Source: Geosiphon pyriformis uo1 (Eukaryota > Fungi > Glomeromycota). From it: a DNA stretch of 64,000 bases. The notes beneath the pieces are model-generated. The model was not told the origin of the DNA, did not search any database, and saw only the letters and a program-made list of their open reading frames with translations. Position numbers and translations under genes: made by a program. Every line of letters starts with the position of its first letter. Within the stretch, counting starts at the first letter, position 1. Below, one piece after another: positions 1 through 64,000 of the stretch. The stretch spans positions 937,538-1,001,537 of the forward strand of contig JAAOMT010000128.1 of assembly GCA_016748015.1 (NCBI GenBank). The letters run 5' to 3'.

Positions 1-387
1 ATTATTTTTTTTACATATTTATTTATTTTATAAAACTTAATTGTAATATTATTTAAATTATTGCTTTTAATAGAATTTTAATTACAATTTTTTAATTAAT
101 TTTGATAATACTTCTAAATAACAATATAATAAATTGGTTTTTTAATTTTTATAAATTAAATTTAACATTAATTAAATAAATTTTTTTAAATATTATTTTT
201 AAGTATTTATTATTAAAATATTAAATATCAATTTTTTGTTTTAAATTAGTATAAGTTTTTTTTTTATTAGCTTTACAAGTAAAGTTCAAACACTATCTAG
301 TGCTATACATCAAAGAAATGATCTAAACTAGGCATGAATCATGTACTTTCTACATGTAACCAGCCACTCGAGCCAATCAGAACAATA

Positions 388-3300
388 TTATACAATTATA
401 TGAACTAAAACTGAGTTACTTATGCCTGAAAAAAACAAACAAGTTTTGCAAAAGCCAAAACAAACACCAAAAGCATTAGCAATACCAAGTAATTTGACCA
501 CTCCAGCCAACAATCTTGAGGCCAAACCAGAAACTGAGATAGGAACCAAACCATTGAAGGAAATCAACCTATTCTTCTCTATAAAAGCACAATGTTTAGC
601 ATGAACTGACTAGACATTACTCTTAAAATCAAGACTAAAAGAGCACACAAATTTGACAATTTCCAAACCAGCAATCTTAAGATCCAGAAAAATGGTGACT
701 GCTTCATGAAACCAATCATTAAAAACAAAATCCTTATAAAAAGCTATGGACAAAGAGGAATTAGAAACACATGAAGACAACAGTTGTAGTATGCCCAAAG
801 AAGAATGAAAAAGACCAGAAACTGCCTTTCAGAATTCCACATAGGATTCTAACAACTAATGTTGGACAGAATCATCAATCTTGCAAGAGAATACATAATC
901 CAATGCCTTCACATTTCCACAATATAAACATAACACACTCGAATATAGTCTATTATACAGGCACTTCTAAATAGCAACTGGCAACTGGTAGTGTAAAACC
1001 TTCATAAAATAAGTACATACATTAGCCAAGAGTCTGCTGGTGAAACCAGTGGCCATATGCAAGTCAGGGTGCCAAACCAAAGATAAACAGAACCAGTTAA
1101 TCTCAGAAAGCAAACCGCCTGCCAAAAACCTGGAACCAGAACCAACCTCCCAGTGTACATGACAAACCAAATAATAAATATCACATACAAAATATCTGGA
1201 ATTGCCAAAAATCACACTACCATCAGCCATTATGAAGCATTCACCCAAGCGAAAAGGAAGATACCAATTAGAGAGAGAAGCATCATTAGCAATTGTGTTA
1301 GCATACTCATTCCCTAAAACACCAGAGTGGCTTTTAACTTTATGCTAGTTAATCTTCAAATTTTTACTGTGAATAACATTAACAATATGACAACGTTTGA
1401 CTCAACACTGATCATGAAAGTCGGAACACACCAAACTCAATTCAGACTTACAGACATCTAGCACAGATTAACTATCCAAAAACAATTTAACAGAGCCCAG
1501 TAAGAGGACACTTTCCAGAGCCAGTGCAATAGCCTGCAATTCTGCCAAAATGGATGACATCAAACCTGATACACTAATACCCAAACCCAAATTAATGTCC
1601 TTGAAAAAAGCAGTGGTACCAGCTCTACAACCAACTGTGTCCAAGTTACTAAGGGACCAATCTGTATATACTGACAAACTATCAGCACCAACTTGTGAGA
1701 AACGATTACAGACAGAAACAAAATCACTAGATTTAAAAATGTTCAAAGAACCAACACCATCCAAAACCGAAGGATGAGTAAGAGAGAAACCTTTACCATC
1801 AAGAAATACAACAGAAAGCTTAAACCACTCAGGAACAAAGCCATGAAAGTCTAATCTTTTCTAATGCTTAAAGATGTGCCAATCAAAGACAGAACCATAA
1901 CAATCATAAAGTTGATCCACAAAGACAATACCATACCATTGAAGAGAAAGGAAAAACCTGAAAAACTGTGGCTTGCCTAGAACAGCAGACATAGGGATCT
2001 CACCACAAAACCGAAAAGAATTGGCCAAAGAGCTGTCCAGGGACAAATTGCAATTAAGAAAAATACAAACCATACTTGCCAAAAAGTTATCAGAAACACT
2101 GACATAAATACACACAAGAGAACTCAATAGATAAATAGAGTGTTAGCATAGAACCTGCAAGTCATGGGACCTGTAAAAGAACAAACAACTCAAGACACTA
2201 CCTGAGTTTGCAAAACTAATAAGAGAGACCACTTTGCTCTCAGACTGAACTTGAAAGAAAAATTTCAAACCATAAAAGAAAGAATAATGAATTGTATCAC
2301 TAGGAAAATCGAGAAGTAGGCCAGATTTAAACTTCAAGCCCTTATAAATTAAAGCATTCTACTTGTTGCATGTACCAATAAAAACAAAGCTGAACTGTGT
2401 TCTATAACTAACTATAAGATAAAAAACTGCTGATACCAAATATAAGAACTGTTTATCTGAGACAGCTTTTTTTAGGACCAGATTGGTAAAAAAATGAATG
2501 TCTGAATTTGTTTTTACCAGACTAGGCTTTGAGAAATCTTCAGTTGAGAGAAAAATACCCAAATATTGATGAGATTCACCCTTTTTGGCAATGGAAATTG
2601 GCAAGCCACTGATAGAAAAAGAAGGAGTGCTGACTCTGCTATTGATAGAAATGACCACTATTTTGTTATTATTGATAGAAATATAATTTATCCAAAAAAA
2701 TTCACTTGCAACATTGAGAATATGTTGAATAACTGCCTAATTACTACCAACCCAAATTGTATCATCAATGAAAGCACCAGCAGCAAAAAAAGAAAAGAGC
2801 CCAGCCCAGGACTCAGCACAACCATTCCTTAAAATAAAATGAGAACTTAATCTATAACCACACATGTTTTCCTGTCTCTTGACTTTGCATAGCAGAGGAT
2901 CATAAAATATGCACCACAGAAAAGGAGAAAAAACTTCCCCTTGGTTCAAACCATTATATACACGATAACCATTTGTCAATCCAAAATCTGTCATCACTCT
3001 ATTAGTATAATCTCTATAAATACCACCAAAAAACTAAATGAACTTGCTACACATCTTAATCTTGACCAAACTTTTCTTGAGATGTTTCCAGCTGACTGAA
3101 TTGTATGCTTTCTAAATATCTTGCAAAACCAGTCAGAGCTCCTGATTCTTTCCCAATACATTCTTAACTACTGATCCAATTGCAAAAATAGGAGACTAAG
3201 TCGTCATACCCTTTAAAACCAAAAAATTGTCCTTGCAAAGAATGTCAAAAGTACTGTATACCAAAAAAATCCTATCAGAAAGTATCTTGGAAAGGATCTT

Positions 3301-5077
3301 ACAAGCCATCTCGATTAAAGCAATAGGGTGAGTATTCATGAGAACACCCTTCTACTCATATGGTTTAGGAATTATCAAGACCCAAGCCTTTTTCCAAGAT
3401 TTGGGCACTAATTCACAAGAAAGACAAAAGTTCAAAAATAGCAAAAGCATATCCAAAATCGACTTATTACAATGTTTCCAAAGCTTATTTGTGATACCCG
3501 AGAGACCAGCAGCTTTGCCATCAGGCAGATCGGAAATCACATCAAACAACTTACTAAACTCAACTGAACATATTACACCAGAAAAGACCTCATCAAAAAC
3601 ATAATCTAATGGCCAATATTGATAAGACCAAACATCAGAGACATTGGCTACCACATCACACTTCCTGGTTTATTCTTCTATAATAATGTCTATCTTAGAT
3701 TTAACTGAATTGGACTCCAAAATAAGCTCATCATCAACTACCAGGTAATTCAGAACCACTTTGTGGAAAGGATGCTCCAGAACACTTCTAATAGTATGAC
3801 CCTTATTTGTCTTAAAGCTTTCTATTCTCTTATCTATAGCAGATCTAATGTTTGCCTCCCTAGCCCTCAGAGATTCAGCAAGCTTGGCAGCACAATAAAA
3901 CTTTCTAGCAACAAAGAGAGCAGAATGAATGTGACCAGAGCCAGCACCAGAGTTCACAACATTCTGAACAACTGAAGCCTTAGCATTGTCCAAAGAAATC
4001 CAACATCTCATAAGAAAATCAAAATTTACAATGCTCTTTTCATGTAAAACCCTGACAATTCTAGAAACCAAGAGCTCTAACTTGTGAAATCTCAAAGATC
4101 CCTTGGTAAAAACATTATTAAAGCCCTTGAACCATTTTTTTTTAAACATCTTATCAGCTAAAAAAACCATTATTTTGCGAATAATATTCCACATCACATC
4201 CAAATCCAAAAAGCTTGCAAAGATAGCAAACTTATCTGAGAGCATTGCAGCATTAGCTGATATAGCATCTTTGAAATTGTTCTATTTATTTTTATCAGCA
4301 TCTTTGAAATCAAACCTCCACTGATCCCTATTTGCTTGCTTGCAAAAAGAATTCAACTACATATTCAAAAGTCCATCCAAATCCACAGACATAAAAACAG
4401 CATGATAGTCAATATCAAAAAATTCACCAACATCAGACACCTTGCAATCCACTATAGCATTGACCAAATTCAAAGAAATGAACAAGAAATCAATAGTCTT
4501 AGCCACATCCCAAGAGTTAGCCCATGTGAGCAATTTGACAAAAGAACTTCCATCTAAGAAATTGACCAAACCAAGATCTAGACACTTTTTGAAACTAGCA
4601 CACTTTCGGGAGCCATCTTTATTGAAGTCACCACTCAAAACCACAAACAAAAGATTCATTGACCACCTTTGCTATTACAAAATTAATATCATTAGCCTGA
4701 AAGAAATGAACAGCCATAGATGCTCCAGCATAAAGCTCCAAAATTGACACAGAAAGTTTATTCTTAAATAACAGCTTGACTGAAAGAAGCTAACCAGGTA
4801 CCTCCAAAACCTTACTAATATGACAAGCTAGAGAAGTGTTCATAATGATTGTGACACCAGTACCAAGAAAACCTTTGTCCAATCCAGATGAAAAGATCCT
4901 AACTCTATTGAATTTATCCCTAATCTAAAGCCTGTTGCTAGACCTTAGCTTTGTTTCTGTAATTATCAAAACCAAATTTCCAGAATCTCTATGCCAATGA
5001 ATAATGTTTTTCTGCTTGACAGGAACATTAATATTTTGAACATTACACATTGCAAACTTCTACACAAAGTTATTCAT
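388..5077 (-). pseudogene. LINE-A ORF2: AP endonuclease, reverse transcriptase, RNase H, C-terminal zinc knuckle (many stops)
   Basis: Fragments GDFN..TWANS..IDF (APE); GLNQGEVFSP and AFIDD (RT); VYTD..AELQAI..LDS (RNase H). Confidence 0.92.
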
Positions 5078-7023
5078 TGGGAAGTAAGAGAAGTTGATAA
5101 ACTCAAGCCAGAGCACAAACGATCCAATCTTTCCAAAACAGATTCAACTGATATCTCCAAAGCCACTATCTTGGATTCTAAACCACTCACTTTGGTGGTC
5201 AGAACTTTAAAACTACTTGAACTAAAGTCTGCAACTGAGTCTGCAACAACAACCAAAAAAGAGGGAGGAGGAGACATTAGAGTATCATTCAGAGCTATTT
5301 CTGAGTCCAAATTAGATGTAACAAATGCAAGGACAACCAGAGGAAAGATATGAGATTTGGATGCCTAAGGCATTAATTCCACAAAGCTCAATTTTTTCAT
5401 AATAACCGAAACCTGATCTGCCAAGAGCTTTAAAGAACATTCCAGAGAGGCCAATCAATCAACCAAACAGAAATCACCAAAAGAATTAAAAACCAACAAG
5501 ACAGGTTTTGCACTTGAAGATGAATCAGTACCAAAAAGATCTGACAAAACCGCATAAGAGAAAGAACCACCAGCAATTTGGGTCCAAGTTTTCCCACTGA
5601 AAAAAACTGGGTAAACAATTAGTGTCTGCTTCCTCTTATATATGTTGGCCAAATGGATCCGATCCTGAGGAGTTACCATCTGCTTACCACAAACATCAAA
5701 ATTTCCACCCAATAAACACTCTGTAGAAATATGACCAAACTGTTTGCAATAAGCACAACAGGCCAAAAAAAGGCTAGCCCAGCACAAATTCACACCTTTA
5801 AACACTAGAGTAGAACCAATAGCAGCCAATTTGAATGCTTTGTCAACAAAACACACAATTACACATTTATTATGCACATATGAATTGAGATTATGGCCAA
5901 TGAAACAAGTCTTCTTACCATATGATTTTAACAAATCAGAAAGATTATGAGCTGTAGTACCAACTGAAAAAATATAAAACAATGCCTAATGCAGATCTTT
6001 TGATACTCATGATTGTTTATTATTAATAGCTTTTACCATATGAACAGAATTTTTTCCCATAAAGACAGACCATTTAGCTACAACCAAATCAGCTACTTTA
6101 AATGACTCAAACCCCACAAAAACTTTTTGTCATAGACCAATCAAGTGCATCTTGATTGATGCAATCTTTCCAAACTTAGAAAAAACAGATTTCACAGCCG
6201 ATTTGGGAAAATCAACTGGAATCTCCTTAACAACAATTATCCAATCTGAAAGTTTGTTTATCTGTCTAACATCATCATTCACCACAATTTTCTCATGAAT
6301 TGCCAATTCCCTAGCCTTCTTTAGACTTAATTCAGACGTGAAGAAGGATCTGATAATTCCAGAAAATTTTGAGAAAGTGAAGGCTTTCCCAAAACCATCA
6401 ACTCAATAAAAAATTTTTTTAACTGAAATTAACTTATTACCATTGGTTTTTCTAGACACAGCAAACAATTCCATATTCAAAGTGAATAATTTTACTGGCT
6501 CGAAACACCATTTTTCTAGAACACATGAATCTGCAGACAGCAGCTAATTGAATCTAACAAATTTAGGTGCCAGAAGCACCAACTCAGTATCATTGTCACT
6601 TATATGTTCAAATAAAAGTTTTTTTGGAGGGTTGCCCAACACGTATGTTCGTGTGCAAGTTTTTTTTGGCATTGCTTCATCCATATTATTGTCTTCACCA
6701 GATTTAGCATAACTGGTTTCTTTAGCAACCATGTTTTCCATATTATCAACATTTGAGAGACTGCTTACATTGCTAAAAACACTGCCAACTTTGCTGTCTC
6801 AAGACATTACAGACTTAATACTGACACCACTAATATTTTCTAAGCTCAAAGAGCCAACAGATGAATCAACCACTTTACTGGCTACAGGCATCTTTGGCTT
6901 CTTAAACAATGGACTACAGAAGTACACACTATTCACACGAGCTTTTTTCTTATTACTAGACCAGGTCCCCAAACCAGCTAAACCAGTACCAGAACCACCA
7001 GCAAAAGCACTTACTGGATTTAT
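5074..7023 (-). pseudogene. LINE-A ORF1 (RRM-like, CCHC, coiled coil); start codon appears decayed to ATA
   Basis: CAYCKQFGHISTEC knuckle; homologous to LINE-B ORF1; ends SQ* overlapping the ORF2 ATG. Confidence 0.88.
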
Positions 7024-8641
7024 AGCAATGAAAAAAGGAAAGTTGGAAGAAATAATTAGAAAAGAAACAAAGAAAAAGGGAAAAAAAACTAATTAAAATT
7101 TCGATAAAATTTTTGCTCTCATCATGATCAGCGGATTGATAAGAGAAAGCTAAAAAGTTTTTTGATTTAAAATTATTAAATAAATTATGTAAATTTTCAA
7201 AATTTTTTTTTTTAAGTTTTTTTTATATTAATATTTTTTATAATATTAGCATAAAATAAGATAATTTTTACAAAAATAAGCATTAATTTAAACAAAATAT
7301 TGTTTTTGCTTTTAGCAAATAAAATATAATTATTAGTAGTTTTTTAAAATTTTTTTAACAAATTAAATATTTTATAATTGGTAATTTTATTGGTTATTTT
7401 AGTAAATATTTTTTAATATTGTATTTTTTTGGTGTTTTTTTTTCTTATTTTAGTTTGTATTATATAATAAAATTTAATTTTATTATGTAAATAATACTGT
7501 AGTCTATTTTAAATAGTATTCTTTTTTTTATTAATTATAAATAAAAATTATATATTAATATTTTAATTTAATATTTTCTTAATAATGGTTTTTTTTATAA
7601 ATAAAACATAATTTTTTGTTCTATTTATTATGTTTTTTTTAAATAATCATATTTTTATTAATATAATAGTTAAAGTAATAATAAATTGGTTTTTTATATT
7701 TTTGCTAATATATTATATATAAATAAAAGCTTTTTTTAATATATTAAATATTTTAGCTTTGATTTATATTGTTATTTATTTTTTTTATGTAATTATTATT
7801 ATTTATTTAAATTTTTTTTACTTATTTAAATTAATATAAATAATAGTTTTGTTTTTTATTATTAGTTTATAAAAGTTAATAAATTTTAAAAACTGGTAAT
7901 ATTAAGTTTTTTTGACTTTAAAGATAGATTTTTAATTGGTATTAAGTTTTTAAAAATGACTATAAATAATTAAATTATTATAGTTAATAAAAAATTTCTG
8001 TATAGATTAATTTAATATAATATTTGTTTTTATTAATTAGTTATTAATAATATTATAGTACTTTTTGTCTCCTTAATTTTATGATTATGACTAAAGCAAA
8101 GAGTAAAAAAACTGTATCTGATATTTTTTTTGAGATATCTAATAAAATTTCAACCAGAGAAGCTCTCTTTGTTATAGAAGCAACTAGGCAAAACGTTTTA
8201 GAAGCTTTTTCTTTACCTAATAATTGTAAAAAGCTGTCTTTGGTAGTTACTAAAGCAACTTCCTCATCTTTGGCTGGTTTTTACTAGTCAAAGTTCCTTC
8301 AAAAAAACACACTTGGATTAGTCCAGTGTTGTTTTCACCCCAACTAAGAGCCCAAAAGTTTTTAATAATAGACTTATAAACAAGCTAGTCTTCCTTTTTT
8401 TTGCTTCAACATCTGGTGCTGCTAGCATTATCTCTTCAAAAAAATAGTCAAAAAAAACAAAAGTTCAGAAAAATGGAAGCAGTCACTTGTTTCTGTTATT
8501 GTTACACCAATTTCTTTGTGGTTCCCAATAAGATCTTAGATGTAATCTTTATAGCATCATCCAACATATCATTTAAGATGGGCCAAGATCAACCATTGGC
8601 TGTGTTACTTAATGTAATGTTTTCTAACAGATTGTTACCAG

Positions 8642-9203
8642 TATTACAAGATGGTTTTCTTGTTATATTTAATTGCTGATATCCCATTTTAATTGCAATC
8701 AGTCTTTCGTGAGTTCCTCAATTCTATTTGTGTAATAATGTCACTGTTATACTGAAGGCTTTCTTTTTAATGTTGTGATGTAAGTTATTCTTCAATTCCT
8801 GATTGTTGTGTGTGTTTATGTACTCCTTCTCAGAGGCTGAACTGAAATCTACCCACTGTCTGGGGTCTTTTCTGAGGCTATCCTTGCAATTGCCTGATGT
8901 GTTTCTCTAATCTAGAAACACAGAATATTAATGGTCTTTAGTGCTTTTTCTAATTCTCACAATAAAGCTTCTGTCTCTTATACACATCTTGTAATACTTT
9001 CTTTTTAATATTTCAACCTGGTGTTTGCTGCTATCACCAGTTGGTGTTGGCTGCTATTGTGAACTGATACTTGCCACTATTGCGAGATGGTATTTGCTAC
9101 TATATTAATCATTACCTTTCTAAGATTATTACTGTGCTATATTATGATTGAATAGTTTGTATTATTTTTATGATTCTTTTTGCTAAATTTTTAAACCGTA
9201 ACA
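8642..9203 (-). repeat. G1 3' LTR (562 bp; 332 bp replaced by adapter sequence)
   Basis: Direct repeat of 17136-18010 except for the segment corresponding to 17465-17796. Confidence 0.95.
8971..8989 (+). other. Tn5 mosaic end / Nextera adapter (assembly artefact)
   Basis: Exact CTGTCTCTTATACACATCT, located precisely where the partner LTR has 332 bp of other sequence. Confidence 0.95.
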
Positions 9204-9218
9204 TTATCCTCTCCTTTC
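9204..9218 (-). promoter_or_regulatory. G1 polypurine tract
   Basis: GAAAGGAGAGGATAA immediately before the 3' LTR TGTTAC. Confidence 0.85.
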
Positions 9219-9885
9219 AAAATTGAGCTCCATCAAAATCAAAGTTAATTTCTTTATTAAATTCTAAGTTACTATAGTGGTTCAATACTGTGTTATTAAT
9301 TTGTTGTTGTAATTCTTGAAATTGCGAATTGGTAAGTTGTCCAATACTGTTGGTTGTTATTATGTTCATGGTTGGGTCCAACAATAATTTGTGACAGTTT
9401 TCAAATGCTTTGAAAATTCTGTAAACTGTTTTTGAATGGAATGTAGTGTTGGTTTTTCCAATGAAAGGTTCTAATAGTTGGATAGTTGTTTTGTCAAACA
9501 CTCTAGTTGAGTCTTTTGAGTATAATATTTGTATGTTCAAGTGCTTTCTTAGTTGATAATAACAGTAATTAATTGGAAATTTCGTTTTTAAGTTGCTAAA
9601 TGTGTCTGGTGTTAATTCACTTATTTCTATTTTTTCTATTATTAATGTATTGCCCAATGCTATTTCTAATTTTTCAATAACTTTGCTAATAAATTTGTTG
9701 TTATATTTGACAATATTATATGATTCAAAATTATGTTCTTTTTTTGTTTTTGGATTTTCTATTGTTCTTTTTATGTATGTTATCTTGGAGCTATTAACTG
9801 TGATTTCCAGATTGGATTTTAATTGTTGTAAGCTTTCAACTAATTGTTGAGTTATATTGTTGATGTTTTCTGGAATAAGTATCAT
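9217..9885 (-). CDS. G1 ORF3, 222 aa, unknown function (intact frame)
   Basis: ATG to stop open; homologues at the same position in G2, G3, G4; ends FDGAQF* within the PPT. Confidence 0.8.
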   Translation of the reverse strand: MILIPENINNITQQLVESLQQLKSNLEITVNSSKITYIKRTIENPKTKKEHNFESYNIVKYNNKFISKVIEKLEIALGNTLIIEKIEISELTPDTFSNLKTKFPINYCYYQLRKHLNIQILYSKDSTRVFDKTTIQLLEPFIGKTNTTFHSKTVYRIFKAFENCHKLLLDPTMNIITTNSIGQLTNSQFQELQQQINNTVLNHYSNLEFNKEINFDFDGAQF

Positions 9886-9969
9886 TGTTTTAATTTTGAC
9901 TGCTATTTTGGAATCTTTTGCATGCGTTTTTATGGTTGTTAAATCATTTTTGCCATGATCTAAAATTAA

Positions 9970-11349
9970 TTATCTTTTTGAATAATGTTCAATTAAAACT
10001 ATTGGTTCTAAATCTCATGGAATTTGTTCTGGTAAAATTAAAGGTAATTGTGTTCCAATTCTGGGTGTTTTTGTTGTTATTACTGGTTTACTGTAATAGA
10101 ATTTCAGCCAGTTACCATGTGCTGCTTTTTTTAATATTTTATCATCTAGTCTTAGCTTGTATGCTCCATTTCCAAGTATTTCGTGAATATAAAATGGTCC
10201 ATCCCACTTGTGATCAAATTTTCCACTCCACTGTTTTTCCATTTTTGTACGATACAACAATACTTTATCTCCAATTTTGTAGCTAATTATATTATCTGGT
10301 AACTGGTTATCATGTCTCACTTTTTGTTGTTCTTGTGATTGTTCAATATTTTGTGCTGCTTTTTTTCTTTTGTTTTCTAAAGTTCTCATTAATTTATATG
10401 TTCTTCTAAGTAGTGTTTCTTGGAATGTTGCTTCCATAATAGTGTCACTTGGATAAGTTGGGATAATAATTTCAACTGGTAATGTGGCTTTTCTTCCATA
10501 AACTAGTTCAAATGGTGTGAATTGTATAGTATCTTGTTTTACTGTTCTATATGCTAGTAGTACTGCTGGTATGAACAAATCCCATTCTTTTTCATGTTTG
10601 TTACTAATTTTCACTAGTAATTCACATAATGTGCGATTAAATCTTTCAACTAATCCATTTGTTTGAGGGTGGTATGGTGATAATAGTGGTCGCTTGATTC
10701 CAAATTTTTGGCTAAGTTCTTTTAAAGTGCTGTTTACGAAGTGTGTGTCTTGATCTGATAGCAATTCTTGTGGACATCTATGTCAGCAAATTAAGTTTTC
10801 ATGTACAAATTGAGCTATGGAAATAGCATCAGCTGTTTTAATAGCTCTAGTTTCTGGCCATTTGGTGAGATAGTCCATGGCTACTGCAATATAATGGTTG
10901 TTTCTTGTTGTTATTGGTAAGGGTCCAACTAAATCAATTCCGATTCTGTCAAATGGCTGTCCAACTTTTATTGGTCTTAATAATTCCATTGTTTTTGCTC
11001 CTCCTCTTCGTTGGCATGGGTCACAATTTCTTATGTATTGGATTATGTCTGAACTCATTTTTGGCCAATAGTAACAGCTAGTTGCACATTGGATGGTTGC
11101 TGTTTTTTCAAAATGGCCTGAATGAATATCTGAGTGCATGTTAAATAAAATAGTTTTTTTTTCATCCGTGGTTATAACTCTTAATAGATTATCTGGATTT
11201 TGTCAATTCTGATAATAAAGTATGTGATTTTGGATGAAATAGTGTTTTGCTAATTTTTGGAGCTTAATTAGCTCTTTTACTGGCATTTTTTCATCTATTT
11301 GTAGTGTTTCTAAGTATTGGCTGAGGTTTTTGTAAAGGTGGTTGTTCAT
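9970..11349 (-). pseudogene. G1 integrase as separate ORF (HHCC, DDE, GPF/SH3-like)
   Basis: MNN start at 11349; HSD..GH..CDPC; IDLVGP, SDQ, NGLVERFN; WDGPF. Confidence 0.9.
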
Positions 11350-11378
11350 TGTTGTTGTGGCGGGTGGGTTGGTGATTT

Positions 11379-14300
11379 TTATGTGTGTCTCATTCTTGAC
11401 AAACAGTCAGCATTAGCATTTTTGGTACCTTCTTTGTATTTGATAATATAATTGTATGGTGCTAACATTTGTGACTATTTGGTGTATTTTTTTTTAGCGC
11501 TTTTTTGTTATTTAATTAGACCAGACCTCTATGATCTGTCATAATCTCAAAGGGTTGGTACCGTAAATATGTGTTAAAGTGAACACAACTCCAGACTACT
11601 GCTAAGCATTTAAGTTTATGTGCTGCGTAGTTTTGTTCTGCCATACTGAGACTTCTACTGACATAAGCAATTACACATTCTCTTTCATTATTATTTTTTT
11701 GTGACAGAATGGCTTTAAGTCCAGTTCTAGAGACATCTGTGGCCAAAATGAATTTCTTGTTGAAATTCGGATAGATCATTATTGGTGATTCAATGAACTT
11801 TTGTCTAAGGTACTCAAAAGCTTTTTGTTGTGCTTCAGTCTATTTAAACTTCACATTTTTGGATAGTAGGTAATTAAGAGGTTTGGCGATGTTTGAAAAG
11901 TTTTCTACAAAGTGGTGGTAGTAAAATGCGAGTCCTAAAAAGCTTCTAACTTCTGAAATGTTTCGAAGTACTGGAAAATTTTTCACTTTGTCTATTTTTG
12001 ATAGATCTGGTTTTATTCCATTTTTTCCAACTACATGTCCTAAAAATGCTAGCTCATTTTTCCCAAAGAAACATTTTTCTAGATTTAGTTTAAGTCTAGC
12101 GTGTCTCAATCTCTCAAAAACTTGTTGTAAATATTGGAGATGATCCGTGAATTTTGACGAGAAAACATTTGTATCATCCAAGTAGACAACAACGGATTGC
12201 CACAGGATTCTGGAGTAAATTACGTCTATTAGTATTTGGAATGTCGCGAGAGTATTTGTTAATCCAAATGGCATTACATTGAACTCATAATTGCCATTTT
12301 GTGTTGTAAATGCTGTTTTATGCCTGTCCTTTGGGTCTATTTCCACTTGCCAGTACCCACTGGTCAAGTCTAGTGTAGAAAACCATTTTGCTCCTCCAAA
12401 AATGTCGAAGATTTCATTAATTAACAGTATTGAATATGAGTCTTCGGTTGTTTTGCTGTTTAGTTTGCAATAATCGATGCAAAATCTAATTTTTCTGTTC
12501 TTTTTCCTTACTAAAACAACTGGTGAGGACTATGGGCTCATTGATAGTTGTATTATTCCTTTTTCCAACATGCTTTGGACTTCTTCTCTGATAAAATTAT
12601 GCTCCATTGGTGGGACATGGTAAGCACGTTGTTTTTCAGATCTGGCATCTCCAGTGGAGATTTGGTGTTGAACCAAGTTGGTTCTTCTAAATTTGCCATT
12701 TCGTGAAAATATATCAGAGTATTTTAAAATTAATGCTTTTAATTGTCACTGTTAGTCAGGATCCATTGTTCTAATGTTTAATTTGGCCAATTCTTCTGGT
12801 GTAAATTGATAGCATTCTAATAGTTGTTGCCAATTTATTGAAGTAAGTTCACAGTAGAGGGCGATTTCTGGGAAATTTGGAATTTCTTGTGGTGTTGACG
12901 TGTTTTCTAGCTCTGTTCTAAGGTATCCAATGATGGTATCTTCCAGAATGTAGATGGGTTCTTCTATGGTGTTTGCGATAGGAATTTTTATCCATTGAGC
13001 TTTATTAGCTGGAATAAAAAGATTAGTAAGTTCTATGAGAAACTGTTGGCAAGTTTCTGAATAGGGCTCAAATATTAGATCTTTTTCTTTAATTGTCCTT
13101 TTTATTTTTATTTCTGATTTTCCATATAGTAGAAGCATAATGGACCGCTTATTTTTAATTACTTCACTTTTTTCCTCTATTGTTTTAGTGAAATTCACTT
13201 CAATTCCTTTTCCTGTCGATCCAAAACCAAAAGTTTCTCTTGTTGTTTGTGACAATTCCTCACGATTTTCCACTGACATGAATTTCCCAATTTTTAGCAA
13301 TGGTAGGAAAATTGCTTGTGCAATCTTTTCCTTAGATTCAATGATATAAAGCTTTTCTGAATTGTTCTGTTGCAAAACCATCAAATTTTCAGTGTATCCG
13401 GAGTCAATTACTCCTCCTTGAACACTTATTCCTTTTTTTGCGAGGCTTGATCGTGACGCTATTTGAACCATTATTCCTGGCGGAATTTCAACCACTATTT
13501 TTAGGTTGATTTTGGTGATGCTCCTGGATGGTAACATTGTGGATTGGTCTTCTGGATAACATAGATCGAATTCGGCATTGGTTGGATGGGCTCTTTTGGG
13601 TATTATTCCTAAGTGCCTATTGTCAAAGTATTGGATATTGGTCACCTGTTCTAGGTTGGTATAGGCTACAAATTTTTCTGACTCGGGACCGTCAGGTAAG
13701 TCTTGTTGATTTATTAATTGATTTTGAGACTGCTGATTCTCAATTTCCATTTTTTTTTCTAAGCCCCTTTTGTCTTGACACTCTTCACAGCACTGATTTT
13801 GGCATGAGATGAGACAGTTTTCACAGAAGTAAGTGTTGATTTGGGCGAGGTATTGTTTTTGCTCTTGTCGAGTGGGGCATAGTTGTTGGTAGTAGTCCTG
13901 GAATTCATCCACTGGGTCGAACATGTTGTAGCTGGTGACTTCGTCGGCTACTTTGGCTGACTCTTTCCAACGTCGTATTTCTTCAGCAGTTCCTCTTTCT
14001 ACTTTGGCTTGTGCGGTGTTGTACAACTCGTCCTCGTCATGTGGGTAGTGCTGTAGTCTTTTTAACACTCTGTTGAACACTGTTTTGAATGGCGTTCCTC
14101 CTCTTACCCAGTCACAGATGAAGATCATGTATTGGCAAGTTGCGTCACATGTTTCTCCTCTGCCTGATATGTCATTCCAGTCGCACCCTCTTGGTAACAG
14201 TTCTCCACAAGCGAGGCACGGTTTCTCGTCCCATTTTCTGTGTCTTTCTGGGTAACCGTATTTTTCTTTATTACAATGGTTACAATAGTAGTGGGTGGAG

Positions 14301-17053
14301 TTTCTTGGGTCTTCATTTGGTGTGCTGCACGCAGTCATAGACGAGAGTTTCTTCTTGCAAACTGAGCATTCTAGCTTTGGTCTGCGTCGCTGGTGGTTTC
14401 TTTGTGAACTTACCTGGTTTCATTCGGATCTTTCTTCGCTGGTTCACGTTGGTATGGCTGGTAGTCCTGTTTTTTGGTCATCAGCCCAAGAGAGCTGATA
14501 GGTTTTGATGGCTGGTAGTGCTGGATTTTTCTCAAATTCAAAGGTAGGTCTTTAGTTGGCACTGGGTTTTTGGAAGTGGCCACAGATGGCTGGAATTTTG
14601 GCCTGGTGGTCATTATAATTGATCAGAAGCTCTTGAGTGGTCCAGTCTAGGGTGGTGTTGGCTTTTGTTAGCCAGTCATTCCCTACTAACACTTGATATT
14701 GTGTAGCATCCATTACTAATACTTTTGTAGGTATTACTATGCTGTTAATTTCGAAAGGAAATAAGTCAATTTCATCATGAGGCAGCTTTGTACTTCCATT
14801 GGCTGTTATGATTTGGGACGTCACAGCACGATTAACTTTGAAACTCAGTTGGTTTATTAGTTGAAGCGTTATGATGCTTTTAGCAGATCCGCTGTCTAAG
14901 ATAAGTTTGATTGGGGTATTGTTTACAGTGGCTTCCGTATACATAGCAGTGATTGAACATTTTTCGTCCAATGCTGCTCTACTGAACATAGCCTTGTTTT
15001 TTTCTAATTCAAAAGGAAAAATAGCTGTGAGGCTGCTATCTTCGGTGGCAACTGCTGGTGGTATTGTCTGGCTCAATTTGTTGCAGAAATTCTTGGTTCT
15101 GTTTATGTTTCTACCATCATTATTTCCGATGATCAGATTTTCTGGTATATTAAGATAAGTTTGTTGATAATTTTGGTAGTTTGGATTGGTTTGCTGATTG
15201 GTTTTGGCGCGGTTTGGATTCCTCTGGACCAATGCATTCTGGTTCTATATAAGCTGATTTCGGGCCTCAGGACGCCAATTCAGGTTGGCTATCATGGGCT
15301 GTTGCTGGTAAGCTCCTTAATTTTGATATGTGGTGGGATATTGGTGTGGTATTGGTGTGTACTGGTTTCTGGACATTTGGAGTGGCGTGTAGTAATTATT
15401 TTTATGTGCTTCTTGCATCATTTGCGTTCAACATTAACTAATTAAATGTCCTACATATTAGCAAAAATGGCAGGTGCGTGTTTCTGTTCTGAATTCCTGG
15501 CATGACAAGTGATTATTTCGACTGTTGCTGACTTCCTGGCTGTGTCTTTGGGGTGGTTAGTATGTATTTTTTCTTGGATCCAGGATGAGATAACTTTCTA
15601 TTTTCTTAGAGAGTTCCTCCCCTAATTGCATTACTCTTTTCTCTAATGTTTCTGTCTTATTTTCCTCCATTACCATGTTAACTATTTGACTATGGTTAGC
15701 TTCTTTTTCAGCCAATTCAAGGGCTCTGGCGAGTGTAACGGCTTCTGGTAAGGAATTAGGGTGGGCAGGGCATACTCTTCCTAAAATGCTGCTTTTTAAT
15801 CCTCTAATAAACTGATTTAAAACCTGAAGATCAGTGTAGTATCCTTGTTCAATTGCTTCAATCTGATGGCAAATTCGATTTAATTGAGCAAGGTATTGGG
15901 TGACAGTTTCACTGGTATTTTGCTTGATAGTATTGAATTCATTCTGTAGTTGGATTACGGTGTTTGGGTCGCTAAAATACTCCAGGAGTGCATTTTTAAA
16001 TTTGGCAAAGCTCGTAAGTTTTGTTTTCAGGCTTTGATACCACGAGTCAGCTGTGTCTTTTAGGAAGAAAAGTAATGTTTGAATTGCTCTTTGGTCATTC
16101 CAGTTATTTGTCTGGATGGCTTTTTGTGCTTCTCTGAGCCATGTGTGCACGTCCGTTTCTTTTTCCTCTTCTAAGAAATCTGTTAGTCTTGCAATGTATA
16201 GTGTGGTCATTTCGTTGCTGTTTTTTGCTGGTGGGCTTATTGGTCTAAGAAGAGATGGGATGATATTTTCTTGAACATTCCTAAAGGTGGCTTTCCTTAT
16301 ATCCAGTTTTTTCTCTTGATTATGAGTTTCTTGGTTTCTGGACTGGCTGATTGTTTTTTCACTGGTCTCTTTTTTGGATTCCGATTCAGACTCCTCTTTA
16401 CGGTTTTTAAACTCTGTTCTAAATTTTGGCTGAAAAAGAGGGTTTTGGAATAGTGATGAATATCCTCCTGTAATTGATATGTCTCCCCAGTTATGTTGTT
16501 TATCAGTATAACTAGGAGTTCTTGGCATTTGTGAAGTTGATGATGATACAGCTCCTAATGGAATTTGTATCTTATTTTCTGGTAAAAAATGGTATGATTT
16601 ATCTTCTGGTGAATAAATACATTGTTTTTTTATTGATTGAGTGACAGTTTTTTTTGGTGTTTGAGCTGGTGTTCCTAGTTTTTGCTGGTTACTTTCCTGA
16701 TTAGTTTCTAAATTTTCTTTGGTTTTGTTGACACGTTCCCTAGTGTTTCCTGTAGATATTGAAAAATTTTTGTTGGTGTATTGCTCAATTTCTCGATGGA
16801 TTTTAACAATAGTTGCGGCTATTACTGCTACTTCTTTTGTAGTGTATTGTGATAATTTTCTATACAATCCAAGTTTTGCATTGTGTGGTTCTTCTTTCTT
16901 TCCTATATGATAATTTATTCTAGTGTTGATATAATAAGTGAGGGCAGATTCTGCTGGACAACACTCTTCTGGTAATCCAAGATCACTTTGATTTTGTGTG
17001 TAAATAGCATGGCAGAATTCAAGAACAGTAAGATTAGGGGTTTTTGTCACCAC
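11379..17053 (-). pseudogene. G1 polyprotein Gag-PR-Cys-rich-dUTPase-RT-RNase H
   Basis: Fragments 15557-17053, 14552-15232 (LILDSGS), 12752-14338, 11840-12367 (VYLDD) and 11516-11779 (ATD..YAAH) share one frame; one frameshift near the end. Confidence 0.93.
13208..13620 (-). other. dUTPase domain in G1 polyprotein
   Basis: Five trimeric-dUTPase motifs: AEFDL, RSS, GGVIDSGY, KIAQ, R..FGFGSTG. Confidence 0.92.
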
Positions 17054-17115
17054 TTTTGTCTCTTCCTTTTTAGCAATGAATTATTGCTAATTATTATTTT
17101 CTTTTTGATTTTCTT

Positions 17116-17133
17116 TCCTCATAGGGTTCACCA
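17116..17133 (-). promoter_or_regulatory. G1 primer binding site TGGTGAACCCTATGAGGA (tRNA unassigned)
   Basis: Starts TGG, 2 nt (TT) after the LTR end CA. Confidence 0.8.
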
Positions 17134-17135
17134 AA

Positions 17136-18010
17136 TGTTACAGAATAGTTTTCTTGTTATATTTAATTGCTGATATCCCGTTTTAATTGCAATCAGTCTT
17201 TTGTGAGTTCCTCAATTCTATTTGTGTAATAATGTCACTATTATACTGAAGGCTTTTTTTTTAATGTTGTGATGTAAGTTATTCTTCAATTCCTGATTGT
17301 TGTGTGTGTTTATGTACTCCTTCTCAAAGGCTGAACTGAAATCTACCCACTGTTTGGGGTCTTCTCTGAGGCTATCCTTGCAATTGCCTGATGTGTTTCT
17401 CTAAACTAGAAACACAGAATGTTAATGGTCTTTAGCGCTTTTTCTAATTTTTACAATAAAGCTTTTATCAATTAGTAACAACGTGAATAATCTTGATCAA
17501 GGATTATTCTTCCAAGAAATTCAGTTGATGAATGATAGTTTCATTCAATAAATAATACAAGTAAGTTTCTTAATACTTTGGATTGTGATAATTCAGTTTT
17601 AAATATTTTTTTTTTATTTCTTTTTGATTTAAAGGTTTCTTGGGATATTTAATTTGGAAGTATGATTTAAAGTAGAGTTTGTTGAATAAAATTGGATCTA
17701 TTGCTTGATAAGTTATGATTTTTATTACTTGATTTTTTTTCCCAATATTAAAATTACTGTATATATACATGTTTGTAGTTCTATGAGAAAACACTTTGTA
17801 ATACTTTCTTTTTGATATTTCAACCTGGTGTTTGCTGCTATCACCAGTTGGTGTTGGCTGCTATTGTGAACTGATGCTTGCCACTATTGCGAGATGGTAT
17901 TTGCTACTATATTAATCATTACCTTTCTAAGATTATTATTGCGCTATATTATGATTGAATAGTTTGTATTATTTTTATGATTCTTTTTGCTAAATTTTTA
18001 AACCATAACA
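17136..18010 (-). repeat. G1 5' LTR (875 bp)
   Basis: Direct repeat with 8642-9203; ~23-nt tandem repeats at 17826-17910; TATA-like at ~17757-17768. Confidence 0.95.
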
Positions 18011-19952
18011 CCAGTTTTAGAAACAAAACAATTATCTCCTGTGGTATCACCTATTCTTGAGAACTGGACTAACCAAATAAAAACTGAATTATCTCCTTCT
18101 CTGGTTTCTGGTGCTGCCACTAGTAATGCTTGGGAAATTATTACTAGTCATCAAAGATTTGCTGAGTGAATAGCCTCCACTTTGGTGTCTGATGCTATTT
18201 TTAAGATCAAATTGGTTTATATTAAGGCTGTTTTTCAGTTAATACATGGTTTCTTGGATGTAAAGTCAATATTAAAAAACAATATAAAGCTGTTTTATAT
18301 GGAGTTTGTTTTTCAAGTGTCTTTGGAAACTGCATTTTTGGTTGAGCTTACAAGTTTTGTACATTTGGCCACTCTCAAAATTGCCAAGTCTTTGGTAGTT
18401 TCTGAGTTTGGTTCCCTTTCTGCTGCTGTTGTACTATATGATGTGCCCTTAAGTGTGCCTGCAGCTAATATTAAGACAGTTCTTAGTGTGTTTGGTGATA
18501 TCACTTATGTTGTGCTGAAGCCTACTGGCATTTGGCAGTATATAATGGTTTATTTTAAAAAATTAGATTCTGCTGTGTTTGCTTTGAATCATTGATCAGT
18601 TTTGGTAAGCAAGAATAATATTAGAATTTTTTTTCTAGTAAATTAAAATAAGACTATTTTGTTTTATAATAGGTTTAAGGCCAAGTTAATTAATCTTTTT
18701 TCTGGATGCACAGCTTTTGAAATTATTAATATGATTTCTTAAGTTGGTAGTCGGACATGTTTTATCTCTTGTTTTCTTAAGTCTGATTATTGTTTTCAGT
18801 TTGCTCTGATTATATTTAGTTCCCAAGCTGATTTGGATTCTACTATTGTTAAAACTGGTACACTGAGAAAATACCATATTTGGTGGGAAACTCCTGGTTG
18901 TCAATATTGTTTCAAGTGTCAAGAGCTAAACCATTTGATTGTGGATTGTAAAGTTTCTTTACCTCTTTCTCTCAAGTTTTCCAAGATGTTTATACCATGT
19001 TTTGTTGATCTTAAGTCTTATGCCAAGGTTTTTGCTCTCTGAATTTCCACTTCTGTTACTTTTTGCCTCTTTTCCAGTTTTTGTTAGTAATTCTTTGGTG
19101 CTGTCTTGATTGTTTTCTTTGAAATCTGATTTAATTAAGCTTTCTGCTTTGGTTGAGTCTATTTTTAAGTCTATTGGCTCTTTAGTTACAAATTTAAACA
19201 GTTTATTAATGGTAATTTGGTTTCAAGTAGTGCTTTTGGTCTTAGAATCAATGAAGTTTTGGTGCATATGAGTTCTTTTAGTAGGACTGTTAATAAACTA
19301 GGAAGAGAGGTGATCTTTTTGAAAAAAGAATGCTGCATAGAAGATATTGATATGTCTGATAATTTGGAATATCTGATTGGTGTAGATGATAATACATTTT
19401 CTAACTTGATGTTTCTTTGGGCTCATAAGTCTGTTTATATCAAAACTAATCCTTTAAAAACAGCTGAATAGCTGGTTGGATTGGTTCCTAATAGTGTTAT
19501 TTTGTTTAGTATTGTTCAGAAAATGTTTTTTTTGAGTAAGTTTTTTTCTAAGGCTTTAACATAGTGTGTCCTTAATTGGTCTAAGTGACTAATCACATGT
19601 AGAAAATACATGATTAGCACCTAGTTTAGATTACTTAGTTTGATGTATTGTACTGAATAGTTTTTGGGCTGTATTCATTAATTAATATAAAAAAAAGTTA
19701 TTATTTATTAATAATTAATAGTATGTAGTATCTATAATTAATATTTTTATAAATATAATAATTTTATTATATAATAGCTTGATATTTTTATTTGTTATTA
19801 TAATTTAAGATATTATAACATAATTAACTATAAAATCTAATTAGTTTATTACTAAAATATTATAATACTTTTAATAAATTTATTATTTAAAATAAGTTTT
19901 ATTAATATATTGTTTATTTTTGTTTTTGTATATATAATAATAATTAAAATAT

Positions 19953-20837
19953 TGTTATTCAAGTAGAAAAACCAATTTAAAAACCATTAAAAAACATGAT
20001 TAATATATAATAATATAAAAAAACATAATAATATAAAATAATACAGAATAATACAAAAAAATACAAAATAATTAGTTATAATTTAGAATAATTAATTATA
20101 GCATAAAAAAATAAAGCAATAACAGAAATAGTAAGCAATAGCTAATAATAATAAGCAATTAAAAACAATTTTATATAACTAAAAAATATGTATAAAAATA
20201 AGTAGTTTTAGTAAAAAAAAAACCAAACAAAAAAACAAGAATTATTTTTCTTTTTATATTTTAATTTTAAATTAATCTTATTTTATATATATTTATAAAA
20301 AAATTTAATGAAATTTTATTATTTAATATATATATATATGATTTCTATATTCTGATTATTATAATCAAATTAATTGTTTCTATTATTTTTGTTTCTATTA
20401 AATACAATTAACATTAATGTATTTAAAACTTTAATAATTAAAACAATCATTTTTAATTATAATAATTAACAAAATACTAATTTTTTTTTATTTCTTTGAT
20501 TTTTATTTCTTTTTTATTTTGTAAAACAACAACAACATTAAAAATCAACTGTTTAAAAATAGACTTTGTAATAATCTGGTAAAAAAAAAAAACTTCTTTT
20601 AGATTTGTACTTATTAATTCAGAGAAAAATACAACTAAAACTGCTTAATTAAAGAAATCAAAACTCTGTGCTTTATAATAAAAAAACTCTATAAGTATAA
20701 CTTAAAACAAGAAAATTTTCAAAAACTAATAATTGACTTAATTAAAAAAATTATTATATTAATACTTAATTAGCTTTTATTATCAAATTACAAGCACCAA
20801 AAATTACAATTTTATTCTACCAAGTTTATTTATAACA
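19953..20837 (+). mobile_element. Strongly AT-eroded solo LTR related to the G3 LTR
   Basis: TGTTA..TAACA ends with ATAT TSD on both sides; blocks aaaatcaactgttt..aatagactt, aaactctgtgc.ttataa and aagcaccaaa..ccaagttta match the G3 LTR. Confidence 0.82.
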
Positions 20838-20991
20838 ATATTTTTTATTTAATATTATTTTATTAATATATATTTTTATTTTTTTTTAGTTTAAAAAAAA
20901 TAATTATAAAACTATTATTTTTTGTAATAATAGCTAATAATATTGTTTAACTTAAGTTTTAGTTTTAAAAATAATTTCTAGTTTTAAATAT

Positions 20992-21805
20992 TGTTACTTA
21001 TAAAAAAAATATATAAAGAAAAATAGTAGAAAAACAGATAAACCAATAGGAGAGTAGTAGTTAGCACATGAACACATTGCTCAGCAATGTGAGCATTGCT
21101 CAAGAAATTATAGCACATTGCTCAGGAATGTAAACAATCTCATAGAACCTAAATTATATATATAGCAAGAGTGTTAAAAGCAAAAAAGACAGAATTATTA
21201 CCAAGACTTTTCCATTATCATATCTCTATTAGAATTATCAATATCAATAAATAATTATTCACCATCTAAATTATTTTTTCCACTATTAACACTTTATGTT
21301 GATAATATTGAATACTTGATTATACTAGAACAATAGTTTTTAATTATGACTATTAACAGAATACTAACTTTCATTGTCTTGGCTTATTTTTTTTATTTTA
21401 TTTTTTTTATTTTATTTTTATTTTTTTTATTGTATACTAATTGATTAAAGATTAAGCACTAAGTTATTAACATTAGAATATAGTACTGATAAAAGACCCA
21501 GGAATAAGAGTAGACACTCAGATTTGGGAATAGCTTACCAGGAGATTGCTGGCCATCATGCTGAGAAAAAAATTAACAGAATTGCAATTCTGGAAAGTAA
21601 CAGACAACAAACCACATTAACCTGAGAGTTGATACTTAAACATCACTAAAAAAACCATACTTGAATCTCTGTTCATTATACAAAGAACTTAATTAAAACC
21701 TTTAGACAACTAAAATCTTTAAATAATTATCAATGAGATTAGTTATTAAGCACCAAGTTACAGGTTTGTTATTTGATTTGAGACCCCAAATAATTACCTG
21801 TAACA
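20992..21805 (+). mobile_element. Solo LTR of the G4 family
   Basis: Reverse-complement similarity to 58132-58871 (e.g. ttatttgatttgagaccccaaataat); TGTTAC..GTAACA ends; flanks ATAT/ACAT. Confidence 0.88.
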
Positions 21806-23767
21806 ACATATTTTTATTATTATTGTTTTCAAGATTTAAAACAATATATAATAATTGGCTTTATATATTTTATTTATTATTTATATTTAATATTGATTAA
21901 TTAAATATTTTACATATTTACAATAATAATAAACATGTATTTTGTTTTGTATTTTTGTTATGATATGTAATTTTGTAAACTATTATTAAATTTTAGTTCA
22001 ATTATTAAGAAGTTTAATAAATGTTATTTTTTTTAAATTTAAATAAAAAAACTTAAAAAGTTTTTTTTAATCAAATTAAGCAAAATATTAGATAACAGTT
22101 TTATTTTGATTTTGTTTAAAGCTAAATTATGGCATTTAAATTGTTAAAATATTTTAAAAATACATTTTTAAATTAATAAAACTTGTAAGTTTTATGTTTA
22201 ATCTTTAATACTATAAATTAACAATATTTTTCAAAAAAAAAGTAATATTTAAATTATTTTGTTTATTTTAATTATTTGTTTAGATAACTTTTTGTGTTTT
22301 TTTAAGTTATATATATTTATTTATTTATTTTTTAAAAAAATTTATTAATTATATAATATATAATATAATTATTTTGTTATTGTTTTTTATTGATAATAAT
22401 AATAAAATTAGATTTTTATATATATTTTTTAAAATAATTTTATTATTTAATAGTTTTTTTTTATATTTTAATTCAGATTTTTTTTTATAATTTTCAAATT
22501 TCATTTCAAATATTAGTAAAAAAAGAGTTTTTAAAATAATAATAAGTATTTTTCTGTAATTAATATATTTTTTCAATTATATTTTTAAGTTTTTAATATA
22601 ATTAAAAGTTTTAAGTATTATTACTTATAAAGTAAGATAAAAAACAAATAATAATTAAAATATAACATAAATTAACCAATAGTATAATAAAAATTATCAG
22701 ATCATATAATATTAGAAAAAATTTTAAAAATTTTAAAAATGCCAAAAATTTTAGAAATACCAAAAATTTTAATAAAAACTTAAAAAAAATATAAAAATTA
22801 TTAGAGATTTCAGAACTTTTGTATTAAAAAAATTTATGTATATATAGTATAGTATTAAAAACAGAAAAAAAACCAGTTTATTAAATTTTTATCAAATTTT
22901 TTTAATAGTTAAAAATTTAATACTTAAAGTAAATATTTTTCTAATAAAAATTATAATTTAATTATTTATTATCTAAAATATATAAATTTATATTTATTTT
23001 TTTTAAATTTACTTATATCTAACTAATATTATTAATATTAAAACTATTAATAATATTAAAACAATAACTTTTAATTATAATTATTAATAAGATATTAATT
23101 TTTTATTTTTTATTTATTTATTTTTTTAAATTTGTTTTGCTTTATTTTATTTATTAATTAAAAAAAGCATTGAAATTATAATATTAAAAATTTTTTAGTA
23201 TTATAAAAGTGTTTTCTTAGTATAATAATTATTAATATTTTTAATTTAACTATAATTAATTTTTTATAAGTTTCTTAATTTAATTATATAATATTATTAA
23301 TATTATAATATAACTTTTTCTTAAATTTTGGTTGTTATTATATATTAATATATTTTTTTTAAAGACTAATCTAAAATTTATTTATTATTATTAAAATTTT
23401 TTTTAAAGCTATTTTTGTAATTATTTAAAATATTTTTCTAATCTAAAAACACAAAATATTAATAATTTTTTAATTATTTTTTTTAATTTTAACAATAAAA
23501 CTTTAATTAATTAATAACAACATAAATAATTTTGATTAAAAATTATTTTTTTTAAAAATTTAGTTACTAAATAACAGTTTTATTTAATAAATAAATACAA
23601 ATGAGTTTTCTAATAATTTACTATAATAATTTAGTAAAGGGTACTCTTTCTTTTATTGATCCCTTGTCCACAATGAAAGCTTGGAGTTGTCAAAAAGATA
23701 GCTTTTCTTACCTTTTTTTCCCTTCATCTCTTTTGTTATTTCTTTAAACATATCTCTATTTGTGTTT

Positions 23768-25669
23768 ATGGATTCAGTGGGCTCTTCTGCTGGTGCTTCG
23801 AGTTCGAGTTCAGCTGGGTTGGAGTCCCAGTCTGACAGTAAAAAAATTAAAGTGCATGTTGAGAGTATATACTCATGTAATTCTTTATACAAAAAAACAA
23901 AGTTGCCTGGTGTTTCTGGTGGTGTTATGGACTCATTAGACAGCCTGATTTCGGTGGATATGCTACATAGTGATGGTGTTGGGCTGCAGAGATCTTGGGG
24001 AAGCAAAGTAGATAGTGAGGAAGCAGGTGTTAGTAAGGTGTCAGATGCCAAGAATTTGGAAAGCGCAGTTGCTGAGAAGACAAATTACATGAATTCCAAT
24101 GCTTCTAAGACTGATAAAATGGAAGACAATGTGACTCCGAAAAAAACATGAACAAGAACCCTTATTTTGAAACAGCTGCCAAAGGCAATTTCCTTCGCAG
24201 GCATGAGTGATGACAATACTAAGTTGGTGCTTCCTGGAGCTAAATTTGCTGAATCCAATTGGCTGCCATCTGTGATTTCACGTGTTTTGGAACGTTGCAT
24301 CTTTGAACCAGTTAAATTGTTCGCCTTAGATATAGAGTTGTTAAATGTGTCTGAAAAGACCAATAGTAATAAGTTGATTTCAATTAAGAAAATTTTTTAC
24401 AGAATTGATGGTTTTGAGGGAGCCTCAACTCTCTTAAAATTTTCTGGTATCATTCGGTCAACTTTCACAAGTGGGTCTAGTTTGAATAAGGCCAGGAAAA
24501 TGGTGATCAATGAAAAAATAATTGTGAACAATAATCTCAAAAAAATTAACAACCATTCGGATCAGGAAATAATCATTAAGGAGATCCCAGTAGATCTTCC
24601 CAAATTAGCAATTGAAGCAGTGTTTTCCAAATTTGGCAAAATTATATCAATCAAGATGCAATTAATTGGGCTTTGGCAGAAGGCTTTGGTAAAATTTGAG
24701 TCTATTAAAACTGCATGTTTGGTCGCGTCTAAATGGTCAGTTCTCATGGGTAAAGATTCTGTGCGTGTTGCTTTGGCCATCAGTGACAAGAAGCTATGGA
24801 TTTTGAGGGACTGTTATCGCACTTTGTTGTACACCCTTCTGGTTGGTACTACTGCACATAATCTTTCTGAATTGGTGGAGGCTTATGGTGGGAAAACATG
24901 TTTTATTGGCTGAAATCCTAATTCATATGTTTGTGATAAGTGTGTGGTTATTTGTTTTGAGAGTAAGGCATCTAAGTTGGCTGCTATTGGTTCTGTTCCT
25001 GTTTTCAAGGGTGTGAGTTTGCAGTGGGCTGGTTTTTTTTTGGCCAGTTGCACTCAGTACAAACAATTTGGTCATATTATAATTAACTGTTCTTTGGGTG
25101 GGAATTCTGGTGTCTGTGAGAAACAAGTGTTCTTTAATCAAGACCAGGTTTATCTGGCTGGCATTTATAAGAAAAAGCTGGCTTCTATCTCCCATCCCAT
25201 GTTTTTCACTGGTAAAACTTGGGCTTAAGTTGCTGGAAGTCTCAATTCTCGCATGGCTTTGTCGTTTCCTGGTAGCAGTTTGCTGTCGACCATAGTACCT
25301 CCCCCTCAATTTTCTTTGGATGTGAATAATAGGTTTGCCACTCTTGAGTGCAGTCTTGCCAGCCTTGCTAAGCAGGTTGATAAGCTGGCCAAAAGGTTGG
25401 ATGTACTTGGGCTGACAGTTTCCCAGCATGGCCCTGAATGTCAGCCATTGATAACCTCTTTATCACAGAATCAAGGGGCGGATACAGTGATGAGTGAGGA
25501 TTTGGGTGCAGCCACTAGTGGTAGGACTGTTGTAGAGACAGTTGTTTACAATTTGTTAGCAGTTTCTAAATTGGAAGATACTTTGAATATTCTTTCAAAA
25601 ACTGTTATGGGCCTTTTGGCCAGGTTGGAAAATGCTGGTTTGGGTTTTGGATCACTTCCCTCTCAATGA
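23768..25669 (+). pseudogene. LINE-B ORF1 (RRM-like, CCHC, coiled coil)
   Basis: IIIKEIPVDL..VFSKFGKI RRM; CTQYKQFGHIIINC decayed knuckle; ends PSQ*. Confidence 0.9.
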
Positions 25670-27509
25670 CTGACATCATTTGGAAGGTAGCTACATGTAA
25701 TGTTCGAGGTATGAACAATTTTGCAAAACAGGAAGACATTGTGTATTGGCACAAAGATTTATGCAATTTGGTTTTCATTCTCATGGAAACAAAGTTGAAG
25801 GATAAAACTCATCTTTGGTTGGCTAGCAAGTTTGATGGTATTCGTGTTTTCTCTTCTGGTTTGGTCTCTGGCTACACTGGAGCTGGTGTCATGATGGTTT
25901 TGGACAATTTTTTAGCTAAGCATGTTAGTAAGGTTTTTGAGGTTCCTGGCCACCTTCTCTGCATTAAGTTACTTTTTAAAAACAAACTTTTGGTTTTTAT
26001 TTTGGGGCTTTATGCTGGTGCTTCTTTGACTGCTTGGTTTTCCCAAGTTGCTGAGGTCAATTCCTTGATTGCAAGGGCTGTTAATGAATCTTCTTTTGTT
26101 ATTCTTGGTGGTGACTTCAATGAGGATAGTTTTCAGAAGTGCACCAGTCTCAAAAAATGCTTTGATTTGGGTTTGGTTAACTCTCTGGAGAGGAGCTCTT
26201 CTGTGAAGTTACCTACTTGGTACAACTCTCATGGTGTTGCTAAGACAATTGATTACATGTTTATTTTGTCTAATTTGATTAGTGCAGTAGTAGATTGTAA
26301 TGTGACTACTGTCGATGACTATTTTGATACCGATTATAAGGCTGTTTCTGTATTCATGGGTCTTGGTGGTTTGCTGGATGTACAACTGAACTCTTTGCAT
26401 AAACAGACAAATAGGGATCATTGGAAATATAATTTTATGAGTGCTGATAGTGCTAAGTAGATCAAATTCAAAGAAAATACGGCTGCAAATACTGCCATGT
26501 TTTGTGATAAGTTTGGTGCTGCTGGGAGGAGTTCAGATTTGGACTTGATGTGAAATGCTCTCTACCAAGTAGTGTGCTTGTCAGCAGAAAGTGTTTTTAA
26601 GAAGAAATAGTTTAAGAGCTATAACAGTGTTTTTAATAGGGCATCCTCCAGATTTCACAAATTGGAACTTTTGGTGTTGAGGATTGTCAAGTCCTCACAT
26701 CTGGCTTCCCATAATGAGTTTGTTTTCTTACTTGGCTTATGAAGTGGTCTTGATTCTATCAACACTTCTGTTGTTAAGTCTCTTTTTCTTTCAGGTTCCC
26801 ATTTTGATATCATTCAGTTAGTTTTGGCCAAAATCAGAAAATTTTACTGTTTGTCTAAGTTGTTGGAATCAGACCATGCTAGGAAGTCTCAGATCAGATT
26901 GGCAATTGACAGAAAAATAGAGAGCTTTGAGTTGAACAAGGGTTATACTATTAGGAGTGTTTTGGAATGCCCTTTCCGCAAAGTAGGTTTAAACCATCTA
27001 GTGGTGAGTAATGAGCTGATTTTGGAGCCTGATCTTGTGAAATCTAAAGTGGATGTGATTATGGAGAGTTAGACTCAATCATGTCAGGTGGTTACTGATG
27101 TCTCTAGTGATTGGAATCATCAATATCAACCTTTGGATTATGTTTTTAATGAAGCCTTTTCTGGTGTAATAAGTTCAATTAGTTTTGATGAGTTGTTCAG
27201 GATGGTTTCTGGTCTGCCTGATGGCAAAGCTACTGGCCTTTCTGGAATTTTAAATGAACTCTGGAAGCATTGTAATAGATCTGTTTTGGATATGCTTTTG
27301 GTGCTTTTAAACTCTTGTTTGTTATGTGAATCAGTGCCTTGCTCCTGGAAGGAGGTGTGGGTCTCAATGATCTCTAAACCATATGAGTGGAAGGGTGTAC
27401 TAACAAATACACATCCTATTGTTTTGATTGAGATGGCTCGTAAGATTCTTTTCAAGATTCTCTCTGATTAGATTTTGTTAACATGCAGCATGTTTGACAT
27501 TTTTTGTGG
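25666..27509 (+). pseudogene. LINE-B ORF2 5' part (APE endonuclease, tether, RT start)
   Basis: WKVATCNVRG, ETK, GGDFN, TWYNS, IDY; PDGKATGLSG, KPYEW. Confidence 0.92.
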
Positions 27510-28494
27510 TGTTACCAGACGAAATTAGAGATATTATTTAGTATGAAAATTATCTTATAAATCCTATTATTAATTAGCATATATTATCATTTTAAATTAT
27601 TACTTATTACATTAGCAAAATGTCTGAAATTATTATTTAAATTAATAACCCAATTTGTACACAAACACAAATGTAATCTAATTGCAATGATCAATCATGC
27701 AATACTCCAAACTATGTAATATTCAAAAGTTCGCCAAAATTTGTAGAAATTTGCTGAAATAATTGATAGTTCACCGAAATATCTAATAGTTTGCAGAAAT
27801 AACTTGTAGTTTACCGAAATGTATCTTTAGTTCAGCGAAATTGTAGAAAATAGCAAAGTTCAAGTTCATAGAATAGTGTTACAACAAGTTGTATAAAAAA
27901 AGAGCATCTCTCTTCGAGAAAATGTATCTTACTTTAAATTTATCACTTAGAACCATTTTTACATACACAAAAAGAAATAAAAATCAAATAATTCAAAAAA
28001 ACCAAAATTTTTAATTATTACACTTGAAAAATCCTCAAAACCCAACTAATGTTTTGAAATTGATTAGCTACCAATTTCAGTAAACTGTTAGTGACTCCAA
28101 GCCTGGATAAAAAACGTTTCTCTTGACAAAATTCTATTTCTTTTATATTTTTTTTATTTTTCTTTTATTTTTTATTATTACAATCATTAGGGTAACTTAC
28201 AGATGAGATTCCTGTAGAAAAGTTGACTTTCACAGCAAAGTAACTACACATTTTTTGTGAGCTCCCAGACGAGCAATTCCTAGGAAAGAGTTGACGTTTA
28301 CTACAACGTAACTACATAAAGTAACTGGCACAGAATTGGCCATTCCACTTATAAGCCCAGTAAGTTCAAATTATAGGAGATAATTTGAAGATAAATTCAA
28401 TTACTGGAGGTCTAACTACTTCCTGGAAACGTGAATTCACAACAAACAGACATTAAAAACATTCAAGAAAAGAGACCAAAAACCTCCAGTAACA
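27510..28494 (+). repeat. G2 5' LTR
   Basis: Repeat of 36410-37394; ~20-nt TAGTTCRCCGAAAT-type repeats at 27727-27842; TATAAAA at ~27892. Confidence 0.96.
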
Positions 28495-28496
28495 TT

Positions 28497-28513
28497 TGGT
28501 GCTCTCCCATGGA
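28497..28513 (+). promoter_or_regulatory. G2 primer binding site TGGTGCTCTC...
   Basis: TGG 2 nt after the LTR end; first 8 nt identical to the G3 PBS. Confidence 0.75.
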
Positions 28514-28540
28514 AATAACACAGCAACAACAAAATTTAAA

Positions 28541-31500
28541 GTGGCGACCACATCAGACACAACAACTCTAGGGTATTACCAATTAATTTACACCTACTGC
28601 AAGCAAAGATTCAACATTTCAGACGGAATTGAAGTTGTCAAAAAATCAGTATACTAATACATTGAAAACCACATTAACAATTATCTTTTTGGAAATTACA
28701 ATATCTCAGAAATTAGAAACAATCTTTACAATAATTTAGCACACTATTGACAATTGGGAACTGAAGACCTTAACAGCAAAACACTTGCCACTTACTTTCA
28801 TAAACTTAATTTTAACATTATCAAATACTGTGAAGAAACATATCTAGTGCAGTCTCAATATTTTATTGATTTTGAATTGGAAACAAAAACAAGCAACAAA
28901 GGCAAAAACAAATTAAAGCAATACTCAAAAACCACCCCAAATATTTCAACACTACCAAAAATAACTGCCCAACATTTACAAACACCTGAACAAGAAACCA
29001 GTTCAAAACTTTCACTTATTATCACACCTTTTTCAGCTTTATTTGCACAAGCACAAATGCCTAATTCACCCTTGAATCAATTTGCAAGACCAGAAGATTT
29101 TATATTACTCAGAAGTCCCATCAGACAACAAGAATCTCTTCAAACTAGTTCCAATCTCCTTGACTTTTTAGCTGAAAATCAAAGTAAACACTCTGAGACA
29201 GCAGTAAACAAAGAAAATGAACCTGAAATATCTAAAGAAGAATCAATAGACAGTGAAAACAAAGAAGATGAAATGACAACATACATCGCAAAAATCCCTG
29301 AATTTAATGAAGAAGACATTGAGACCAGCCCTCAAGAATGGCTTGACCAAGTTATTAAAGCTGGAGATGCAAATGGATGGAATGCTGCCAGAATATTAAG
29401 AACAATTCCCTACTTTCTAAAAGAAACAGCAAGAGAATGATTTGAAAACTTGGCCGCCCCATTCAATGATTGAAACACTTTCAAAGCAGCCTTTTTTGAA
29501 CAGTTGACCGACAATAATACCTCCATTACCCTTCACAATTGTTTTCGAAATATCAAACAAGAACTCTCCAAATCTGTTATGACTTATATCAGGAAATTCA
29601 ACAAACTTCTCAGACAAATTTGCCAACTCGAAACAAACAATTATTATTCCAATTCTCAAATCTTAGATCAATTTATTGCTGGTCTAAAAAATAAACTCAT
29701 TAAAAAGATTCACCCATATGCGCCAAAAGATTTAAACTCTGCCATACAGCATGCGAAAAGATACGAAATGACCATGGAAGAGGCCAATTGCACAAAACTT
29801 GTAAATTTGGCAATTGGAGAAACCAGCTCAACAGCTGAGGAAAAAATTGACCAACTTACAAAAAAAGTTGAAAACTATTTCACTAATCAACAACAATAGC
29901 AACCGCAAAGATATCAACCACTCCAAGAACAAAATCAAAATAACTTTGCACCACTTTTCAATAACCAGCCTCAGAATTGTCATTACTGTGGAATCTTTGG
30001 CCACTGGAAAAAAAATTGCAGAAAGCTACAACGAGACCAACAAAATAGGAGTAATCAATGTTACCCTCTACCACAACAACCTTATTATCAACCACCACCA
30101 CCAGCTTACTATCAACCAAGACCCCAATACCAAAATAGCTATTATCAGCCTGCTCTACAGCCAATCCAACAGCAATACCAACAACCACCCACACAACATT
30201 ATCAAGTACCTGCTCGAAGACTGATTACACAAAATCAATTCAAACCACAAAACCAGTACCAAGTAAACAACAATAGAATCAGTTCGAACAACCAATTAGT
30301 TTCCTGAAATTCCATTCAACCAAGACCCAACCACTACCACACTCAACCCAGTTATTTAACAATGCCAAAAGAACAGGATTTTCACCATACTGCACCCTTG
30401 GAAGGTAGAGCTGCAGCACAACAACAAAACTCTTCTTATACTCCCACCACAATCCCACCAGCCAGAATTGCTGAAAACGCTAACCTTTCAGATATATTCT
30501 CTTTTGAGTTCGAAGCAAATAAGTCACCATTCCTGCTTAGCAATACAGCCACCAATGAACAAAAAGCAATCACAGCTATGTACACTGAAGCAGAAGTCAA
30601 AGGAAAGACAATTTGCTTGATCCTAGACAGTGGATTTGCCGGAAGCATTATCACCTACCAGTTAATGCAACAGTTGAAGAAAAATGTTAACCGACCAGCT
30701 CAAACAGTAATTGTCACTGCTAATGGCATAAAAAAGACCCCAGTAGGAGAAATTGACAATTTTCCATTCACTCTTGATGGAATCACCATTCCAGTCAAAG
30801 TTCTTATAATGGATGCACCCCAGTACCAAGCTCTCGTCAGAAATGATTGGCTTCAAAAAGCCAATGCTAATCTGAATTGGGAAACACAAGAATTAACAAT
30901 CTCCTACCAAGGACAACACACATGGGTACCTGCCACTTGTGATACATTCAACAAATGCTCTGAAAAAGCCCCAGCTTTTGAATTTGAACCGGAAAAAGAA
31001 AAACCCCTCATTGAAACATTCATGGCTCTTGGATTAACATCCAACTGGGCCAATGAAACAGAACAAGAATATTTTACCCCACACTCTGAACCCGAAACCT
31101 TTGGATGGAATATCCCTTACTCAAAACTCAAACCAAGAAAACAACGCCCCTATATTCCCCTTAAATATAAGGACTGCCACAAGAAACTATCATCAATGAG
31201 AGCCTGTATTTTACCTGAAGAAGAATATGAAAATCATACTTGTTATTACTGCAAGGCTTGTTACAGAGAACAATGGGGCCATCTAATAAAAAAGAGTGGA
31301 AAATGGGACAACATCTCTTGTTTGACTTGTGGAGATATGCTACTGGAAGAATGCAATTAGATTGATGTAGCCATGAGAGGAGGAGTTTGCAATCAGACCT
31401 GCCAATATGCTTTATCAATTTCAGAAAAAGTAAAAAGAGGAACACCCTTTAATGTGACATACAACAGTGCTCTCAACAAACTTTATCACTACTCCCATAA

Positions 31501-34159
31501 TGCCGAAATGATTTTTGACCTAGCAATGGCATTAATTAATAGAGCTACCAAAGAAGATGTTTGTCAAATGAAGGAAGCAGAATATATTGAATACACCATG
31601 GAATTAGCTGGATTTGATTATGAAGACGAAGTAGAAGTCTACTACCAAATTGCAAGTTACATCTACTCAACCCAAAAAGCTCAAATTCAATGATTAGAGC
31701 AAATGAACATTAGGCTATGTGAAAAATGCATTATGTCTTGTAATGAACAGTGGTGTCCTGAATGCTATGCTCTTAGTATCCCCTTGCCCAGCGAAAATGA
31801 TGAAAATGAAATTGAATTTGGAAAACCTGAAACAATGGAAGAAATTGAAATAACACCCATCTACCTTATCAAAAATCAGTCTGCCTTATAACTTGAATAC
31901 TTCAACAACAACAGACAAGAAATAAAACCCGAAAAAGCACATGAAATTGATGCTGGATATGACCTAAGATATCCAGGCAAGGATACTCTTGTTCTCAAAC
32001 CCAAATCTCTCACAAAAATCAACCTTAAAATTGCACTCAAAATCCTGCCAGAAGCAATGGTTCAAATTACCTCCCGGTCCTCTCTGGTAAGCAAAGGAAT
32101 CAATGTCAGAGGAGGAATAATTGATGCTGGATATACTGGAGACATTACAGTGATGCTTCAAAATGAAACTGACAAACCATTCAGGATCAAACATGCTGAA
32201 AAAATTGCCCAAGCTATTTACCTACCCCTAATCAACATTTCGGGTTTGCAACTAGTCAATCAAAGAGAACAATTAGGAAAAAGTGATAGAGGAACCCAAG
32301 GTTTTGGTTCAACTGGACAATTTACAGTTCCAGTTAATATAGCTCTTAACACACAGAACAAATTCCACCAGATTCTCAGACTTCCACAACCAATTACCAT
32401 CTCACCCTTTGGAGAACATTCGGAAATCTACACCTGCCCAAAGCCAACAATCACACAACAAATTTTTGAGTCCAATGAACAAGTCTGCTTAGAACATAAT
32501 ATTTTGATCCTAAACATTTATATTTCAGAAGGAACAAAGAAAGTCCAAGTTACTTTTTACAACCCCAATAATCACCCCATAATTTTATTAAATAATTTAG
32601 AAATTGGAGTTATTTACAGTAATATATTTCAACAAGAATTACCCCAAACAGTCCCCGATTTCTCTGAAATTATTGGACATTCACTACCAAAAATCAACCC
32701 AAATCTCAGCTCAAAAAACTACCATGTTGTCATGGAAAAACTATCTCAAATCAACATAAGACAACTTGAACCACAACAACAGACCCAGCTCAAAGAGCTA
32801 ATTGCAGAATTTGCCGATATCTTCGCTGAAAACAACAATGACTTAGGAAGAACCGATTTGGTTCAACACCAAATTTATACAGGAAATGCCAAACCAAGAA
32901 GACAACAAGCATATCGAGTTGCTCTAGAAAGCCACCAATTTATCCAAGAAGAAGTACAATGAATGCTTAACAATGGGCTCATCCAACCCTCCATGAGTCC
33001 TTGGGCTTTACCTGTAGTGCTAGTTAAAAAGAAAAATGGAAAGATCTAATTTTGTGTTGACTATCGACAACTCAACAGTGTTACAATTGGAGATGTTTAC
33101 CCCCTTTTCCAGATTAATGACATATTAGATGCTCTTGGAAAATCCAAATATTTTTCAACACTAGATTTAGAAAGTGGTTACTGGCAAGTTGCTATGAATC
33201 CCAAAGATTGCCCCAAAACAACATTCACCACCCAAGGCGGAAATTACAAGTTCAATGTAATGCCTTTCGGATTATGCAATGCACCAGCAATATTTCAGAG
33301 ATTAATAGATGTTGTGTACCAAGGACTCTTTTGAAAGTCAGTAGTCGTCTATTTTGACGATACTGATGTTTATTCTCCATTGTTCAAATTACACTTAAAA
33401 CACCTATGAGAAGTTTTTCAACAATTACAAAAAGCAGGACTAAAACTCAACATCGAAAAATGCTACTTTGGAAAAACAAGCCTGGCCTTTCTTGGTCATA
33501 TTGTTAGTAAAGATGGAATCAAACCAGACCCTGGAAAAATCAGCATTGTCAAAAACTTCAAAACTCCTCAAAACACTACAGAACTAAGAGGATTCATAGG
33601 ATTAGCATCTTACTATTAGAAGTTTATTAAAGGATTCTCGGAAATTGCAAAACCCTTCAACCAGCTTACCACCAAAAATGTTGAATACAAATGGACTACT
33701 GAACACCAAAAAGCTTTTGGAATTCTCAAGAAAAAACTGACAACAGCTCCAATCCTTGCCTATCCAGATTTCAGCAAACAATTTCGACTAGCTACAAATG
33801 CTTCATATACTGTCTTTGGTGTCATCTTATCACAACTAGATGACAATGGAAATGAGCGAGTAATTGCTTATGCTAGCAGAACATTAAAACCAGCTGAGAA
33901 AAACTACCCTGCCACAGAACTAGAAACAGCAGCCATAATTTGGGCTCTACACCACTTCAACCTTTATCTCAGGCCTAAAGAATTCGATATTATTACTGAT
34001 AATATTGGACTCAAATGGCTTCAGAACAAAAATACTCAGCTGAATGCAAAACAAATCCAATGGACAGAATTTCTAGCAAACTATCGATACATAGTACATC
34101 ATAAACCAGAAAAACTCCACACCAATGTTGACTGTCTCTCCAGAATAAGACAAGATTAG
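28541..34159 (+). pseudogene. G2 polyprotein Gag-PR-Cys-rich-dUTPase-RT-RNase H (one frame, 1872 codons, internal stops)
   Basis: ORF fragments at 28754, 29504, 30362, 31373, 31703 and 32057 are all in frame with GTG 28541 and TAG 34157; CHYCGIFGHWKKNC, LILDSG, AGYDL/RSS/GGIIDAGY/GFGSTG, VYFDD. Confidence 0.93.
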
Positions 34160-34210
34160 AAAACACAAAAACCAACACTCAACTTAACCAACCAAAAGAG
34201 CCAACAAACA

Positions 34211-35596
34211 ATGAATTCAGAAAACTACAACAATCTCAAACAATATTTGGAAACATTAACAATCCCAACAGATTGGTCTCCAGATGAAAAACATTGACTA
34301 CAACAACAAGCCAAACAATATTTTCTACACAACAACATTATTTATCATCGAAATTTCAAAAACCCAAACAAACCACTTAGATTAATACAAGAACAGAAGA
34401 AAGAGACCATATTATACAACATGCACTCAGATCCATCATCAGCACACTTCAGAAAAGATAGCACCACCCAAAGAACACTAGAATACTACTTTTGGCCTCG
34501 AATGAGAAAAGACATTCATGAATATGTCGAATCTTGTAATAGTTGTCAAAGAAGAGAAGAAACACACCCTACTGAACCATTAAATCCAATCAAAGTTGGA
34601 CAACCTTTTGACCGAGTTGATATCAATTTAATCGGACTACTATCTATTACCACTCAAGGAAACCATTATATTGCAGTAGCTGTAGACTATCTTACTAAAT
34701 GGTCTGAAACCAGAGCCATTCAACAAGCAGATGCGAAATCAATAGCAAATTTCATCTATGAAGACATCATTTGTAGACACGGATGTCCAATTGAACTTTT
34801 ATCCGATCAGGGGACACATTTTGTGAACAACCTAATACAAAAAATTTGCGAACAATTCAATGTCAAAAGACCTCTGTCTTCGTCTTACCATCCACAAACA
34901 AACGGACTTGTGGAACGTTTTAACAGAACATTGTGTAAGTCATTAGCCAAAGTTTTAACCAATTTTGAGCAAGATTGGGATATCTTTATTCCATCAGTGT
35001 TACTAGCATACAGAACACTAAAACAAGATACCACAAAACACACACCATTTGATTTAACTTATGGAAGGACAGCAACATTACCAATTAGTTTCACAATAGA
35101 AACATACCCAGCACAACCAATTGATGAAAACAATTTCCAGAAAATGCTTTAATGAAAAGCCTACACACTTCTTAGCACATTGAAAGGAAAACGACAAATA
35201 GCAGCCACCCATATTGAACACTTCCAAACTCAACAAAAAGAATGGCATGACAACAAATTGCCCCTAGTTACCAATAATTTTAAAGTTGAAAACAAAGTTC
35301 TCTTACACAGAACTAAAGCTAAAAAACAATAGAGTAGAAAATTTGAAAATAAATGGGATGAACTATTCTTTATCTATAAAATACTAGGCAATGGATCATA
35401 CAAGTTAAGACTTGATAACAAAATCCTAGCAAAAGTTGCACATGGAAATCATTTAAAACACTATCATTTCAGAAACAATCTTGAACCATTAATTCCACAA
35501 ATTGGTACACATTCCCCTTTAGTCAATTCCGAAGATATTCCCCAAAACTTAGAACCAATAGTTATCATTGAACAACCTTCCAACTTGAACACTTAA
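34211..35596 (+). pseudogene. G2 integrase as separate ORF (461 codons)
   Basis: MNS start; HSD..H..CNSC; SDQGTHF; NGLVERFN. Confidence 0.9.
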
Positions 35597-35740
35597 ATTA
35601 ATTTTACTAGTTATTCCTTATAATTTAAAAATAATTTTACAAAAACAAAACAAAACAAAACATACTGAAAGACAAAAATAACATAAAAACCCACATACCA
35701 AAAATAATTTCAATCTATTTTTCTCACTCAAATTTTTATA

Positions 35741-36398
35741 ATAACTATCCCTCAAAATATTCAACAAATATCTCAAAAATTAATGCTAGTTTTAAAGACA
35801 ATACCCGAATTATCTATCACTATTACAAGAAAACATATTAATTATACCCAAACAGAAATAGTCGCCAGTTTAGCCCCAAATTCATAAAATTATCACTCCT
35901 ACAAAAAGAACACAAGAAGTTACTCTGGAATTCACCTGCCAGAACTTTTGAAGCTTGCTTTAAAAGAAAATTTAATGTTCACTTCTATTAGTATTCCACC
36001 AAATGCTACTATTTAACAAAAACTTCAACTGTGTCTTAATGAAAAAAACCACGACTATACTCCAATATATAGATATTTTTACATTGGAAAAACACTTTAC
36101 AAATGAAAACGGGAGCTTACAGCAACAAACCTCACAAAAGAAGCTATTTAAAAACAACTTCACAACAAATTCAAAACAATAGCTGGACCTACAAACAGTC
36201 GCTATAAACTAAGAGCTGCTCTTAGACTTTATGATCTATTTTACACCTGTGAAAATTACGACCTTTGAAGATTCAATACATTGGAAAGTTCACAGAACTG
36301 AAATTTCAACAATTTTTAGATCAAATTTTTTCAATAATTTTAGATTACTATCTGGAAATTACAAACAGTACTTGAATTTTGACGGAGCTCAGTCTTGA
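35741..36398 (+). pseudogene. G2 ORF3 (decayed, frameshifted)
   Basis: TIPQNIQQISQKL start resembles G1/G4 ORF3; ends FDGAQS* before the PPT. Confidence 0.7.
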
Positions 36399-36409
36399 GG
36401 AGGAAGTTA

Positions 36410-37394
36410 TGTTACCAGATGAAATTAGAGATATTATTTAGCATGAAAATTATCTTATAAATCCTATCATTAATTAGCATATATTATTGTTTCAAATTAT
36501 CACTTATTATATTATCAAAATATCCGAAATTATCATTTAAATTAATAACCCAATTTGTACACAAACACAAATGTAATCTAATTGCGATAATCAATCATGC
36601 AATACCCCAAACTATGTAACATTCAAAAGTTCACCGAAATTTGTAGAAATTTGCCAAAATAATTGATAGTTCACCAAAATATCTAATAGTTCGCAGAAAT
36701 AACTTGTAGTTTGCTGAAATGTATCTTTAGTTCAGCAAAATTGTAGAAAATAGCAAAATTCAAGTTCATAGAATAGTGTTATGACAAGTTGTATAAAAGA
36801 AGAGCATTTCTCTTTGAGAAAATATATCTTACTTTAGATTTATTACTTAGAACCATTCCTACATACACAAAAAGAAATAAAAATCAAATAATTCGAAAAA
36901 ACCAAATTTTTTAATTATTACACTTAGAAAATCCTCAAAACCCAACTAACGTTTTGAAATTGATTAGCTACCAATTTCAGTAAACTGTTAGTGACTCCAG
37001 GCCTGGATAGAAAACGTTTCCCTTGACAAAATTCTATTTTTTTTACATTTTTTTTATTTTTCTTTTATTTTTTATTATTACAATCATTAGGGTAGCCTAC
37101 AGACGAGATTTCTGTAGAAGAGTTGACTTTCACAGCAAAGTAACTACACATTTTTTGTGAGCTTCCAAACGAGCAATTCCTGGGAAAGAGTTGATGTTTA
37201 CTACAATGTAACTAAATAAAGTAACTGGCACAAAATTGGCCATTCCACTTATAAGCCCAGCAAGTTTAAATTATAGGAGATAATTTGAAGATAAATTCAG
37301 TTACTGAAGGTCCAACTACTTCCTGGAATCGTGAATTCACAACAAACAGACATTAACAACATTCAAGAAAAGAGACCAAAAACCTCTGGTAACA
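36410..37394 (+). repeat. G2 3' LTR
   Basis: Repeat of 27510-28494, preceded by PPT GAGGAGGAAG. Confidence 0.96.
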
Positions 37395-37398
37395 GTGG

Positions 37399-40241
37399 TG
37401 ACAACTTTTCAGTTTTGAAGGGTATATCTACCCAGTCTTTCATTTTTGCAGTTGGTTCTATTGTTGAAAATACTCTAAAAAAGAACTGTGAGCTCTGGCT
37501 CATTTTACAGGACATAAAAAAGGCATATAACTTGGTTGGCTGGAAGTATTTTAGTAAATGTTTGGTTAGGATTAAAATGTGTGACAAGTTTATTCGGTTT
37601 TTTGGTGGTATTTATTGAGATTGCACCAATTGAGTTATGACAGATTTTGGGCTGACAAGTGGTTATCATGTGCATGATGGTTTGGACCAAGGAGAAGTCT
37701 TTTTTCCTCTCTTGTGGCACATATTTTATGATCCTCTCTTGTGCAAAGTCAAGCAACAGAAAAGTGTGTATGAGTACAGACTGAATTCCTATTTTATTTC
37801 TAAGAGTGGTCGTGCTAAGTTTTAGGTTAAATTTTCTACGTTTTTTGCTACTAGTGTCTTCATCGATAATACAATTTGGGTTGGTAGCAGTCTGAGAGCT
37901 ACTCAACATATTCTCAATGTTGCTAGTGAATTTTTTTGAATCAATAACATTTTAATTAACAATGACAAAACAGTGGCTATCCTTATTAATAGCAGAGTTA
38001 GCAATCCTTCTCTTTTTATCAGTGGTTCACCCATTTTTATTGCCAGAAAGAGAGAGTCTCATTAATATTTGGGTATTTTTCTCTCAACTGAGGGCTTATC
38101 AAAATCTAGTTTGGTTAAAGCCCATTTGGACATTCATTTTTTTACCAATCTGGTTTTGAAGAAGGCTATCACAAATAAGCAGCTTTTGTATTTAGTTTCA
38201 GTGGTTTTCTATCCTATAGTTGATTATAGGACCCAGTTTAGCTTTGTTCCTGTTGGTGCGTACAACAAATGGGATGCCATGATTCACAAGGCTTTAAAAC
38301 TCAAATCTGGTTTGCCACTCGATTTTCCTAGTAATACAATTCACCACCCTTTCTTTTATGGTCTAGTCTTTTCTGCAGATTCAATATGAGGACAAAATCA
38401 CCTCTCTTATCAGTTTTGTAAACTCCAGTGGTATTTTGGGCCACTTATTTTCTCACAGATCTCATGACTTACAAGTTTTGTGTTGGCGCTCTGTCCACCC
38501 ATTGAGTTGTCTGGTTCGTATTTGTGTCAGTGCTTTTAATAACTTTCTGGCTGGCCTGGTTCATGTACTCTTTGATTGCAATTTGTCTTTGGGTGGCTCT
38601 TTGACTAATGCATTTTATTTTAATGGTGGAGTGCCCATGTTGGCTGTTCTTGGCAAGTCAAGATTTTTTAAGTTTCTTCCATCTCTCCAGTATTATAGTA
38701 TAGTTTTGGTTAATCAGCTTCATGATTGTCATGGTTCTGTTTTTAGTTGATATGCATTTAAGCAGTGGAAGAAGTTAGACCCCCGTGGACCCATCTCCGA
38801 TTGGTTTAGGCTTTCTGCTACATTTCTTGATGGCATAACTTTTTCTTCTGCTCCTTCTTCAGTTTCAGATGATGTTGGTCCTTTGAATATTCTTGGTTCT
38901 GGTGAATTTTTGTCTGTCTGTGATTGTTTCTCACGTGTTGAAACTGGTTGTTTATCTGTCTACACGGATGGATCTTTGAGGAATCTGGGTATGGTCAGCT
39001 GTAAAGCTGGCACTGCTGCCTTTTTTGAGGACATTAGTTTGGATTTGGGTGTTGGTGTGTCAGGTTTGATGTCATCCACTCTGGCTGAGCTACAAGCCAT
39101 TGCTTTGGCCCTGGAATGCATCTTTTCTTCTAGTTTAGTTTGCCTGTTTTCAGATAGTCAATTTGCCTTGGATGCATGCAAGTTGAAATTGGGTCTTTTG
39201 CATCCTGATTTTCGCAGTCAGTGCTGGATTAAGTATTGGCATATTGTTAACTTAATTCATAGACAAAATTTAAGGGTTAGCTGGCATAAAGTCAAAGGTC
39301 ATTCTGGTGTAGAAGAGAATGAGCAGACTAATGTGATTGCTGGTTCTGACTCTTTTTCTAGTTGGTTTCTTTCTCTTCACTTGGATGAGCACTTTTTGGT
39401 GGCCAATAGTATTGTAATTTCTGGTAATTCTAGACGTTTTGTCCAAGATATTTTCTACTCTATTAGTTGTGCACATTGAGAAATAGGTTTAGAAGTTAAG
39501 TTTTTGGTGAGTAATTTGGTTTCTGAGATTGATTGGTTATGCTCTTTGTTGGTATGGCATCTGGATTTGCATATGGCCACTGGTTTTACCAGCAGAGTCT
39601 CGGCTAATGTGCACACTTATTTCATAAAGGCTTTGCATTATTGACTGCCTGTGGCTGTTCATAAGTGCCTTTATAATAGATCTTATCCTAGTGTTTTGTG
39701 CTTGTATTGTGGTGAAATAGAGGTGTCAGATCATGTGTTTTTTTGTAGAGTCAATGATTCTGTTTGGTGTCAGTTATTAAAATCCCACGTGGAGTCTTGG
39801 AAGGCACTTTCTAGATTGTCTTATTTTTTGTCAAGTGTGTTGTGTTTGTTGTCATCTTGTGTCTCTGGTTTTTCAGTGTCAGCAGCTCTTCATAAAAGTT
39901 TTGTTTTTAATAATTGGTTTCACAAGACTGTTCTTGTTTTTCATGACCCTAAGATGGCTGGTTCAAAGATTGTTGAGTTTGTGCATTCTCTTGGTCTTGC
40001 TTTTAGGGATGATATTTGGTTGGTTCATGTAAAACATTGTGCATATATGGAGAAGAACAGGTTGATTTCTCTAGATGGTTCGATTCCTATTTTATTGTCT
40101 GGTTTGTCTTTGAAGTTTTCTGCTGGTGTGGTCAATTTGCTGAGAATGGTTGAGGCTTTTGGTGTTAGCTTTGGTTATTGCAAGTGTTGCTTATTTTTTT
40201 CTGGTATTGGTGACTCAGTTTCTGTTCGTATAGTTGTATAG
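37399..40241 (+). pseudogene. LINE-B ORF2 3' part (RT, RNase H, CCHC)
   Basis: GLDQGEVF; VYTDGS..AELQAI..SDSQ..WHKVKGHSG; CLYCGEIEVSDHVFFC. Confidence 0.92.
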
Positions 40242-40596
40242 TGTTGTTTTGACTGGCCCAAGTGGCTGGTCATGTGTAGAAAATGCATGATTTGCACCTA
40301 CTTTAGATTATTTTTTTGATGTATAGCAATAGGTAGCATTTGAACCTCACTTATTAATTAATAAAAAAAAAAATTAAGTTTTTAATATTATTTTTTATTT
40401 CTTTTAATTAATTTAAAGATTTATTTAAATATTTATTAAAAATAAATATTAAAAGATAATTAATATAAAAAATAATTTTTTTTAATATAATAATTAAAAA
40501 TCAGTAGTATTTATTAATTATTACATGTATTAATTATTATTATTATATAATTAGCCACTTTATTTTTAGATAATAATTAAGATTTTAATTAATAAT

Positions 40597-40656
40597 TTAA
40601 TTATTAACTTAATTATTAACTTAATTATTAATTTAATTACTAATTTGATTATTAAT
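40597..40656. repeat. 12-bp tandem repeat TTAATTATTAAC, ~5 degenerate copies
   Basis: Direct reading of the sequence. Confidence 0.6.
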
Positions 40657-41137
40657 TATTTTGAATAATTATATAAGTAATAAATTTTTTAGCTCTAGAA
40701 AAACATGTTAAAAATTCAAGATTTTAAAATAATAAAAATTATTTTTAAATATTTAATTCTTTGATTTTACTTATTTTTTTAATTTTTTTAAGTATTTAAA
40801 TATTTCTAAATAAAAAATTACTTATTGATATATATATAATTATTAGTCTTAAAAATATTGAATAAATGTTATTAAAAAATACAATTAATATCTAATATTG
40901 AATTTTAAAAATATTAATATGAAATATAAAATTATATTAATATATTATTTTTTGTTAATAATATAAACTATCAAAATTATATTAAAAAAAAACTTCTTTT
41001 TCTCCTTTGTCCAAAATTTCCAAAAAAGAGTTTTTTTTTTTTTTTTTTTTTTGAAAAAAGTTTTTACCATTCAGTACAATATCTCTAAATCATTTCTGTT
41101 TAATTACAAGGCCACCATTGGCCCTGATACTGCTATT

Positions 41138-42932
41138 ATGAAGAAGGCTGCTAAGAGTTCTAGTTTTGGTGATGGCTTTGAGATGGTCTTGTTGAGAAAG
41201 AAGAGGAGGGGAGGTGTTTTAGAAGATGGTTCTAGTGGCAAAAAAGTGGCTTCTAAAGTCCAGAAGAGCCATTCATGGGGTTCAGAAACTGGGGACACTA
41301 CTGAGTCTGAGAGTATTAATATGGAAAAGAAGTGTCTAGTGGAGGAGACCAGCTTTGATTTTGGTGAAGGTGGTGTTCTGGCTGGTGGGGATCATGATCA
41401 AATGCCCACGAGTTCAAAAGTCAAAACCAAGAAGGCATTAAACAAGCCGTTAGGAAAGATTGATTTCTCAAAGGTTAGTGATGGTAATAGTATTCTCTCG
41501 GATGCTCCTCTTGAGCTTCCCCCTTCTTTGAAAAACTTGGTCAATGTTTTGGTCAGGAAGTCATTCGCATTAGATATTGGCTTGGATAAGATGGCCAGCA
41601 ATTTTTCTTAGAAAAAACTTGTGATGGTGAGGAAATTATTTTCTGGAATCAATGGTTTTGGGGAGGGCGTCTACCCCCTCAAAATTCTCAGAGATCATTA
41701 GAGTAACATTCACTTCTGAATCGAGTCTAATAAAAGCTACTAATAAGGCTGCAAGTGCAAAAATCCTAGTAAACACCGATCTCAAAAAATCATCTGGGTA
41801 ATCAGATTGGGCTGTGGTCATAAAAAAAATTCCAATTAGAACATCAGCTGAGGCTGTGTGTGCTGTGCTATCCGAGTTTGGAGTTATTAAGGTGATTAAG
41901 ATGCAATTAATCAGGCTGTGGCAGAAGGCAGTGGTGAAATTCGAGCAATTGGATCAGGCTGATTTGGTTACAGCTGAGTGGTCCATTTTAATCGGGAAAG
42001 ATGCTGTACATGTGGCTAGGGCTGATTCAGACAAGAAGGCATGGGATGCAAGGAACTAACATAGGGCACTGCTCTACATATTACCAATGGGGACCAATGC
42101 TCATGATATCTGGGACTTTGTTAGATCTGTGGGTAGGAAAACATGCATTATTGATCGTCATTCTGTTACGTATAATCGGGCCAGGTGTGCTGTTGTTTGC
42201 TTCAACTCTGCTGAATCATTGGATGCTGCTGTGAGAACCATGCCAGTACTTAAAAACACCAATCTCTGCTGGTTTCATCTTATTTCTGTTAAATGCGCCA
42301 AGTATGAAAAATTGGGTCACACGTCATTGGGTTGTGTGGTTGGTGGGAAATTTTCTTCTGGTAATTTGCTACGTAGGGTTTTCTCAGATGCAAATAAAAG
42401 CAGACTGGCAACCATCTATGCCAAACATTCAGCTTCAGTTGTCCATCCAGTCTCTTTTGGTGGTTTCTCTTGGGCAAAGGTTGTTTGCGGGCTCTCTTCA
42501 CTCTCCCTTTCTAGTCAGAATGTTTTGGTAGATAATGGCTCCTTTTTGGAGATGAAGCCACCCCTACTGGTTATGATGGAAGTCAACAATAGGTTTGCTG
42601 CTCTTGAGCGCAGTCTCGCCAGCCTTGCAGAGCAAGTTGGTAAGCTGGCTAAGAGATTGGATGCACTCGGGCCAATGGTTTTCCAGCCTAGTCCTGGATG
42701 TCAGCCATTGGTGACCCTTTCATCACAGGATCAAGGGGCAGATGTAATGATGAGTGAGGGTTTGGGTGCATTCACTAGTGGTGTGAATGTTGCGGGAGCA
42801 GTGTTTTTCAATATGTCTTCGGTGTTTAAGCTGGAAGACAGCATGAAATGTCTAATGAAAACGGTTCTGGGCCTTTTGGCCAAAATGGATAGTATTAGTG
42901 TGCATTTGGTGTTTCTACCCTTTACTCAATGA
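41138..42932 (+). pseudogene. LINE-C ORF1
   Basis: VIKKIPI..VLSEFGVI RRM; CAKYEKLGHTSLGC; NNRFAALERSL coiled coil. Confidence 0.88.
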
Positions 42933-45900
42933 GCAGTTTGATCTGGAAAGTTGCTACGTGCAATGTCAGGGGCATGAACAATCCCACTAAGCAGAAGGAC
43001 ATTATTAGGTGGCATAAGGAAATGAACAATACAGTCTCTATGGTTACTGAAACAAAATTGAGGAGTAAAGTTTGTCTGTGGATTGTAGATAAGTTCAATG
43101 GTGTCCGAGTGTTCATTTCTGGTTTGGACTCTGGTCACTTGGATGTGGGTGTTGCTGTTGTCTTGGACATTTCTTTGGCTCATCATGTGTACAAGATTTC
43201 TGAGGTGCCTGGTTGGCTCCTGTCCATTAAATTACTTTTCAAGGGTAAACTTTCTGTATTGATTCTGGGGCTTTATGCTGGTGCCTCTTCAGTGGTTTGG
43301 TTCTCTCAGGCTGGTGAAATCAACTCTCTCATTGCGAAGGCTGTCAATGAATCTTCTTTCACTGTTCTTGATGGCGATTTCAATAAAGATGGTTCTTGTA
43401 AGTGTGCAAGTTTTAGGAAGTGCCTTGATTTGGGTCTGGCTAATTCTTTGGTCAGAAGCCCAGCTGTGAAAATATCTATTTGGGCAAATTCTAGAGATGT
43501 TAGAAAAACAATTGACTATGTTTTGGTTTCTTCAAATTTGGTCAATGTGATAGTACACTGTGGTGTTTCAGATGCTAATGAATATTTTGAAATGGATCAT
43601 TGGGCTGTTTCTGTGTCTTTGGGTTTGGGTGGTTTGTTGGACATGCAGTTAAACTCTCTTCACAAACAGGCAAATAGAGATCGTTAAAAGTTTAATTTTA
43701 AGGGTGCTGATGATGTGAAATGGAACAAGTTCAAGGGTGCTATAGCAGCTAATGCTGCCATGTTCTCTGATGATTTTATAGCCTCCTGGCAGTTCTCAGA
43801 TTTGGATGCAATGTGAGATATTGTTTGCAAAATAATGGTTCTTTCAGCTGATAAGATGTTCAAGAAGAAATAGTTTAAAGACTATGATGGTGTCTTCACT
43901 AAAGAATCATCCAAATTTCATAAGTTAGAACTTTTGATATCGAAGCTGATTAAAGCTTCTTGGTCGATTTGTCATGACAAATTCATTTCACTGTTGGATG
44001 TCTGGGGTTTTCTTGACGTTGATAATGCCTCTGTGGTCAGATCTCTCTTTCTCTCCAGTTCTCCTCTTAATACTATTCGGTCAGCTCTCTTCAAAGTCAG
44101 AAAGACTTATTGCTCACTTAAAATAGCAAAATCGAGGTGTGTAGAAAAATCTCAAATCAAGTTAGCAATCGAAAAGAGGATGGAAAGTTTCAAGCTGAAC
44201 AAGGATCACACTATTTGGAGCGTCTTGGAGCACCCTTTCTGTAAGGTCATTTTGGACCACTTAGTTGTGGATGATAAGCTGATTTTGGAACCTGGTCCTG
44301 TGAGATCGAGAGTAAATAATATCATGGAAGGGTGGACTAGGAAGTGTAGGGTGGTTCCCAATGTTTCTAACATGTAGCACCATCAGTATTGGCCGTTGGA
44401 TTACATTTTTGATGAGGCTTTTTCTGGTGTAATGCAGTCAATTGAGTTTTTGGAATTGTTTGGCATGGTTTCTGATTTGCTTATTAGTAAGGCTGCTGGT
44501 CTTTCGGGTATTTCAAATGAGTTGTGGATACATAATGATAGGTCTGTTCTGGATATGCTCTTGGTGCTTCTGAATTCTTGTCTGTTTTATGAGTCTGTGT
44601 CTGGTCCTTGAAAAGAAGCTTGGGTTTCGATGATCCCTAAACCATACAAATGGGAAGGTGTCCTTATGAATACCTGACCTATAGCCTTGATCAAGACGGC
44701 TTGCAAGATCCTCTCTAAGATTCTCTCTGACAGGATCTTGCTGGTGTGCAGTGCTCATGACATCCTTTGTGGGGATAATTTTTCAGTTTTGAAGGGTACT
44801 ACTATCCAGACTCCTATTTTTGCTATTGGTTTGGTTGTTGAGAATGCTTTGGAGAAAAATCAAAAGCTCTGGCTGGTGTTGCAGGACATGCGAAAGACAT
44901 ATGACTCTGTTGGATGAGAACATCTCGAGAGGTGTTTAGTCAGAATCAAAATGTGTGGCAAGTTTATTTGTTTTTTCAGCAATATTCATAGAAATTGGAC
45001 CAATCAAGTTATGATGGACTTTGGTTTAACTGATAGTTATAGTGTACATAATGGGTTGGACCAAGAAGAAGTTTTTTCCCCCCTTCTTTGGCGCATATTT
45101 TATGATCCTCTTTTGTGCAAAGTCAAGCATCAGGAGAGTGTATGCGGGTATAGGCTCAATTCCCATTTTGTCTCCAGGAGTGGTCGCACTGAATCTTAAG
45201 CTGGGTTTTCTACTTTTTTTGCTGCTGGGGCCTATGTTGATGACACAATTTGAGTTGGCAACAGTCAGACTGCTATTCAGCATATTCTCAATGTTGCTAG
45301 TGAATTTTTTCGAATTAATGACATTTCAATCAATAACGACAAAATTGTGGCCATTCCTATTAATGCCAGGATCAGCAATCCGTCTCTTTTTATTAGTGGT
45401 TCACCCATTTCTATAACCAAAAAAGGCAAATCTCATTGGTATCTTGGTATCTTTCTCTCAACTGATAGTATTTCTAAGCCTAGTTTGGCTAAAGCACATT
45501 CAGACATTTGTTTTTTTAGTAATTTGATTCTAAAGAAAGTGGTATTGGATAAGCAGTTCTTGTATCTGGTATTGGCAGTTCTCCATCCTATAGTCAGCTA
45601 TAGGACGTAGTTCAGCTTTGTCCCTGTTAGTGTGTGCGACAAGTGAGATGCTCTGATTTGCAAGAGTTTGAAACTTAAAGCTGGTCTTCCTCTCGATTTT
45701 CTTAGTGACACGATTTATCATCCTTCTTTTTATGGTCTGAAGTCCTTCTCACAATGTCAGTCTGAAAACAAGGTTGCTTCACTTATTAGTTTTGTGAACT
45801 CCTGCGGGGTTCTGGGTCAATTGTTTAGTCACAGGTCTCATGACTTGCAGGTTCTGTGCTGGCACCCCATTCATCCATTGAGTTCACCAGCTTGTATCCA

Positions 45901-46850
45901 TGTCAGCGTTTCTAATAATTTTTTGTCAGGTATCGTACACATTTTTTTTGAATGCAATTTGTCTTTAGGTGGCTCTTTGGCCAGCTCTTTTTGGTTTCAT
46001 GATGGGGTGCCTATGTTTGCTGTTCTGGGCAAATCCTTGTTTTTCAATTACTTGTCTTCTCTCCGGCATTATGGCATTGCCTTTGTGGATCAGCTTCAGA
46101 ATTGTCATGGGGATATCTTTGACTGGTACACCTTTAAGTGGTGGAAGAAACTGGATCCTTGTGGTTCAGTTTCTGAGTGGTTTGGGCATTCTGTTGCATT
46201 TCTTAGTGGTGCACCTCCCTCTCCATTGGCCTTGAGTGGTGTTGGTCCTATGGACATTTGTGATTCTGATGGTTTTGTGTCTGTATGTGATCATCTTTCT
46301 CGGGTTGGCACTGATAGTTTGTCAGTGTATACGGATAGGTCAGTAAAGAATTTGGGCACAACTGGTTGTAGGGCCGGAGCTGCTGCCTTTTTTAAAGACA
46401 TTGACTTGGGTTTGGGTGTCTGTGTTCAGGATCTGATGTTATCTACTTTGGCGGAGTTGCAGGCTGTAGTGTTGGCTCTGGAATGCGTATCTGTGGATTG
46501 TTCTGTTCGCCTGTTTTTGGATAGCCAGGCAGCTTTAGATGCTTACAAGTCGGAGGTTGACTTGGTGTGTCCTGACTTTCGCAATTGGTGTTGGGTTGAG
46601 CGCCGGCATATTAGGAATATTATATGTGGAAAGAATTTGAAGGTTAGCTGGCACAAGGTTAAGGGCCACTCTAGTGTGTTGGGAAATAATTGCGCCAATA
46701 GCATTGCTGACACTGCAGCTCTCTCTGATTGATTTCTCTCTTCTTGTGTGGCTGAACAATTTTTGTTGATAGATGGTGGTATTGTTTCTGACAATTTTAG
46801 ACACTTTGTGATGTTTTTTGTGCTGTCTGTCAGGTGCGCTGGGAAGTTGG
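42929..46850 (+). pseudogene. LINE-C ORF2 5' part (APE, RT, RNase H)
   Basis: WKVATCNVRG; GDFN; IDY; AYVDD; VYTD..AELQA..WHKVKGHS. Confidence 0.92.
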
Positions 46851-47944
46851 TGTTATGGGTAAACTTGGTGGGTATGGGAAATGATAACGTTTGGTGCTTT
46901 CAATTATTGATGATGTGTCTTCTGCGTAATTCTGTTGGCTTAGTCTTGATTATCAGTCTCTGAAGGTCTATTCTTGGATGTGAATTTTACTTATTGAGTT
47001 CTTTGGTTATAAGGCACAGAGTTTGTCTTTCGTCAATTGCAACATTTTTTGTAAATGTGAGCTTTCTTTTCTGAGCTAACAAGCGCAGTTGTTAGGGTCT
47101 GGCATTGTCTTTTCACCCTTCTGGTAAGCTAACAAGATAATGTTAATATCCAAAACTTAGGGGGAGCTTCCCTCTTTTACCAGGCTATCATGAAGTCTAT
47201 TCCCAAACAGTCGATTTTACTATGTTGTCGCTTCACAAAAAATTAAGACAGAAAAAGAAAGAAAAAGAAAAAGAAAAGAAAAGAAAAGAAAAAAAAGATA
47301 AATTAGTATCGTCAATTGCTGTGATCAAGAGCAATTGGTCCAAATTGTTAATAGATTCGAGGCAGTTATGCTAAGAGCATCTGTTCTAGAACGGAGGTAC
47401 GAGACAAGAGTTAATTCACGTAAATTCCACAAAGTTCGAAAACATAAATTTGTGATTCTGATTTCTTTTAATAATTGGTTTATTTTAGGAGATGAAATAG
47501 GGAAGATAATAAAGGATGAAGGGGTATGGATATTTTAATTTCTGGTCTAGAGGTTCGTATCTATTTTTTCTTTTCTGTCTTTTCTCACTTCTACAACTAT
47601 TTGCTTTTATACATTCTTTTGGTTTTACAGGATTGCTTTCAATTGTCTCATTATCACTAATTATTGCTTTGTTGTTTTTGTTATTGCTTCGTTTTTCTAC
47701 ATTATCGCTAGTTATCCTATGTTATAACACGTTATCTGACATTATTACATGTTATTCTGTGTTATCTTGTGTTATAACACGTTATTCTATGTTATTGCAT
47801 GCTATTCTGTGTTATCCTGCATTATAACACATTATCCAATATTATAACACATTATTCAACGTTATTGTGCATTATTCTGTGTTATATCATATTTTTGGTC
47901 ATGTTTCTTTATAACTTTGGATTGGTTTTTCTATTTGGGTAACA
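46851..47944 (-). repeat. G3 3' LTR (1094 bp)
   Basis: Repeat of 55899-57009; ~11-nt GTTAT-core repeats at 47705-47890; (AAAAG)n tract. Confidence 0.96.
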
Positions 47945-47958
47945 TTATCCCTCTCTTT

Positions 47959-48693
47959 TTAAAATTGAGCTCCTGCAAAACTGTATGTATCTGTTATCAT
48001 GGCTTTGTTCGTGTAATGTTCGATTGTTGCCTTGAGTATTGCCTTTTGTAGGTTTTTGAACTATTGATTGGTTATTCGTTCTATGCTGTTAACTATTATG
48101 GTTTTCATAGATCCATTCAGTAGTATGTTTGGACAATGTTGGAAGATGGCATATAGTCGGTATACTGCTTTGTAATGTAAAGTCAGATTGTTTTTCCCTA
48201 CAAATTTTTCTACTTGTTATATTGCTTCTTTGTTGAACGTTTTCTGGCTGAGGTCTTCATATGGTGTTTTCAAGTCAAGCTGTTCTCCAATTTTGTAGAA
48301 CCAATAAGCTGGAAAAAGTCTTTCTTTCCATTCCTGGGCATTTTCAGGTGTCTACTCCTCTGTTTTGGGGAGTTTGGTTCCACAAGCTAAAGCTTGTTTT
48401 ATTTCTTCAAGCTTGGAGACCAAGTATCTTCTTTTGTAACCTTTTTCTTATTCTTTGCCTCCTTCTTTTCCACCTCCCATCCAAAGGCAATTTTTCCTCC
48501 CACATTGCCTTTCGGGTGGTGGGTAGGGAAGGGAATGTTTAGTTCTAATTGAACTCTCGTCCTCCCCTCTTCTGCTCTTATCTTTGTACTGTATTTCTTT
48601 TTTATCAATTGTTATTTCTATTTAAGATGTCAATTTTTGAATTGTTTCAAATAATTGTTTAGATAATTTTAAAATTTGATCTGAAAGGTCTAT
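47959..48693 (-). pseudogene. G3 ORF3 (decayed)
   Basis: DLSDQILKLSKQLF start; LHYKAVYRLYAIFQHCP..LL; ends FAGAQF* at PPT AAAAAGAGAGGGATAA. Confidence 0.78.
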
Positions 48694-48773
48694 GTTGAAA
48701 TTTTTATCATTTCTTGCTGCTTTTTGAATGCTATATATATTTGAATTCTCCAATTTAATTTGCTGCCCGTTGT

Positions 48774-50141
48774 CTATGTTTCAATGACGATGATTGGTTC
48801 CAGATCTCATGGTATATTTTTTGGTCTGATTAATGAAATTTGTGTTCCTAGTTGAAGTACTGATAACAATAATTCCTGTTTTACATGATAAATTTTTAAC
48901 CGATTTCTATGTGCTACTTTCTTTAAAATTCTGTCTTCCAATCGTAATTTGTAAGCTCTATTTCTTAATGCTTCATGTATGTGGAATGAACCATCCCACT
49001 TTGGGTCGAACTTTCTACTCCACTGTTTCTCAGCTTTTGTACAATGTAACAGTACTTGGTCTCCAATCTTGAATTCCATTGGTTGTTCTGGCAGGTGTTT
49101 ATTATGTCTTTCTTTTTGTCATTCTTGAGCATGACTAATATTGTCAACTGCTGTTCTTCGATTGTTTTCCAATGTTTCCATTAGCTGGTACATTCTTTGG
49201 TGTAAGGTAGTCTCAAAATTCTCTTCATTAATTGTTTTTGTTGGGTATGATGGTATCACTCGTTCAATTGGTAACATAGCTTTTCTTCCATAGACTAGTT
49301 CAAATGGTGTGAACTGAGTCGTATTTTGTTTCAATGTTCGGTATGCAAAGAGTACAGAAGGTATGAATAAGTCCCATTCTTGTCTGTTTTCATGACTTAT
49401 TTTTGTTAGTGCTTCGCACAGTGTTCTGTTAAACTGTTCTACCAGTCCGTTCATTTGTGGGTGGTATGGTGACAATAAAGGTCTCTTTATTCCAAACCAT
49501 TGGCTTAGTTCAGTCAGCATATTATTAACAAAGTGTGTTCCCTGATCAGATAATAATTTTTTTGGACATCTATGTTGGCAAATTAAGTCTTGATGCACAA
49601 ATTCGGTGACTGTTTTGGCATCGGCCACTTGGATTGCTCTGGCTTCTGGTCATTTTGTAAGATAGTCTATGGCTACAGCAATATAGCAATTTCCTTGGAA
49701 TGTAATTGAAAGAGATCCAACCAAATCAATTCCAATTCTATCAAATGGATTTCCAACTGGAATGGGTCGAAGTGGTTCTGTTGATCTTGCTCCTTCTTTT
49801 CGCTGGCATGCATCACAATTGAGCACGTATTTGAAAATGTATTTGTGCATCATTAGCCAATAGTATAAGTTTAGTGTTCTTTCAAGGGTAGTGTCTTTGT
49901 TAAAGTGTCCTGCAGTCAGATCTGAGTGCACACTATATAGTATAGTTTCTCTTTCACTGTTCGTGATTAGTTGTTGTGAGTTGGAGTGGTTTCGGCATTC
50001 TCGTTGATATAGTTGGTTGTCTTGAATAAAATAATTTCGGGCTTGTTTTCATATGGTACTCTGTTTCTGTTGAGATAATATCTCCTTAAAATGTAGTGTC
50101 AATAGGTACTGATGTAGTTGTTGATAAGTGAGTGTATTCAT
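48774..50141 (-). pseudogene. G3 integrase as separate ORF
   Basis: MNT start; HSD..GH..CDAC; SDQGTHF; NGLVE; KWDG. Confidence 0.9.
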
Positions 50142-50151
50142 GGGTCTGGAA

Positions 50152-53100
50152 TTAGGTTTGTGGCATTCTCGACAAACTGTTGGCATTGGTGTTCTTGGAT
50201 CCTTCCTTGTAATAGACTTTAAGTGGGAATTGTTGTAGATAAGTACTTCATCTCGCATATTTTTCTTCTAGTTGTGGATTGTTGAGTAACCAAATAAGTC
50301 CTTTGTGGTCGGTATATAGGTCAAATAGTTGACTGAGATAATGTTTCCAAGTCTGTATGGCCCAATAAATGATGAGACATTCCAGATCTGTTGTGCTGTA
50401 ATTCTTTTCTGCTGGGCTAGTGCTGTGACTAGTGTAAGCAACTGGGTGTTCTCTATTGTCCGGTCCTATCTGTGATAAGACTGTTTCTAGAGCATTTTTC
50501 GAGGCGTCCATAGCGACAATAAACCGTTTAGTGAAATCTGGATAAATCAGGATTGGGAATGTGATCAATTACTGCTTAAAATAGTTGAATGCTTTCTGTT
50601 GATCTTCCTTCCACAAGTACAGTATGTATTTGGACAACAATTGATGGAGTGGTTTTGTGATGTTCAAGAAACCTTTGACAAATCAACAATAATATTCTGC
50701 TAATTCTAGAAATTCTTCTAATTCTCTAAGGTTGATTGGGGCTGGAAAATCCTTGACTTTTTGTACTTTATCTGGATCGGATTTAACTCTGTCCTTGTTG
50801 ATTACATGTCCTAGGAATTTTAACTTGGTTTTTTCAAAGAAGCACTTCTTGGGATTGAGTTTCAATTTAGCACTATAAAGGCATTTGAAGACTTGTTGCA
50901 AGTAAAGCAGATGGTCTTCAAATGTTTCAGAGAACACATTTGTGTTGTCTAGGTAGACTACTACTGATTTCCAAAGAATTCCTTTGTATACTACATCCAT
51001 CAGGCATTGAAACGTGACAGGAGCATTACAAAGTCCAAAAGGCATTATGTTAAACTCGAAGTTTCCATCTTGAGTGGTAAACGCTGTTTTTCCTTTGTCT
51101 TTGGGGTCCATTTCAACTTGCCAGTAACCACTTGCTAAATCTAATGATGAGAACCATTTCTTTTTCCCTAGATTGTCCAGAATTTCCTGGATAAAGGGAG
51201 TAGAATAACTATCTCCTTGATGATGCTATTTAGTTTTCAATAATCTATGCAGAATTGCACTTTTCTGTTTTTCTTGGTGACCAAGACTACTGGTAAGGAC
51301 CAAGAGCTTAATGATTTTTTGATTAGGCTGTTATCAAGCATCCGTTGCATTTCTTGCTTAATTAGGTTATTGCCAAATGGAGATACACAGTAAGCTCGTT
51401 GCTTAATTGGTCGAGCATCTCTTGTATCAATCTGATGCTTCACAATGTTGGTGCATCCAAACTCATTTTCACTGGCAAAGACATTGGCATACTCATTCAG
51501 AAGGACTTTGAGTTGTATTTGTTGCAGAGTACTTAAATTTCCTAAATTCAATTTATTGATCTCTTCTGGTGTGAACAAATAACTTTCTTTTGGCAAATTC
51601 TATACTTGTGAGGTAATGTCACAGAATAAAAATAATTGTGTAAAATCTGGAATAGACTAGGGTTTTTCAGGATTCTGATTATCTGTGGATATGGAACTGA
51701 CGAGAGTCCCTTTGGGAATTTCAATGACATCTTCTGTTGGGTTGTGGATGGAAATTTTGAAGTGTTTATGGGCTTTGGCCGGTAGGTATAGATTAGCAAC
51801 ATTGGCTAGGGAACAGATTTCGGGACTGGCTTCGAATAATAAAGCTTGATCTTGGATTTTTTGATTTACCTTGAGGATGTATTGTCAATATGAGGGAATG
51901 GAGATGATGGTGTCAGTGTGGATAAATTCTACCTGGTTACTGTCTTCCTCTGTGAAATTAACTGGTACATTTCCTCTTCTACTTGATCCAAACCTGTTGA
52001 TTCCTTGGGCAGTAAAACCTAACTTTTCTTGGGTTGTTACCAGGATTAATTGGAGTATTTTGACTAGGGGTAGGAAGATAGCTTGGGCAATCTTTTTTTG
52101 TAATTCTATTTTGTAGGGTTTGTCCAAATTGTTCTGTAGCATCACGATGATGTTTCTCGTGTAACCAGCATCAATGATTCCTCCTTTTATGTCGATTTCT
52201 TTCTTGGCTAGACTAGATCGAGAGGCAACTTGTACCATTGTACTAACAGGAATTTCTAATGCTATCTTAAAATCTATTTTTATGAGGGAATGTGGGGCTA
52301 TAATGATGGGTGATTGTCTGAGGTATTGTAGATCGAAACCAGCATCAGTGTCATGCACTCTTTTGGGGCAGATTTCTTCCTCATTGTCACTGTACCATTT
52401 TAGCTCTAGTTCTTTGGATAGGTCGGGATACGTGAAATACTGTTCTGTTTTGGTATCCTCAGTTGGATCTTGAAACGACATGTCCTTGGTGATCAATACC
52501 TCTTCTTTAGGTTCAGGTAGTTCAGTGATTGGAAACAGTATTCTTGGAGGCAGATTAAACATGAGATCACATTCATTGCAGTACTGAAAGTGACAGGAGA
52601 TCAAACAGTGATTGCATAGTTTGGTATTCAAATTGGCCAACCTTTGCTTCTGTTCCTCATGAGTCAGGACCAATTCTTAATATCGGTTCTGAAATGCGTC
52701 TGGGTCATCTGTGAAGAAATTATCCTTGGGGTAGTTGGGTCCAGTATATTCAGGCATCCAAGAGTTGTCCTTAATTTTTCATATTTCTTCGGGCGTGGCA
52801 TCTTCGGCCTTGGCGCTTGCCATTCTCCAGATTTTGTGGTCATCATGTGGATAACTGTCTAGCCTGTTGAGTGCTCATTTCCAAGCATCCTCAATGGGGG
52901 TTCTCTTTCATACTCAATTGTTGATTAATATGGTGTATTGACAAGCCTCGTCGCATGTTCCTCCTCTGCCAGGCACATCATTCCAGAGTCCTTCATCTGA
53001 CAGGATTTTGCCATATGCGAGACATGGCATGTGGTCCCACTTGTCTTGTCATTTTGGTTGTCCAAATCTTTCCAGTAAACAAGACCTGCAATAGTATTTG

Positions 53101-55836
53101 GTGGCGGTGGGCCATTCTTTGTTGTCCCCAATACATGCACCCATAGTGGATAGTTTTTTTTCACAATCGACACATATTAGTCTTAGAGGTTGGTAAAATA
53201 AGTTTCTTTGGTCTGAGGTTACATATCCTAATGATGACAATTGGAGTTCTTCTTCAGCTCTGCCTTTTCCTTTTTCTTTCCAGATTGGTGGTGGGGGTAG
53301 TTCAGTTTGATAATCATCTGCCCATGAAACCTGATAGGTCTCGATAATTGGTGGCATTGATGTGTCTTCGAATTCAATAAGAGGTTTCTCGGTACATTGG
53401 TTTTTAAAGTGTCCACACGTAGCTGGGACTTGGGCATGCTGTCTATTGAATGTGAGTTGAAGTTCTTGGGTGTTCCAGTCGAGAGTAGCATTGGCTTTTG
53501 ACAACCAGTCATTTCCTACTAGAGCTTAATATTGAGTAGCTTCCATAACGAGTACTTTGGTAGGGATTTGGATTCCATTAATCTCGAAAGAGAAGTTGTC
53601 AATTTCTCCTATTGGGGTTTTTGTGTTCCCATTCACTGTAATAATTCAGGCGGTAGTAGCACAGTCTACTCGGCAACTTAGTTGGTTCATAAGCTGCTTC
53701 ATGATTATGCTACTGGCTGATCCGCTATCCAGGATTAATTTAATGTCTATTCTTCCGACTCTGGCATCGGTGTATAGGGCCATTATTGGTTTATCCTGAT
53801 TGATGGCTGCTCTACTAAAAAGACTATGTGTGTTCAAATTATCAATGTCAAAAGGAAATATGATGGCTAGGGTGGTGTCTTCAGTAATAGTGGCTGGTGA
53901 GATATTGCTTTTTGTTTGCTTGGAAGATTGGGAGATTCATTCTATATTCTCCCTTTCTATAGGTGTAGATTTATCAAAACTCTGGTCTTCCATAAGACCG
54001 AAATAGGAAGCTTGATTTGGGTATCCAGTTGGTGTTGGTCGAGATTGGGCAGGACCACGAGGGATTGGTCAAGACAGTCCACTGTTGGTTTGCACCTGAT
54101 TGTTATTGAGATTCCTCCATCTCTGATTATAGTCTATAGCTCGAGGTCTGAATGGGCTGTAAGGGGAAGTTTGATAGTGAGGGATTGCTTGTGTCATTGG
54201 TGGTAGTTAATAATAATTCTGGGGTGGTAGTTGAATATATGGGACTTGTTGTGCATATAGGGGCAGTTGATTCTGAGGTATAGAATATTAGAGTACCATG
54301 TTTTGCTGATATCTGGGTTGTTGGTATGGGTTTCCTTGATTTTGGTCCATAATCTTCCTTCTGCAGTCACGGGCAATGTGTCCAGGTTTCTGGCAGTAGT
54401 AGCAGTTGCAAGGATCGGATCTCCAAGGTTGTTGCTGTTGCTGATGGTTCTGTTGCTGTTATTTTCTCTCCATTGAGGTGGTTGGTAAGTTCGATTAATG
54501 GCTAAATTAATGGCTTGGGTATGGTTCGCTTCTTGTTTTGTAGACTTAAAATCGCGAGTGAGAGTGATGGCATCTTGTAAACTGATCGGATGGCAGGTTT
54601 TACGAATCTTAGAATACTACTCCGCAATCTTTTAATGAATTGATTAAGAACTTGCGCCATGGTGTAGTAGTCCCTTTTGATAGCTAATATTTGACACAGG
54701 ATTTGATTGAATCATTCGAGATAAGTAGTTACAGCTTTGTGATTTTTTTGTTTAATTATGCTGAATTGATTCTGCAATCGGATTAACATATTGGGGTCAC
54801 AGAAGTATTGGAGAAATGTGAGTTTAAACTTGGTAAAGGAGATAGGCTTCTCTGCCAGACTTTGGTACTACAAATTGGTGGTTCCGGTTAGAAAGAATGG
54901 CAGTGTCTGAACTGTGCGATCATTGTTCCAACTGTTAGCAGTAATTGCTTTCTCGGCATCTGCAATCCAAGAATATGCATTATCTTCTTTACCAGAGAAT
55001 TTTTCCAATTTAGCAATATTCCGGTAAGCCATGATCCGGTTAATGAGTGGGGTGTTACTGGTTATGTTTAAAGGGATTGGTGTCTGCATATTTGAGTGTT
55101 CTCCAGGTGCTAATGCTGGTTGCTTTCTTTTGTTGCTTAAACCAATAGATTGTAAGATAGCTGTTTCTTCCGTCAGGGGAGATGCTGATTCTGCTAGGTT
55201 TTGTGCTGGTGGCTGTTCTCAAGTTGACGGGTTTCCTTCTGTTTGACCAGCTGCTGGGTTAAGATTTCCAAACAGTGATTCATATTCTCCTAGTGATTTG
55301 GTCCAACTGTGTTGATTCCAAGGGTGTGAATTTCTAGGAGTTCATGGTGTTTCCGACTGGGTTTCCAGGGGTGGGTTGAATACAATTCTACTTTGGAGTG
55401 TCTGATGGTATGATGGAGTTGTTGGAGAGAGGACTTTTGGTTTCTTGTTGACTGTGGACTTGGCTTGGGCAGTTACAGGGTTGTTGAATTTGTTTTTGTA
55501 TTCCTCAGGGTTAGATTCCACTGGTTGTTGTACTTGAGGGAATCGTTGTGCCACGTAATATTTAATGTCTGTATCAATTATGCGCAGAGTTTCAGTAATT
55601 GCTCGGGTAGTCATGGCTGTTGAGTACCCTAGTAAGCTTTGATGGATTTGTTCTCCAAGTCTTCTTGTATCAGTTGCATGGCCTAACAAGCAGTTGATTT
55701 TTGCATTGATATAGTTACAAAAATCACTTTCTGCGTAAGCAGTTTCTGCTGGTATTCCTAGGTCTTTTCGAAAGTATTGAAATAGTGCTTTTTTGTACAA
55801 GGAGTGGTCCTTTCCTATTGTTCCAATAGTCGCCAC
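50152..55836 (-). pseudogene. G3 polyprotein Gag-PR-Cys-rich-dUTPase-RT-RNase H
   Basis: CYYCQKPGHIARDC; LILDSGSA; AGFDL/RSS/GGIIDAGY; VYLD; AMDAS. Confidence 0.92.
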
Positions 55837-55879
55837 TTTTATGTATTTTTGGGAGTGCTCTGTCTCTGTGGATTTATAA

Positions 55880-55896
55880 CCTCACAGGGAGCACCA
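55880..55896 (-). promoter_or_regulatory. G3 primer binding site TGGTGCTCCCTGTGAGG (resembles elongator tRNA-Met or tRNA-Ile(UAU) 3' ends)
   Basis: TGG 2 nt after the LTR; complement reads as T-stem CTCAC + acceptor strand + ACCA. Confidence 0.8.
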
Positions 55897-55898
55897 AA

Positions 55899-56299
55899 TG
55901 TTATGGGTAAACTTGGTGGATATGGAAAATGTTAACGTTTGGTGCTCTCAATTATTGATGATGCATTTTCTGCGTAATTCTGTTGGCTTAGTCTTGATTA
56001 TCAGTCTCTAAAGGTCTATTCCTAGATGTGAATTTTACCCATTGAGTTCTTTGGTTATAAGGCACAGAGTTTGTCTTTCGTCAATTGCAACATTTTTTGT
56101 AAATATGAGCTTTCTTCTCCGAGCTAATGAGCACAGTCGTTAGGGTCTGGCATTGTCTTTTTACTCTTCTGGTAAGCTAACAAGATAATGTTAATATCCA
56201 AAACTTAGGAGGAGCTTCCCTCTTTTACCAGGCTATCATGAAGTCTATTTCCAAACAGTCAATTTTACTATGTTGCCACTCCACAAAAAATTAAGACAG

Positions 56300-56352
<53 letters not shown>

Positions 56353-57009
56353 AAGAGAAAAGATAAATTAGTATCGTCAATTGCCGTGATCAAGAGCAAT
56401 TGGTCCAAATCATTAATAGGTTCGAGGTGGTTATGCTAAGAGCATCTGTTCTAGAATGGAGATATAAGACAAGGGTTAATTCACGTAAATTTCACGAAGT
56501 TCGAGAACATGAATTCATGATTCTGATTTCTTTTAATAATTGATTTATTTTAAGAGATGAAATAAGGAAGATAATAAAAGATAAAAGGGTATGGATATTT
56601 TAATTTCTGGTCTAGAGATTCGTATCTATTTTTTCTTCTCTGTCTTTTCTCACTTCTACAACTACTTGCTTTTATACATTCTTTTGGTTTTACAGGATTG
56701 CTTTCAATTGTCTTGCTATCACTAGCTATTGCTTTGTTGTTTCTGTTATTGCTTCATTTTTTTACATTATCACTAGTTATCCTATGTTATAACATGTTAT
56801 CTGATGTTATTATATGTTATTCTGTGTTATCCTGTATTATAACATATTATCCTACATTATTGTGTGCTATTCTGTGTTATTCTGTATTATAACATGTTAT
56901 TCAACGTTATAATGTGTTATCCAATGTTATTGCACGTTATTCTGTGTTATGTCACATTTTTGGTCACGTTTTTTCATAACTTTGGATCGGTTTTTCTACT
57001 CGGGTAACA
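55899..57009 (-). repeat. G3 5' LTR (1111 bp)
   Basis: Repeat of 46851-47944; length difference lies mainly in the A-rich tract at 56300-56360. Confidence 0.96.
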
Positions 57010-57013
57010 TCAG

Positions 57014-57766
57014 TTCTGGTTTTGGGTTCCTAGCTGGTAATTTACACTCGGATGTCAATTGGCTTGTCTCTTCCAGAGTTTGGCACCCTAATTTGCATAT
57101 GGCAACTGGTTTCACCAGCAGGCACACTGCTGATATTTGTACTTACTTCATGAAGGCATTGTACTGTCGGCTTCCCGTGGCTGTTCGAAAACACGTTTAT
57201 AATAAATGTTACTCCAGTGTTTTATGTCTGTATTGTGGTAAGGTGGAGGTGTCTGATCACGTGTTTTCTTGTGTTATTGATGATGCGGCTCATCGTCGGG
57301 TTTTAGAATCATGTATGTCTTCTTGGAAGGTGCTTTCTGGTCTTTCCCTCTCTGCTTCATGCATTTTACAGCTGCTGTCGGCTTGTGCCTTGGATTTCTT
57401 AGTGTTCTCAACTCTTTTCAAGGGTTTTGTTTTTAAGGAATGGCTTCAGGAGGCTGTTTTTGTCTTCTATGTTCCCAAAGTTGCTGGCGTTAAAATTGCT
57501 GATTTTGTACACTCTATTTGTGTTGCTTTTAGGAATGACATTTGGTTGGTCTGTGCTAAGCATCATGCTTACATGGAAAGGAATGGCCTGATCCCAATGG
57601 ATGGCTCAGTTTCCATCTCAATTTCTGGTTTGACTTCAAGATTCTCGGATGGTGTGGTTAAACTGCTTGGTATTGCTGAAGCATTTGGCATCTGTTTTGG
57701 CTTTTGCAAATCTTGCTCTTTTTTTCAGGTATTGGTGACCCAGTTTTAATTAATATAATTGCATAG
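57014..57766 (+). pseudogene. LINE-C ORF2 C-terminus (zinc knuckle region)
   Basis: WHPNLHMATGFTSR; CLYCGKVEVSDHVFSC; RNDIW. Confidence 0.9.
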
Positions 57767-58131
57767 TGTTGTCATGACTGGCTCGAGTGGCTGGTCACAT
57801 ATAGACAGTGCATGATTCATGCCTAGTTTAGATTATTTTTTTGATGTATAGTTCTAGGTAATGTTTGGACTTCACTTGTTAAAAGATAATAAAAAAAATA
57901 AACTATTTTTCTATTTAAAATTTTTTATTATTTTTAGAAAAAATAGTGAATAAAATATAATTTTATATATTAAATTTATATTAATTCAATTTGTTTTTTA
58001 AAGTTAAATTATTTTTTAATTATTTCTATTATTATATAATTTTGTTTTTTTTTTGCTATTTATTAATTTATTATTCTAATTTATTATAGTATTTACTGTT
58101 ATTATAAAATAATGCTTGTTGTTAATACTAT

Positions 58132-58871
58132 TGTTACAAATGATTATTTGGGGTCTCAAATCAAATAACAAATCCATAATTTAGTGCTTAATATCTTAAC
58201 AATACTGATATTACTGACATGTTGGTTGTATCTAAAGGTTTTAGAATAAAGTTTTTTATATAATGAACAGAGATTCAATAATGATATAGTTGGTTGGTGA
58301 GTTGTGTTCCCAATTTTTGTCTTTAGCTTGGTAGCCAGTTTATTTTGGCATTCGTGCCCTTTTAGTAAGCTATCCATTAATATATATAATTTTACCCTTA
58401 TTTCTGAGTCTTTTATTAGGCTATTCATGACGTCAATTATTTAGTGCTTTAATCCTTAATCATTTAGTATTTAACAAGAAAAATCAAAGAAAGAAAGAAA
58501 TAAAAGAAAATAAAGAAATAAGCCAAGATGATGCACAAGTTAGTATCTCGTCAATAGCCATGATTAAAAGCTATTGTTCCAGCATAGTTAAGTATCAATT
58601 ACTATCAACACTTTATGTTGATAGTAGAGAGTGAATTTGGATAGTAGATGATTTATTTATTTAATATTTGTGGATGGAAGATTTCTAACTAGAGATTCTG
58701 TTCTTTTTACTTCTAATGCTACCACTATATATACATAATTGATGTTCTACAAGATCACTCACATTCCTGAGCGATGTGCTATAATTTTTTGAGCAATGTG
58801 CTCATGTGCTAAATACTATTCTCTTATTGGTCTACTATTTTCTATATCTGTTTTTCTTTTTATAAGTAATA
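58132..58871 (-). repeat. G4 3' LTR (740 bp)
   Basis: Homologous to solo LTR 20992-21805; preceded by purine tract AAAAGAAGAAAATAA. Confidence 0.88.
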
Positions 58872-58890
58872 TTATTTTCTTCTTTTAATA

Positions 58891-59520
58891 TTAAGCTCCA
58901 TCAAAATCTTTGTTTTGAATTAATTCTAATACTTTTTTTTCAAGTATTGTTTGTTTGACTCTGTTTTTTACATTTTTTACTTGTGTATTGTTCATTCTTC
59001 CCCATTGGTTAATGGTTATGGTTTCTATTTCAGAGTGTAACAGTATTTCTGGATAGTTTTGAAATATGTTGTGTAGTTGGTACATTGTTTTAACATGTAG
59101 TATTGAATTTGTTTTCTTTCTGATAAATTCTTCAATTTGTTGTATTATGTCTTGGTTGAATATTTTTTTGGATTTGTCTATATACAACTTCTAAATATTT
59201 AAATTTCAACCTAACTGATAGTAACAGTATAATATTGGAAGTTGTTCTGTTTATTGCTTCTGATTCTCTTTTGTAAGTTCTTCTGTTAGTGCCATAATAA
59301 GTATTTTCCCAAAAGTGTTTTTTACTTTTTCTTTTATATTATCTGACCAGTTTTTATTATTCTTTGATAACCACTGATATGGTGTATTCTTTGTCTTTCT
59401 TTTGGTGTTTTGATAGCAAATTGTTTGGTTGTTAACAATAATTTCCATGTCTAATAGTTGTTGATTTAAGGCCTGGAATAATTGTTGAGCTATGATGTGA
59501 ATATGATCTGGTATTTCCAT
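58891..59520 (-). pseudogene. G4 ORF3 (in-frame stops)
   Basis: MEIPDHI..QQL; PILYCYYQLG; IF..IQQIE.FI.KKTN..HVKT.Y; ends DFDGA. Confidence 0.8.
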
Positions 59521-59580
59521 TTTTTCTTGGTTGCTTTTGTCACATATACTGTGTCTTTATATACTTTTTATTGTTTGATT

Positions 59581-60956
59581 TTACGTGTTTGGTCCAATGA
59601 TTATAATTGGTTCCAGATCTTGTGGAATCTCATCTGGTTGAACCAGTATTTGTTGTACTCCTAATTATGAAATGTTATTGGTAAATGATGATGCTATTTG
59701 GTGATATGATTTCAGTCAATCACCATGTGCTGTTTTGGCTAAGATTTTGTTATCCCATCTTAGTTTATAAGCTCTATTTTTAAGAATTTCTTTTATGTGA
59801 AATAGTCTGTTCCATTTAGAATCAAATTTTCTACTCCATTGTTTTTTCACTTTAATACGATATAGAAGTACTTTGTTTCCAATCTTGAATTCAACTGGTT
59901 TATCTGGTAATTGGTTATTGTGTCGTTTTTTTTGCTTTTTTTGAGACTTTTGAATATTATCAACTGCTTTTTGTTATCTGTTTTCTAGTGTTTCTATTAG
60001 GTCATATGTTCTTCTTAACAATGTTTCTTGGAAATTAGCTTCTGTTATTGGTTCTGTTAGATATGTGCTGATCTCTCTCTCAACTGGTAATGTTGCTGTC
60101 CTACCATATACCAATTCAAATAGTATTGCTTGTGTAGTATCTTGTCTCATTGTCCGATAAGCAAATAATACTAATGGTATAAACAAATCCCATTCATCTT
60201 GGTTTTTTTGACTGATTTTGGTGATTGTTTTACACAGTGTTCTGTTAAACCTTTCAACTAGTCTATTTGTTTGTGGATAATATAGTAATGATAATGGTTT
60301 TTTTATCCCAAATCTTTGACTTAATTCTGTTAATGTTCTATTCACAAAATGAGTTCCTTGATCTGATAGTAGTTCTTTTGGACATCCGTGTTGACATATC
60401 AAATCTTGATGGACAAATTCGGCAACAGATTCTGCATCTGCTCTTTGAATGGCTTTTGTTTCTGGCCATTTTGTGAGATAGTTCATGGCTACTGTAATAT
60501 ATCTGTTGCCTTTACTGGTGATTGTTAATGGTCCAACTAAGTCAATTCCAATGTGATCAAATGGTTGTTCTACTTTAATTGGTCTTAATGGTTTACTTAG
60601 TCTTGTTTCTCCTCTTCTTTGACAAGCATTACAGTTTTGAACATATTGGATAATGTCTAGATATATTGATGGTCAATAATATCTTTTTTTGGTTCTTTCT
60701 ATGGTTACTTTTTTATGAAAATGTCCTGTTGTTGAATCTGAGTGCATATTAAATAGTATTGTCTCTTTCTCTGGTTCTGTGATTACTCTGGTTGATTGAT
60801 CTGGATTTCTTTTGTTCTTCTGGTAAAGTATATTTTGATGATTGATAAAATATTTTGATTGCTGTTTTATGTTGTTTTGTTCCTTTTGAAATAATTTTTC
60901 CTTGAATGATTGAGTATTTATATAAGCTGAAGTTGTTGGTATTTTTGTGTGTTCAT
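59581..60956 (-). pseudogene. G4 integrase as separate ORF
   Basis: MNT start; MHSDSTTGHF; SDQGTHF; LVERFN. Confidence 0.88.
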
Positions 60957-60986
60957 TTTTTGTTATATTTTTGGGTTGAAATGTTT

Positions 60987-63900
60987 TTAAATTTGTCTCA
61001 TTCACGACAGTTTGTTGGCATTTCCATTGTCTTTTCTCTTTTTATAATGTACTGTATAATTGAATGGTGAAAGTTTTATTTTCTATCTGACATGGTGATT
61101 GTCTGCAAATTTTTGTTTCTGGATTGAAGTCAATTCTTTGTGATCAGTGTACACTTCAAACTTTTGACTCAAGTATTCCTTCTATTTGATGACAGCCCAA
61201 TAGATAGCTAAGTGTTCTAATGCTGGAGTTCTATAGTTTTTCTCAGCTAGACTTAAGCTTCTACTGGTGTAAGCTACTGAATGTTCTCTTCTATCTGATC
61301 TTTTCTGTAATAGTACTGCTCCCAATGCTTGACCTGATGCATCAGTGATGATTATGAATGGTTTGCTGTGATCTGGATACATTAATACTGGAACTTGGAT
61401 AAGCTTTCATTTTAATGTGTCAAATGCTTCTTGTTAAGCTTCAGTCTATTCATACTTCACATTCTTGGTCTGTAGATGGTGAAGTGGCTGAACCAGTTTT
61501 GAAAAGTCTTTGATAAAACGGCAATAATAGCCTGTAAAACCTAAAAATGCTCTTAATTCTGTTAAGTTAGTTGGTACCAGAAAGTTATTAACTACTTTAA
61601 TCTTGTCTGGATCTGTTTTGATTCCATCTTTGCTCACTACACATCCCAAAAACTTGAATTCAGTTTTTCCAAAAAAACATTTGGTTGCATTTAGTTTTAA
61701 TCCTGCTCTTTTTAATCTTTTGAACATTTGTTGGAGATAATATAGATGATCATCAAATGTTTTTGAGAACACATTGGTGTTATCTAAGTATATAACTACT
61801 GATTTCCATAGTAATCCAGTATAAACAATTTCCATAAGCCATTGGAATGTTGCTGGAGCATTCATCAAGCCAAATGGCATGATTTCAAACTCAAAATTTT
61901 CTTCTTTTGTGGTGAATGCTGTTTTTTTTTTGTCAGCTGGATTCATGGCTATTTGCCAATAACCACTATCTAAATCTAGTGTTAAAAACTATTTATTTCC
62001 TCTAAAAGCATCGAATAGTTCTTGGATCTTTGAAGTTGAATAGTTATCACTTTTTGTTACTCCATTCAGTTTTTGGTAGTCTACACAAAAATGAATTTTC
62101 CCATTTTTCTTATGGACCAGTACCACTAGTGATGATCATGGACTTATTGATGGCTGAATTAGCCTATTGTTAAGCATTCAGTTAATTTCTTAACAAATAA
62201 TCTCATGGCTAGCTGGTAGTACTCTGTATGCTCTTTGTTAATTGACATTGCATCTTCAGTCTTAATCTGATGCTGAATGATATTGGTTCAGCCAAATTTA
62301 TTTTCACTAGCAAAAATGTCATTGAAATTGTTGAGTAACATCTTGAGTTGCATCTGTTAAAGTGGATCTAGATTCCTTATGTTCATCTGTTCCAATTGTT
62401 CTGGTTGAGAGCAGATAATATTTACTTCTTCCATAGATGGTTTGTGATGTAATGTCTATATATCTGCAAATCTGTGAAAAATCTGAAATGTGGTTTGGTG
62501 GTTGATCCTCAACTTTGGTGATTAAATATCTAATAATGGTTCTTTTTGGTATTTTGATAATCTTTCCAGTTGTGTTATAGATGGGAATTTTGATGTTTTT
62601 GGGGCTTTTGGCTGATATGTAGAGATTGGTGAGTCCAATCTCTTCTGATTCACAAATGGTGGCTTCTGCTTCAAACAATTGAGCTTAATCCTTTACTTTT
62701 CTTTTTATGACTAACATATACTGGTTATATGGTGGAATAAAAATTGTTTGATGAGTTGAGATAATTTCTCTTTTGTCAACAATTTCTTCTTCTGCCATAT
62801 TAACTGGTATATTTATTCTATCCATTGATCTGAATCCCTGTATCCCTCTAGCTGTAATTCCTAATTCCTCCCTGTTTCCCACTAACACTAACTGAGCTAT
62901 TTTTACCAGAGGTAAGAATATTGCCTGTGCTATCTTTTCATTTGGCTCTATAATATAGGTCTTTTCTGAGTCATTTTGTAGCATGGCAATGATATTTTTT
63001 ACGTATTCCGCATCAATTATTCCTTCTCTGATGTTGATTTCTTTTTTCACTAAACTATTCTTAGATGCTAATTAAACCATGGTTGTTGCTGAAATTTCCA
63101 GAGCTATTTTGAGATCAATACATGTGTGCAAATTTGGTTCCAATTTGATGGCTTTTTTTCTCAGATATCTTAAATCAAATCCTGCATTGGTATTATGCAC
63201 ACATTCTGACATGATACTTTCATTATTATCACTATATCATTTGAGTTTCTGTTTCTTAGAGAGATCAAAAAGTGCAATAAATGTTTCAGAATTTGAATTG
63301 GAGTTTAAATTGTCATAATTTTTGTTGTTATTTGGAGCAGAACTGAAACTGTTGTTTTCATCATCATTGTTGTCAGAGTTTGAATCGAGATTAAAAGTTA
63401 ATTCTGATTCTGATGCACAGCTGTTGATTAGTTCTTTCTCTTCTGGGATCATGTAGATCATGTGTGGTGGTGGATTGTAAATGAGGTCACACTCATTACA
63501 ATACTGGAAGTTACATGAGATCAAACAGTGGTCATATAGTCAAGTGTTGATTTCTTTTAAGCATTGCTTCTGTTCTTCTATTGTAAGCACTAATTGCTGG
63601 TAATATTCATGAAATTCTTCCAGATCATCCTCAATGTTGCCAAAGATGTTGAAAGTTTGGACATATTCAGATTCAAGAAGTGATAGAGAGTTGTTTTTTA
63701 TTTTCTATAATTTGCTGGTTGTTGCGCCTTCTGTTTTTGTGTACACCATTCTCTATAGTTCATGTTTGTTATGGGAACATCCTTCCAATTGTCACAATGC
63801 TTTTTTCCAGGCATCGTCAATTAGTGTTCTTTTGCATACCCAGTCATTGATTAGGATTGTATACTGACACATCTCATCACATGTTCCTCCATGTTCAGGA

Positions 63901-64000
63901 ATGTTGTTCCACATTTCTTCATCAGATAAAATAGTTCCACAGACAAAACACAGTTTATTGTCTCATTTTTTTTGCCATTTTGGTCATCCAAAGCATTCTA
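60987..64000 (-). pseudogene. G4 polyprotein 3' part (Cys-rich, dUTPase, RT, RNase H)
   Basis: GIIDAEY/KIAQ/RGIQGF; MPFGLMNAPATFQ, IYLD; ITDASG. Confidence 0.9.

Follow-up and report, generated by a model that had tools for sequence, protein, structure and literature searches.

The window, by which we mean the whole 64-kb stretch of Geosiphon pyriformis DNA analysed here, consists of AT-rich repeat DNA, within which four Ty3/Gypsy elements (G1 to G4) were delimited by self-comparison and Pfam searches. Their positions, those of the parts of G1, and those of the third open reading frame (ORF3) of G1 and its homologues are:

About 8642-18010, reverse strand: element G1.
8642..9203, reverse strand: 3' LTR of G1.
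9204..9218, reverse strand: polypurine tract (PPT) of G1, with a conserved GGAGCTC motif just before it.
9217..9885, reverse strand: ORF3 of G1, intact, 222 codons from ATG to TGA, its stop abutting the PPT.
9886..9972, reverse strand: G1 spacer from the stop of pol to the start codon of ORF3; it measures 87 nt with the stop counted in and keeps the pol frame.
9973..17080, reverse strand: gag and pol of G1, interrupted by stops and frameshifts.
17138..18010, reverse strand: 5' LTR of G1, sharing 95-98% identity with the 3' LTR.
27510-37394, forward strand: element G2.
35741..36435, forward strand: ORF3 homologue of G2, with stops and one frameshift near 36232-36262; its frame crosses the PPT into the LTR.
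46851-57010, reverse strand: element G3.
47959..48693, reverse strand: ORF3 homologue of G3, with 5 stops.
From about 58.0 kb to beyond the window end, reverse strand: element G4.
58888..59520, reverse strand: ORF3 homologue of G4, with 4 stops.

The elements carry the hallmarks of Ty3/Gypsy retrotransposons, namely LTRs with TG...CA ends, a PBS, a PPT and a target-site duplication (clear in G1 and G2), and have the gene order Gag-PR-RT-RNaseH-IN. Target-site duplications of 4 bp were found in G1 (CCAG, read from the flanks) and G2; the flanks of G3 are decayed, and the far end of G4 lies beyond the window. Pfam detected Gag, protease, dUTPase, RT and integrase in G1, the integrase bearing an SH3-like end, and the RNase H region was recognised by tblastx against L001, an element from a metagenome that is described below. 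A dUTPase lies between protease and RT in G1 (12752-14419), G2 (31892-32962) and G3 (51885-52676) (Pfam), and no chromodomain was detected by Pfam at the integrase end of the window elements.

Both G2 LTRs contain an array with a 20-bp period (27756-27820, 36628-36727), and both G3 LTRs one with a 10-bp period and a 50-bp higher order (47690-47895, 56735-56980); no periodic array was found in the G1 LTR, and no motif is common to the LTRs of all families. The 3' LTRs of G3 and G4 share a 104-bp block (about 47254-47351 and 58490-58591) that is 70% alike, the LTRs being otherwise unrelated; this block is A-rich and may be of low complexity. In G1, the 5' LTR contains an extra block of ~330 bp (17465-17795) that is absent from the 3' LTR, where a short different stretch is found instead.

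The window also contains decayed LINE-like elements (24152-27509 with 37395-40475; 40967-46850 with 57011-58002; and 142-6603) that carry endonuclease, RNase H and a weak RRM match. Since LINE-like similarity resumes on their far sides, G2 and G3 each appear to have inserted in such an element. A separate AT-rich, self-complementary segment with a 12-bp periodicity occupies 40559-40684. The CpG observed/expected ratio of the whole window is 0.29, and contigs of run X1, which is probably DNA, differ from the window mostly by T>C and A>G (179 of the 205 listed kinds of difference). Together, these observations indicate that the window copies decayed by C-to-T change on both strands.

The initial annotation described an ORF of ~210-245 codons in all four Gypsy families. 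Homologous regions are indeed present in all four, and each sits, as had been proposed, between the end of integrase and the PPT/3' LTR, but the frame is open in G1 alone (one of four); the G2 homologue has 4 stops in its first 175 codons in addition to its frameshift. With the G1 protein as a tblastn query, the homologues were recovered in G4 (59514-58894, 35% identity, E 5e-31), G3 (48687-47962, 28% identity, E 5e-27) and G2 (35738-36351, 24% identity, E(2) 2e-6, in two frames). Pairwise scores against G1 are 297, 265 and 97 for G4, G3 and G2, compared with shuffled maxima of 73, 64 and 61, respectively. G2 is the most diverged, as noted earlier: its scores against G3 (61) and G4 (59) barely exceed those of shuffles (54 and 53). 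A six-frame profile scan of the LTRs and the rest of the window detected ORF3 in just these four places. The encoded proteins have a pI of 8.7-9.7. A shared "YCYYQL" motif had been reported, which is literal in G1 and G4 but reads YWFYKI in G3 and YRYFYI in G2.

A GGAGCTC-type motif is found right upstream of the PPT in all four elements (9220-9232, 36384-36396, 47962-47974, 58891-58900) and in L001 (3093-3100). It is likely a cis signal that overlaps the last residues of ORF3: its GGAGCT core is free of synonymous changes in all four copies, so the terminal "DGAQF" of the protein probably reflects a DNA-level signal near the PPT.

Relatives of ORF3 extend beyond the window. A first homologue search returned eight matches, all of them Geosiphon pyriformis proteins at 43-94% identity, and a profile built from the four copies retrieved 101 proteins (E<=0.001) from 1.84 billion representatives. 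Of these, 43 share at least 60% identity with one of the families in the window, and 34, by an eye count, form a fifth ORF3 family closest to G4; two others (P0087, P0108) were set aside as apparently repeat-driven false matches. Among ten profile matches that were looked up, six came from Geosiphon and four from metagenome clusters (P0046, P0070, P0093, P0100) at 20-26% identity. At its C-terminus, P0046 has the same PPT read-through residues as P0070 and the G2 family. No genomic context for the P0093 family was found among metagenome contigs, and viral contigs gave no match. Several public gene models (P0002-P0009, P0013, P0016, P0020, P0023) splice pieces of ORF3 to LTR, Gag or RNase H sequence, and look like annotation artefacts on decayed repeats.

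The metagenome element L001 contains, in this order, RT, RNase H, integrase, a 316-nt spacer, an intact ORF3 of 230 aa, a PPT and an LTR. Its integrase is 55-61% identical to those of the window, and its ORF3 and pol are in different frames. Copies of a TTGCCCT motif occur in its pol-ORF3 spacer as well as in its LTR (2252-2285, 3401-3413, 3465-3477, 3562-3574), which could mark an internal promoter with sites common to the LTR.

In the ESM Atlas, the G1 ORF3 had no match, and P0046 was placed at 0.90 near a nameless Mucoromycota cluster of 98 members, which is a weak lead. A similar pattern is found in a common nameless helical domain of Glomeromycotina repeat proteins. PHROG matches (E 0.0008-0.03) fell in four unnamed families, each shared by at most two of ten ORF3 members; leads from PHROG, traced in 201 genomes each, gave one weak match and no match. 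The best phage tblastn match (E 0.4) was discarded as antisense to annotated genes.

The initial annotation had proposed a selected accessory factor and suggested dN/dS across families as a check. Using the four window copies and L001 (Nei-Gojobori, NG86), we obtained for ORF3 a dN of 0.52-0.80 against a dS of 1.27 to saturation in 10 of 10 pairs, with dN/dS below 1 in every pair, these values being rough in that dS approaches saturation, alignment was done at the protein level and post-insertion decay is counted in. Integrase dN over the same comparison is 0.22-0.36, so that ORF3 dN is about 2-3 times higher. As judged from these alignments, the values show that ORF3 is under constraint, weaker than that on integrase. 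In six of six pairs of window copies, codon position 2 shows more nucleotide identity than positions 1 and 3; about half of the identical residues are encoded by different codons; and the coding frame is the best-scoring frame in five of six pairs, G2-G4 being tied. The proposal of a selected factor is thus supported by homology, dN below dS, conservation in the coding frame and the intact homologue of L001.

Given its position, ORF3 might be an env remnant or a neutrally captured host fragment, and the broken state of three of the four window copies is in line with this. The protein nevertheless does not look like an envelope, in agreement with the earlier reading. No transmembrane stretch is apparent, the highest 19-residue hydropathy being 0.59-1.18 across copies; the hydropathy scan, as distinct from a dedicated signal-peptide predictor, detected no hydrophobic N-terminal stretch in any copy; and neither Pfam nor the Foldseek viral library showed similarity to a viral fusion glycoprotein. 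The brokenness is, moreover, not specific to ORF3, as pol of those copies is broken as well, and both the selection detected among families that are 55-67% identical in integrase and the intact copy in L001 argue against neutral capture. A remnant of this kind is very improbable and already largely refuted.

The structural predictions give ORF3 two parts:

9769..9870, reverse strand: module at the N-terminus (residues 6-39), modelled as helix-strand-strand with a pLDDT of about 60-68.
9271..9612, reverse strand: C-terminal helical domain (residues 92-205), from the model and conserved columns.

The full-length G1 model (pLDDT 72, pTM 0.62) joins these by a low-confidence linker. The protein had been described as looking helical, which in the model holds for the C-terminal part but not for the whole N-terminus. 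The C-domain of the L001 homologue (120 residues) was modelled as seven helices with pLDDT 92.4 and pTM 0.85. Its conserved pattern in ORF3 is Y-x-Y-x-x-IG-x-x-L, N, RLY-x-x-F, LL, G, F, I, and the columns kept in at least seven of ten sequences are Y, Y, I, G, L, N, R, L, Y, F, L, L, G, F and I. The helix that follows the conserved G-x-x-N turn bears Arg/Lys; its start differs between families, and it then runs into RLY-x-x-F. Because the conserved columns are aromatic or aliphatic plus G, N and R, with no invariant catalytic residue, ORF3 is probably not an enzyme; neither the catalytic residues nor a Pfam match of a DEDDy exonuclease or GDSL esterase was found.

Database comparisons gave no assignment. 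The G1 ORF3 has no match in Pfam, and thus none there to a characterised retroelement domain; three ORF3 profiles found no match among PDB sequences (best E 0.14-0.53); and Foldseek returned no significant match to the ORF3 models in the PDB and viral (BFVD) libraries. With VIA, the full-length G1 model reached a best Z of 5.0, to helix pairs, with no ParB-family row in the best 50, and a second look gave a best Z of 3.4. These searches covered full-length and C-domain models, and the lack of matches does not in itself show a new fold.

A hint came from a VIA search of 48,161 chains with the L001 C-domain, in which five of the best 50 rows belong to the DNA-binding cores of four ParB-family proteins: Spo0J (1vz0; Z 4.0, rmsd 3.4, 80 aligned), KorB (1r71; Z 3.5, rmsd 4.6, 85 aligned), VirB (3vwb; Z 3.5, rmsd 3.9, 78 aligned) and SopB (3mky/3mkw; Z 3.4, rmsd 3.9-4.0, 87 aligned), all Z values in this search being below 5.3 and so under the level that the tool calls common for helical models. 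KorB, VirB and SopB are established ParB-family proteins; as mutual relatives, the ParB rows count as one hint. The alignments run along nearly the whole C-domain, and ParB-type sequences are scarce in the PDB (15 of 177,635). The top row was Orc6 (Z 5.2), and a sigma-F domain (1l0o_C) was also aligned (Z 4.4, rmsd 2.4, 57 aligned).

One of ten ORF3 members matched Pfam DUF1016_N (PF17761), at E 0.037 with 14.6 bits against a cut-off of 32.8 bits and at E 0.017 in a second search, and none matched the ParB HTH (PF17762). We built comparison alignments from fetched loci for YhcG N-termini (74 sequences), DUF3102 (41) and the ParB HTH (30). Profile-profile scores from hhalign were 17-19 for DUF1016_N, 14-16 for DUF3102 and 10-13 for the ParB HTH, within the block-shuffle maxima (19.2, 16.9 and 17.8); as DUF3102, DUF1016_N and ParB were not linked to each other either, the method is not sensitive enough to dismiss a kinship. 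In an HMM test, the median was highest for DUF1016_N (2.0 bits, versus 0.1 for reversed and -2.6 for decoy sequences); DUF3102 (PF11300) scored like its reversed copies, and an unrelated nuclease-domain control also scored above decoys. Two high decoys in this test, from loci beside weak DUF3102 matches, were regarded as noise; the one that was checked is a different, coiled-coil-like ORF. ORF3 does not qualify as a member of the ParB HTH, DUF1016_N or DUF3102 families. It resembles ParB cores, DUF1016_N and DUF3102 in size, helix order and low-Z whole-domain alignments, and the last two also have an aromatic-x-IG-x-x-L helix at the corresponding place. It shows no significant sequence or profile similarity to them, stands in a eukaryotic retrotransposon, and has neither the ParB CTPase domain nor a PD-(D/E)XK nuclease domain.

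ORF3 could be made as a separate protein or as an extension of Pol. In every family, independent gene models place their initial Met at the homologous site (G1; P0021 and P0037 in G2; P0014, P0121, P0124 and P0064 in G3; P0051 and P0083 in G4; and the fifth family), which, together with the out-of-frame position in L001, favours a separate gene. Alternatively, ORF3 might serve the pre-integration complex as an integration-targeting or nuclear-tethering module, produced in some families at least as a Pol C-terminal extension by fusion, read-through or frameshift. It would then take the place of the chromodomain of chromoviruses, which Pfam did not detect in these elements, and a DNA-binding fold is also compatible with such a role. 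G1, G2 and G4 have their ORF3 in the pol frame, no further stop follows that of pol in the G1 spacer, and three fifth-family models (P0033, P0098, P0101) appear, by eye, to start on the terminal motif of pol and continue in frame into ORF3. Against this, the openness of the spacer is not significant (P 0.08, 0.23 and 0.52), the spacer of G2 contains 5 stops within 48 codons, that of pol included, L001 separates its two frames by 316 nt, Met is kept at the ORF3 start throughout, and the fifth-family P0107 is out of frame. We regard a tether of this type as unlikely.

The initial annotation suggested three functions, of which a translational transactivator for downstream ORFs finds no target: ORF3 is the last ORF, and stop-free runs in the LTR do not exceed 104 codons. 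The other two, RNA export or hairpin binding and anti-silencing, bear on wider alternatives. As a basic, soluble and helical protein, ORF3 might bind the RNA of the element and assist its export, packaging or re-initiation, like Rev or caulimovirus P6/TAV, and in the ESM Atlas P0046 lay near a closterovirus coat cluster (0.91) and a T4-type translation repressor cluster (0.88). These rows are nonetheless weak by the tool's own marks (recognition 2119, below 2300; 138 shared features, below 170), there is no Arg-rich run in G1, and BFVD and the PDB gave no fold or profile match to such proteins; with no ORF downstream either, we judge this role quite unlikely. Somewhat better placed, albeit still improbable, is an anti-silencing or host-antagonist adaptor, whose helical protein-interaction domain would prevent or divert methylation of the element's DNA or its silencing by small RNAs. 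Fast evolution is typical of conflict proteins, and the higher dN of ORF3 relative to integrase would fit, as would its lack of catalytic residues and the host pressure visible in the CpG depletion and the T>C and A>G differences to X1. In plant VANC proteins, anti-silencing overlaps with sequence-specific DNA binding. On the other hand, we found no similarity to a known suppressor, and dN/dS is below 1 in all pairs.

Weak as they are, the positive hints all point to a DNA-binding HTH-like domain, which was not among the three suggested functions. We therefore tentatively favour, at less than even confidence, a reading in which ORF3 binds DNA and regulates its own element, acting through its weakly ParB-HTH-like C-domain. 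The protein would be translated on its own, perhaps by way of an internal promoter, splicing or re-initiation, and be nuclear, and the modelled C-domain would bind DNA, possibly with the helix after the G-x-x-N turn as the reading helix. Its target would most likely be the LTR of its own element, the 20-bp array of G2 and the 10-bp array of G3 being candidate sites. By analogy with foamy-virus Tas, the product of a 3' accessory ORF, such binding would increase or adjust transcription of the element in a heavily methylated genome. A more specific version, which we consider rather doubtful, is that a fungal Ty3/Gypsy clade acquired a bacterial or phage-type ParB/DUF3102-like HTH as a regulator of itself, its recognition helix diverging in each family toward its own LTR. 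If true, this would mark them as "complex" retrotransposons encoding their own transcription or anti-silencing switch, and would account for a large domain family of early-diverging fungi that has no name.

Additional sense ORFs between pol and the 3' LTR (aORF-3S) are a known category (Vicient and Casacuberta 2020, PMC7264820). ORF3 agrees with it in being in sense orientation, lying between pol and the 3' LTR, being kept across copies and families, and having no assigned function; unlike the env-like members with transmembrane domains, it is soluble, fungal and devoid of the named domains. Bdelloid rotifer elements carry a non-env ORF3 that is a GDSL esterase, a DEDDy exonuclease or a membrane protein (Rodriguez, Kenefick, Arkhipova 2017, PMC5408684). 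They resemble the present elements in having a non-Env gene in the env slot and a dUTPase, reported there for both rotifer and basidiomycete elements, whereas the fungal ORF3 has no such Pfam match or invariant catalytic residues. Foamy-virus Tas, HIV Tat and Rev (both named in PMC7264820) and caulimovirus P6/TAV are likewise small non-structural genes downstream of pol, with which ORF3 would share a regulatory role; no sequence or fold match between any of them and ORF3 was found, and the likeness is one of analogy alone.

In the literature searched, with subscription papers, supplements and Repbase/GyDB outside its scope, we found no description of this ORF3 gene. The sections consulted of a survey of fungal LTR elements describe two ORFs and do not contain the word "dUTPase" (PMC3248453), and those of a survey of transposons in arbuscular mycorrhizal fungi give 41.2% LTR sequence for G. 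pyriformis and show no third ORF (PMC11952901). What is new here, on sequence evidence, is a real, selected, soluble and unnamed ORF3 family in fungal Ty3/Gypsy elements; the aORF-3S category itself was already known.

Two intact versions of ORF3 are known, at 9217-9885 of the window and in L001, and the family explains many "hypothetical" gene models in the G. pyriformis genome. Fungal LTR retrotransposons are treated as two-gene elements; a selected third gene in at least five families and in unrelated metagenome elements implies that a function beyond gag and pol is needed. With LTR sequence making up 41.2% of the G. pyriformis genome (PMC11952901), a regulator or silencing antagonist encoded by the elements themselves would be a testable candidate cause of this expansion.

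Follow-up and report, generated by a model that had tools for sequence, protein, structure and literature searches.

Four Ty3/Gypsy elements in the window

The window, by which we mean the whole 64,000-nucleotide stretch of Geosiphon pyriformis DNA that was analysed, contains four LTR retrotransposons (E1 to E4) of four distinct families, their reverse transcriptase-RNase H (RT-RH) regions being 50-56% and their integrases (IN) 52-63% identical. Their features are:

8642..18010, minus strand: E1, full-length, decayed Ty3/Gypsy LTR retrotransposon with LTRs, target site duplication (TSD), PBS-like and PPT-like sites
17136-18010 and 8642-9203, minus strand: 5' and 3' LTRs of E1, the 3' one with an internal deletion
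11379..17080, minus strand: E1 gag-PR-dUTPase-RT-RNase H frame, ending LSR-MRHT-stop
11350..11378, minus strand: E1 spacer, 29 nt, 93% A+C, without ATG and without AG
9970..11349, minus strand: E1 stand-alone integrase ORF with YPYY-type N-terminal region, HHCC, DDE and GPF/SH3
9217..9885, minus strand: E1 ORF3, 222 aa, open, of a conserved lineage-specific helical family
27510..37394, plus strand: E2, full-length, LTRs 27510-28494 and 36410-37394 (93% identical), TSD GTGG
28751..34159, plus strand: E2 gag-PR-dUTPase-RT-RNase H in a single frame, ending LSR-IRQD-stop
34160..34210, plus strand: E2 spacer, 51 nt, 90% A+C, in frame, no extra stop
34211..35596, plus strand: E2 stand-alone integrase ORF with decay stops
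35738..36426, plus strand: E2 ORF3 remnant (E 2e-10 against the ORF3 of relative L007)
46851..57009, minus strand: E3, full-length, LTRs 55899-57009 and 46851-47945 (89% identical), flanks TTGG/TCAG
50142..50154, minus strand: E3 pol stop and 10-nt spacer
48774..50141, minus strand: E3 stand-alone integrase ORF with decay stops
47962..48693, minus strand: E3 ORF3 remnant (E 8e-26)
60957..60989, minus strand: E4 pol stop and 30-nt spacer
59581..60956, minus strand: E4 stand-alone integrase ORF with a frameshift near its start and decay stops
58894..59520, minus strand: E4 ORF3 remnant (E 4e-27)

The LTR pairs of E1-E3 are 89-98% identical, end in TGTTA...TAACA (one E1 end is mutated) and have 4-bp flanks, the E1 TSD being CCAG; E4 extends past the right end of the window. 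E2 is inserted within a LINE-like element, and no tRNA genes were found in the window. Pfam families follow in the order Retrotrans_gag, Ty3_capsid, aspartic protease, RVT_1, RT_RNaseH, Integrase_H2C2 and rve, and the C-terminal part of the integrase carries SH3_Tf2-1 and a GPF motif that is intact in E1. The gag-pol of E1 is a single frame, broken by stops from decay and, near 11500, by a single frameshift, and its integrase ORF has three internal decay stops.

The initial annotation had placed the end of Pol four codons past the RNase H LSR motif in all four elements, and every coordinate proved correct on rechecking. The stops are TAA at 11379-11381 (E1), TAG at 34157-34159 (E2), and TAA at 50152-50154 (E3) and 60987-60989 (E4, where the R codon of LSR is itself mutated to a stop). 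The same holds for the ATG-AAY integrase starts at 11349, 34211, 50141 and 60956, for the spacers of 29, 51, 10 and 30 nt (offsets 2, 0, 1 and 0 modulo 3), and for the distances of 210, 210, 210 and 209 nt from ATG to the codon before HSD, which put the ATG 71 codons ahead of the zinc-finger His. The one spacer said to hold a further stop is that of E4, whose 30 nt are in frame. The tricistronic gag-pol / int / orf3 layout that had been proposed is present in the window and in relatives.

ORF3, downstream of IN, is conserved and ∼120-270 aa long; of the 35 loci that could be tested for it, 12 yielded none. Its predicted structure in locus L021 is all-helical, and 24 members gave no Pfam family at cut-off. 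An Errantivirus-like envelope glycoprotein was considered and rejected on the grounds of this size, the helical model and the lack of a Pfam family. Foldseek searches against PDB and BFVD returned no match at E 0.001 or better, the best VIA score was Z 4.8, and an Atlas search was blank for E1 ORF3 and gave only unnamed clusters with weak recognition for that of L021; such searches establish neither a new fold nor a lack of relatives. In Rhizophagus, ORF3 copies have been annotated among the hypothetical proteins of the host (P0342 with its cluster mates).

Conservation of the split between RNase H and integrase

Decay is heavy in each of the four window copies, with 35 stops among the 4579 codons checked (0.76% per codon), and one may ask whether the pol stops reflect damage common to dead copies, or misassembly. 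This we regard as practically out of the question: the probability of three further copies stopping at the same codon through decay is ∼4e-7, and intact relatives from independent assemblies carry the identical split, so that the earlier dismissal of random decay holds. Stop and Met had also been proposed for a test of fixation among young copies. In 280 contigs of sequencing run X1 aligned to the E2 junction, no variant of the E2 TAG stop reaches 3%; the integrase ATG is kept as well, fixation being qualified here by one G>A variant at ∼3%. Run X1 is possibly the window's own source and shows family copies rather than an independent host, and runs X2 and X3 contained next to no sequence of the window.

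The initial annotation would have been overturned by intact copies reading continuously from RH into IN. RH and IN are instead split in 33 of the 33 metagenome loci containing both, 27 of which have an unbroken IN ORF of at least 380 aa. Met1 of the integrase is invariant in a 38-row alignment, and a Met lies 71 residues ahead of the His in 85 of the 120 integrase homologues among the matches listed, in a search restricted to proteins of 172-548 aa. An RT-first control gave the same picture: none of the 34 proteins at least 51% identical to the E2 RT-RH contains IN, and 32 of these 34, with the motif parsed, end 1-30 aa past LSR (mode 3), while below 49% identity IN is present in 39 of 46 proteins. 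The long pol tails of four relatives showed no Pfam family at cut-off. Named hosts of close relatives are spread across Glomeromycota, the closest being root-symbiotic fungi. Collectively, we are highly confident that the split architecture itself is real, neither decay nor artefact.

Possible routes to a separate integrase

Retroviruses and LTR retrotransposons bring integrase into the particle as part of Pol, from which Ty3/Gypsy and retroviral IN is normally cleaved. An IN cistron behind a stop would need either reinitiation or a subgenomic RNA, as well as a separate route of packaging, as the initial annotation had inferred. Judging from the junction sequences, we lean towards reinitiation after the pol stop on genomic RNA as the main route: ribosomes would finish at the pol stop on full-length genomic RNA and restart at the IN ATG, yielding low, sub-stoichiometric amounts of IN from the same RNA that is undergoing packaging, and ORF3 would likely be expressed through a second restart. 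IN might then reach the particle either in cis, bound to that RNA, or through Gag/Pol contacts, in the way required of foamy virus Pol. In 37 junctions, RH/IN spacers span -20 to +943 nt and all three frames. Stop and start overlap at RH/IN by -1 (TAATG, L018), -8, -14 (twice) and -20, with one further distance of +2, and at IN/ORF3 by -1, -4 (ATGA), -8, -11, -20 (twice) and -25, with one of +3. An overlapping ATG sits inside pol, and therefore stop-restart there requires no extra element. UAAUG and AUGA overlaps are reported as a mark of reinitiation after long ORFs (PMC10275272), and UAAUG coupling is reported to function in a fungus at 2.5-4.4% (PMC2699510).

Several observations count against reinitiation. 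The pol stop and the ATG are no more than 30 nt apart, as is reported for TURBS-type coupling (PMC10275272), in only 12 of 37 junctions, and the long, ATG-rich spacers of L020, L043, L065 and L071 are hard for simple scanning; together with L035, which probably represents a decayed copy that stops early, these make up five spacers of 365-943 nt with 7-27 ATGs. Against the TURBS type in particular, the UGGGA motif occurs in just 3 of 37 junctions, and TURBS-dependent reinitiation, which calls for such a motif ahead of a stop and a start no more than ∼30 nt apart, does not describe this group; the hairpin described below lies downstream of the pol stop, unlike TURBS, and is missing in window copies. 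The placement of the fused elements P0125 and P0126 among split groups in a careful RT tree counts against our preferred explanation, too.

The main rival is a subgenomic RNA for IN (and ORF3), made from an internal pol promoter or by splicing that joins the 5' leader to an acceptor site ahead of the IN ATG, in the manner of foamy virus Pol or env-type messages, which we consider rather unlikely, albeit not far-fetched. It would tolerate long, ATG-rich spacers and fits the strong Kozak context of the start and the scarcity of ATGs before it, both of which speak for reinitiation as well: a purine occupies position -3 of the IN ATG at 34 of 37 junctions versus 123 of 192 internal Met codons (p 1e-4, the loci being related to one another and hence not independent), and leaders are poor in ATG, the 24 spacers 3-170 nt long containing 8 where their composition predicts 17.3 (p 0.011). 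A precedent is foamy virus Pol, reported to be made from a spliced mRNA without Gag (PMC3705302). Yet in 14 of 37 junctions, E1 and E4 included, no YAG separates the last upstream ATG from that of IN, and therefore a single conserved splice acceptor is unlikely; moreover, stop/start overlaps at both junctions would be superfluous on a separate mRNA. Quite improbable, in our view, is internal initiation, in which an RNA element ahead of the ATG recruits ribosomes independently of pol translation. What speaks for it is a covarying structure of 12 pairs (changes on both sides at 8 pairs), which is present in 20 loci, in most of them ends a few bases ahead of the ATG, and is also a candidate site for IN entry in this one subclade. 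This motif is limited to that subclade, however, with 20 matches in 83 sources and none in the window, and spacers of other types fold no better than shuffled sequences. A hairpin of ∼40 nt is also small for an IRES. An Rfam search with eight hairpin-carrying loci gave no match at E up to 1, and a degenerate pattern of it had no exact match in viral contigs or in prokaryotic genomes.

A fused RT-RH-IN could still be produced by readthrough, frameshifting or an in-frame RH-IN splice, a prospect that we judge very remote. Four of 37 junctions (E2, L002, L007, L052) are in frame without additional stop, P0125 is a genuine RH-IN fusion with a closely related IN, and in the NCBI annotation of R. 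clarus and Cetraspora five gene models run from RH into IN (P0122, P0123, P0479, P0482, P0489). These five models, however, use three different joins, all of them losing the C-terminal RNase H motif, as predictor artefacts would. The three frames are represented about equally among the offsets (13/13/11), and further stops interrupt 9 of the 13 spacers that are in frame, so that no single readthrough or frameshift mechanism can account for all 37 junctions, in line with the initial annotation. For in-frame splicing, which it had named as a refutation, a GT lies between SR and the stop in only 10 of 29 short-tailed junctions and in none of E1-E4. A fused product would also leave the conserved Met with its Kozak context unexplained.

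Origin of the split and comparison with known systems

The pol stop matches the end of the Ty3 RT construct of known structure (chain 4OL8 terminates 3 residues past the aligned ISR), and because no IN sequence was lost either, the split may have replaced the protease cut between RT and IN, for which it would now stand in. From such comparisons we favour fission in place, at the point where IN is ordinarily cleaved off, over the idea that a Ginger-type integrase was re-acquired. The comparison of RT and IN trees that had been suggested bears this out in part, capture of a Ginger-type IN not being rejected. In both trees split elements group with fused Gypsy elements, and RT-less Ginger-like proteins (a label assigned from domain content) fall outside the split group in free IN trees. 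In a set without a named Ginger1 reference, a split + Ginger-like clade, absent from the free tree, has p-AU 0.22, and nesting of Ginger-like proteins inside a split subgroup p-AU 0.08. A quick IN tree requires four changes of the split label. When RT trees are compared with IN trees, the distances of fused elements to the split set show no correlation (rho 0.13, p 0.41), and therefore that test lends no support to co-descent outside the group.

More speculative, and in our estimation unlikely, is a broader reading, in which an ancient Glomeromycota-wide LTR class would be a eukaryotic polycistron, two serial restarts making free IN and a new-fold ORF3, with IN loaded via an RNA hairpin that sits at the IN start codon and is dedicated to this task, and the free IN cistron as the intermediate that gave rise to Ginger1/GIN transposons; this last step is suggested by the common start region, the YPYY motif and the 4-bp CG-centred target.

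The literature searched contained no description of a separate-integrase layout and no report of reinitiation for an LTR-retrotransposon integrase; Repbase, subscription journals and supplements, outside the search, might contain such a description. A large natural group without the link between Pol and integrase implies that this rule is not obligatory, and makes it testable how a fungus translates an ORF downstream of one of up to ∼1,800 codons and how free integrase locates the particle or cDNA. It also provides a tangible candidate for how a Gypsy integrase could have become a Ginger1 transposase, a step left open by Bao et al. (PMC2836005). Annotation of genes and repeats in AM fungi is affected as well, since gene predictions bridge RH and IN with introns that are likely false and ORF3 copies pass for host proteins.

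These elements resemble Ty3/Gypsy (Metaviridae) in their TG...CA LTRs, short TSD, PBS-like and PPT-like sites, in Gag and the gag-PR-RT-RH-IN order, and in Gypsy-type RT-RH and HHCC-DDE-GPF integrase with its GPY/F module; the best solved relative of both RT-RH and IN is Ty3, the best structural matches of IN being PFV and Ty3 integrases. The usual description has IN as part of the Pol polyprotein (PMC12440569), whereas here it lies outside Pol, with its own ATG after a stop (in 4/4 window elements and 33/33 loci) and followed by a conserved non-Env ORF3. Because this stop separates RH from IN, we class them as a Ty3/Gypsy variant, not as ordinary members. A dUTPase between PR and RT is also reported for some fungal and rotifer elements (PMC6431247), and the YPYY-motif group comprises Athila/Tat-related elements, Gypsy-1-I_RO and DGLT-A (Bao et al. 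2010, PMC2836005). The likeness to Ginger1/GIN consists of a stand-alone Gypsy-like integrase, the YPYY region ahead of the zinc finger and TGTNR termini (PMC2836005). TSDs of Ginger1 are CCGG/CCGT and those here CCAG, GTGG and TTGG/TCAG, compatible with a CpG-decayed NCGG (n=3). Ginger1 differs in having TIRs, no RT and C-terminal OTU/Ulp1/PHD domains; given the LTRs, gag and RT-RH, and an IN ending ∼30-40 aa past SH3, identity with this DNA transposon was rejected.

In foamy viruses (Spumaretrovirinae), IN is still cleaved from Pol. Their IN fold is similar (E 9e-26) and an enzyme made without Gag likewise requires its own encapsidation route (PMC3705302), but in their case Pol in its entirety (PR-RT-IN) is made separately, from a spliced mRNA, while here IN alone is separate. 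The position of the ORFs also recalls reinitiation systems. Termination-reinitiation after long ORFs is known from SART1 and LINE-1 ORF2. CHV1 with its UAAUG (PMC2699510) and caliciviruses and influenza B with TURBS (PMC10275272) share adjacent or overlapping stop-start pairs and low output of the downstream enzyme; the spacers here differ by their widely variable length and the absence of a conserved TURBS motif. Finally, Troyka is, like these elements, an unusual LTR lineage formerly filed under Gypsy, but it is described as having CG...CG termini, a TSD of 3 bp, in most cases a single Gag-Pol that includes IN, no GPF/Y motif, and aquatic animals as hosts (PMC12440569); with TG...CA LTR ends and 4-bp flanks, the elements described here are distinct from it.

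Integrase reading frames in the window elements and their relatives

Four Ty3/Gypsy elements lie in the window, in each of which pol stops just after the RNase H (RH) LSR motif and is followed by a spacer, a stand-alone integrase (IN) ORF with its own ATG, and a further ORF (ORF3):

8642-18010, minus strand: E1, Ty3/Gypsy element
27510-37394, plus strand: E2, Ty3/Gypsy element
46851-57009, minus strand: E3, Ty3/Gypsy element
extending past the right end of the window: E4, Ty3/Gypsy element

Their proteins are 50-63% identical to one another, and the elements therefore represent separate families. In a Pfam scan, E1 and E2 showed gag/capsid domains and a protease; domains for dUTPase, RT, RNase H and integrase were found across E1-E4, and the order is that of Gypsy elements. 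A single frame spans gag to RNase H in E2, and one runs from gag in E1 until a frameshift shortly upstream of the RNase H end. The window copies are dead, with 35 stops among the 4579 codons examined. Nevertheless, the stop is no product of random decay, as the initial annotation had argued from stop, spacer and ATG coordinates that all proved correct on re-check: at the observed decay rate, the chance of one stop position being common to three further copies is ~4e-7. Whether stop and Met are fixed had been posed as a check, and in the E2 family 280 contigs of sequencing run X1 cover the junction, with no variant of the TAG at or above 3% and one G>A variant of the ATG at ~3%; this run may itself be the window's source, so that family copies are sampled, not an independent host.

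Three decayed LINE-like elements (1-6600, minus strand; 24150-27509 with 37395-40400, plus strand; 42060-46850, plus strand) carry endonuclease and RNase H Pfam matches and are ~70% identical among themselves; E2 sits within one of them and E3 adjoins the end of another. Both E3 LTRs contain a 10-nt tandem repeat array (47671-47935 and 56706-56970). The stretch 20000-24000 is very AT-rich (14-18% GC) with local repeats, and 20986-21806 has an inverted match (67%) to 58131-58877, which adjoins the 3' end of E4.

The E2 integrase, with X at its break, matched 1131 proteins at E 1e-20 or better, 120 of them listed; given the length limit of 172-548 aa, this list alone is no proof that the matches stand alone. 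The Met that lies exactly 71 residues ahead of the first zinc-finger His is the protein start in 85 of the 120 listed, an internal Met 54 residues before the His in 17, and the start lies elsewhere in 18. Close IN clusters have named members from Rhizophagus irregularis, R. clarus, Cetraspora pellucida, Entrophospora sp. and Paraglomus brasilianum, which makes a glomeromycotan fungus the probable source of the window. DNA context was taken from 80 metagenome loci and two viral-collection loci, of which 47 were set aside because no RNase H was matched upstream, the contig being short or the pol tail long, and 35 were kept. A stop separates RH from IN in 33/33 metagenome loci (near-duplicate pairs L005/L006 and L002/L051 included), and the continuous RH-IN reading that the initial annotation had set against the split occurs in none of them; the IN ORF is unbroken over at least 380 aa in 27. 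Both viral-collection loci, which are distant (28-34% identity), are fused. Five contigs (L003, L006, L010, L013, L030) are circularly permuted, with IN before gag-like ORFs (and RT-RH in L010), an order that would be expected from collapsed LTRs of multicopy elements or from LTR circles. Locus L065 carries gag-protease (505-3360) and RT-RH (3394-6705) on separate ORFs, so that four cistrons or a frameshift between gag and pol are possible in some members.

Since a search at IN size is biased, the E2 RT-RH was also compared with proteins of 736-2100 aa (120 of 6138 matches listed, 112 with coverage of at least 85%). Among the matches listed, IN is carried by none of the 34 proteins at 51% identity or more to E2 RT-RH, by 8/32 at 49-51% and by 39/46 below 49%; 32 of the 34, with motif parsed, end 1-30 residues past LSR (mode 3). 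When longer proteins containing IN were sought, the five top matches were P0122-P0126. Of these, P0122-P0124 are eukaryotic gene models: two leave out the IN start along with the end of RNase H, and P0124 leaves it out along with the whole RT-RH. Three further R. clarus models show the same skipping with a different join. The RH-IN models, five in number, are joined in three different ways and all lack the last RNase H motif, so they read as predictor artefacts, with a rare real splice as the alternative. P0125 and P0126 are true fusions (IN identity 40%); LSR and His are 76 residues apart in P0125, compared with 4 + 71 in the window elements.

An ORF3 homologue is present in 4/4 window elements and in 23 of the 35 loci where the IN end is complete and at least 600 nt follow, most matches being training-alignment members that match by construction; it was not found in the other 12. 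Its model is confidently predicted as helical (pLDDT 95). A five-codon upstream ORF (9940-9956, minus strand) lies between the E1 IN stop and the ORF3 ATG. At L034:1945-2886 a NUDIX-domain ORF (E 1e-10) occupies the usual ORF3 place, 43 nt past IN. Two 558-aa R. irregularis gene models (P0352, inspected, and P0353) join IN directly to ORF3, and the same 141-aa ORF3 is annotated elsewhere as a host hypothetical protein (P0342, R. irregularis). Pol tails of ~240-590 aa past RNase H occur in L021, L026, L032, L037, L042 and L065; four that were scanned gave no Pfam family at cut-off, and several end in a common A-x-L-D-stop-like motif.

Translation of the integrase

As initially annotated, no one readthrough or frameshift suffices, since the offsets of the 37 RH/IN junctions (33 metagenome loci and E1-E4) are spread 13/13/11 over the three frames and 9/13 in-frame spacers hold further stops. 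A splice keeping RNase H whole is not general either, as a GT lies between SR and stop in only 10/29 short-tailed junctions and in none of the window elements. The IN ATG behaves as a genuine start in its sequence context, with a purine at -3 in 34/37 junctions versus 123/192 internal Met codons, and with ATGs scarce in the short spacers (8 in 24 spacers versus 17.3 expected, two near-duplicates dropped).

We consider it somewhat probable that IN is made by termination-reinitiation, in which ribosomes would terminate at the pol stop and then reinitiate at the IN ATG. RH and IN overlap at five junctions (-1 (TAATG), -8, -14, -14, -20) and are 2 nt apart at another, and IN/ORF3 junctions include -1, -4 (ATGA), -8, -11 and +3; such stop/start overlaps are a mark of reinitiation after long ORFs in the sections consulted of two papers (PMC10275272, PMC2699510). 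Against this speak spacers longer than 30 nt in 25/37 junctions, five of more than 170 nt that are ATG-rich, and a TURBS-like UGGGA, the reinitiation motif, in only 3/37. Translation from a subgenomic RNA, produced by an internal promoter or a splice, is possible but rather unlikely; 14/37 leaders have no YAG past the last upstream ATG, which makes a conserved splice acceptor unlikely. Internal initiation at the IN ATG appears improbable. The mechanisms of translation, like those of packaging, are what we infer.

In one subclade, a motif of ~40 nt between pol stop and IN ATG is common to 16 upstream regions, selected by eye from 49. The RNAalifold prediction has 12 pairs, of which 8 show changes on both sides; pairing holds in 95.8% of cells, a value reached by 0/500 shuffles in a test inflated by kinship among the sequences, and slid controls give 22-52%. 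The motif model has 20 matches in 83 sources, every one directly 5' of an IN start, 4 of them outside the training set and 2 of these 4 near-copies of training loci. Examples of the two-helix covarying motif are L021:5194-5232 and L032:4465-4501, with 18 further loci; the model has no match in the window, and Rfam none to the hairpin. Possible roles of the hairpin are ribosome recruitment, a brake on initiation, or IN binding for packaging; the title of PDB entry 9rmu, on a lentiviral IN in complex with an RNA stem-loop, offers no more than an analogy.

Origin of the split and target sites

Chain 4OL8, the solved Ty3 RT, reaches 3 residues past the aligned ISR, and the pol stop therefore lies at the normal RT end. 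IN residues 1-60 are predicted to fold confidently (pLDDT 88-95), and the predicted IN model matches PFV and Ty3 integrases. The simplest reading of the split is fission at the protease cleavage site. Quick trees place the split set on one side of a branch (support 88 for RT-RH, 58 for IN), and the fused elements next to it are much alike in the two trees. Inside the set, distances for RT correlate with those for IN (rho 0.67 over 136 non-independent pairs). On a careful RT tree the split label takes 3 changes, P0125 and P0126 join the split groups at an open fork, and a single split clade appears in 0% of 200 bootstrap trees; imposed as a constraint, that clade is not rejected (p-AU 0.36). 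In the comparison of RT and IN trees including Ginger-like integrases, suggested earlier, four RT-less Ginger-like proteins fall outside the split set, though the test does not reject one clade uniting them with it (p-AU 0.22). Nesting them in a split subgroup has a p-AU of 0.08. A single origin of the split, a later re-fusion and a tie to Ginger elements are therefore possible readings.

The flanks are CCAG for E1 (8638-8641/18011-18014), GTGG for E2 (27506-27509/37395-37398) and TTGG/TCAG for E3 (46847-46850/57010-57013), the last two sequences being two single CpG-decay products of TCGG. The TTGG/TCAG pair hints at a CG-centred target like that of Ginger1, DNA transposons with a Gypsy-like integrase, for which the portion consulted of one paper gives CCGG (PMC2836005). 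The 4-bp TSDs of E1-E3 could be CpG-decayed NCGG resembling this site, a lead only, from three sites.

Comparison with known elements

No description of a separate-IN layout was found in the literature searched, outside which lie Repbase, most subscription journals and supplements. The layout is not mentioned in the parts consulted of papers on AM-fungal transposable elements (PMC8647823, PMC11952901) or of two reviews (PMC2774666, PMC6431247). The split layout is real and widespread among these fungi, and these searches did not find it in print. Troyka, as described in the text consulted (PMC12440569), differs from the window elements, which are Ty3/Gypsy in all tested respects save one: their integrase lies outside Pol.
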